The notes under the pieces: generated by a model | Database searches by the model: none | What the model saw: the letters and a program-made list of their open reading frames with translations, nothing else | What the model was told of the DNA's origin: nothing | Translations under genes and position numbers: made by a program | In this document: piece by piece, positions 1-32,000 of the stretch | How positions within the stretch are numbered: position 1 is the first letter of the stretch | Layout: the number at the start of each line of letters is the position of its first letter | Origin: Acaryochloris marina MBIC11017 | GTDB taxonomy: Bacteria; Cyanobacteriota; Cyanobacteriia; Thermosynechococcales; Thermosynechococcaceae | NCBI RefSeq assembly: GCF_000018105.1 | Contig: NC_009925.1 | Span: 2,700,001 to 2,732,000 of the forward strand | Length of the DNA: 32,000 nt | Reading direction: 5' to 3'

Positions 1-4
1 GAAA

Positions 5-619
5 GTGTATGAATTCAAAGGTTTTCCAAATCCCGCTCGGGTTCGCATCGCCTTAGCAGAGAAGGGATTGACTGAGGCCGTAGAGTTTGTCTCTGTTGAC
101 GTGCCCAATGGAGAGCACAAACAGTCTGAATTTCTGGCTAAAAATCCTTCTGGAACCGTTCCTGTCCTTGAGTTAGACGACGGCACGACCATTGCTGAGT
201 GCACAGCCATTACAGAATATCTGGACCACACCTCAGGTGAAACTACGCTAACCGGTCGGACTCCCAAAGAACGGGCTATGATTCATATGATGCAGCGCCG
301 AGCTGAAGCAGGTCTGCTGGATGCGGTTGGCCTATATTTTCATCATGCAACCCCTGGATTAGGGCCAGATATCGAGGCTTATCAGTGTTCAGAATGGGGA
401 GAGCATCAACGCCAAAAGGCCATTGCAGGCATGCACTATCTCAATGATGTGCTAGCCCAAAACACATATTTAGCGGGTGAGCAATTTTCGATGGCCGATA
501 TCACGGCTTTTGCAGGCTTAGTATTTGCAGATTTTGCCAAGATTGAGATTCCAGCAGAGTGTGGTCATTTGAAAGCCTGGCGTGAACGCGTCAGTCAACG
601 TCCCAGCGTCGCAGGCTAA
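5..619 (+). CDS. glutathione S-transferase family protein
   Basis: 204-aa ORF with a GTG start at the window edge, so the true start could lie upstream. The N-terminal thioredoxin-like GST fold is present (NPSGTVPVLELDDG loop), followed by a helical C-terminal GST domain. Confidence 0.85.
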   Translation: MYEFKGFPNPARVRIALAEKGLTEAVEFVSVDVPNGEHKQSEFLAKNPSGTVPVLELDDGTTIAECTAITEYLDHTSGETTLTGRTPKERAMIHMMQRRAEAGLLDAVGLYFHHATPGLGPDIEAYQCSEWGEHQRQKAIAGMHYLNDVLAQNTYLAGEQFSMADITAFAGLVFADFAKIEIPAECGHLKAWRERVSQRPSVAG

Positions 620-634
620 AACAAGGAGAGCAGC

Positions 635-1342
635 ATGGAGTTAAATGCAGACTTTAACCAGCGAGCAGTGGTCCATGCTGCTCAGCTCGATTGGATTCCT
701 TCACCCATGCCAGGTGTCGAGCGGCGGATGCTGGATCGCGTGGGTGATGAAGTGGCCCGTGCTACCTCAATTGTGCGCTATGCCCCGAATAGTTCTTTTT
801 CACCCCACGTACATACGGGGGGCGAAGAATTCCTGGTGTTGGAAGGAGTGTTTCAGGATGAACAGGGTGATTTCCCCGCAGGGAGCTATATTCGCAACCC
901 ACCCGAGTCGAAGCATCAGCCTGGTTCTGAGTTAGGCTGCACTATTTTTGTGAAGCTGTGGCAGTTTGATCTGCAGGATCGAACCCATGTGCACATAGCT
1001 CCTTACAACAGGTCACAACAAAATATTCCAGAGCGATCTGGTGTGTTACAAACGCCTTTGTTTCAAGATGATCGGGAGTCTGTTCGCCTGGAGCGCTGGC
1101 AACCGGGGACAATCATCGACTATCAAGCCAGTGGTGGTTTAGAGCTTCTGGTTTTAGAAGGACAGTTTATTGAGCAAGGCGAAACCTTTACTCAGTACTC
1201 TTGGCTCAGGCTACCGATAGGGGCGACGCTATCGGCGCAAGCGGGGTCTACCGGATGTTACTGCTGGGTCAAGGAGGGACATCTACGGTATGTTGACTTA
1301 GATCAATTACCGGGGAGTGTCCCAAAAACAAGGAACCATTAG
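635..1342 (+). CDS. ChrR-like bicupin protein (cupin domains only, no zinc-binding anti-sigma N-domain seen)
   Basis: 235-aa ORF preceded by AAGGAG. Two cupin modules are visible (HVHTGGEEFLVLEG and GGLELLVLEG), resembling the C-terminal cupin part of ChrR. Confidence 0.7.
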   Translation: MELNADFNQRAVVHAAQLDWIPSPMPGVERRMLDRVGDEVARATSIVRYAPNSSFSPHVHTGGEEFLVLEGVFQDEQGDFPAGSYIRNPPESKHQPGSELGCTIFVKLWQFDLQDRTHVHIAPYNRSQQNIPERSGVLQTPLFQDDRESVRLERWQPGTIIDYQASGGLELLVLEGQFIEQGETFTQYSWLRLPIGATLSAQAGSTGCYCWVKEGHLRYVDLDQLPGSVPKTRNH

Positions 1343-1411
1343 TCGTCGCTACTTTGGGGGGCGATCTCGAGGGCACGCTTTCAGGATTTAAAAGAGTTGA
1401 GAAACGATTTA

Positions 1412-2632
1412 TCAAGGTTGGATTTCAGGTTTTACCAACTCAGGCTGAGCTGTATCATCAAGTTTTTGTGATGATTGGCCTTGTTGAATCGTGCGGATCA
1501 CATGGCGAGCTGCCTGCTCGATCTCTGCTTGAGTCGTAAATCGACCTAACCCAAATCTCAGCGTCGCTTTAGAGAGTTGAGCAGACCTCCCTAAAGCCGT
1601 TAACACATGCGAGGGAGTGGGTTTACTAGATGCACATGCAGATCCTGAAGACAACGCCACATAGGGCTGCAGCCCCAATAACAACGCCGCACCATCTATC
1701 CCTTCAAAACTGACCGACAAACACCCCGGTAATCGCTGTTGCGGATGACCATTCAAGTGAATTCCGTTCAATACCTGAAGCTCTTGCCAGAGCCGGTTTC
1801 TAAGCACCGTTAGCCGCTCTGCCTCTGCCGTTTGCTCAGCTAACCCTAGCTCAATCGCTTTCCCCAAACCAACAATTTGTGGTGTTGGTAACGTCCCCGA
1901 TCGCACATTTCGTTCTTGCCCACCCCCCTGCAGTTGAGCCGCAACCTGCACATGGGGATTGCGATTGCGAATATACAGCGCCCCAATCCCTTTGGGACCA
2001 TAGAGCTTATGCCCCGTCATCGACAATAAATCGATCTGCATCGCCTCCACATCTAAAGGGATTTTGCCAATCGCCTGAGCCGCATCCGTATGAAAAAGAA
2101 CATTGTGCTGACGGCACACCTGACCGATTTCAGACAATGGCTGTAATACCCCTATTTCATTATTCGCTGCCATGACCGACACTAAAATCGTATCGACCCG
2201 GATTGCTTGTTCCAGAACCTTCACATCCAACAGTCCATCCGGTTGGGGCAGCAGATACGTTACCTCAAATCCCAGCTTTTCGAGATATTTACAGGGTTCT
2301 AAAACAGCATTATGTTCTGTTTGCATCGTAATCAGATGCCGCCCTTTACTGAGATAGGCTTCCGCTACCCCTTTAATCGCTAAATTATTGGCCTCCGTTG
2401 CGCCACTGGTAAAGATAATCTCTTGTGGATCTGCGCTGATGGCCTGAGCAATGGTCTCCCGCGCTAGATCAACTACTGCTTTTGCTTCCCAACCATAGAG
2501 GTGAGAGCTGCTAGAAGGATTGCCCGGACAGTCCGTAAAGTAGGGCAGCATCGCCTCGACGACCCTAGGGTCAACGGGCGTCGTGGCTTGGCAATCTAGA
2601 TAAATCGGACGCTCAGGCAGGGGGGGCATCAT
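1412..2632 (-). CDS. cysteine desulfurase, class I (IscS/NifS-like)
   Basis: 406-aa ORF. PLP-lysine motif SMTGHKLYGPKGIGALY, catalytic-Cys loop SSGSACAS, and a TSGATEANN motif. Confidence 0.9.
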   Translation of the reverse strand: MMPPLPERPIYLDCQATTPVDPRVVEAMLPYFTDCPGNPSSSSHLYGWEAKAVVDLARETIAQAISADPQEIIFTSGATEANNLAIKGVAEAYLSKGRHLITMQTEHNAVLEPCKYLEKLGFEVTYLLPQPDGLLDVKVLEQAIRVDTILVSVMAANNEIGVLQPLSEIGQVCRQHNVLFHTDAAQAIGKIPLDVEAMQIDLLSMTGHKLYGPKGIGALYIRNRNPHVQVAAQLQGGGQERNVRSGTLPTPQIVGLGKAIELGLAEQTAEAERLTVLRNRLWQELQVLNGIHLNGHPQQRLPGCLSVSFEGIDGAALLLGLQPYVALSSGSACASSKPTPSHVLTALGRSAQLSKATLRFGLGRFTTQAEIEQAARHVIRTIQQGQSSQKLDDTAQPELVKPEIQP

Positions 2633-2752
2633 TCAAATTTCGCCAGTGAAGACCACAAACTGTTTCTGCAGATGTATCAAGTTAGGTATAAACAGTGGGA
2701 ATTAATAGGTGTGATATCTAAGGTTATCTGTGTGGCGTGCGATCGCACCTCT

Positions 2753-3751
2753 TTACTGTGGCATATCCGTCGCCTTTAGCCCCTGAGACTGAACGGTCAG
2801 CGGAAACTCTTGCGGAGACCCTGCAGACCATTCCCACATTGAACCTGCATAATTTTGCACCTGATATCCCAAGTCCGCCAGAACCACCGTCAGCCATCCC
2901 GAGCGAATCCCTCCAGTACAGTAAGCCACCACTTCAGACGCTTGGGTAATCCCCAACTCAGCGAGTTTGGCCACAATCTGATCTCGGGGTAACAGCTTTC
3001 CTTGAGGTGTTAATAGTTCCTGAAAATGGAGTGAAATGGCCCCCGGCACATGTCCTCGCCGTTTCTCGCCATAAGGGGTTGCACCAGCATACTCTTTGGG
3101 AGTACGTGTATCGATTAAGACTAAATCGGGTTGATCCAGTGCCGCTTTTAAGGCTGCTTTCTGAATCTGCCAAGTGGGCATTCTGTGAATCTCAAAATCT
3201 CCTAGCTGAGATATTTCTGGGGCCTTCAGGTTCAATGAAGCTAAGGCTGAATATCCACCGTCCACCATCACCGCCTGGGAATGACCCAGAGTTCTTAACA
3301 TCCAGACAATGCGGCCTTCCTCTCCCCACCCCTGGGGCGGATTTGCAAAAACGACGACAGGCCGCTCTTGAGAGATTCCTAGCTTCCTTAATTTCTGATT
3401 TAAAACTGCATCGCTCTCTAACAGCGTTCCTTTACGGACTTTATTAGAGGGAGAAAAATCTTGCCATCGTATCGACACACTTCCCGATAACCGATTGAGC
3501 CCAAACCACTGATTCCCTCGGGCATCCAGGAGAGTAGCGCCTTGTTCGATCAGAACTTTCGCTTCTAAGGCACTAACCACCCAGGTTTGTTCAAGCTTAG
3601 GAGGTTGAGGCCGGAGCGTGTAAGCAGCCTGTGGAGAATGGGTATGAGGAGTAGTGATTGTTGTTTGGGTAAATGCGATCGCACCCAACAACAGCACGAT
3701 TCCCAGAACTACAGCTCGTCTCACCTTGGCAGGAATGGGGTTAAGCATCAT
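2753..3751 (-). CDS. tandem-rhodanese sulfurtransferase with N-terminal signal or anchor sequence
   Basis: 332-aa ORF. The N-terminus KVRRAVVLGIVLLLGAIAF looks like a signal peptide or membrane anchor. Two rhodanese modules follow, and the second carries the active-site loop CTGGIRSG. It lies on the same strand 120 bp upstream of the desulfurase. Confidence 0.85.
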   Translation of the reverse strand: MMLNPIPAKVRRAVVLGIVLLLGAIAFTQTTITTPHTHSPQAAYTLRPQPPKLEQTWVVSALEAKVLIEQGATLLDARGNQWFGLNRLSGSVSIRWQDFSPSNKVRKGTLLESDAVLNQKLRKLGISQERPVVVFANPPQGWGEEGRIVWMLRTLGHSQAVMVDGGYSALASLNLKAPEISQLGDFEIHRMPTWQIQKAALKAALDQPDLVLIDTRTPKEYAGATPYGEKRRGHVPGAISLHFQELLTPQGKLLPRDQIVAKLAELGITQASEVVAYCTGGIRSGWLTVVLADLGYQVQNYAGSMWEWSAGSPQEFPLTVQSQGLKATDMPQ

Positions 3752-3892
3752 CCTATCGGTAGGATAAAAATCAAAAAGCTGGTGATAAGACTCGAACTTG
3801 AGATCGGCGGATGACTAATCAACTAGACCAAAGTTTTCACAAGCCTACTAAATATACTTCCTAGCTTATCTAAATTTTTACTGTAAACCGTT

Positions 3893-4269
3893 TTATCTCA
3901 ATACATTTTCAGCCCTGATAGGCTCTAATGGACTCCAGTAGGTACAACCGAAGTACCTTTGAGAAATGGATGAGCCGACGGTCTTTTGATAGCAATCCGT
4001 GTAACCTTGCAGGACAGTATTCCCAAGACGTCCTGAATTGGCTGCTGGGCAATAACTGAAGCGAACCCCAGACTTAAGTTCAAAATCGGACTTGATTTGT
4101 TCTGCTTCGTAAATTACTAAGAAAATCTCTTCTCGGGTTGAGAAGTAACGATAAATCTTGGCTTTGCTAATCCCTACCTCACGGGCAATCCGGTTGAGGC
4201 CAATTTCTTCATATGCCAGCTCAGAGAAGAGAGACTGAGCTGCTTCAAGAATTTTCTCTCACCTAGCAT
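3893..4269 (-). pseudogene. TetR/AcrR-family regulator remnant (frameshifted, short)
   Basis: My minus-strand translation gives a clear TetR HTH: EKILEAAQSLFSELAYEEIGLNRIAREVGISKAKIYRYFSTREEIF. This frame is closed by TGA just upstream. The only ATG (4269-4267, MLGERK) is in another frame. One extra A in the A4 run (4252-4255 on +) would restore MLGERKILEAAQ. The product would be only about 125 aa. Confidence 0.55.
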
Positions 4270-4455
4270 CTTTATTGGCTTTGACTACGTGCTCTTGCCC
4301 AACTCATAAATAAGTAACCACTAGTCACTTGCTAACCTCTACTTGATAGTTCTTTTCTCTCCGAAGTGTCGAAGGTCATAGTAAACCCACTACTTAGCGA
4401 AGCGGAGAGCAGGAAGCAGGAGTACCGGAGGGGTTGCAAGAAAGCCGCTGTGTGG

Positions 4456-4498
4456 TACCTTTATCAGCGCTGTTGTTGGTAGCCGCGCGAAGCGCACT
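4456..4498. repeat. 43-bp dispersed repeat, copy A
   Basis: TACCTTTATCAGCGCTGTTGTTGGTAGCCGCGCGAAGCGCACT matches 10726-10768 at 38 of 43 positions. Weaker similarity extends about 12 bp to the left. Confidence 0.7.
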
Positions 4499-4573
4499 AT
4501 AACAGTCTGATAGCTTGGGTTTTAAGCAATATTTTTTGAAGTTTTCAAGGTATGTAACCCCAATTCGGATTAA

Positions 4574-4594
4574 GCCCATTTTTGGGCCTTTTTT
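4574..4594 (+). terminator. orphan intrinsic-terminator-like hairpin
   Basis: GCCCA-TTTT-TGGGC followed by C and a T6 run. No plus-strand gene lies upstream. Confidence 0.35.
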
Positions 4595-4925
4595 ACGGAA
4601 GAATGCAGGGTTCAGCCTACGCAAGAATAAGGGTTTTAGCTTATCCCAAACTCAGGTTATGTAAATTCCTGAAACCCTTTCCAGACATAGGTTCCAAGGA
4701 AATATCATTTTTGGCTTAGCAGCTATCTGGAGGCTGTAAGCATCACTGGATATAGCTTTCAGTAGTTGTTGGAGCTCAAGGAAGTCATAGTCTTATATTC
4801 GAGAGTAGGTTGTCTACTCCCGTTCAGGTATGAATAATGTGTGCAAAAGACTCAGTACAGACATAACAACAATTTCATGAACGTTAGATGATAAACGACC
4901 TATGGGGAGATCTACTTCTGTCCTC

Positions 4926-5870
4926 TTAAGGGATTGTGACAGTTGGTAAATCTTGAACAATTTCAAACAGTTGACTCCTTAACCATTCATGGGCTGGATC
5001 GACCTGACTACGCTCGTGCCACATCATTTGCAAGAAAGCAGGAGCTATTTTGAGAGGCAACTCAGTGATGTGTAAGTCCGTTCTAAAAGGATTCCGCTCC
5101 ACCATACGGAGAGGAATTGCTGAGATTAAATCAGAACCTGCAATCAGTTCAGGAACCAGCGTAAACTGATTAACCGTTAGGGCAATACGGCGACTCAAGT
5201 CCATCTCCCTCAGTTGTTTATCAACCAGTCCTGTTGCCTCTCCAGTTAAAGTTACAAGGAGATGATCAGCCTTGATGTATTGCTTGAGAGTCAGTCGTTT
5301 ATGGGCTAAAGGATGGTCTTTACGCATGATGCAGATGTAGCGATCACCTATAATCTCCTGCACTCTGAGCCGAACGGTCGAGCGATAAAATCGCCCCATG
5401 GCCAGATCAATTTCAGATTGTTCGAGCAGCTTCGCCGCATTAATGTTTGTGTTCGGAACGATGCGGATATTTATATTAGGTGCGGAATGAGCCAAAATTG
5501 GTAGCAACTTTGGTAAAAAAAGAGCTACCGAGTAATCAGCCATTGCCAATGTAAACGTCTGCATTGATGAAAAGGGCTCAAATGAAGGTGGCGAGAGCGC
5601 TAGTCGAATATGCACTAGCCCCTCACGAATCGGTCCCCAGAGTTCTAGAGCTTTAGGCGTTGGACTCACGCCGCTCGGAACTTTCAAAAACAGTTCATCA
5701 TTAGTAATGCGTCTGAGCCTTCGAAGCGCATGACTCACAGCAGGTTGAGTCATATTTAATCGTTCAGCAGCACGGCTAACATTTAACTCCATCATCACAG
5801 CTTCAAAGATATGGAGTAGATTGAGATCGATCTGATTATGCACTGAATTCATAATGTTTATATTTATCAT
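4926..5870 (-). CDS. LysR-family transcriptional regulator
   Basis: 314-aa ORF. N-terminal wHTH (LNLLHIFEAVMMELNVSRAAERLNMTQPAVSHALRRLR) plus a substrate-binding C-domain. The real start may be the ATG at MNSVHN. Confidence 0.9.
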   Translation of the reverse strand: MININIMNSVHNQIDLNLLHIFEAVMMELNVSRAAERLNMTQPAVSHALRRLRRITNDELFLKVPSGVSPTPKALELWGPIREGLVHIRLALSPPSFEPFSSMQTFTLAMADYSVALFLPKLLPILAHSAPNINIRIVPNTNINAAKLLEQSEIDLAMGRFYRSTVRLRVQEIIGDRYICIMRKDHPLAHKRLTLKQYIKADHLLVTLTGEATGLVDKQLREMDLSRRIALTVNQFTLVPELIAGSDLISAIPLRMVERNPFRTDLHITELPLKIAPAFLQMMWHERSQVDPAHEWLRSQLFEIVQDLPTVTIP

Positions 5871-5972
5871 GAATTAGACATTATAATACAGCCCTTTTAT
5901 AGTCGAAATATGGCAACGCGGTAAATCCGCTGGAGCCAAGAGAATAAAGGGTTTTGAAAAGGCTATCGTATA

Positions 5973-7073
5973 TGTCAGAGATAAAGACAGCTTTGGTAAG
6001 TACCTATCCAAAATCAATTACATAATCTTTTCCGAAGCCCTTAAGGATTTTGTCGATGTACAGACTCAGGCTGCCTAAACACTTGTAGGCAGCAAATTCA
6101 ATCCACTCATATTTCATAAAACGCCAGAAAATCTCAATCAAATTCAGATGCGGTGAATAGGTAGGTAGCCAGAAAATTTCGACATTCTTGGCTTTCCAGT
6201 CCTCAATTTTTTCTTCAATTTCAGCGTTTTTATGGACGCTGGCTTGATCCATCACCACAACCGTGTGTTGATCACAGGTCCTACTAAAATCATCGATACA
6301 GGCCACCACCACAGCACTGGTAATACTCTTGTCAAACACATAGGAAGTGAGGTCATTGTGCCGATTCATCAACCCCAACACGTTGAATCGACTGCTGCGT
6401 TGACTGGGAAGTCCTAGTGTTTCCCCTTTCTCCTGCCAAGCATAGGGGACATACGGCACTAAGCAAAACCCGCTTTCATCGAGATATCTCAGGTCCAGCT
6501 CACCTTTTTCCTCTTGGCGCTTCAAGACCTCTAACTGATGACGTTTGGTTTCATACTCCACTGGGTCTGGCTGGCCTGCAACGACCCGCCTGAGACGACG
6601 CCAGCTCATGGAACATGATTTGAGGATGCGCTTGAGGGTGGTTTTGCTCACCGCTATGTTCCAGGCTTCTTTGATCTTGGCCAACACAGCATTGAGGTTA
6701 TGCGGAGTCATTTTTGCCCACGCTCGGATTTGCTCCTTCTGCACGTCATTCAACTTAGGTTTACGGCCCCGGCCTGGCTGATCATACAGACCCACTAAGC
6801 AGTGGTTGTCCCAATCATCTAACCAGGTATAAACCGTTTTTCGGGTGACGGCAAAGATGCTCATTAACTCTGTGACATTGAACCCTTCAAAACTCAACAG
6901 AATGCAATGGGCACGTTGACGGACTTGGTGGTGATAACTATGGCGATGAATCCGGCTGAGTAAATGGATGGTCTCTGGGCTCAATCCCTGAATAAAACGT
7001 TGTTTCATTGGGCTACAAGCTATTCGCTATCAACTGAACTGAAACCACTTATTATGATGTAAATATTTCTGGC
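5973..7073 (-). mobile_element. IS630-family insertion sequence, copy 1 (boundaries tentative)
   Basis: It carries an intact transposase gene. A weak imperfect terminal inverted repeat is visible: GTCAGAGATAAAGACAGC from 5974 against the reverse complement of the right end, GCCAGAAATATTTACATC. TA dinucleotides sit at 5971-5972 and 7074-7075. A length near 1.1 kb fits IS630. Confidence 0.55.
6004..7008 (-). CDS. IS630-family DDE transposase (intact, single ORF)
   Basis: 334 aa. N-terminal HTH region, then DDE motifs YLDESGF, VVMDQASVHKN and YSPHLNLIEIFWRFMK. Confidence 0.9.
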   Translation of the reverse strand: MKQRFIQGLSPETIHLLSRIHRHSYHHQVRQRAHCILLSFEGFNVTELMSIFAVTRKTVYTWLDDWDNHCLVGLYDQPGRGRKPKLNDVQKEQIRAWAKMTPHNLNAVLAKIKEAWNIAVSKTTLKRILKSCSMSWRRLRRVVAGQPDPVEYETKRHQLEVLKRQEEKGELDLRYLDESGFCLVPYVPYAWQEKGETLGLPSQRSSRFNVLGLMNRHNDLTSYVFDKSITSAVVVACIDDFSRTCDQHTVVVMDQASVHKNAEIEEKIEDWKAKNVEIFWLPTYSPHLNLIEIFWRFMKYEWIEFAAYKCLGSLSLYIDKILKGFGKDYVIDFG

Positions 7074-7101
7074 TATCTACTTAATTGGCGGGACGGGTGC
7101 A

Positions 7102-8061
7102 ATGGGACGAGCGGTTGTCCGTTCATTGCTTCAGGACAGCGTTGATTGGCAAATCGCCATTTTTTCGCGCTCTCCCGATAGTGAAACAGCGCAGCAACTC
7201 GTTGAACAAGGGGAGGGGAAAGTTTCTATTCGCCAAGGCGATCTCAACGATGAAGCTAGCCTTCAGCAAGCAATGACAGATGTAACCGCTGTCTTTTGCA
7301 ATACTAATTTTTGGGCAGAAGCTAGTTTTACCGTTGAAAAGGAGCAGGGGGTTCGCGCTCTTGAATTAGCTCGACAGTCAGGTGTGGATCACTTCATCTA
7401 CTCATCCTTAGATGCAGTAGCTTCACTATCTGGTGGTCTATTAATGCTCCCTCACTATGATGCAAAGGCAGCGGTCGAGCACGAAATCGACTGGCGACGC
7501 TCCGATGAATACATGCAACAGGTCGATGATGGTTGGTACTCCAATCACGTCAGCGTGTTGGTAACAGCCCCTTACTTTGAGAACTTTCAATCCATCTTTT
7601 TACCAGAATCTGGAACGCTCTCCGATGGCCGAGAAGGATTACTGTTCACTGGCCCACTTTCGGGTGATGCGCCCTGGCAGATGGTTGCATTGGATGATAT
7701 CGGTACCTTCGTAACCATAATGCTATCTGACCGAAAGACTTGGGGCGGTAGAACGCTGCGTGTTGCGTCCGAAGAATTACCGATGTCTAACGTCGTCGAA
7801 ACTTTCACTCAGGTGACAGGCATTCCAGCTGAATACAATCCGCCCACATTGGAAGCCTTTTTGTCGTCCGGGATTCCCAATGCCCATGATGTTGTCAATA
7901 ACTTTAGGCTCTATCGAGAGGGGTACGCCGCCCCCCGTGACTATGAATTCCTGAGACAACTCCACCCTGGTCTACGTTCGTTTGCAGATTGGCTAAAAGA
8001 AACTAACTGGAAGGGTGAAGCCCGTGCAGTGCAAAAAGATCCAATCACTGGCAGTAAGTAA
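7102..8061 (+). CDS. NmrA-like NAD(P)-binding protein, 5' end apparently damaged
   Basis: 319-aa ORF from the first ATG. The Rossmann motif LIGGTGAMG is encoded in frame upstream of that ATG (7081-7104). The frame is open only back to 7063, with no ATG, GTG or TTG in between. Confidence 0.7.
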   Translation: MGRAVVRSLLQDSVDWQIAIFSRSPDSETAQQLVEQGEGKVSIRQGDLNDEASLQQAMTDVTAVFCNTNFWAEASFTVEKEQGVRALELARQSGVDHFIYSSLDAVASLSGGLLMLPHYDAKAAVEHEIDWRRSDEYMQQVDDGWYSNHVSVLVTAPYFENFQSIFLPESGTLSDGREGLLFTGPLSGDAPWQMVALDDIGTFVTIMLSDRKTWGGRTLRVASEELPMSNVVETFTQVTGIPAEYNPPTLEAFLSSGIPNAHDVVNNFRLYREGYAAPRDYEFLRQLHPGLRSFADWLKETNWKGEARAVQKDPITGSK

Positions 8062-8121
8062 CGCTAGTTATTTAACGAGATAGCTAGAACGATTCAATAT
8101 ACTCATAAGGACAAAAACATC

Positions 8122-9003
8122 ATGACTAATTATCCGAATATTCTTGTTGTAGGTGCAACCGGGAAAGTTGGAGGTGAAACGCTACGACAACTCCAACTAG
8201 AGGGAGATAGTAATCCCATTGCCGCAGTTCGTTCCCCAGAACAAGCAAGGACTTTCCAAGATCAAGGCATTAAAACTGTCATTCTCGATCTAGATGAGCC
8301 CGAAACCCTAGAACCTGAACTCAAGGACATTGATCGCGCTCTGCTCTTAACCGGATATACCGTCGATATGTTGCGTCAGAGTAAGCGATTTTTGGATGCA
8401 GCCCAAACAACAGGTGTTCAGCATATTGTTCATATTGGTGCATCCACTGCACCCACGAATGAAGTATCCCACTGGGGATGGCATCAAATGGTGGAAGCCT
8501 ATATTGAGAAGAAAGGCTTTAGCTATACTCACTTACGCCCAGAAGCTTTCATGCAAAACATAACTGGCCCCGGCTTCCGATGGTTGGATGGTACCGTCAT
8601 TCGCCATTTTGCTGGCCGTGCTCGCTGGAGCTGGATTGACTGCGATGACTTGGCCTTAGTGGTTGCCCATGCTCTAAGGGAGCCAGAGAAATATGCGGGA
8701 CAAGTGATTCCCTTAGGTTACGACGCTAAGACCTTTGATGAGGTTGCAGAGATTTTTACCCAGGTGACAGGCCAAAACTTCACTGCCGAAGCTCGACCAC
8801 CAGAGGAGTTTTTGGAAAATTCGTTAGCTGCTGGGGCTGATCCAGCGTATATCAACAGTGTCTATACACAATTCAAGCTCAATAACGAAGATGCTATTCC
8901 TAATGCTGATGCTACCTTCAATAATTTTGCAGCAATTACCGGGCGTAAGCCAATGACTTGGCAGACGTTCGCTAAACGACATCGAAATCATTTGATTGCT
9001 TGA
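8122..9003 (+). CDS. NmrA-family / atypical SDR NAD(P)H-binding protein
   Basis: 293-aa ORF with an N-terminal ILVVGATGKVGG Rossmann motif. It is a paralogue-like neighbour of the previous gene. Confidence 0.85.
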   Translation: MTNYPNILVVGATGKVGGETLRQLQLEGDSNPIAAVRSPEQARTFQDQGIKTVILDLDEPETLEPELKDIDRALLLTGYTVDMLRQSKRFLDAAQTTGVQHIVHIGASTAPTNEVSHWGWHQMVEAYIEKKGFSYTHLRPEAFMQNITGPGFRWLDGTVIRHFAGRARWSWIDCDDLALVVAHALREPEKYAGQVIPLGYDAKTFDEVAEIFTQVTGQNFTAEARPPEEFLENSLAAGADPAYINSVYTQFKLNNEDAIPNADATFNNFAAITGRKPMTWQTFAKRHRNHLIA

Positions 9004-9013
9004 TGTTCTGTGA

Positions 9014-9038
9014 CTCATATCTTGGTGCAAGATATGAG
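9014..9038 (+). terminator. perfect 11-bp stem / 3-nt loop hairpin after the NmrA-like gene
   Basis: CTCATATCTTG-GTG-CAAGATATGAG lies immediately after the stop codon at 9001-9003. There is no T tract, so it could be a terminator or an RNA-stability element. Confidence 0.45.
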
Positions 9039-9161
9039 CTGATGGACTTAGGCTGTGAACCTGAAATTCGTGCAGATCAAGGTCAGGTGCTGGGATTAGC
9101 ACCTGGGCAGCAAACACTCCGTATTTTAGTCGCGGAGGATAACCTTGAAAGTCAACAATTA

Positions 9162-10104
9162 TAGCACTACGGATATATGTTAGTACGCTCTTTGAAAGCA
9201 GCATCCACACAATCACGAAAGGTATCAAATTCATCCCACCGCTGCTTCATCCAGTTTTTGAGCACAAACCACCATCGCTCGATTTTATTGAGATCTGGAG
9301 AATAGCTCGGTAGATACCAAATCTCACAGCCTGCTTCAGCTACGATTTCTTCGATCCTCTGGCCATGATGAAAACTGGCATTATCAATCACAATCACATC
9401 GCCAAGTTGTAACTGGGATATAAGACTCTGCTGTAACCACGCTTCGAATAACAACCGATTGCAAGACCCTTCAAAGATCATGGGAGAAAATAACTGGCCT
9501 TCTTTGAGCGCAGCAATAAAACTGACTCGCTCTGTCCGCTTGCCTGATTTGAGGTCATAAAATCGTTGACCCACAGGGCAGTATCCATAAGGATAGTCCG
9601 CTCGATTATCGATACCCGCTTCGTCTACATAGACGATCTGATGAGGGTGTTTGGTCTGTAATCGTTCTATAAATGCTTGACGTTGTGTTTCATCTCGTTC
9701 TCGATAGCCATAGGTCTTTTTTTCGACTCAATCCCAGTTTTCTCAAGGCATCACTGATATTTTGCTGGGTGACATTATCCCCCCATAGCTTAGCCATTTG
9801 GGCCTGGGTTTTACCCCCATGCTCTTGAGCAAATTCACGAAAGCGCTCCCAATCTGTGATCTTGTGGCGAGCCCCTTGTTGGTAGTTGGTAATCGCCTGA
9901 CAGTCACCTGTAGCTTCTTCGCGGACTATCCATAGATGCAAGGTATTACGGCTGATGTTCAACATTCGACAGATATCGACTTTCCGTTCACCATTCTTGA
10001 AGGCATCAACGGCTTTACGACGAAGGTCATAACTATAGGGTGCTGGCATACTAATGTAGGGATATCTTCTATATCAATAGTACTAACATAGTTTCGTAGG
10101 GCTA
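9162..10104 (-). mobile_element. IS630-family (small, ISY100-like size) insertion sequence, copy 2
   Basis: 943 bp. Terminal inverted repeats TAGCACTACGGATATATGTTAGTAC (9162-) and the reverse complement of the right end, TAGCCCTACGAAACTATGTTAGTAC, match at 21 of 25 positions. TA target duplication lies at 9160-9161 and 10105-10106. Removing the element rejoins the REC reading frame. Confidence 0.9.
9167..10049 (-). CDS. IS630-family transposase in two frames joined at an A7 tract
   Basis: orfA (9690-10049) has the HTH (ICRMLNISRNTLHLW). The downstream frame reads TYGYRERDETQRQAFIERL...VYVDEAGID...VIDNASFHH...YSPDLNKIERWW (DDE). The switch is at AAAAAAA (T7 on +, 9717-9723). One A fewer would give a single ORF. 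Confidence 0.85.
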
Positions 10105-10725
10105 TATTAGTGAAGTTATTGGAATTAGTGGGATGCGAGGTTTGAGCCGTCAGTAATGGTCAAGATGCTGTAAATCAGTCAGAGCAATGGCAACCTGATT
10201 TAATTTGGTTAGATTTACGTATGCCAGTCTTAGATGGATATCAAGCAGCTCAACAAATCAAAACCCAACCTCAACCGCCTATTATTATCGCCTTGACTGC
10301 TAATGCTTTTGAGGAAGACCGTAGCAAAGCCTTAGCTAGTGGCTGTGACGATTATGTACGTAAGCCCTATAAGGAATCGATCATTTGGGAAAAGCTGGCC
10401 GAGCATTTAGGGGTCCAATATCTTTACGCTGAAATTCAGAATGATGAAAGTTGTATTGATGACTTTGGCTTAACTGCAGCTATTTTGCTCGCTATCTCTA
10501 GTCCGTGGCTTCAGAAGTTGCATGCTGCGGTGATTGAACTAAATTCGAATCAGGTTGATCAATTATTAACTGAGATTCCTAAAGAGCATCGTCGATTGAA
10601 ATTAGCTATTTCTGAGCTGGCACAACAGTTTCGCTATGACGTACTCATGAACCTAACTCAAATGGCCCTGGAAGACCAGCCTAGCTAAACAAAGGTCGAT
10701 TTACTTCAGTCGCTGCTGCTGGGGA

Positions 10726-10768
10726 TACCTTTATCGGCGCTGTTGTTGGGAGCTGCGCGGAGCGTACT
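10726..10768. repeat. 43-bp dispersed repeat, copy B
   Basis: TACCTTTATCGGCGCTGTTGTTGGGAGCTGCGCGGAGCGTACT matches 4456-4498 at 38 of 43 positions. It sits just after the REC remnant stop codon. Confidence 0.7.
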
Positions 10769-11188
10769 GCTGGAGCAGGACCCCGAGAGGCAGACAGGCG
10801 AGGGGGAACGAAAGAATCAATTAGATCCATGATGCCACGCCTATGAAGGGCGGAGATCAGCTTGGGGTGAGGTAGAGATTTGAGTTCCGCTGGCTCGGTA
10901 CGCAGCACGGAAAAGAACAACCTCATGCAACGCAGCGATTACACTTCTCGTTGGAGTGGACGCTGTCGCGCAGCGAACAAAAGCTCCGATAGAAAAACTC
11001 TGACTGGGCGATGATGTCACTCAATTTGATTTTTACGATCGGGCGGATGTTATTAAAGTCTCAACAGATGAGGTTAACCATCACTTCAAAGCTTAATCCT
11101 CAAAAAATAGATGCCATTGAGTCATAGATGTCTTGAATTAACGTCTTCCGGTTATGGTGTGCGAGTAATGATTACATTTCCACCCGAT

Positions 11189-11777
11189 TCACTGAGTCTT
11201 GTAGTGTGACAGGAACATCGCAACACAATCTTGCATGATTCCATTTGTTTTCGTCTTCTCGCCGAGCAAGAACTCCGGCCAAAAGAAAAATGTTTTGACC
11301 AAACCCAACAGTTGATTGGCCGCATACTCAGGATCAGCTTTCCTAAGCGCACCTGAATCCATGGCCTCACTAATGAGCTTCGTCACTGGGTAATCGTGCG
11401 TAGCGGCTTTCGCAAAAAATAGTGCGAGAACGCTCTAAGTCCCGCAGGAACTCGGAAATCACAATACGTTGCAATCCAATAGCATCGCCATTGGTAATGA
11501 CACCGATATATTTTTCTAGTGCATCAATCAATTGTTCTTCCAATCCATGAGACGGGTCGTACGACACTGGCGACATGACATTGCTGCGCGCGAGCATAAT
11601 TTCAGAAACAACGTCAAACAGAGCTTCTTTAGTCTCAAAGTGATTGTATAGAGTGCGGCTCGATACCCCTGCAAGTTTTGCAATTCGGGTGGTTTTAGCG
11701 CCCAGAAATCCCTGCTCTCGGAATTCCTCTATCGCTGCCTCAATAATGCTCTCTCGTTTTCGTTCAGTGAGTTTCAC
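11189..11777 (-). pseudogene. TetR-family regulator, frameshifted at a homopolymer (or a sequencing error)
   Basis: The N-terminal 135-aa ORF has the HTH (FLGAKTTRIAKLAGVSSRTLYNHFETKEALF). The typical TetR C-terminus (KLISEAMDSGALRKADPEYAANQLLGLVKTFFFWPE) is in the +1 frame. The frames switch at the A6 run at 11414-11419. The combined length of about 195 aa is normal for TetR. Confidence 0.8.
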
Positions 11778-11803
11778 GTGGTTTCTTACCTTAGCAAATC
11801 AAA

Positions 11804-11867
11804 AAAGTAAAATTTGTTGTTTACTTTTTAGAGAACTGAGACTAAAGTAAATAGTGTAGTTTACTTT
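11804..11867. promoter_or_regulatory. two copies of the palindromic operator AAAGTAAA-N8-TTTACTTT in the divergent TetR/hydrolase intergenic region
   Basis: 11804-11827 (AAAGTAAAATTTGTTGTTTACTTT) and 11844-11867 (AAAGTAAATAGTGTAGTTTACTTT), with starts 40 bp apart. They lie between the TetR GTG start (11777) and the hydrolase RBS AAGGAG (11881). Confidence 0.55.
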
Positions 11868-11892
11868 TTAACCCAAAACCAAGGAGACAACG

Positions 11893-12828
11893 ATGGTCTC
11901 AAGCGAAAAAATTACCTTCAACAGCAAAGGCATCAAAATCGTCGGCAAGCTCTATCTTCCTGCTGATTTCGACCCGTCCAAAATCTATGAAGGGATCGTC
12001 ATGACCCCGCCCTTCCCACAGGTGAAGGATCAGGTGCTGGGCAATTACGGGCCGAGAATGGCAGAACGCGGCTATGTCGCTTTGAGCTTCGACTGGAACT
12101 CAAAAGGCGAGTCCAACACCTATCAGGAAGGCTTCCGCGACGACGAAAATATTCCACGTAAATTTGAGGATCTCCGTAATGCGATCTCCTATCTCAGATC
12201 GCTACCTTTCGTTGGCGAAATCAACGGTTTGGGTTTCTGTGGCGGCGGTGGCATTATGGCCTCGACCATCATTTCGGACATGCGGGTCAAGGCATTCGCC
12301 TCTGTCAGTGCGATGCTGGCGACCGATATGATTACCTTCGGTGACAAAAACGCCTACATCGCGCGCATCAAAGCGGCCAATGACGCACGCCAGAAAATGT
12401 TCGAAACCGGCCAGGCAATGAACCGCGATGTCTTCGGCTACACCGACCCTGACTTCCTGAAGAAAAACGTTGGTGCGCCAGCGGGCGTGCTGGAAGGCTA
12501 TGACTATTACGGCACCGCCCGTGGCGGCAAACCGACCTATCCAAATTTCACCAATGAAATTCTTGCGGATATCGACGAAACAACGGCCCTGAACCTTGGC
12601 GAGCACTATGCTGACAAGCTGGTGCAACCTTTCTGCGGTATCGTCGGGTCCGAGGCTGAGACCGCGCTCTGTACCAACGTGTACTACGACCTCGTGACCT
12701 CGGAAAAAGAGTTCCACGAGATTCCCGGTGCCAGCCATGTTGGTCTCTACGACGTTCCAGAGAACATGGCCCAGGTGGTCGATATCGTGGATGCGTTTTT
12801 CAAGAAACATCCTGATCCAATCGCCTAA
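11893..12828 (+). CDS. alpha/beta hydrolase, dienelactone-hydrolase-like (Cys nucleophile)
   Basis: 311-aa ORF with a strong RBS. Nucleophile elbow GFCGGGG (G-x-C-x-G, as in dienelactone hydrolases). A C-terminal His lies in IPGASHVGLYD. Confidence 0.75.
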   Translation: MVSSEKITFNSKGIKIVGKLYLPADFDPSKIYEGIVMTPPFPQVKDQVLGNYGPRMAERGYVALSFDWNSKGESNTYQEGFRDDENIPRKFEDLRNAISYLRSLPFVGEINGLGFCGGGGIMASTIISDMRVKAFASVSAMLATDMITFGDKNAYIARIKAANDARQKMFETGQAMNRDVFGYTDPDFLKKNVGAPAGVLEGYDYYGTARGGKPTYPNFTNEILADIDETTALNLGEHYADKLVQPFCGIVGSEAETALCTNVYYDLVTSEKEFHEIPGASHVGLYDVPENMAQVVDIVDAFFKKHPDPIA

Positions 12829-12905
12829 AGGATAGGCGTTCAAACTATCAATGGAGAGGCCACACAGATTGTTTATACAGCCTGGTAATAACACCTCAAA
12901 AGAAA

Positions 12906-13853
12906 ATGAGACGAACCATGAAATTTGATAATAACTCTACGACGACCGACGTACTCAACGGCATTGATCTATCGGGTAAGACCGTCCTTATAACTGGAGC
13001 ATCAACAGGTCTTGGGGCCGAGACTGCGCGGGCGACCGCCGCTTGTGGTGCTGATGTCACCCTCGTTGCGAGATCAGTAGATAAGCTGTCTAAAGTCGCC
13101 GAATCAATCCTATCGGAAACGGGTCGCTCGCCCAATACCGCAGTCTTGGAATTGGACAAACCTGCCACGATTCGCAGCTTTGCCCAAGAGTGGCTTAGCC
13201 GTCACGAAAAGCTCGATATTCTGATCAACAACGCAGGCATTATGGCACCTCCGTTGACCCGTAACGCGGAGGGTTGGGAAAGCCAGTTTGCGACGAACCA
13301 TCTGGGTCACTTTCTGCTGACCAATTTGCTGGTCGATGCCATCAAGGCCTCAGGAGAAGCCCGCGTTGTCAACCTGTCATCTGCTGGGCACTGGTATTCA
13401 ACGGTAGATTTAGACGACCCGAATTTCCAAAACCGCGACTATGAAGCGCTTCAAGCCTATGGTCAATCAAAAACGGCAAACATCTGGTTCACGGTAGAAC
13501 TCGCTCGTCGTTGGGCAGATCACGGTGTGAACAGCTTTGCAGTACACCCAGGCGGCATCCAGACCGAGCTTGGCCGAAATCTGGAACCGGAAATGGCCAA
13601 GAGGTTTGAGCAGATGATCAAGGATTATCCGGATATCTGGAAGACGGTCCCTCAAGGAGCGGCAACATCCTGCTGGGCTGCGACATCGCCTGATCTGAGC
13701 GGCAAGACAGGCCTGTATCTGGAAGATTGTCACATTTCTGAGCCGGGTGCCGGAGATGTGCTCGATGGCGGATACGCTCCACACGCCTACGATGCCGATG
13801 GCGCAAAACAACTGTGGATACTTTCGAACGATCTGTTAGGCACAGAGTTCTGA
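12906..13853 (+). CDS. classical short-chain dehydrogenase/reductase (SDR)
   Basis: 315-aa ORF with TGASTGLGAETA (TGxxxGxG), NNAG, and catalytic YGQSK (YxxxK). Confidence 0.9.
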   Translation: MRRTMKFDNNSTTTDVLNGIDLSGKTVLITGASTGLGAETARATAACGADVTLVARSVDKLSKVAESILSETGRSPNTAVLELDKPATIRSFAQEWLSRHEKLDILINNAGIMAPPLTRNAEGWESQFATNHLGHFLLTNLLVDAIKASGEARVVNLSSAGHWYSTVDLDDPNFQNRDYEALQAYGQSKTANIWFTVELARRWADHGVNSFAVHPGGIQTELGRNLEPEMAKRFEQMIKDYPDIWKTVPQGAATSCWAATSPDLSGKTGLYLEDCHISEPGAGDVLDGGYAPHAYDADGAKQLWILSNDLLGTEF

Positions 13854-14020
13854 GATTAAACGCAGCAGCTAAACCCGCACTGGGACCGAAACCAGCCTGA
13901 ACCACTCCCATCTGTCACCCTCATCCATGCTGGAAGCCCCACTACTGTGTGGCGTGCAGAGTTATATGGTGGCAAAGTAGGAACCGAGTTGTCGAACAAC
14001 CTCCTGTGAACTGACTGATA

Positions 14021-15162
14021 CCAAATCCGATTTATATAACCCCGATATGATGCATTATTAGAGAATGCCAAGAAAACTATATCTCGAACCTCATTTTTCG
14101 CCTGACGAGCTGAAGTCTCATTATCGAGCCAGCAAAGACCCAGTAGAATCGCGCCGCTGGCATCTACTATGGCTCGTCAGTGAGCAAACAACCCTGACTC
14201 ACGCAGCCCAAGTGGTGGGTCTCAACTACGATTACGCTCGAGAAATCGTCAGGGAGTATAACCACAATGGCGCCCATGGGTTACACAACCGACGCAAAGA
14301 TAAGCGACCTCATCAATCTCGCAGTCTTCTCACTCAAGACCAATGTGCACAATTGTTGACTCGTCTACAAACACCACCCGCCGACGGTGGTCTATGGAAC
14401 GGACCCAAAGTAGCCCAGGTCATCGCTCAGATGACAGGAGTCGATAAGGTTTGGCCCCAACGGGGTTGGGACTATCTCAAGCGATTGGAGCAGTCCCTGC
14501 AATGCCCACGTCCTCATCATCGTAAAGGTGAACCGGAGGCCCAAGCCGCCTTTAAAAAAACTTCCTGAATACAAAGCAGAATTAGAGCGATGCTATCGTG
14601 ATGCTCAGGTCGAAATTTGGTCTTTTGATGAACACCGATTAGGCCTTAAACCCATTATTCGAAAGATTTGGGCGCCTGTGGGGCAGCGTCCAATTGCTGA
14701 GGTGGACCATCGCTATGAATGGACCTATCTATACGGATTCGTTCATCCCGCAACCGGCGATACCGAATGGTTCATTCTACCTCGGGTCAATGGAGAATGG
14801 TTTAATCAAGCCCTACAAAGCTTTGCTCAGCAAGTTGGAGCGGGAAAGCACAAACAGATTCTTCTCGTTCTGGATGGAGCCGGATGGCATACCTGTAAGA
14901 ATCGGGTGGTGCCACCTGGCATTCATCTGAAGATTTTACCCCCCTATTCTCCAGAGCTACAGCCAGCTGAACGGTTGTGGCGGCTAGCGGACGAGCCACT
15001 GGCTAATCAGTGTTTTGAGACCCTGGATGACCTCGAAGATGTTCTCGAGCAGCGCTGTCGAACCTTAATGACAATGCAATCGGACATTAAAGCTCTAACT
15101 CATTACCATTGGTGGCCAGCTTGACAGATGAAATGTTTCGGGGGTTAGTAAGTCGGATTTGG
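14021..15162 (+). mobile_element. IS630-family insertion sequence, copy 3
   Basis: 1142 bp. Inverted repeats CCAAATCCGATTTATATAACCCCGA (14021-) and the reverse complement of the right end, CCAAATCCGACTTACTAACCCCCGA. TA duplication at 14019-14020 and 15163-15164. Confidence 0.85.
14065..15124 (+). CDS. IS630-family transposase in two overlapping frames joined at an A7 tract
   Basis: orfA (14065-14568) holds the HTH part. orfB is in the +1 frame and carries the DDE motifs (WSFDEHRLG, LVLDGAGWH, YSPELQPAERLW). The A7 run is at 14554-14560. With A6 the reading would be a continuous ...AAFKKLPEYKAE... Confidence 0.9.
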
Positions 15163-15716
15163 TATGATACCAAATGTGCGATGATCTTCGACCGGCCTTT
15201 GACCATCGCATACCCCTGGGCAGGTGGAAACGTAATCGTGCTCAACTGTTGAGGATTAGTCTGCAGTTGCAATTTTCAATGGTTACGTCCCCGTCATGGA
15301 AGTACGTTCTGGGGGTAGATTGGCAACGACAACACAGACATCATCACTATCCAACATGATGGACTGAAGCTGAACTGAAATGGGCGAACTCCTCTGCAGC
15401 TGAATCTGACTTGCCAGAATCCGTGATTCCTGGCTAACGCCTACTCAATAGACTGTTTCATGCTCGTCCTTGACCAATAAGTCATTCTGAGTCAGGGACT
15501 TAATCACCTCAAAGCTTTCATCAATGCGTTTCTGGATGATTGCATTCCGGCCACGGATTGAGGCAATCATCAAATATCTTCTTCCCTTTTCACCGACACT
15601 TCCCAATACACCTTTGGGAACACCCAAGACTTTATTGAAGGCAGAGAGAACGCCCCCGCTGCTATTGGCACACTGAAAAGCCCTATGCGACTTACAAGGG
15701 TTTAGTACAAAAGAAA

Positions 15717-15788
15717 GCTGGTGACAAGACTCGAACTTGCGACCGGCTGATTACAAATCAGCTGCTCTACCAACTGAGCTACACCAGC
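15717..15788 (-). tRNA. tRNA-Thr (anticodon UGU)
   Basis: The minus strand reads GCTGGTGTAGCTCAGTTGGTAGAGCAGCTGATTTGTAATCAGCCGGTCGCAAGTTCGAGTCTTGTCACCAGC. It folds as a cloverleaf with a 7-bp acceptor stem, anticodon loop TTTGTAA and a GTTCGAGTC T-loop. No CCA is encoded. Confidence 0.9.
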
Positions 15789-15991
15789 GTGCCTAGACAT
15801 TATATAAGCGTTATAGCCAAAACGCCTATACACATCAAACTAGCTCATCTATGATAATTCAGATATTCCCCATTTTTCATAAATGGTGGCAAATTCTCTG
15901 TAGATTGTAGAGAAGCACCCATTAGGCAATTGCCATTGCTAAGTGCTTAGCAGGCCGCACAGCTGCCATAATCCCTGATTTTGCCTTGACC

Positions 15992-17305
15992 ATGACGATG
16001 ACTTGGACGGTTGAGCAAGTGATTGCTCTATCACCGGACGATAAATCCACCAAAAACGGTAAAAGTTTAGCCACTGCCAGTAAATGGCAGACTTTAGGCA
16101 CCAATCAACAGGCCATTTGGGGTGAATGTCGCGGCAGTGGTAAGAAACCCTACCGAACCCAAATCGATCTGAGCGAACCAGCCTTTCGCTGTAGTTGCCC
16201 CAGTCGCAAGTTTCCCTGCAAACATTCCCTAGCCCTGTTCCTATTGCTTGTTAACCAAGTGGAATTATTTACCGCCGCCGATCCCCCCGACTGGGTTCAG
16301 GAATGGTTAGAGAAGCGATCTCAAACCGCATCCCGTAAGCAGGCCAAGGCCACTACTACCGACCCAGAAGCCCAAGCCAAACGCATCGCCCAGCGCGAAG
16401 CCAAAATCCTGGCTGGTCTAGCTGATTTGGACCAGTGGCTCCAGGATTTAATGCGTCAGGGCTTAGCCACGGCCCAAAACCAACCCTATAGTTTTTGGGA
16501 ACAGGCCGCTGCTCGCATGGTCGATGCCCAAGCGCCCGGTCTAGCTCACCGTCTGCGAGAAATGGCCAGTATTCCCCACACAGGCGGCAATTGGCCATCT
16601 CGCCTATTGGCTGAATTGGGCAAGCTCTATTTACTCGTGCAAGGGTATCAGCGACTGGCCACCTTACCAGAAGCTGCACAAGCGGAATTGCGATCGCAAA
16701 TCGGCTGGACCCAAAAACAAGAGGATCTGCTCACTAGCCCCTCCCCTATGGTGGTCAAAGATACCTGGTCGGTTCTGGGCAAACGGATCACCACCGAAGA
16801 CAACTTAAATGTTCAGCGCGTCTGGCTATGGGGCATCACCCATCAACGCCCCGCCCTCATTCTGAGTTTTGGGTATCAAAATCAGCTCCTCGACACCAGT
16901 TTGATACCAGGCACGCAGATATCAGCAGAGCTGGTTTTCTATCCAGGGCTCCATCCCCTACGAGCGTTAGTCAAAGCGCGACAGCCTGACGTTGACCTTA
17001 TCCCTCCACGGGGAGGTGCAGCCAATATTGCGGACGCCATCGCCCATTACGGAACGGCAATGGCGACCAATCCTTGGCTCGTGCAGTTTCCGTTGCTGTT
17101 AACCACCGTCATCCCTCACCGGACGGATCAACAATGGCACATCGCTGATACGCATGGGCATCAACTACCCCTCCAGTCAGGATTTGACCCATGGCCTTTG
17201 CTAGCTTTAAGTGGGGGGCATCCAGTGATGCTCTTTGGAGAATGGAATGGCCACAGCCTTCTCCCCCTCAGCCTTTGGGCTGGCGGCCGATTTGTCCCTT
17301 GCTAG
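15992..17305 (+). CDS. SWIM zinc-finger family protein
   Basis: About 437 aa. The track ORF starts at TTG 15986 and the first ATG is at 15992. The SWIM signature is CSCPSRKFPCKH (CxC...CxH), followed by a charged linker and a long C-terminal region with no motif I recognise. Confidence 0.85.
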   Translation: MTMTWTVEQVIALSPDDKSTKNGKSLATASKWQTLGTNQQAIWGECRGSGKKPYRTQIDLSEPAFRCSCPSRKFPCKHSLALFLLLVNQVELFTAADPPDWVQEWLEKRSQTASRKQAKATTTDPEAQAKRIAQREAKILAGLADLDQWLQDLMRQGLATAQNQPYSFWEQAAARMVDAQAPGLAHRLREMASIPHTGGNWPSRLLAELGKLYLLVQGYQRLATLPEAAQAELRSQIGWTQKQEDLLTSPSPMVVKDTWSVLGKRITTEDNLNVQRVWLWGITHQRPALILSFGYQNQLLDTSLIPGTQISAELVFYPGLHPLRALVKARQPDVDLIPPRGGAANIADAIAHYGTAMATNPWLVQFPLLLTTVIPHRTDQQWHIADTHGHQLPLQSGFDPWPLLALSGGHPVMLFGEWNGHSLLPLSLWAGGRFVPC

Positions 17306-17311
17306 GAGTTC

Positions 17312-18871
17312 ATGATGCCAACCCCTTGGGAAACATTAGTCGCCCATGCCTTAATCGGTACCGATCGCCAAACACCACAGATACCAACGGGGGAAGGACA
17401 ACTCGAAGCACTACTCAGCCAAGTGCCGACAGAAGCAGAATCCCTACTCTTACACGCTGCAGGGATTGTGGCCAGCTATCAACAGGCCGGACAAGGTGCG
17501 TTCTCTCAGGAAGGACCACTACCCACTTGCTGCCCAGAAGAAACCTTATTCCCCTGCAGTGACCGTACCCATCAACATCTACAAACCATTCTCAATGGTG
17601 AATACAAAGACGCTTTATGTGAACTCTTAGATCTAATAGCCCAAGCGCACCAATATATTCCCTTTGAAACATTACCCGCCCTCCTAGATCAAGGCCGTGG
17701 GCAAACCTCGTTACGATCTCATATCCAAGCCGTCATCGGCGAACGGGGACGCTGGTTAGCACAACATAATCCAGTGTGGGCGTATGCTGCTGGTCAAACT
17801 TTGCCTTATACACAGGCTGGGGAAATCGACCAAGAGGCTGTGGAAAACTTGTGGAAAACTTCTAATTACGCCCTCCGAGTCGATCTGTTGAAAACTTTCA
17901 GAAGTCTTAAGCCTCAAGCTGCTCGAGAGATGTTAAGTACCACATGGAAGCAAGAAAAGGCCAAAGATCGAGCAACGTTTCTTGCCATACTCAAAACGCA
18001 TCTTAGTTTAGAAGATGAACTCTTTCTAGAGGCAGCTTTACACGATCGCGCCCAGGATGTCCGAACAGGTGCTCGTGATCTGCTGGCCCACTTACCCCAG
18101 TCACAATATTGTCAGCGTATGGCTGCCCAGATACAAACCTATGTTCAGTTCGAGAACAATACCCTCTCTATTACCCTCCCTCAAGATGATGGCTCCTGGA
18201 AACATGAGCGTTCTTACTCCCAATCCAGTCAGTTAGGACGGCGAGGGAGTCTGCTGATGCAAATCGTAGCAGCTGTTCCCTTAAAGGTTTGGCCAGAGGA
18301 TGTAGATGGTCTGATCCAAACCGCCCAGACCCACCAACAGGGTGCTGCTCTATTACAGGGATGGACCATCGCAGCCCAGAGACAAGCCAATCCAGCATGG
18401 ATCCAACGAATGATGGGCTATTGGCTCAGCAATCTTGCCGAGCAGCAAACCGATGACTCCATTGATTTTCTGATTAAACGATTGCCCGCTGAACAGATTG
18501 AGCCGCTATTTCTACAATGTCTAGCCGAATCTAGCTCTCCTGCGGAAAAAGCCCAAAAATGTATCAGATTGGCCCAGTGGGGGGCATTCCTCAGTCCCCA
18601 TTTCAGTCAGGTTTGGTGGGAAACCCTTAAACCCGGCCTCAGCCCATTACTGGCACACACTTCAATTGCTTCACAGACACGATTACAGTTTGCAACGTTG
18701 CGATCGCTGTTCGATACCGGGTCTCTCAATCTGCATCCCATCATTGCCGATGATGTCATTACTTACCTTAACCACTTGAATAGCGAGGCATTCTCGACCT
18801 ATCAACAAAACAGCTTGATGCTATGGCGAAGTACCTTCGAATTCCGCAAAGCTATCTGGTCAGAATTTTAA
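17312..18871 (+). CDS. helical-repeat protein resembling DUF5691 (usual partner of this SWIM family)
   Basis: 519-aa ORF starting 6 nt after the SWIM stop codon. AGGAG overlaps that stop. HEAT-like segments are present (LHDRAQDVRTGARDLLAHLP). The family assignment comes from memory of gene context and overall character, not from a search. Confidence 0.6.
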   Translation: MMPTPWETLVAHALIGTDRQTPQIPTGEGQLEALLSQVPTEAESLLLHAAGIVASYQQAGQGAFSQEGPLPTCCPEETLFPCSDRTHQHLQTILNGEYKDALCELLDLIAQAHQYIPFETLPALLDQGRGQTSLRSHIQAVIGERGRWLAQHNPVWAYAAGQTLPYTQAGEIDQEAVENLWKTSNYALRVDLLKTFRSLKPQAAREMLSTTWKQEKAKDRATFLAILKTHLSLEDELFLEAALHDRAQDVRTGARDLLAHLPQSQYCQRMAAQIQTYVQFENNTLSITLPQDDGSWKHERSYSQSSQLGRRGSLLMQIVAAVPLKVWPEDVDGLIQTAQTHQQGAALLQGWTIAAQRQANPAWIQRMMGYWLSNLAEQQTDDSIDFLIKRLPAEQIEPLFLQCLAESSSPAEKAQKCIRLAQWGAFLSPHFSQVWWETLKPGLSPLLAHTSIASQTRLQFATLRSLFDTGSLNLHPIIADDVITYLNHLNSEAFSTYQQNSLMLWRSTFEFRKAIWSEF

Positions 18872-19670
18872 AATCGCTTAGTATCTAGATCCGTTCAGGC
18901 TCAGTACTTTTTACATTAACTCTATAAAAACCTGTAGACTACAACCCTTAATCTACATTTATAGCTACGCTTAAGCCTCGCTCCACCAAGACTCACACAA
19001 AGCCAAGAAACTACGGCATGGCTTAACAAATAGAGATTATGGGAGACTGACAGTCAATCCAACCATAATTTTCTTAAAAAATCCCAAATCAAGTTTTTGA
19101 GATTGCTAAATTGGAAGCTAAATCAGCCGTCAGAACAGCTCAAATTTATCTCTTTTCACAAGAAAACAGCAGTTATTGTTATTTGTAAAATATTTGACTT
19201 TACACTAAAAAACCATTCTGGATTCCTCAAAATAAATTAATAATTAGTATCTATTTTGATGCTATAAAAGAGTAAATCTTACATCAAAGAATACTAATTT
19301 TCTTTGAAAGCACTCAATAATAGAGAAGCATTTCACTCCATGAAGATTTGGCACTCTACCCAAATCCATAGAGATGGTTTCAGCTGTTTATAAAGTTTGG
19401 GGGAGGGGCAAAAAGATATCAACTGTCTAGGGAATGCTTTTTAATGCCATCGTTTCACAGACTAGCTGATAGCACTAAAAATATTACGTAATAACACGCA
19501 AGCACCCTGATATTTAGATAGCTAGAATAATTGCTAGTGAGGGAAAATCATTAACCGAACTCAAGGTTAATGTTCGGAGTGCTGGGGAAATTTTCGATTA
19601 TCCTTTGTTACTGACCAGTGATTGTTAGCCGTTTGTTCATGTTTCGATAGCTTATCTCTCTCTACAACCT

Positions 19671-21143
19671 ATGCTGGCTAAGCCTCAAACCATTCTGCCT
19701 TCTCCACAACTTGCAATTAATCCCCGTGGGTTTGAGTTGTGGTATCAACCGGTGTATGACGTTTCTTCAGGGAACGTTCTTCAAAATGAAGTGCTTTTAC
19801 GATGGCGGGATACCCAAGGGCTGATCCATCGGCCGAAAGAGTTTATGCCAGTGGTTCAAAATGCGGATGCTGAGCCATGGTTAGATCGCTATGTGACGGG
19901 ACAGGCCATTGCCCAATTAAAGCAACACGCTCACCTTAAGCTTTCTATTAATTTATCAAAGCGCATTGTCGAAGATCGCTTTATCGCCGAAGATATTTAC
20001 GATCTGCTGGTCAACCACAGCGTTCAACCGCACCAACTGCACTTTGAAGTATCAGAAGCGAGTCTGGCCAAAAATTTCCAGGATTCAGTTGCTTTAATCC
20101 GAGATCTAAAAGAACTCGGATGCTCCGTCACCTTAGACAATTTTGCTAATCAACATCTCACCTTTCTGCAGTGGGAAAAGCTAGGGGTTGATGCCGTTAA
20201 AATCGACCCGTCTTTGATTCGCGACCTGAGACAAGATTCGCCCCAAACGCGATTGGCCAAAGCCATCATAGAAACCAGTACCGCCTTGGCACAACCTGCG
20301 ATCGCAACTTCCGTAGACGCTTACGCCACCTCTCGTCACTTAGTGAATCTAAGCTTTAAGTCCGCCCAGGGATATCACTTCAAGCCTCCTAGCGATCACC
20401 CTTGGCTCACAAACACAGTTGATATTTTAGGGGTTCCCATTGATAACGTGACCCAAGACGAGTTGCTCCAGGAACTGAAATCGGGCATCGTTTTTACTCC
20501 CAATGTTGACCATCTCATGAACCTGAAGCAGGATGAAGAGTTTCGAGCTGCTTACAACATCGCCGACTACAAAATTTGCGATAGCCAGATTCTTTACTTT
20601 TCCTCCCATTTCCTTGGCTCACCGATCAAAGAAAAGATTTCAGGATCAGATTTATTTCCCGCCTTTTACACCTATCACAAAGATAATCCAGACATCACCA
20701 TTTTCCTGTTAGGTGCTGCGCCAGGCGTAGCCGCTCAAGCGCAACAAAACATCAATGCCCATGTGGGTCGTGATATCGTCGTTGGTTCTTACTCTCCCTC
20801 CTATGGTTTTGAAAACAACCCCGAGGAATGTGCAGAGATTATCGAACGGATTCATCACTCTGGAGCAACGGTTCTCGCCATTGGAGTCGGATCGCCCAAG
20901 CAAGAGCGATGGATTTATCGGTATCGTCAACAGCTAGCAGAGTCTGTAAATATTATTTTTGCCATAGGCGGCACTTTAGATTTTGAGGCTGGTACTCAAA
21001 AACGGGCTCCAAAGCTCATCAGCACCATGGGCGTTGAGTGGCTCTTTCGCCTGATGGGTGAACCGAAACGCCTCTGGAAACGTTATTTAATTAACGACCT
21101 GCCATTCTTGAAATTAATGCTGCATCAAAAATTTGATCGCTAA
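19671..21143 (+). CDS. fusion protein: degenerate EAL domain plus WecB/TagA/CpsF (GT26) glycosyltransferase domain
   Basis: 490 aa. EAL landmarks: WYQPVYD, NEVLLRW, SINLS, HFEVSE, TLDNFA, KIDPSLI, ATSVD, AQGYHF. The C-terminal half has GT26 landmarks: GVPIDNVTQDELL, TPNVDHLM, FLLGAAPGVA, GVGSPKQERW, GGTLDFEAG. Confidence 0.85.
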   Translation: MLAKPQTILPSPQLAINPRGFELWYQPVYDVSSGNVLQNEVLLRWRDTQGLIHRPKEFMPVVQNADAEPWLDRYVTGQAIAQLKQHAHLKLSINLSKRIVEDRFIAEDIYDLLVNHSVQPHQLHFEVSEASLAKNFQDSVALIRDLKELGCSVTLDNFANQHLTFLQWEKLGVDAVKIDPSLIRDLRQDSPQTRLAKAIIETSTALAQPAIATSVDAYATSRHLVNLSFKSAQGYHFKPPSDHPWLTNTVDILGVPIDNVTQDELLQELKSGIVFTPNVDHLMNLKQDEEFRAAYNIADYKICDSQILYFSSHFLGSPIKEKISGSDLFPAFYTYHKDNPDITIFLLGAAPGVAAQAQQNINAHVGRDIVVGSYSPSYGFENNPEECAEIIERIHHSGATVLAIGVGSPKQERWIYRYRQQLAESVNIIFAIGGTLDFEAGTQKRAPKLISTMGVEWLFRLMGEPKRLWKRYLINDLPFLKLMLHQKFDR

Positions 21144-21268
21144 TGCGTCCTACAAGCTGCTTCTAACAGCGATTTAATCTATAACTCCCATTCTTACCGC
21201 TGAGTGAGCAGTGGGTTGTCTTGTACGGCTGCACAAGCCATGATGAAAGCAGTTGTTATGCAGCCCCT

Positions 21269-21688
21269 ATGGATACAGAACACCAACGCTTAACTCTACA
21301 AATTTTGATCGGTTCAGCCTGGGTAGACCATACGCTCAGTGAACCCGAAGTGACCTATCTCAAACAGGTACTGGATCGCTACCATCTAACGCAGGATAAC
21401 GAGTTGAAGGCCCTTCTCCAGGAGCCGGTTCCCGCTCAACAAACTGAACGCTGGATCGTTGAGTTTTTAAGGCAAACCAACCAAGAAGAACGACTGAAAC
21501 TCTTGGCAGCCATCGGTAACTTATTAATTGCCGATGATGTGGTGTCAGAGATAGAGCATGACTTACTTGATGAGTATCATGCCCTGATGGCTCAGATTCC
21601 CGATGACCCACATCACATTAGCAATTTAGTTAGGAATATCGGATCTTACGTTAACAAAGCCTTGCAAACCCTCGCCAACTTGCCTTAA
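21269..21688 (+). CDS. TerB-like (tellurite-resistance TerB / DjlA N-domain-like) protein
   Basis: About 139 aa from the ATG at 21269 (the track ORF starts at TTG 21221). The helical pattern LIGSAWVDHTLSEPEVTYLKQVL ... LLAAIGNLLIADDVVSEIEHDLLDEY is typical of TerB-fold proteins. Confidence 0.55.
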   Translation: MDTEHQRLTLQILIGSAWVDHTLSEPEVTYLKQVLDRYHLTQDNELKALLQEPVPAQQTERWIVEFLRQTNQEERLKLLAAIGNLLIADDVVSEIEHDLLDEYHALMAQIPDDPHHISNLVRNIGSYVNKALQTLANLP

Positions 21689-22638
21689 GGAACTGAGGCA
21701 AAGACCTGGTCGCGCAGCTGCTTAGACACCATATAAGGCTTCGGATCGACTGGCTTCTCACTACGATAAATTGAGTAATGCAAATGAGTCCCTGTCGATC
21801 GCCCCGTACTTCCCATAAAGCCCAGCAGCTGTCCTCGCTTAACGGACGTATTGGGTTTAACCGTTAGCTTAGAAAGATGGGCATACAGGGTTTGGTATCC
21901 ATAACCATGCTGAATCACCACATGATACCCATAGCCACCCGAATAACCCGCTCGCTCAATCTTGCCGCTGGCTGTTGCATAAATGGGAGACCCATAATCT
22001 CCCAATAAATCTATGCCGTCATGGATTTCAGCACGCCCCCCAAAAGGACCGGAGCGTAAACCAAAATCAGACGAAATAGGACTATGACCTTTCGTCGGCT
22101 TACCCTGAGGCAAAGCCGCATTACGGGCTTCTTCCGCTTGTAGCGTCTTTTCTAGGGCTGGTTGAACCTGCTGCTTAAGGCGAGAAGTCAACGCAGGCAA
22201 GCGGGTTTTGGCAAATTTCAGCTGCTGTTCCGTATCCAAAACCACAGGAACTCCACCTTTACCACCCTTAAGCTTGATTTGTTGGCGCTCTACTTGAGAT
22301 AACCCAGTTCGCTGACGGAGTTTTTTGACTTCTTCATCTAAGACTTCTAGCTTGACTTGCTGGCGCTCTGCTTTGGATAATCCAGCTCGCTGACGAAGTT
22401 TTTCGACTTCTCCGTCTAACACTTCTAGCTCTTCTAACACTTCAGCAGCTGATTCTGATAGCTGATCATGCCTTTGCTGCAATGCGTAAAAAGTTTTACC
22501 AGCCCAGACTGCAGGAACAGCAGCCATTGATAAGCCCAAAATGATGAGGATAGGACTAACCGAGAATTTGACGGAACGTTGTCCTGTTAGAGTAATCAAG
22601 ATCCGAAAGCGTTTCGGGATCGGAAGGAGAGAACGCAT
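21685..22638 (-). CDS. M23 (LytM) family metallopeptidase with N-terminal TM segment and coiled-coil repeats
   Basis: Catalytic motifs HDGIDL (HxxxD) and GTHLHYSIY (HxH). ATG at 22638 (the track ORF starts at TTG 22653). Its stop codon overlaps the convergent TerB-like stop within TTAA at 21685-21688. Confidence 0.9.
   Translation of the reverse strand: MRSLLPIPKRFRILITLTGQRSVKFSVSPILIILGLSMAAVPAVWAGKTFYALQQRHDQLSESAAEVLEELEVLDGEVEKLRQRAGLSKAERQQVKLEVLDEEVKKLRQRTGLSQVERQQIKLKGGKGGVPVVLDTEQQLKFAKTRLPALTSRLKQQVQPALEKTLQAEEARNAALPQGKPTKGHSPISSDFGLRSGPFGGRAEIHDGIDLLGDYGSPIYATASGKIERAGYSGGYGYHVVIQHGYGYQTLYAHLSKLTVKPNTSVKRGQLLGFMGSTGRSTGTHLHYSIYRSEKPVDPKPYMVSKQLRDQVFASVP
22271..22426. repeat. 78-bp tandem duplication (2 units) inside the M23 peptidase gene
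   Basis: Units 22271-22348 and 22349-22426 differ at about 12 of 78 positions. They encode VLDGEVEKLRQRAGLSKAERQQVKLE and VLDEEVKKLRQRTGLSQVERQQIKLK. Confidence 0.85.
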
Positions 22639-23023
22639 AAAGGCCCAACACAAAGGATTCGTGAAGAATCATATCAAATTATGAGGTCAATATTAAATAT
22701 TTCTTAAAAAACAAGGCGAATACTAAACTTGGGGGTGCAAAAAATTTGATTTGCAGACCACCCCGTTGAACGTATCGATCGGGTTGGTCCCAATTTCAGC
22801 CCATACTATCGCTGCTTGCCAAAATTCTCTCTAGGCAAATATTCTTACATGCTTCTGCTTCCATAGAAAAGGGCCAGTTGTGAATGGGTATGATGAGAAT
22901 AGGGAGAATGCAACATCTATACCCTAAACCTATCACCCTGATTCAATTCCCTTATCCACAGTAAGTAGTGGATTGATATATCCTAAGAACAGCTTTGCAT
23001 AGCTCAATACATTTTTTAGACTT

Positions 23024-23146
23024 ATGGATCTCAAAACCATCCTCGTTGGATTAACACCCATTTTTATCGTTCTGTGCCTATTTTTTGGGACCAAAAATGG
23101 GTTCTATGATTCTGATGATTATCATGGCAATGGCTCTGCCCATTAG
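23024..23146 (+). CDS. possible 40-aa single-pass membrane protein (below the ORF-track cutoff)
   Basis: ATG...TAG encodes MDLKTILVGLTPIFIVLCLFFGTKNGFYDSDDYHGNGSAH. It has a hydrophobic helix and an acidic tail. No obvious SD. It lies 32 nt upstream of the next gene on the same strand. Confidence 0.35.
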   Translation: MDLKTILVGLTPIFIVLCLFFGTKNGFYDSDDYHGNGSAH

Positions 23147-23177
23147 TCTTCACTGATCCCTGTCCCTAGTTTCACGA

Positions 23178-23612
23178 ATGACTAAAAAGCCCCCCAAGGA
23201 AACAGCAGTGACCACTGCCCATCCTCAAGAGTCTGCATTACAAAAAACAGTGAAGGCGTTGGGTTTAGCAAAAATCCAGCGTCATATTTTTATCTGTGCC
23301 GATCAAACAGTGGATAAATGTTGTGATAAGGCAGCCAGTATAGAAGCTTGGACTTACCTAAAAAAGCGATTGAAGGAGCTAGGCTTAGACCAACCAACGG
23401 ATAGCTGCGTTTTCCGCACTAAAGCCAACTGTTTGCGTGTCTGTCAGCAAGGTCCAATTATCGTTATTTATCCGGATGGCGTTTGGTATCATTCCGCTAC
23501 GCCACCCGTGATTGAAAGGATTATCCAAGAACATTTACTGAAGAACCAAATCGTTTCAGAATTTCTGTTCCTTCAGCATCCTTTACCTGAACACCTGGTC
23601 AAGACTGAATAG
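23178..23612 (+). CDS. thioredoxin-like [2Fe-2S] ferredoxin domain protein
   Basis: 144 aa. Cys clusters IFICADQTVDKCC and NCLRVCQQGP, followed by IVIYPDGVWY, typical of the thioredoxin-like ferredoxin fold. Confidence 0.75.
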   Translation: MTKKPPKETAVTTAHPQESALQKTVKALGLAKIQRHIFICADQTVDKCCDKAASIEAWTYLKKRLKELGLDQPTDSCVFRTKANCLRVCQQGPIIVIYPDGVWYHSATPPVIERIIQEHLLKNQIVSEFLFLQHPLPEHLVKTE

Positions 23613-23616
23613 CACT

Positions 23617-24369
23617 TTATTCACTTTGAGTGGTAGACGTAGGAGAAGGTTGAGGCTCTTGTTGGCTCACCCAATACCATCCTCCCAGTCCAGCCAAGAT
23701 AATGAGCACAATGGGCACACTCAACATCCATAGCCGCGGTTGTTGACGAACAATCAAGGTTTGTTTTTGTCGCCCATCATCAGCTTTCTTTGAGCTAGAA
23801 CCCGCTACCGTGGACTCTGGCATAGTATCTAGGGCGGCAGGGCCTGAATTTGCCTGGGAAAGGATAGCAGCAGGGTCTCGGGCAAGACGGGTTTTGGCCG
23901 TCGGCGATGCAGCCAATTCTGCTTCAGCAGCAACCACTGTTGCTTTAGGATTCACGGCATCAGATTTGAGGCTCTGAAAATCCGTGGATTCCAAATACCG
24001 GATAAATTCTGCTTCCCCCATCGACACCACCAGGTAGGACGCTTTAATCTTTCGTCCCAAGCCAAGGCGATCGCCATCAGCGAGTTCTTGAGAACTACAC
24101 CGCTTGTCATTGACGAAGACACCATTAGCACTGCGGTTGCCTTCAGAGTCTCCATCAATAAGTCGATAACGATAGGTGCTTTTTCCAGGAGTCGGCAAGC
24201 GCAGAAGAATGGCATGCTTACGAGAAATCGTGGGAGAATCCAGCACGATAGCGTTAGACTCATCTCGCCCAATAGAATAGGCTGCTGAGTCAAGGGCAAT
24301 CGCACGACGTTTACCATCGTTAATAACCAGAACGTGCCGTTCAGAAGAATCGTTTTTAGGGTCGTGCAT
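23617..24369 (-). CDS. FHA domain protein with low-complexity linker and C-terminal TM helix
   Basis: 250 aa. FHA core YSIGRDESNAIVLDSPTISRKHAILL...NGVFVNDKR. C-terminal helix WMLSVPIVLIILAGLGGWYWV. Confidence 0.85.
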   Translation of the reverse strand: MHDPKNDSSERHVLVINDGKRRAIALDSAAYSIGRDESNAIVLDSPTISRKHAILLRLPTPGKSTYRYRLIDGDSEGNRSANGVFVNDKRCSSQELADGDRLGLGRKIKASYLVVSMGEAEFIRYLESTDFQSLKSDAVNPKATVVAAEAELAASPTAKTRLARDPAAILSQANSGPAALDTMPESTVAGSSSKKADDGRQKQTLIVRQQPRLWMLSVPIVLIILAGLGGWYWVSQQEPQPSPTSTTQSE

Positions 24370-24513
24370 GTTAGGGAAATTCCTGAGGAAACCGTAAAAT
24401 CAGCCTACATAAGACATCAACGCTAACTTCCCTCATCTAGAAGGGCTGGACAGCCATCTCACTAGAGTCATCGCAACAACAGTCAGCAGACGTTGTGCGG
24501 ATGAGGGTGCCAG

Positions 24514-24573
24514 GGTTAAAATCTTGCAGCAAGGAAGTTCCCTGACTCAGGAACCGCAAGTCAAGATTTTACC
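24514..24573 (+). other. 60-nt imperfect nested hairpin in the ferredoxin/FHA divergent intergenic region
   Basis: The outer arms TAAAATCTTG (24517-24526) and CAAGATTTTA (24562-24571) are perfect complements. An inner GTTCC...GGAAC pair is also present. It lies about 110 nt upstream of the ferredoxin ATG. Confidence 0.35.
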
Positions 24574-24684
24574 TGTTCTCAAAATTGAAGTTGTCTATAC
24601 CTAGGATTCCCAACCTCCACACCTTTTCAAGCGTCACCCCCTTGGTTTAGGGAAAGAATATGAAACAATAGAGGCTAATCCCTC

Positions 24685-25038
24685 ATGAGCCCATCAAAGG
24701 TTACAGTTGTTGATTCCATGTCACAGACTTATTCCGTAGAGATTCACCATCAAGACGCCGTCCATACGGTGAGCGTCCCTGAAGACACCACAATTTTACA
24801 AGCTGCTCAGGATGCTGGAGTTGATTTACCTAGCTCTTGCTGTGCGGGCGTATGTACGACTTGTGCCTCGTTAATCTTGGAAGGTGAAGTAGAACAAGAA
24901 GATGCGATGGGGTTAGGACCCGATTTATTGGACCAGGGATATGCACTATTGTGTGTCGCCTACCCCCGGTCAGATATCAAGCTTGAATCTGACAAAGAAG
25001 AGCTGGTATACAAATTACAATTTGGGCAATCTCAGTAA
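24685..25038 (+). CDS. plant-type [2Fe-2S] ferredoxin
   Basis: 117 aa. Cluster ligands SCCAGVCTTCA ... LLCVAYP. An alternative start is the ATG at 24718. Confidence 0.9.
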   Translation: MSPSKVTVVDSMSQTYSVEIHHQDAVHTVSVPEDTTILQAAQDAGVDLPSSCCAGVCTTCASLILEGEVEQEDAMGLGPDLLDQGYALLCVAYPRSDIKLESDKEELVYKLQFGQSQ

Positions 25039-25090
25039 CTGGGTCAACCCCATTGCCACTGTATTGCCGTCAACATTGGAGATAAACATC

Positions 25091-25279
25091 ATGACCACTC
25101 ATTTTATTGAGGCTGAAATTGAGCTAGATGCTTCAACTACAGAGTTGCAAGCTAATATCGAAGCCAAACTCCGGGAACAAGGTGAGCCTTTACGCTGGGC
25201 TGTTACGGATGTTCAGTCGGAGACGGCGACCGTTGAAGCAGTGGTGCTCAAGCCAGAGGAAACCGTCTTATCTCGCTAA
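25091..25279 (+). CDS. small acidic hypothetical protein (62 aa)
   Basis: ATG at 25091 is preceded by GGAGA 10 nt upstream. Sequence MTTHFIEAEIELDASTTELQANIEAKLREQGEPLRWAVTDVQSETATVEAVVLKPEETVLSR. The track lists it only as part of a longer overlapping ORF. Confidence 0.5.
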   Translation: MTTHFIEAEIELDASTTELQANIEAKLREQGEPLRWAVTDVQSETATVEAVVLKPEETVLSR

Positions 25280-25374
25280 CCGCTCGACCTTTTACCGTTG
25301 TCTTATTAATACCAACAGGCATTGGGGCAGCAATTGGTGGCTATGCAGGAGATGCAATTCCGGTCGTTCGGACC

Positions 25375-26334
25375 TTGTCCATGGTTTGCGATCGCATCAT
25401 CACCCATCCCAATGTTCTTAATGGGGCCCAACTCTACTGGCCCATCCCCAATGCTTGGTATGTCGAAGGCTATGGGTTAGATCAATTTGCCGCTGGACAA
25501 TGGGGGCTACGACCGGTCCACCAAAACCACATTGGCGTCGTTCTCGACCAAGCCATTGAACCTGAGTTACGCCTGCGGCACTTGCAGGCCATTGATGCTG
25601 CCCGCGCGACATTAGGGATAAGCATCACAGATGTTTATGTGACGGATACACCTTTAGGAGTCACCCTTAAAACCGCTGATTCTGGAGCCACCTGGGGCAC
25701 GCTGGATCAACCTGATAGCTTGCTGCGGGCCGTCGAACATCTGATCAATGATCGTAGCATTAGTGCGATCGCAGTCGTGGCCCGGTTCCCTGATGACTTA
25801 GATAGCGACATGCTTCAAGCCTATCGCCAAGGCCAAGGGGTCGATGCTTTAGCCGGTGCTGAGGCAGTCATTAGCCATCTAGTCGTCCAGCAGTTTCAAA
25901 TCCCCTGTGCCCATGCCCCTGCCCTCTCCCCCTTACCACTAGATCCACACTTAAATCCACGGGCCGCAGCCGAAGAATTGGGCTACACCTTTTTACCCTC
26001 CGTTTTAGTCGGTTTATCGCGAGCCCCTCAGTTTATTCAAGGCTCCGCTCAGCCCACCGATCTCTGGCAGGATCAAGTCGATGCAGTAGTTGTCCCAGCC
26101 AGCGCCTGCGGTAGTGGTGCCATCCTCAGTTTGAACGCTACCCCAGCCCACATCATTACGGTGATGGACAATACCACCACCATGCATGCAACAGCTCAGA
26201 GCTTAGGTATTGAGAGTATCCCTGTACAGTCCTATGCCGAAGCCGTGGGTATACTTGCAGCTTTCAAAGCAGGGGTTGATGTAAACACATTACGTCCAGA
26301 TATTCCCTCCTTGATCCCTCGGGACATGCTTTAA
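25375..26334 (+). CDS. DUF3326-like protein; conserved N-terminus lies upstream of the first canonical start
   Basis: 319 aa from TTG 25375. The same frame is open back to 25237 and encodes FTVVLLIPTGIGAAIGGYAGDAIPVVRTLS, which looks like genuine protein. No ATG, GTG, TTG or CTG is available there. Confidence 0.8.
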   Translation: MSMVCDRIITHPNVLNGAQLYWPIPNAWYVEGYGLDQFAAGQWGLRPVHQNHIGVVLDQAIEPELRLRHLQAIDAARATLGISITDVYVTDTPLGVTLKTADSGATWGTLDQPDSLLRAVEHLINDRSISAIAVVARFPDDLDSDMLQAYRQGQGVDALAGAEAVISHLVVQQFQIPCAHAPALSPLPLDPHLNPRAAAEELGYTFLPSVLVGLSRAPQFIQGSAQPTDLWQDQVDAVVVPASACGSGAILSLNATPAHIITVMDNTTTMHATAQSLGIESIPVQSYAEAVGILAAFKAGVDVNTLRPDIPSLIPRDML

Positions 26335-26413
26335 TCTGCGACTCCCCCCACACGATGCGGTCTTTCGCATTAACTGATAGGTTATAGAGGTATTTGCAAC
26401 TTTTGATATCTCT

Positions 26414-27019
26414 GTGGTTGATCGCCCTAATCAGCAGCCTGAACTAGAGTCCCTAACCCGCACGCAAGTCTTGATTGCCATGGGGGTAACAGCATTGCTG
26501 TTACTATTTCTGGCTAAGGTTTTCCAATATTTTGGTAATTTTGCAACCTTGCCCATGACGTGGCAATCGCAACAGGCTGTTTTGGGTATCGGTATTGGCT
26601 TCGGGATTACAGCTGCGAGTGCTGTTATCTATCAGTTATGGCCCCAGTATCGGCTCTCTGCATCCTTATATTTGCAGCTCGTTATTCAGCCCCTCGTCTG
26701 GACCGACTTAATCTGGTTAGGGCTGTTACCGGGTTTAAGTGAAGAATTATTATTTCGAGGTGTGATCTTCCCAATGGTAGGCCTGAACTGGGTGGGTCTC
26801 ATTTTATCGAGCATCGTTTTTGGGGTCCTACATCTGAATAGTCCCCAGCAATGGTCCTATGTAGTTTGGGTGACCGTCGTTGGCTTTGTACTCGGTTATA
26901 GCGCTTGGAGTACAGGCAATTTGCTAGTGCCTGTCATTGCCCATATCACCACCAATATCATTACGGGAGTGTCGTGGAAAATCACTCATCCTCCCCAGCA
27001 TCCCTTGGGCAAAACCTAG
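26414..27019 (+). CDS. CPBP (CAAX/Abi) family intramembrane glutamic endopeptidase
   Basis: 201 aa with a GTG start. Multi-TM protein with motif 1 SEELLFRGVIFP, FGVLH, and AHITTN. Confidence 0.85.
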   Translation: MVDRPNQQPELESLTRTQVLIAMGVTALLLLFLAKVFQYFGNFATLPMTWQSQQAVLGIGIGFGITAASAVIYQLWPQYRLSASLYLQLVIQPLVWTDLIWLGLLPGLSEELLFRGVIFPMVGLNWVGLILSSIVFGVLHLNSPQQWSYVVWVTVVGFVLGYSAWSTGNLLVPVIAHITTNIITGVSWKITHPPQHPLGKT

Positions 27020-27020
27020 C

Positions 27021-27656
27021 CTAAGACGAGAACAAAGATGTTTGTGACGATGCACTGAAATAAACGTCTTGAATATCCTGAGGCAATGCAGCTTGCAATG
27101 CTTGATAGGCTTCCTGTCGATATTGGTTGATATCTTCAGGCGTAATATCTTGCCCTTCTGCCTGCAAAACCGCCTCAATCCGAGGGTCTTGCCAACGAAA
27201 GGTTTGGGACAGAACTAAAATCAACCTTGGTAAGGGCGGCACGTGATCCAAAGCGATTTGGATATAGCACCATAGGGGTGGAGGCGCGGTTGACAAGGTG
27301 TATTGAATCGTTTCAACCGCAGGGAGCTGATCTTCCGTAATACAGGCAGCAACCTTATTGGTAATCCATGCCTGCAATGAAACACTGGGTCCCCCTGTCT
27401 CCATCACCAAATGATTGAGCTCATAGAAGATATTGCGCCACACTCTGGCATATAGATAATCAACTTGGAGATGCGATCTTGCCATATTGCGCAGGAGAGC
27501 ATAAGACATCGCGCCAAACCGACAAAAAAGAGCGATGAAGTATTTGCCCTCATCAGGATATTGCTGAAACCCTTGCACTAGCTCTTGGTCGCTGTAATTT
27601 TGCAACGACAGCACCAACGGATGATTGGATTCTGGGAAGTCTGGCAGTTTCATCAT
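27021..27656 (-). CDS. divergent sigma-70/ECF-like protein
   Basis: 211 aa. Region-2-like SDQELVQGFQ...YFIALFCRFGAMSYALL and region-4-like LPRLILVLSQTFRWQDPRIEAVLQAEGQDITPEDINQYRQEAYQAL. The assignment is tentative. Confidence 0.5.
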   Translation of the reverse strand: MMKLPDFPESNHPLVLSLQNYSDQELVQGFQQYPDEGKYFIALFCRFGAMSYALLRNMARSHLQVDYLYARVWRNIFYELNHLVMETGGPSVSLQAWITNKVAACITEDQLPAVETIQYTLSTAPPPLWCYIQIALDHVPPLPRLILVLSQTFRWQDPRIEAVLQAEGQDITPEDINQYRQEAYQALQAALPQDIQDVYFSASSQTSLFSS

Positions 27657-27846
27657 GGATATTCCATATTTCCTCAGTCTGGCGTGAGAAATTGAATCTC
27701 AAAATTATAAAGCTCAACTGATACCCAAGTGATTTAAATGGTGGAGGAAGCTAGCTCATTGATAAACTTCGACAAAAATATCACAATCTAGACCCGAGAA
27801 CCCTGCTGTCATCAATGAGATCTGTTATGATCAGTTTTGCTCACCC

Positions 27847-27935
27847 GGAGAGGTGGCTGAGTGGTCGAAAGCGGCAGATTGCTAATCTGTTGTACGGTGA
27901 ACTCCGTACCGAGGGTTCGAATCCCTCCCTCTCCG
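27847..27935 (+). tRNA. tRNA-Ser (anticodon GCU)
   Basis: GGAGAGGTGGCTGAGTGGTCGAAAGCGGCAGATTGCTAATCTGTTGTACGGTGAACTCCGTACCGAGGGTTCGAATCCCTCCCTCTCCG. It has a long variable arm, anticodon loop TTGCTAA and a GGTTCGAATCC T-arm. Confidence 0.9.
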
Positions 27936-27966
27936 TTTTCTACAGCCTTTTGTTGGAGTCAATTTC

Positions 27967-28203
27967 ATGGGCAAAAAATGCCAATTAACGGGAAAAAAAG
28001 CAAATAATGCGTTTGCAGTTTCCCATTCCCACCGCCGAACCCACAAGTTGCAAGAAGCAAACTTGCAGTGGAAGAGGGTTTGGTGGCCCCAAGAAAAGCG
28101 CTGGGTCAAGCTCCGACTATCCACTAAAGCGATTAAGACTCTTGAGAAAAAAGGTCTAGCTGCTTTCGCTCGCGAAGCTGGGATTAACCTTAACCAGGTT
28201 TAG
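27967..28203 (+). CDS. rpmB: 50S ribosomal protein L28
   Basis: 78 aa, [34 protein letters not shown]..., a classic L28 sequence. Confidence 0.95.
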
Positions 28204-28763
28204 TGGATCGATATTTTTTAGCTCTCCTTCCTCCTGAAGATATTCAGGAGGAAGTTTGCTGTATACAACAAAAATTTGCAGAACAGTATCAAAGTTGCAA
28301 AGCACTCAATTCTCCACCTCACATCACGCTGCAACCTCCGTTTGACTGGCCACCCGATGCGAGCACTGCTCATCCACCCATTACAGCTTTAATCCAAGGG
28401 CTAACGGCATGGGCTCACTCTCTCCAACCATGGCCCGTTCAACTCTCGGGGTTTAATGTTTTTGAGCCCCGCGTTATTTATATCCATGTGCAGCCCACAC
28501 CAGCTTTACTCGCCTTACAGACCCAGCTGCAACACTATTGTGCAACGGTTTGGGATATCAGAGACACTCGATTGCAGTCTCGATCGTTCATTCCTCATAT
28601 GACCGTGGCTTTTCGCGATTTAACACGGGCTAATTTCTATGCATCATGGCCTCACTTCCAAGATCGCCCGTTTGAGCATCACTTTATCGCCTCCTGCTTA
28701 ACCCTGCTTAAACACAATGGTCAACGCTGGGAGACATTTTCTCAAGCCATCTTTGGCGCTTAA
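28203..28763 (+). CDS. 2H phosphoesterase superfamily protein (LigT / 2'-5' RNA ligase-like)
   Basis: 186 aa with two H-x-T-x motifs (PPHITLQ and IPHMTVA). The GTG start overlaps the rpmB TAG stop by 1 nt. Confidence 0.8.
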   Translation: MDRYFLALLPPEDIQEEVCCIQQKFAEQYQSCKALNSPPHITLQPPFDWPPDASTAHPPITALIQGLTAWAHSLQPWPVQLSGFNVFEPRVIYIHVQPTPALLALQTQLQHYCATVWDIRDTRLQSRSFIPHMTVAFRDLTRANFYASWPHFQDRPFEHHFIASCLTLLKHNGQRWETFSQAIFGA

Positions 28764-28835
28764 TGTTCTCCCCCTCCGACTTAAAATCCCTTGGTATCCT
28801 TAAGACATCTAGATCTTCCTGGGAAGGGTGACTGC

Positions 28836-30029
28836 ATGACTGAACATCAGCCAACAATTTGTATTTTAGGAGGTGGCTTTGGCGGTCTCTATACAGCTCT
28901 TCGCTTAAGTCAACTGCCATGGGATGAACAACAACCACTCATATATCTAGTGGATCAAAATGATCATTTTTTGTTTTCGCCATTACTTTATGAACTGGTT
29001 ACAGGAGAACTACAGTCTTGGGAAATTGCTCCGCCTTACAGCGAGCTTTTAGCCAATACTGAGGTGCGTTTTATTCAAAGTGCTGTTAAAGAGATTGATG
29101 TTGCCCAACAGCAGGTTACCTTATCTGATCAGTCCATCTCTTACGATCGCTTGGTACTAGCCCTGGGTGGAGAAACGCCCCTGCACCAAGTTCCTGGATC
29201 GGCGGAATATGCGTTGCCGTTTCGGACTGTGCAAGACGCCTATCGCCTTGAAGATCGATTACGAACCTTAGAAACCTCCGCAGCACCAAAAATTCGCGTG
29301 GCGGTAGTGGGAGCAGGCCCTAGTGGGGTAGAACTCGCCTGTAAGCTAGCGGATCGCTTAGGTGATCGCGGTCGGATACGGCTGATCGAACGCAATAATC
29401 AAATTCTCAAATCAGCGCCTGAATTTAATCAAACCGCCGCTCAAAAAGCTCTAGAGAAACGGCAAGTGTGGACTGATCTAGAGACGAGTATTGAGTCCCT
29501 AGACTCCCATGAAATGACCCTGAGCTATAAGGATAAAACCGATACGCTGCCCGTAGACTTGGTATTGTGGACGGTGGGCACTGCGATCGCAGCACCGATT
29601 CAAGCCTTACCACTCCCTCAAAATGACCTCGGCCAACTCTTGACTGACTCCACCCTGCAAGTCCAAGACTCACCCCATATTTTTGCCTTGGGCGACTTAG
29701 CAGATTGTCGAGATCCGCAAGGCAATCCAAATCCTAAAACCGCTCAAGTGGCTATCCAGCAAGCAGATTGTGTGGGGTGGAACCTTTGGGCTTCCTTAAC
29801 CCAACGGCCATTGCTGCCGTTTCATTACACCCATCTGGGAGAAATGCTGACCTTAGGAGAAGACTCAGCTGCCATGTCTGGGCTGGGATTACAGCTCGAT
29901 GGCCCTCTAGCCTTTATGGCTCGGCGTTTGATCTATCTCTACCGCATGCCCACCCTCGATCATCAGCTTAAAATTGGGTTTAATTGGATGTTCAAACCTG
30001 TTTTATCCGCACTCAACACAGCTAAATAG
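28836..30029 (+). CDS. type II NADH dehydrogenase (NDH-2) family FAD oxidoreductase
   Basis: Dinucleotide-binding motifs ICILGGGFGGLY and VAVVGAGPSGVELA. The ATG at 28836 (MTEHQP) is preferred over the longer track ORF starting at 28791. Confidence 0.9.
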   Translation: MTEHQPTICILGGGFGGLYTALRLSQLPWDEQQPLIYLVDQNDHFLFSPLLYELVTGELQSWEIAPPYSELLANTEVRFIQSAVKEIDVAQQQVTLSDQSISYDRLVLALGGETPLHQVPGSAEYALPFRTVQDAYRLEDRLRTLETSAAPKIRVAVVGAGPSGVELACKLADRLGDRGRIRLIERNNQILKSAPEFNQTAAQKALEKRQVWTDLETSIESLDSHEMTLSYKDKTDTLPVDLVLWTVGTAIAAPIQALPLPQNDLGQLLTDSTLQVQDSPHIFALGDLADCRDPQGNPNPKTAQVAIQQADCVGWNLWASLTQRPLLPFHYTHLGEMLTLGEDSAAMSGLGLQLDGPLAFMARRLIYLYRMPTLDHQLKIGFNWMFKPVLSALNTAK

Positions 30030-30158
30030 AAGCCATCCAGTAAGTCTCTACAAGCAAGACCGGGAAGCAAATAAGAACCGTTCTTAGTTTGCGGTATAGT
30101 GATTGGGGTGTAACTGGATTTATACCGTAGATACACTCATTTTTTTGCACGCAGTCGA

Positions 30159-30194
30159 TTGATCTTTGCAAATTCTGATATCTACAAAGATCAA
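30159..30194. promoter_or_regulatory. perfect 10-bp inverted repeat TTGATCTTTG-N16-CAAAGATCAA just upstream of the peroxiredoxin RBS
   Basis: Arms at 30159-30168 and 30185-30194. The SD AGGAG is at 30204-30208 and the ATG at 30218. It could be an operator or a 5'-UTR stem-loop. Confidence 0.4.
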
Positions 30195-30217
30195 CATCCT
30201 ATAGGAGTAATTTGGTT

Positions 30218-30826
30218 ATGTCGCAACACGAAGCACATGAATGTTTAAGAGTCGGCCAAGCCGCACCTGACTTTACAGCAACGGCTGTTTACGACCAAGA
30301 ATTTAGTGAAGTCAAACTCTCCAATTATCGGGGCAAGTACGTCGTCATCTTTTTCTATCCGCTTGATTTCACCTTCGTGTGTCCTACTGAAATTACGGCG
30401 TTTAGCGATCGCTATGATGCTTTTAAAGACTTAAATACTGAAGTTCTCGGTATTTCTGTAGACAGCGAATTCTCCCACCTAGCTTGGACCCAGACCGATC
30501 GCAAATCTGGAGGAGTCGGCGATCTCAACTACCCCTTGGTTTCGGACATTAAAAAAGAAATTAGCACTGCCTATAACGTTCTAGATCCAGATGCTGGTGT
30601 TGCCTTAAGAGGTCTCTTTATCATCGATAAAGAAGGCGTTGTCCAACATGCCACCATTAACAACCTTGCCTTTGGCCGCAATGTTGATGAAACCTTGCGC
30701 ACCTTACAGGCAATTCAACATGTTCAGTCTCATCCGGATGAGGTTTGTCCCGCAGGCTGGCAGCCAGGAGACAAGACCATGAACCCTGATCCAGTCAAAT
30801 CCAAGGTTTACTTCGAATCTGTCTAA
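30218..30826 (+). CDS. typical 2-Cys peroxiredoxin
   Basis: Peroxidatic Cys in [10 protein letters not shown] and resolving Cys in EVCPAGW. ATG at 30218 has a good SD (the track ORF starts at TTG 30212). Confidence 0.95.
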
Positions 30827-30855
30827 AGATTTAGACAGATTCGTGTTGCCTGATC

Positions 30856-30892
30856 GCCCTCAAATACACAAGCTCCATGAGTATTTGAGGGC
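30856..30892. terminator. bidirectional stem-loop between the convergent peroxiredoxin and GT2 genes
   Basis: GCCCTCAAATAC-N13-GTATTTGAGGGC forms a perfect 12-bp stem. The flanks are only modestly T/A-rich. Confidence 0.55.
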
Positions 30893-30985
30893 TATGTTAT
30901 TGGCACTTCCCAGATCCTATACACTCTGGCTTTGGCACGATTATTGATCCGTTTCAACCGCTAGATATGAGGGTTACCCGACGCT

Positions 30986-31990
30986 TCAATTCTCAGAATT
31001 GGATGCTTGGACAACTTCTCTAACCCGGTAGATGGGACGGCTTTGGGACTCATGGTAGGTTCGCATCAGCAGTTCAGCCAGGAGCCCGATGGAAAAAAGT
31101 TGAATTCCAGTCAATAGCAACACAGCAGATAAGATCAGCAAGGGACGATCTGCAATTCCTTCGTTGAGGCCGTACTTTAAAAATACTAAGTAGCCGCCTG
31201 TTAATACTCCTAACCCAGTAAAGGTAATCCCCAACAGTCCAAAGACATGCATAGGACGGGTTAAAAAGGTTTTCATAAAAGAGACGGTTAGCAAATCCAT
31301 GACGACCCGAAAGGTCCGATCCAGGCCATACTTACTTTGGCCAAATTGACGAGCATGATGGCGTACAGGCAGCTCTGCAATTCTGGCACCTTCAATAAAA
31401 GCTAATGCTGGTAAAAATCGGTGTAATTCTCCATACAGGTTCATATCAGCAATCAGCTCTGCTCGATAAGCCTTCAGAGAACAACCATAGTCGTTCAGCT
31501 TAACCCCTGTAATCCACCCAATCACCAAGTTAGCAATCTTAGATGGGAGCAGGCGCGTCAATGCGGCATCTTGTCGCTCTTTCCGCCAACCACTGACTAA
31601 ATCAAAGCCTTCACTCATTTTGGCCAGCAGTAGCGGAATATCGGCTGGCTCATTTTGCAAGTCACCATCCAGGGTGACAAAAATCTTACCTTGGGCATGG
31701 TTGAACCCTGCGGACATAGCCGCCGTTTGTCCATAATTTCGGCGCAACACAACTCCCCGTAGCTGGGGGTATAGATCCACCTGTTTCCTTAACAACTCGG
31801 TCGTACCATCCACCGAGCCATCATCGACACAAATGATTTCGTAGGATACATGCGTTTCATCCAGGGTATCTGAAATCCTACGAATGAGATGCTCCAGGCT
31901 TTCGACCTCATTATAGATGGGTATAATGACCGAGATTTCGGGCTGAGTGATCTTGGCTTTTTGGTCTTGCATTAGCATGGGTAATTTCAT
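30986..31990 (-). CDS. family 2 glycosyltransferase (polyprenyl-phosphate glycosyltransferase, GtrB/ArnC/DPM1-like) with C-terminal TM helices
   Basis: 334 aa with ISVIIPIYNE, VDDGSVDGT, DGDLQN (DxD), and two C-terminal hydrophobic helices. Confidence 0.9.
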   Translation of the reverse strand: MKLPMLMQDQKAKITQPEISVIIPIYNEVESLEHLIRRISDTLDETHVSYEIICVDDGSVDGTTELLRKQVDLYPQLRGVVLRRNYGQTAAMSAGFNHAQGKIFVTLDGDLQNEPADIPLLLAKMSEGFDLVSGWRKERQDAALTRLLPSKIANLVIGWITGVKLNDYGCSLKAYRAELIADMNLYGELHRFLPALAFIEGARIAELPVRHHARQFGQSKYGLDRTFRVVMDLLTVSFMKTFLTRPMHVFGLLGITFTGLGVLTGGYLVFLKYGLNEGIADRPLLILSAVLLLTGIQLFSIGLLAELLMRTYHESQSRPIYRVREVVQASNSEN

Positions 31991-32000
31991 CTCACTCGCT

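Follow-up and report, generated by a model that had tools for sequence, protein, structure and literature searches.

The analyzed window, a 32-kb stretch of the Acaryochloris marina MBIC11017 chromosome, carries two adjacent genes on its forward strand: gene 1 (15992-17305), coding for a DdrT-like SWIM zinc-finger protein of 437 aa when read from the ATG at 15992, and gene 2 (17312-18871), coding for a DdrU-like DUF5691 alpha-solenoid protein of 519 aa. The ORF listing starts gene 1 at TTG 15986, which gives 439 aa; gene 2 has an alternative ATG at 17315 with better Shine-Dalgarno spacing, which gives the 518 aa originally annotated. The product of gene 2 is identical at 519/519 positions to WP_238549235.1 (AM1_2681), and gene 1 is probably AM1_2680 of the same strain, to go only by its adjacency to AM1_2681. 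An earlier sequence-only reading had described the two genes as tightly coupled, with the stop codon of the first inside an AGGAG and the next ATG after a 6-nt spacer. This coupling is upheld: the TAG at 17303-17305 overlaps the AGGAG, a Shine-Dalgarno-like sequence on the forward strand read directly from the letters (17304-17308), and the ATG of gene 2 follows at 17312. At the homologous loci examined, the two genes likewise either overlap by 4-14 nt or stand 6-9 nt apart, and at five independent loci they are fused into a single ORF of ~990 aa that is matched by both profiles end to end.

The upstream neighbor of the pair is a tRNA-Thr(UGU) gene on the reverse strand (15716-15788; ARAGORN and Rfam), which is also found 5' of the pair at the related loci L001 and L089 and is the integration site of an island. 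This island of 11.9 kb (3825-15713), missing from a sister strain, is flanked by the tRNA-Thr and by a degenerate ~50-nt copy of its 3' half at 3775-3824, thus bearing out the island boundary that had been noticed upstream of the pair. Between the tRNA and gene 1 lies a conserved element, GTGGCAAATTCTCTGTAGATTGTAGAGAAG (15886-15915, forward strand), ~80-105 nt 5' of the start codon, whose core TCTGTAGATTGTAG(A/G)GAAG is near-identical in the window, L001, L003 and L089, with divergent sequence around it; L003 keeps this element despite having a different upstream neighborhood. This conservation marks it as a putative promoter or operator for the two genes. Promoter and terminator scans gave signals at background level only, and in the Rfam search over the upstream region and the downstream gap the tRNA was the sole match, with no riboswitch or known RNA.

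Downstream of gene 2 comes the AT-rich gap of 0.8 kb that had also been remarked on (18872-19670; GC 0.38-0.39), for which the alignment with L001, the synteny series, and remnant and Rfam searches were brought together. Its 5' part, to ~19150, is poorly conserved, and since it is at this very point that an ATPase gene follows the pair in sister lineages, this part represents the rearrangement junction. The 3' part (~19200-19670) is well conserved in the alignment with L001 and belongs to the sequence leading up to the EAL/WecG gene. Farther along, a 155-aa TerB-like protein (21221-21688) was considered as a DUF5691 fragment and rejected, its Pfam match (E=7e-4) being below threshold and its hhalign probability of 0.6% indicating chance.

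The assignment of gene 1 to the SWIM family is secure: Pfam SWIM (PF04434; signature CxCxnCxH, gathering threshold 19.6 bits) matches residues 68-86 with 25.8 bits, and the motif CSCPSRKFPCKH (16190-16225, forward strand) has the form CxC-x6-CxH, with C69, C71, C78 and H80 (counted from the TTG start) as predicted zinc ligands. These four residues are invariant in 58/58 homologs (alignment A3), as is the stretch P72-H80 (PSRKFPCKH; n=58), and the 12-residue block is nearly so, with S70 conserved at >=90%. Conservation extends over the whole length of the protein, with matches of 99% coverage at 54-92% identity—e.g., 81% to Acaryochloris sp. IP29b, 65% to A. thomasi and 54% to a Blastocatellia protein—and an alignment with D. 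taeanensis DdrT that takes in 97% of gene 1 shows 35% identity (E=5e-57). The AlphaFold model (pLDDT 89.8) has an N-terminal SWIM module, a helical middle region (102-250) and two beta-rich domains (255-438). Foldseek found no global match to this model; the C-terminal domains have weak matches to OB-like folds (E 0.01-0.3, TM 0.2-0.3), and the N-terminal SWIM module matches ZSWIM8 (PDB 9rwz) with probability 0.96-0.97 over 125-145 columns, a resemblance that is local given an E of only 0.15-0.17 and a TM of 0.16-0.18. ZSWIM8 itself bears helical repeats, and gene 1 similarly pairs with a helical-repeat protein, DdrU, although here this is a separate protein. Bacteria are not known to have cullin or ubiquitin machinery. 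The likeness to ZSWIM8 serves as an analogy for a receptor role and lends no support to family membership.

Gene 2 had been assigned to DUF5691 and described as helical and HEAT-like, and both points hold. Pfam DUF5691 (PF18944; gathering threshold 27 bits) matches residues 8-519 with 402.1 bits (E=7.7e-120), covering positions 1-491 of the 491-position model, and the AlphaFold model (pLDDT 89.9) is all-helical, with Foldseek matches to importin/armadillo and ARM/HEAT solenoids. PDB sequence searches with profiles of both genes and NCBIfam searches with the pair returned no match.

These two families are the first two of a five-gene system whose existence and order—SWIM, DUF5691, MoxR-type ATPase (AAA_5), DUF5682 and VWA (VWA_CoxE)—the sequence-only reading had stated correctly. 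A scan of 185,579 species genomes gave >540 confirmed matches. Anchored on SWIM, the full set is complete, in that order, in 53/59 judgeable species genomes from many phyla, and anchored on DUF5682, in 42/47 judgeable metagenome loci. The cluster is real, but its supposed distribution in actinobacteria, myxobacteria and cyanobacteria was too narrow, as it ranges far beyond these three phyla.

Nor is it an undescribed module, as had been proposed, for the operon has already been named ddrTUVWX in Deinococcus, where it belongs to the radiation-induced IrrE/DdrO regulon (PMC4007540, PMC5552922, PMC6300522). In D. deserti, the SWIM gene Deide_18730 heads a five-gene operon with a MoxR ATPase as its third gene, showing >10-fold induction by radiation under IrrE/DdrO control (PMC4007540, PMC5552922); the operon spans Deide_18730-18690. 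A 78-aa ORF has been described between ddrV and ddrW (PMC9510100), and the layout in D. taeanensis, SWIM-DUF5691-AAA_5-(78 aa)-DUF5682-VWA_CoxE, matches this description exactly, which identifies the cluster as ddrTUVWX, with the same five families in the same order. Deinococcus DdrU and gene 2 both score above the Pfam DUF5691 threshold, yet the similarity between them is only local (35% over 69 aa). Control through IrrE/DdrO and an upstream RDRM is known only for Deinococcus (PMC5552922); the Acaryochloris genes have a different conserved 30-nt element 5' of them. A literature search found no papers on DUF5691, DUF5682 or AM1_2680/AM1_2681, and the statement that the function has not been established is equally true of the Deinococcus operon.

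The ATPase of the cluster is of the type that defines the YehL subfamily of MoxR, of which E. coli YehL is the founding member (PMC3893208). The yehLMPQ genes of E. coli K-12 are a distant variant of the five-gene cluster: YehL is an AAA_5 protein 39% identical to the cluster ATPase, YehM is a DUF5682 protein, YehP is a VWA_CoxE protein and YehQ has a SWIM finger, but the order is permuted with SWIM last, and there is no DUF5691 protein. YehQ (614 aa) was considered as a possible SWIM-DUF5691 fusion and rejected for want of any similarity past the zinc motif; the CxC..CxH motif is all that aligns with gene 1 or gene 2 in BLASTP and hhalign (E 0.2-0.3), and by these same comparisons gene 1 is not an ortholog of YehQ. 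More generally, the combination of a MoxR-class AAA+ ATPase and a CoxE-type VWA protein is characteristic of machinery devoted to maturing or remodeling one particular client complex. The full cluster shares this pairing with RavA-ViaA, CoxD-CoxE, NorQ-NorD, CbbQ-CbbO and the related BchI-BchD (PMC3893208), but these have no SWIM, DUF5691 or DUF5682 components. The window, in turn, differs from all of them in having none of the MoxR-VWA enzymatic parts.

Set against ddrTUVWX, the locus has the DdrT-like SWIM gene (~440 aa) and a DUF5691 gene immediately 3' of it (<=10 nt), i.e., ddrT and ddrU only; the YehL-class AAA_5 gene expected in third place is absent here yet present in the genome, and the fourth and fifth genes (DUF5682 and CoxE-type VWA) are absent from the locus. 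None of the ORFs of >=110 aa in the 32 kb matches AAA_5, DUF5682 or VWA, and remnants of these three genes were sought and rejected: tblastn with 14 queries, drawn from the three protein families in E. coli and four other organisms, found nothing better than E=0.03 in the window and no match in the gap. Thus, the claim that the pair stands alone, without its ATPase and VWA partners, is correct for the locus but not, as regards the ATPase, for the genome. A search for the MoxR gene, as had been suggested, recovered a YehL-type AAA_5 ATPase, ABW27509.1 (P0383, Pfam AAA_5), on the same chromosome as the pair, with 174 numbers between their GenBank protein accessions. This ATPase has an intact Walker A motif and intact sensor and arginine residues, and it shares 82-83% identity with its A. 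thomasi ortholog.

The synteny series clarifies how this layout came about. With S for SWIM, D91 for DUF5691, A for the AAA_5 ATPase, D82 for DUF5682 and V for VWA, the loci L176 and L177 have a contiguous S-D91-A-fpg-psaE, and L089 has the same order except for an extra 150-aa ORF in front of A, whereas A. marina has two separate loci, one reading (141-aa ORF)-A-fpg-psaE and the other tRNA-Thr-S-D91-EAL/WecG. The operon has therefore been broken by rearrangements in the Acaryochloris clade: elsewhere in the clade the first three genes are together, and in A. marina the pair is also parted from the ATPase gene. As the cognate ATPase is intact on the same chromosome and lies directly 3' of the pair in sister lineages, this is a split operon rather than one that has lost its ATPase; of the two terms offered by the sequence-only reading, "minimal or split," it is the second that stands. 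Such fragmentation of the cluster is recurrent in cyanobacteria. Furthermore, the SWIM gene is found entirely alone at a few loci (L010, and L051 with only 5.6 kb of downstream sequence), indicating that the components can occur apart. The Acaryochloris series shows the SWIM-DUF5691 pair to be the tightest sub-unit, not separated at any step of the series, translationally coupled and sometimes fused.

We favor, as the probable explanation, that the pair represents the A. marina ddrT and ddrU orthologs of a split ddrTUVWX operon, whose products form one complex working with the distally encoded ATPase. At the other extreme, the pair might be a decaying, non-functional leftover of a deleted or mis-assembled operon, as the missing partner genes and the AT-rich, poorly conserved stretch 3' of gene 2 could be taken to indicate. 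This is very improbable: every strain has the two reading frames uninterrupted, and both genes are under purifying selection, with dN/dS values (0.08-0.11 for gene 1; 0.23-0.27 for gene 2) similar to those of the neighboring housekeeping genes (0.04-0.16). In addition, no fragment of a partner gene was detected in the gap by tblastn. Loss of the ATPase and VWA genes through assembly error, an eventuality that had been raised, is excluded because the same S-D91-0.8 kb-EAL/WecG layout recurs in independent assemblies of several A. marina strains, namely those of the MBIC11017, CCMEE 5410 and S15 types. A role in conflict or anti-phage defense, with the five-gene cluster as a mobile NTPase-based system and the pair as its leftover sensor module, would fit the patchy distribution over many phyla, the copies on plasmids (Hymenobacter, Rhizobium, Deinococcus, Methylosinus, Leptolyngbya), the toxin-antitoxin genes (PIN, DUF5678, SMI1_KNR4) often found inside the cluster and the tRNA-integrated island next to the pair. 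However, the island does not include the pair, which is also present in strains without the island, and no model in PADLOC-DB v2 matches gene 1, gene 2 or the 155-aa protein farther downstream. Between cyanobacteria and Acidobacteria, identity is 54% for the SWIM protein and ~80% for the ATPase, an unusual degree of conservation that is unlike fast-diversifying defense sensors, and the Deinococcus operon sits in a DNA-damage regulon (PMC5552922). On this evidence, we regard a defense function as rather improbable.

A different possibility is that the SWIM-DUF5691 complex is an autonomous minimal module that no longer depends on the ATPase or on DUF5682 and VWA, the latter two having been lost, and acts alone, e.g., as a zinc-finger/solenoid binding complex for protein or nucleic acid. 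The selection on the pair is compatible with this, as are the Acaryochloris-clade loci examined (the window, L001, L003, L006, L089, L176, L177, L092 and L178), none of which has an adjacent DUF5682 or VWA gene; L003 and the A. marina pair, moreover, have the conserved upstream element of their own and no partner gene within 10 kb. For A. marina, neither DUF5682 nor VWA_CoxE turned up in the window or in the 10 kb flanking the ATPase gene on each side, and the PLSDB plasmids had no A. marina match to either family. Against full autonomy, the same genomes keep an intact cognate ATPase that is highly conserved, and ~90% of the judgeable loci across phyla hold all five genes together, which argues for obligate cooperation; such a self-acting module is therefore unlikely. 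Similarly doubtful is the related proposition that the Acaryochloris clade has truly lost DUF5682 and VWA, leaving the SWIM-solenoid complex, with or without an unlinked ATPase, as the self-sufficient core of the family. If the two genes were indeed absent, the canonical MoxR-VWA mechanism could not apply unchanged.

Returning to the split-operon explanation, the tight junctions and the five natural fusions suggest that DdrT and DdrU would be made in fixed proportion and assemble into one complex. In it, the DdrU solenoid may act as the scaffold and DdrT, with its SWIM, helical and beta-barrel parts, as the target-recognition component. This complex would then deliver its client, which may be a protein or a nucleoprotein complex, to the MoxR-type ATPase in trans—a mode of action suggested by the co-retention of the pair and the distal ATPase—and, in the manner of other MoxR-VWA machines, remodeling or maturation of the client would fall to the ATPase. 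To judge from the regulation in Deinococcus, the whole may serve in the response to stress or DNA damage.

Thus, the pair is an ordinary member of a known, uncharacterized system in a rearranged layout and not a new kind of system. Clusters of the ddrTUVWX/yehLMPQ type are among the more widespread conserved bacterial operons without a biochemical function, and their relevance is underscored by the presence of a variant in E. coli K-12 and by the Deinococcus operon being among the most strongly radiation-induced. If the loss of DUF5682 and VWA in Acaryochloris is true, the clade would offer a natural minimal version revealing the essential parts of the ddrTUVWX/yehLMPQ machine. In any case, the Acaryochloris series amounts to a natural dissection of the operon, going from five adjacent genes in most phyla to three in the clade and to two plus a separate one in A. 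marina, so that the ATPase gene need not lie next to the others, and this helps in designing experiments on the composition of the complex.

Two adjacent forward-strand genes, at 15986 or 15992 to 17305 (gene 1) and 17312–18871 (gene 2), were recovered by ORF scanning with the junction that the sequence-only reading had described: the TAG stop of gene 1 (17303–17305) lies within an AGGAG, and the next ATG codons are at 17312 and 17315. Its family assignments likewise hold, as gene 1 passes the Pfam threshold for the SWIM zinc finger (25.8 bits against a cut-off of 19.6) and gene 2 covers the DUF5691 profile along its whole length (402 bits, E = 7.7e-120); these identities are held with high confidence. 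Both genes have existing annotations in public databases, gene 2 being identical to WP_238549235.1 ("DUF5691 domain-containing protein [Acaryochloris marina]"; 519/519 residues) and to ABW27683.1 (AM1_2681) of strain MBIC11017 (518/518).

In the annotated neighbourhoods of homologues from Scytolyngbya, a Blastocatellia MAG and Pseudanabaena, such genes belong to a cluster with the order SWIM-DUF5691-AAA_5-DUF5682-VWA_CoxE, with a 4.3-kb insertion 3' of the DUF5691 gene in Pseudanabaena. A search with the SWIM protein against one genome per species gave at least 544 confirmed matches, from which 80 loci were kept, spanning Cyanobacteriota, Chloroflexota, Acidobacteriota, Planctomycetota, Verrucomicrobiota, Bacteroidota, Actinomycetota, Pseudomonadota, Deinococcota and others; loci were annotated with HMMs made from the first cluster examples. 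Among the matches kept, all five genes occur in the same order at 53 of the 59 SWIM-anchored genome loci that could be judged, i.e., those with at least 7.5 kb downstream, and 42 of 47 judgeable metagenome loci anchored on DUF5682 are also complete. The five-gene cluster of the sequence-only reading was thus correct, and its real spread is wider than the actinobacteria, myxobacteria and cyanobacteria to which it had been ascribed.

The suggestion that the pair might be an undescribed module did not survive, as the cluster has been described in Deinococcus, where it bears the name ddrTUVWX, has an RDRM site upstream, is controlled by IrrE/DdrO and has no function assigned (PMC5552922, PMC6300522), in keeping with the earlier statement that its function is not experimentally established. 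Deide_18730, the SWIM gene of the D. deserti operon, is among the genes most strongly induced by radiation (PMC4007540). The D. taeanensis plasmid locus, SWIM-DUF5691-AAA_5-(78-aa ORF)-DUF5682-VWA_CoxE, exactly matches the published ddrTUVWX arrangement of this species, with its 78-residue ORF between ddrV and ddrW (PMC9510100); genes 1 and 2 are therefore homologues, and indeed orthologues, of ddrT and ddrU, and members of a MoxR(YehL)-VWA cluster. A permuted variant without DUF5691 exists in E. coli K-12 as yehL (AAA_5), yehM (DUF5682), yehP (VWA_CoxE) and yehQ (SWIM), of which YehL gives its name to one of seven MoxR subfamilies (PMC3893208).

Several variations on this arrangement are seen among the compared loci. 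At L033 (2573–5047) and L110 (4361–7038) the VWA gene lies directly 5' of the SWIM gene, a circular permutation resembling the yehP-yehQ order. Toxin-antitoxin- or immunity-like genes (SMI1_KNR4, DUF5678, PIN) repeatedly lie between cluster genes (L007, 15397–15987; L008, 12688–13494 and 15792–16501). The DUF5691/AAA_5 insertion of Pseudanabaena sp. ABRG5-3 (L004, 11639–15599) carries a PIN toxin-antitoxin pair and an HTH_3 + Peptidase_M78 (ImmA/IrrE-type) protein, a curious content since the IrrE/DdrO pair controls ddrTUVWX in Deinococcus. Fragmented clusters recur among cyanobacteria. Of the six partial loci in the genome census, four belong to named members of this phylum (Calothrix, Richelia, Coleofasciculus and a Synechococcales MAG), and the metagenome loci L095, L100 and L132, which lack the VWA gene or hold a solitary DUF5682, have cyanobacterial nearest sequences.

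The products of the two genes are closely tied. In five independent loci, SWIM and DUF5691 are fused in one ORF of about 990 aa (965–1015 aa) matched end to end by both profiles (L078, 7754–10720; L085, 9986–12880; L128, 2285–5293; L134, 447–3491; L152, 4632–7601), and in the unfused homologous loci the genes constantly overlap or are separated by at most 9 nt, which argues that the products act as one complex. Confident AlphaFold models (pLDDT 89.8 for gene 1 and 89.9 for gene 2, from alignments of 58 and 60 sequences) bear out the helical, HEAT-like nature proposed for gene 2: its all-helical solenoid finds its best PDB matches in designed armadillo proteins, importin-alpha and karyopherins (E ~1e-3, probability 1.0, TM 0.2–0.26), and it is predicted to be a generic ARM/HEAT scaffold. 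In the gene 1 model, a SWIM module at the N-terminus is followed by a helical middle region and a pair of beta-rich domains at the C-terminus, and the whole has no global match in the PDB; weak local matches of the SWIM part to ZSWIM8 (probability 0.97) and of the C-terminal part to tandem OB-fold proteins, e.g., LEF-3, EF-P, HIN, SSB and RMI (E 0.01–0.3), serve as leads only.

The upstream context is also as the sequence-only reading had it. A minus-strand tRNA-Thr(UGU) (15716–15788) adjoins an 11.9-kb insertion (3825–15713) that is absent from a sister strain of the A. marina S15 type and is flanked on its other side by a degenerate ~50-nt copy of the tRNA 3' half (3775–3824); strain comparison and flanks together establish the island boundary as real and the pair as outside it. 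On the island are a LysR gene, a pair of NmrA-like genes and an SDR, along with two IS630-type DDE_3 transposases. The one at 6004–7008 (minus strand) is intact, and in the other (14065–15124) the HTH and DDE parts are separate ORFs; no integrase was found among the ORFs scanned. Between island and pair, gene 1 is preceded by a 30-nt element (15886–15915) that is kept even with a different upstream neighbourhood. On the other side, the gene 3' of the pair (within 19200–21143) encodes an unusual fusion of EAL (c-di-GMP phosphodiesterase-type) and WecG/TagA glycosyltransferase domains. The ~470 nt of non-coding sequence 5' of it are conserved between strains above synonymous sites (>90% identity over 19480–19670) and match no Rfam family; they may represent a long leader sequence or a regulatory RNA not yet described. 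A 155-aa TerB-like protein (21221–21688) was considered as a DUF5691 relative and was not confirmed (sub-threshold Pfam E = 7e-4; profile comparison probability 0.6%).

Among window ORFs, those of at least 110 aa outside the island and the larger ones within it gave no Pfam match to AAA_5, DUF5682 or VWA; six further island ORFs of 119–155 aa (8824–11777) were covered by tblastn, which took in the entire window in six frames. With AAA_5, DUF5682 and VWA proteins of Pseudanabaena, Scytolyngbya, the Blastocatellia MAG, A. thomasi and E. coli as queries, it detected no remnants, the 0.8-kb AT-rich gap included. The pair does stand alone at its locus, as had been stated, but the apparent lack of an ATPase is an artefact of viewing 32 kb only: the A. 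thomasi ATPase retrieves a cluster of 374-aa orthologues including ABW27509.1 of A. marina MBIC11017, encoded on the same chromosome, with an accession number 174 away from that of AM1_2681 and an AAA_5 domain whose Walker A, sensor and arginine motifs are intact. At Walker B, this protein (P0383), P0284 and the ATPases of L006 (11591–12697) and L005 (9597–10685) have Glu-Glu (RIEEL, RVEEL or RFEEI) where Asp-Glu is expected, a feature of six out of six aligned ATPases of the family, E. coli YehL included.

In two deeper-branching Acaryochloris-clade contigs (L176, L177), SWIM-DUF5691-AAA_5 continues into fpg, psaE and a KaiB-histidine kinase gene, and at L089 a 150-aa opposite-strand ORF is inserted between DUF5691 and AAA_5. 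In the MBIC11017 and CCMEE 5410 types of A. marina, ndhF/ndhD lie upstream of a (141-aa ORF)-AAA_5-fpg-psaE block, with YcxB and GldB-like lipoprotein genes in between in the MBIC11017 type, and the pair is placed between tRNA-Thr and the EAL/WecG gene. This series puts the breakpoint just 3' of gene 2, in intergenic sequence of high AT content and low conservation. The 141–150-aa ORF 5' of the Acaryochloris ATPase gene (minus strand; L089, 3235–3687; L092, 9428–9853; L178, 9428–9853) may mark the rearrangement; the 150-aa copy gave no match in a Pfam scan, and the 141-aa copies have no precomputed Pfam hit.

Decay or artefact as the origin of this arrangement is refuted. The pair-only form is common to independent assemblies of several strains, so assembly error, which had been raised as a source of the missing partners, is excluded, and both genes are under purifying selection, with dN/dS against the S15-type strain of 0.11 for gene 1 and 0.27 for gene 2 (0.08–0.10 and 0.23–0.26 against more distant relatives), neighbouring genes being at 0.04–0.16. 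Gene 1 is far better conserved than gene 2 (81% versus 58% identity to Acaryochloris sp. IP29b, 65% versus 38% to A. thomasi), and is 54% identical to a Blastocatellia protein. Between cyanobacteria and Acidobacteria the cluster ATPase keeps about 80% identity, and such high conservation of SWIM protein and ATPase, along with the want of PADLOC support, makes a component of a defence system quite improbable. The main rival supposes loss of DUF5682 and VWA from the clade and a pair, or pair plus ATPase, that is self-sufficient: these two genes were found near no Acaryochloris-clade locus examined and on no plasmid in PLSDB, and the A. thomasi cluster likewise ends at the ATPase gene. The ATPase has been retained after the split, and we regard this rival as unlikely.

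The picture considered probable on balance is instead a split ddrTUVWX, in which DdrT-DdrU would be a sub-complex of the ATPase machine, serving as adaptor or for target recognition and cooperating in trans with the ATPase encoded elsewhere. On the model of RavA-ViaA, CoxD-CoxE, NorQ-NorD and CbbQ-CbbO, this machine might remodel or mature a client complex, and the Deinococcus regulation hints at a possible role in stress or DNA-damage response. The pair represents, in rearranged form, a system that is known and named but functionally uncharacterised, for which the natural dissection series marks SWIM-DUF5691 as the inseparable core sub-unit.

Follow-up and report, generated by a model that had tools for sequence, protein, structure and literature searches.

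A degenerate EAL domain fused to a GT26 glycosyltransferase in Acaryochloris marina, a candidate c-di-GMP effector of lipid-linked polysaccharide synthesis

Acaryochloris marina MBIC11017 encodes a protein in which a degenerate EAL domain is joined to a complete GT26 (WecB/TagA/CpsF) glycosyltransferase. The gene lies in a 32,000-nucleotide stretch of contig NC_009925.1 (positions 2,700,001 to 2,732,000), referred to here as the window; its features are listed in Table 1. Judging from the residues that are kept and lost in the EAL::GT26 family, the odds that this single protein serves as a c-di-GMP effector and gates a lipid-linked polysaccharide step in an Acaryochloris-type cyanobacterium are put at slightly better than even.

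Table 1. Features of the EAL::GT26 locus, in positions of the window.
Feature	Coordinates	Strand	Description and basis
Putative promoter/operator (conserved upstream block)	19484..19557	+	Within an 800-bp AT-rich intergenic region
Whole EAL::GT26 ORF	19671..21143	+	490 aa, stop codon counted in; ORF list, two Pfam domains in a single frame
Degenerate EAL domain, aa 15-240	19713..20390	+	PF00563
Codon N157	20139..20141	+	In place of the second Asp of DDFG (RocR D296, metal-2 ligand); alignments to MucR, RbdA, MorA, PA0575
Codon T213	20307..20309	+	The Glu that opens EGVE, general base and metal-2 ligand (RocR E352), is replaced
Inter-domain linker, aa 241-249, ~9 residues	20391..20417	+	EAL match stops at aa 240, TagA match begins at aa 250
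GT26 (WecB/TagA/CpsF, GT-E) core, aa 250-440	20418..20990	+	PF03808; TarA 7mpk match
GT26 C-terminal tail, aa 441-490	20991..21140	+	Residue mapping to the TagA tail

An earlier note on this DNA had described one 490-residue reading frame with an N-terminal EAL domain and a complete GT26 domain, and two full-length Pfam matches in a single frame bear this out. The boundary check that it had proposed places PF00563 (EAL) at aa 15-240, where profile positions 7-236 of 236 are covered with an E of 1.3e-49 and a score of 169 bits (cut-off 31.3). PF03808 (Glyco_tran_WecG) lies at aa 298-472, with profile positions 1-168 of 168 covered, an E of 1.7e-53, and a score of 181 bits (cut-off 27.4). Both scores are far above chance. 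TIGR00696 also matches the protein, with 113 bits against a cut-off of 69. Residues 12-240 align to the MucR EAL domain (5m1t), and residues 250-487 align to residues 4-240 of full-length TarA/TagA (7mpk; E 1.8e-35). The ORF begins with ATG, and the start is supported by conservation of Met1 in at least 90% of the family alignment. A K238-P-P240-S241 motif, in which K238, P240, and S241 are each at least 90% conserved in the same alignment, precedes the linker. No PilZ or MshEN domain was found in the protein, where EAL and WecG are the sole domains at E <= 0.1.

The search for the same architecture in other genomes that the note had called for returned 76 protein clusters from independent assemblies, all with the fusion as one continuous ORF and with the same short conserved linker, and 20 GTDB species genomes, among them the complete chromosome of Altericista sp. 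CCNU0014. This recurrence rules out a sequencing or assembly frameshift that joined two adjacent genes, a possibility that the note itself had raised against its reading and whose chance is rated as practically nil. Nothing was found to support it, though stand-alone GT26 orthologues of ~275 aa exist in other cyanobacteria. When 1.84 billion representatives were searched exhaustively with HMMER, the full-length fusion was present in only 3 of the best 150 matches. Ten of the '2-stretch' matches from this search were checked and held no further EAL fusion; all 10 were GT26-GT26 tandems, in some cases with added VanZ or STAS domains. The pairwise identities of the EAL and GT26 halves correlate (r = 0.76), and this co-divergence indicates that the family descends from one old fusion. 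The conservation of pocket residues in 74 relatives and the retention of TagA residues, both described below, likewise argue for an old fusion and against a frameshift artefact.

In the AF2 model, pLDDT is 89.5 and pTM is 0.86 for the two-domain chain, a pTM that suggests a defined arrangement of the EAL and GT26 domains. The pLDDT exceeds 90 across most of aa 20-240 in the EAL half, and the GT26 tail (aa 441-490) is modeled as helical with pLDDT of 68-82. Foldseek comparison of the modeled EAL half with the EAL structures of MucR, FimX, and LapD gave target-normalised TM-scores of 0.81-0.92, in keeping with a TIM-barrel-like EAL fold. The match to MucR 5m1t had an E of 2.7e-18, a target-normalised TM-score of 0.84-0.92, and an rmsd of 1.5-2.0 A. 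The modeled EAL half was also superposed on the c-di-GMP-bound forms of MucR, FimX, and LapD.

Residue equivalences in the EAL domain were taken from two alignments, one with MucR and one of a family profile with RbdA, PA0861, MorA, and PA0575, giving five active phosphodiesterases in all. Family counts refer to 74 full-length cyanobacterial relatives that are 45-95% identical. The RocR reference residue set and the seven-position activity criterion are those of PMC2952852. Every motif that the earlier note had quoted for the canonical positions was found and aligned as claimed: E40 and R44 in NEVLLRW, N94 in SINLS, E126 and E129 in HFEVSE, K177 in VKIDPS, and Q233 in AQGYHF. TLDNFA (D156, N157) aligns with DDFG, and ATSVD (T213, D216) aligns with EGVE. 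The two losses that the note had reported, the second Asp of DDFG replaced by Asn and the general-base Glu of EGVE, hold in the same alignments and extend to the relatives. Position 157 is N in 51, G in 14, S in 5, D in 3, and T in 1, leaving 71 of the 74 without the Asp. Position 213 is K in 68 and T in 6, with Glu in none; Thr rather than Lys is the residue in the clade of the window protein. These two catalytic substitutions are a family trait and not a one-off. Loop 6 is degenerate, reading LDNFANQHLTF where MucR and MorA have DDFGTGYSSL and the canonical form is DFG(T/A)GYSS.

The remainder of the site is retained. E40, L42, R44, N94, E126, E129, D156, K177, and Q233 are present in 74/74 relatives, and the metal-1 site is fully intact. 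The guanine- and phosphate-contact positions common to c-di-GMP complexes (Q26, L42, R44, P55, D72, and Q233-G234) are invariant in the family, with Q26 found in 73/74 and the exception being a gap. Invariant columns account for 7 of the 11 RocR reference positions versus 9 of the 215 others (Fisher p = 6e-7), and identity in the domain averages 48% outside the pocket and metal-1 residues. At the level of sequence, there is thus selective preservation of the ligand pocket and the metal-1 site. Two points speak against the effector reading: among the four 'recognition' positions D296 is altered, and the equivalent of RocR D318 varies in the family (D or R).

Under the seven-position phosphodiesterase criterion (RocR E175, N233, E265, E268, D295, K316, and E352), six positions are kept and E352 is lost. 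With six of these seven positions in place, the metal-1 site complete, and a conceivably catalytic Lys at the general-base position of most relatives, the domain could still be a slow phosphodiesterase, acting as a local c-di-GMP sink or as a 'trigger enzyme' with turnover coupled to the transferase. This reading is improbable, given that the general-base and metal-2 Glu is missing in every relative, the second Asp is missing in nearly all of them, loop 6 is degenerate, and the clade of the window protein has no Lys at position 213. Moreover, mutagenesis of RocR and TBD1265, attributed to Rao 2008 and Tchigvintsev 2010, reportedly found both substituted positions to be required for activity.

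Since the pocket and the first metal site are kept while the second-metal and general-base residues are lost, the EAL half is predicted to bind c-di-GMP but not to cleave it, with one Mg2+ probably bound as well. Loss of the catalytic residues with retention of the ligand contacts (the QP Gln, the EAL Leu, the Arg179 equivalent, and QG) is the sequence pattern of LapD/FimX-type receptors, with which the family would share a sensor role on an EAL fold. Superposition of the AF2 model on LapD (3pjt/3pju) and FimX (3hv8/4fok) gives target-normalised TM-scores of 0.79-0.88, at a sequence identity of only ~26-28%. LapD and FimX are GGDEF-EAL tandems that act on partners (the LapG protease, PilZ/PilB), whereas here a lone N-terminal EAL domain is fused straight to an enzyme. 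FimX keeps 4 of 10 key residues (PMC3527489), whereas EAL::GT26 keeps the full metal-1 site. The predicted state is that of the catalytically poor YkuI-type EAL domain, in which c-di-GMP is bound together with one metal ion, at site 1 (PMC3527489). Unlike YkuI, which keeps the canonical catalytic residues, the EAL::GT26 family has two of them replaced.

The ligand could instead be a nucleotide other than c-di-GMP, for instance pGpG, 3'3'-cGAMP, or some further cyclic dinucleotide. The FimX EAL domain binds pGpG (PMC3527489), VcEAL acts on cGAMP as relayed in PMC7288161, and the pocket is changed at the D296, D318, and E352 positions. The chance of this is slim, as Q26, L42, R44, P55, D72, and Q233-G234 are invariant as in c-di-GMP complexes and Acaryochloris-type genomes are rich in GGDEF/EAL proteins, with 60 in A. 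marina (PMC3747582).

Another possibility is that the EAL domain is blind to nucleotides and serves the transferase as a dimerization or scaffold domain, for example in docking to other envelope-biosynthesis proteins. Degenerate EAL proteins that do not bind c-di-GMP exist, for example YdiV, BluF, and CsrD. The catalytic site here is degenerate as well, EAL domains often dimerize (PMC3527489), and a 2010 genomic survey rated degenerate EAL-only proteins as unlikely binders in general (PMC2952852). A ligand-blind domain is hard to reconcile with pocket and metal-1 residues that are invariant in 74 sequences against 48% mean identity elsewhere in the domain. The same EAL subtype also fills the PilZ position of an Alg44-like protein, described below. 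This possibility is considered unlikely, and binding of c-di-GMP is the preferred reading.

TagA, WecG, and other GT26 enzymes are peripheral membrane proteins that transfer the second sugar onto an undecaprenyl-diphosphate-linked acceptor, which is the first committed step after priming. TagA toggles between two forms, a soluble dimer that is inactive and an active monomer that is bound to the membrane and whose C-terminal tail closes over the active site. Cyanobacteria are not known to have wall teichoic acid or ECA. The roles of the TagA residues in catalysis, the C-terminal tail, and the membrane patch are described in PMC6493773 and PMC8784642. TagA T37, N39, D65, Q167, and E168 correspond to T276, N278, D304 (the catalytic base), Q411, and E412 of EAL::GT26, which are conserved in 65-74 of the 74 relatives. 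The tail residues E210, W211, R214, R221, and R224 correspond to E456, W457, R460, R467, and R471, and the hydrophobic membrane patch is kept, with L449, V455, L458, and M462 at TagA positions 203, 209, 212, and 216. From these residues, the GT26 half is apparently catalytically competent. The exception is a sub-clade (P0062, P0067-P0070) in which the GT26 catalytic Asp is Asn. For this reason, the output in that sub-clade, as read from the substitution, cannot be mere activation of catalysis.

The protein resembles TagA/TarA and WecG in its full-length homology, catalytic Asp, Thr/Asn/Gln/Glu pocket, tail Arg triad, and membrane patch. It differs from them in the extra 245-aa N-terminal segment, the predicted sensor, and in scoring below their NCBIfam equivalog cut-offs (TarA 94.9 against 350, WecG 97.9 against 323); the EpsA score is also below its cut-off (152 against 500). 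Therefore, the assignment stops at the level of the GT26 family. Fusions to the priming phosphoglycosyl transferase (Bac_transf) and fusions to STAS regulatory domains both occur among close homologues of the GT26 half, which puts the enzyme beside the priming step and marks it as a regulated node.

In the proposed mechanism, the short linker after the KPPS motif would tie the c-di-GMP sensor to the complete and apparently active GT26 enzyme. Ligand-dependent changes in the EAL domain, at loop 6 and the dimer interface, may shift a TagA-like equilibrium between dimer and membrane-bound monomer. A rise in the biofilm signal c-di-GMP would then probably switch the enzyme on, so that it transfers the sugar of a UDP-sugar donor to the lipid-linked acceptor. 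Retention of the TagA specificity residues N39 and Q167 makes a 2-acetamido sugar the probable donor sugar. The outcome would be more flux into a surface or extracellular polysaccharide.

When the upstream regions of five Acaryochloris relatives are aligned, the putative promoter/operator block listed in Table 1 is the sole stretch with strong conservation, and a TAGAAT -10-like hexamer lies inside it at 19523-19528. The 800-bp upstream gap has no Rfam match to a riboswitch or other known RNA, even at E <= 1. Neither exopolysaccharide (EPS) genes or an EPS cluster nor a diguanylate cyclase was found in the 32-kb window, a point against the effector reading. The TerB-like and M23 peptidase neighbors are syntenic within Acaryochloridaceae only. 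No conserved operon partner was found beyond this family, and the neighborhoods differ among Altericista, an ENA genome, Petrachloros, and Lyngbya confervoides.

The 'DN...K' degenerate EAL subtype is also found in other cyanobacteria at the N-terminus of a different protein, where it precedes a TM segment and an HlyD-type adaptor. An orthologous membrane GT2 of ~700 aa is always encoded downstream of this EAL-TM-HlyD gene, as in the pairs at loci L028 and L029. In the EPS operon at locus L050, the EAL-TM-HlyD gene is followed by genes for a UDP-sugar dehydrogenase, the GT2, and a PL14 lyase. These loci repeat the co-polymerase layout of the c-di-GMP-gated alginate system, in which Alg44 (PilZ-TM-membrane-fusion protein) is accompanied by Alg8, AlgD, and AlgL, with an EAL domain where Alg44 has PilZ. 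This analogy, drawn from gene and domain order, concerns the sister protein and not that of the window, and it suggests that the degenerate EAL subtype does in the sister what PilZ does in Alg44, which lends the receptor reading independent support. A broader proposal, put at a little under even chances, is that a dedicated, portable cyanobacterial c-di-GMP receptor module exists in PilZ's role: a lone EAL domain at the N-terminus, marked by a 'D-N ... A-K/T' signature, that has lost the metal-2 and general-base residues and kept the pocket and metal-1. The module would be fused to GT26 in one lineage and placed in an Alg44-like polyuronide synthase operon in another.

A c-di-GMP-binding-type domain covalently joined to a polysaccharide glycosyltransferase is also found in BcsA (GT2 and PilZ) and NfrB (GT2 and MshEN), a likeness of logic and not of family membership. 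The joined domain puts both enzymes under direct post-translational c-di-GMP control (for NfrB, PMC8669469 and PMC8669472). In EAL::GT26 the predicted sensor is EAL rather than PilZ or MshEN and is N-terminal rather than C-terminal, and the enzyme is of the GT-E/GT26 type rather than GT-A/GT2. Moreover, BcsA and NfrB are processive membrane synthases, whereas the GT26 enzyme would carry out a non-processive step on a lipid-linked intermediate. The earlier note knew of no described EAL::GT26 effector, and a literature search likewise found no paper on EAL with GT26, on cyanobacterial GT26 function, or on EAL-HlyD. EAL::GT26 is not mentioned in Agostoni 2013, and the only receptors named in a 2023 review of cyanobacterial c-di-GMP are the PilZ cellulose synthase XcsA and CdgR (PMC10124867).

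Of all parts of cyanobacterial c-di-GMP signaling, the downstream receptors are the least well understood. If EAL::GT26 is an effector, it would provide a new, testable link from c-di-GMP to envelope or exopolysaccharide synthesis in Acaryochloris/Thermosynechococcaceae-type cyanobacteria, and the EAL-HlyD/GT2 operon would be a second, independent system with the same EAL module. Control by c-di-GMP would then extend from processive synthases (cellulose, alginate, Pel, PNAG, and NfrB) to a transferase that is non-processive and works on a lipid-linked intermediate. This would be the first c-di-GMP gating of a GT-E-fold transferase, at the committed step of a Wzx/Wzy- or ABC-type pathway, with a lone EAL domain as the sensor of an enzyme.

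The fusion gene is read in a single ATG frame and encodes an N-terminal EAL domain and a C-terminal GT26 (WecB/TagA/CpsF) domain, as had been claimed from the sequence. Both Pfam matches are full length: EAL spans residues 15-240 (profile positions 7-236 of 236, E 1.3e-49), and Glyco_tran_WecG spans residues 298-472 (1-168 of 168, E 1.7e-53). In alignments to PDB sequences, the EAL half matches about 40 EAL structures, most strongly the MucR EAL domain (5m1t), and residues 250-487 cover nearly the entire TarA/TagA enzyme (7mpk residues 4-240 of 244, E 1.8e-35). Because the EAL match ends at residue 240 and the GT26 fold starts at residue 250, the linker is only about 9 residues long, and it is preceded by a conserved K-P-P-S motif. 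An AlphaFold2 model built with the alignment of 74 full-length family members has a mean pLDDT of 89.5 and a pTM of 0.86, which for a two-domain chain suggests a defined relative arrangement of the domains. The C-terminal tail (residues 440-490) is modeled as helical with a pLDDT of 68-82. Foldseek searches of the PDB with the model return EAL domains, including the c-di-GMP complexes of MucR, MorA, FimX, LapD, and TBD1265, at target-normalised TM-scores of 0.77-0.92.

The EAL site is degenerate. In RocR, the catalytic and Mg positions are E175, N233, E265, E268, D295, K316, and E352, and the recognition positions are Q161, R179, D296, and D318 (Seshasayee et al., PMC2952852). The fusion protein retains E40, N94, E126, E129, D156, K177, Q26, R44, and D179 from this set and differs at D296 (N157) and E352 (T213). 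In a pairwise alignment with MucR, an active phosphodiesterase, 'isiDDFGtGY' pairs with 'vtLDNFAnqh' and 'vaEGVEt' pairs with 'iaTSVDa'; the equivalences are identical when the family profile is aligned to RbdA, PA0861, MorA, and PA0575. These alignments bear out every residue-level claim of the earlier note, both the kept motifs and the DDFG and EGVE substitutions. D296 and E352 are part of the metal-coordinating set (PMC7911125). The protein thus does not carry the complete RocR reference set of an active EAL phosphodiesterase. In mutagenesis of RocR and TBD1265, both positions were reportedly needed for activity. With six of the seven catalytic and Mg positions kept but E352 and the recognition position D296 replaced, a residual phosphodiesterase or trigger enzyme is quite an unlikely role for the domain.

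Conservation was read from the same 74 aligned members. E40, L42, R44, N94, E126, E129, D156, K177, and Q233 are invariant, and 73 of the 74 have Q26. At position 213, 68 members carry Lys and six Thr, with Glu absent throughout; at position 157, Asn occurs in 51, Gly in 14, Ser in five, Thr in one, and Asp in three. Replacement of the metal-2 and general-base positions is thus stable across the family. Only 16 of 226 EAL columns are invariant, and these include 7 of the 11 reference positions versus 9 of the 215 others (Fisher p = 6e-7); purifying selection on the domain is therefore focused precisely on the pocket for the ligand and metal 1. P55, D72, and G234 are likewise invariant. FimX contacts its ligand through residues that include P491, M495, D508, and G674 (PMC7288161), and the three invariant residues, which are spaced as these contacts are, may map onto them. 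This pattern is the signature expected of a non-hydrolysing binder and not of a ligand-blind scaffold; that the domain is only a ligand-blind scaffold is unlikely, and that its conserved pocket senses another nucleotide is more doubtful still.

The fused architecture was sought in other genomes. In a search of ~5.8 billion proteins, both Pfam domains occur together in 76 clusters (45-95% identity), and all named clusters are cyanobacterial (Acaryochloris, Acaryochloridaceae, Thermosynechococcaceae, Altericista, Stenomitos, Petrachloros, and Lyngbya confervoides). With one genome taken per GTDB species, 20 species-level genomes carry the fused gene, among them that of Altericista sp. CCNU0014, a complete chromosome; in each, family-specific HMMs placed both halves in one ORF. 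The nearest genome is Acaryochloris sp. IP29b_bin.176, 87% identical over the EAL half. When 1.84 billion representatives (50% identity) were scanned exhaustively with HMMER, only three full-length fusion representatives were among the best 150, and all 10 two-stretch hits checked are tandem GT26-GT26 proteins. As far as these searches show, the EAL::GT26 fusion is a cyanobacterial family. Its recurrence across clusters and genomes rules out a frameshift artefact, and the chance that the fusion is an artefact of any kind is negligible. Pairwise identities of the two halves average 48% (EAL) and 61% (GT26) and correlate at r = 0.76, a correlation that indicates one old fusion event. One copy (P0008, L009:5998-7395, Acaryochloris sp. 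IP29b_bin.148) stops ~24 residues early, covers family GT26 HMM positions 1-216 of 239, and lacks the end of the C-terminal tail; a sequencing error in the MAG or decay of this copy could explain the loss.

A sister architecture carries the same type of EAL. Three further cyanobacterial proteins came out of the genome scan. Their N-terminal EAL shares 37-40% identity with that in the window (218-261 bits on the family-specific EAL HMM), and they have no GT26; they are composed of the EAL, one predicted transmembrane segment, and an HlyD-type membrane-fusion domain. Their signature is identical: Q, E, L, R, P, D, N, E, E, and D are retained, N takes the place of D296, and K that of E352; the representatives P0204 and P0266 show the full signature as well. 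An orthologous membrane GT2 of ~700 aa (48-89% identity) follows the sister gene in all three loci. In the Prochloraceae locus, a UDP-sugar 6-dehydrogenase lies between the two genes and a PL14 polysaccharide lyase comes after. Alginate is made by the AlgD dehydrogenase, the Alg8 GT2, the Alg44 co-polymerase (a PilZ-TM-membrane-fusion protein), and the AlgL lyase, and its polymerisation is switched on by c-di-GMP binding to the Alg44 PilZ domain. In gene and domain order, the Prochloraceae synthase-dependent EPS operon is laid out alike, with the degenerate EAL at PilZ's place. The signature common to both fusions implies a degenerate EAL subtype older than either, a portable N-terminal module on polysaccharide-production outputs. 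We consider this sister architecture the strongest argument that the degenerate EAL would be a receptor. A full-text literature search found no description of an EAL-HlyD architecture.

The transferase half looks active, as the catalytic and tail residues mapped onto T. italicus TagA from the PDB alignment are present (see table; roles per PMC6493773 and PMC8784642). Solubilising TagA mutations sit at positions 203, 209, 212, and 216 (PMC6493773, PMC8784642). Their equivalents are hydrophobic (L449, V455, L458, and M462), so the membrane-binding patch is kept. No transmembrane segment is predicted in the fusion protein, which fits a peripheral GT26. In NCBIfam, the protein belongs to the GT26 superfamily (TIGR00696, 113 bits versus a cut-off of 69) and is far under the equivalog cut-offs of TarA, WecG, and EpsA. 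The residues behind the ManNAc specificity of TagA, N39 and Q167, are both conserved here, which hints that the sugar transferred is a 2-acetamido sugar. In the sub-clade P0062 and P0067-P0070, which includes Lyngbya confervoides, Asn stands in for the catalytic base (D304), and in P0070 T276 is additionally replaced by Ala; this GT26 half may be catalytically dead or use another base.

Stand-alone GT26 proteins of ~275 aa, 62-65% identical to the GT26 half, occur widely among cyanobacteria, including Nostocales and Chroococcidiopsis; a literature search found no functional study of them. Close homologues (55-59% identical) are fused, in either order, to Bac_transf, the priming phosphoglycosyl transferase, which by 'Rosetta stone' logic places the GT26 enzyme in a lipid-linked oligosaccharide pathway beside the priming step. 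STAS, GT2, GT4, and GT28/Alg14 modules are further partners. Tandem GT26-GT26 proteins are common, some with an added VanZ domain, and P0164 has STAS domains. The GT26 step thus attracts regulatory domains, and fusions of both regulatory and pathway type seem to concentrate on it as a hotspot.

Features of the window, mapped TagA residues, and related proteins
Feature	Position	Strand	Remark
EAL::GT26 fusion ORF	19671-21143	+	490 aa, ATG-initiated
SWIM zinc-finger protein	15986-17305		upstream of fusion gene
DUF5691 protein	17312-18871		upstream of fusion gene
Small TerB-like protein	21221-21688		downstream of fusion gene
M23 peptidase	21685-22653	-	downstream of fusion gene
Suc_Fer-like protein	23178-23612		downstream of fusion gene
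FHA protein	23617-24369	-	downstream of fusion gene
TagA T37	T276		pocket
TagA N39	N278		pocket, donor specificity
TagA D65	D304		proposed catalytic base
TagA Q167	Q411		pocket, donor specificity
TagA E168	E412		pocket
TagA E210	E456		C-terminal tail
TagA W211	W457		C-terminal tail
TagA R214	R460		C-terminal tail
TagA R221	R467		C-terminal tail
TagA R224	R471		C-terminal tail
Sister locus L028	L028:2009-6887		Limnospira MAG
Sister locus L029	L029:4889-10083		Lyngbya sp. CCY1209
Sister locus L050	L050:956-7646		Prochloraceae MAG
GT26-half homologues fused to Bac_transf, STAS, GT2, GT4 or GT28/Alg14	P0122, P0128, P0136, P0142, P0164		not in window

The fusion gene appears to be a stand-alone, monocistronic unit. 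Its GC content (~0.47) is that of its surroundings, and the 32-kb window holds no EPS cluster or GGDEF gene. The four downstream neighbours are syntenic only within Acaryochloridaceae (the TerB-like ORF and M23 peptidase in five loci), and other carriers have unrelated neighbours. The SWIM/DUF5691 pair is seen only in L008, the other loci ending short of that upstream distance. In Lyngbya confervoides BDU141951 (L003:10001-13069), an exosortase (EpsH family) and then an HpsJ-family gene follow the fusion gene with no gap. A weak terminator-like hairpin at 21197-21214 (+), 54 nt past the stop codon and just ahead of the TerB-like ORF, hints at a monocistronic gene. Upstream is an 800 bp, AT-rich gap (18872-19670, GC 0.38) with no Rfam match. 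Its sole strongly conserved stretch among five Acaryochloris relatives is a 74-bp block (19484-19557), ~110-190 bp 5' of the ATG, that carries TTACGTAA, an ACGCAAGCAC motif, and a TAGAAT hexamer (19523-19528). This block is likely a promoter or operator, implying a leader of ~135 nt.

Elsewhere in the window, the SWIM zinc-finger and DUF5691 genes form a tight pair (15986-18871), and the TerB-like ORF weakly matches the C-terminal part of DUF5691 (E 7e-4). Three IS630-type transposase genes (DDE_3 and HTH) lie at 6004-7008 (-), 9167-10049 (-), and 14065-15124 (+), of which one is intact and two are divided by a frameshift, or by programmed frameshifting, into HTH and DDE ORFs; this fits an IS-rich, Acaryochloris-like genome. 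Beside the IS remnants sits an ORF (10221-10688, +) with a match to just the C-terminal half of the response-regulator receiver profile (positions 52-109 of 111); it is probably a truncated gene or has a mis-called start. Two tRNA genes (Rfam RF00005) lie at 15716-15788 (-, 72 bits) and 27847-27935 (+, 64 bits); the second, at 89 nt, is of the long-variable-arm type.

The protein's description as a degenerate EAL fused to GT26 is well supported by these comparisons. BcsA-PilZ and NfrB-MshEN also fuse a sensor to a transferase, but the fusion protein has no PilZ or MshEN domain; LapD and FimX sense through a degenerate EAL, as is proposed here. The protein is outside both groups, a true EAL-fold and GT26-fold protein. 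Full-text literature searches found no description of an EAL::GT26 protein or of cyanobacterial GT26 function, in line with the earlier note, which knew of no such effector. A 2023 review states that, beyond XcsA and CdgR, cyanobacterial c-di-GMP receptors are poorly known. TagA switches from a soluble dimer, which is inactive, to a membrane-bound monomer, which is active, and back, and its C-terminal tail completes the active site (PMC6493773, PMC8784642). We lean, if only slightly, towards the c-di-GMP effector mechanism as a whole. Shifts that the ligand induces in the EAL dimer interface or in loop 6 would reach the GT26 domain via the short, rigid linker, and c-di-GMP would bias a TagA-like dimer/membrane-monomer switch. 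Activation is taken as the direction by analogy with every known polysaccharide system under c-di-GMP control: high c-di-GMP would turn on the committed step, transfer of the second sugar to a Und-PP-linked primer, and surface or exopolysaccharide output would then rise.
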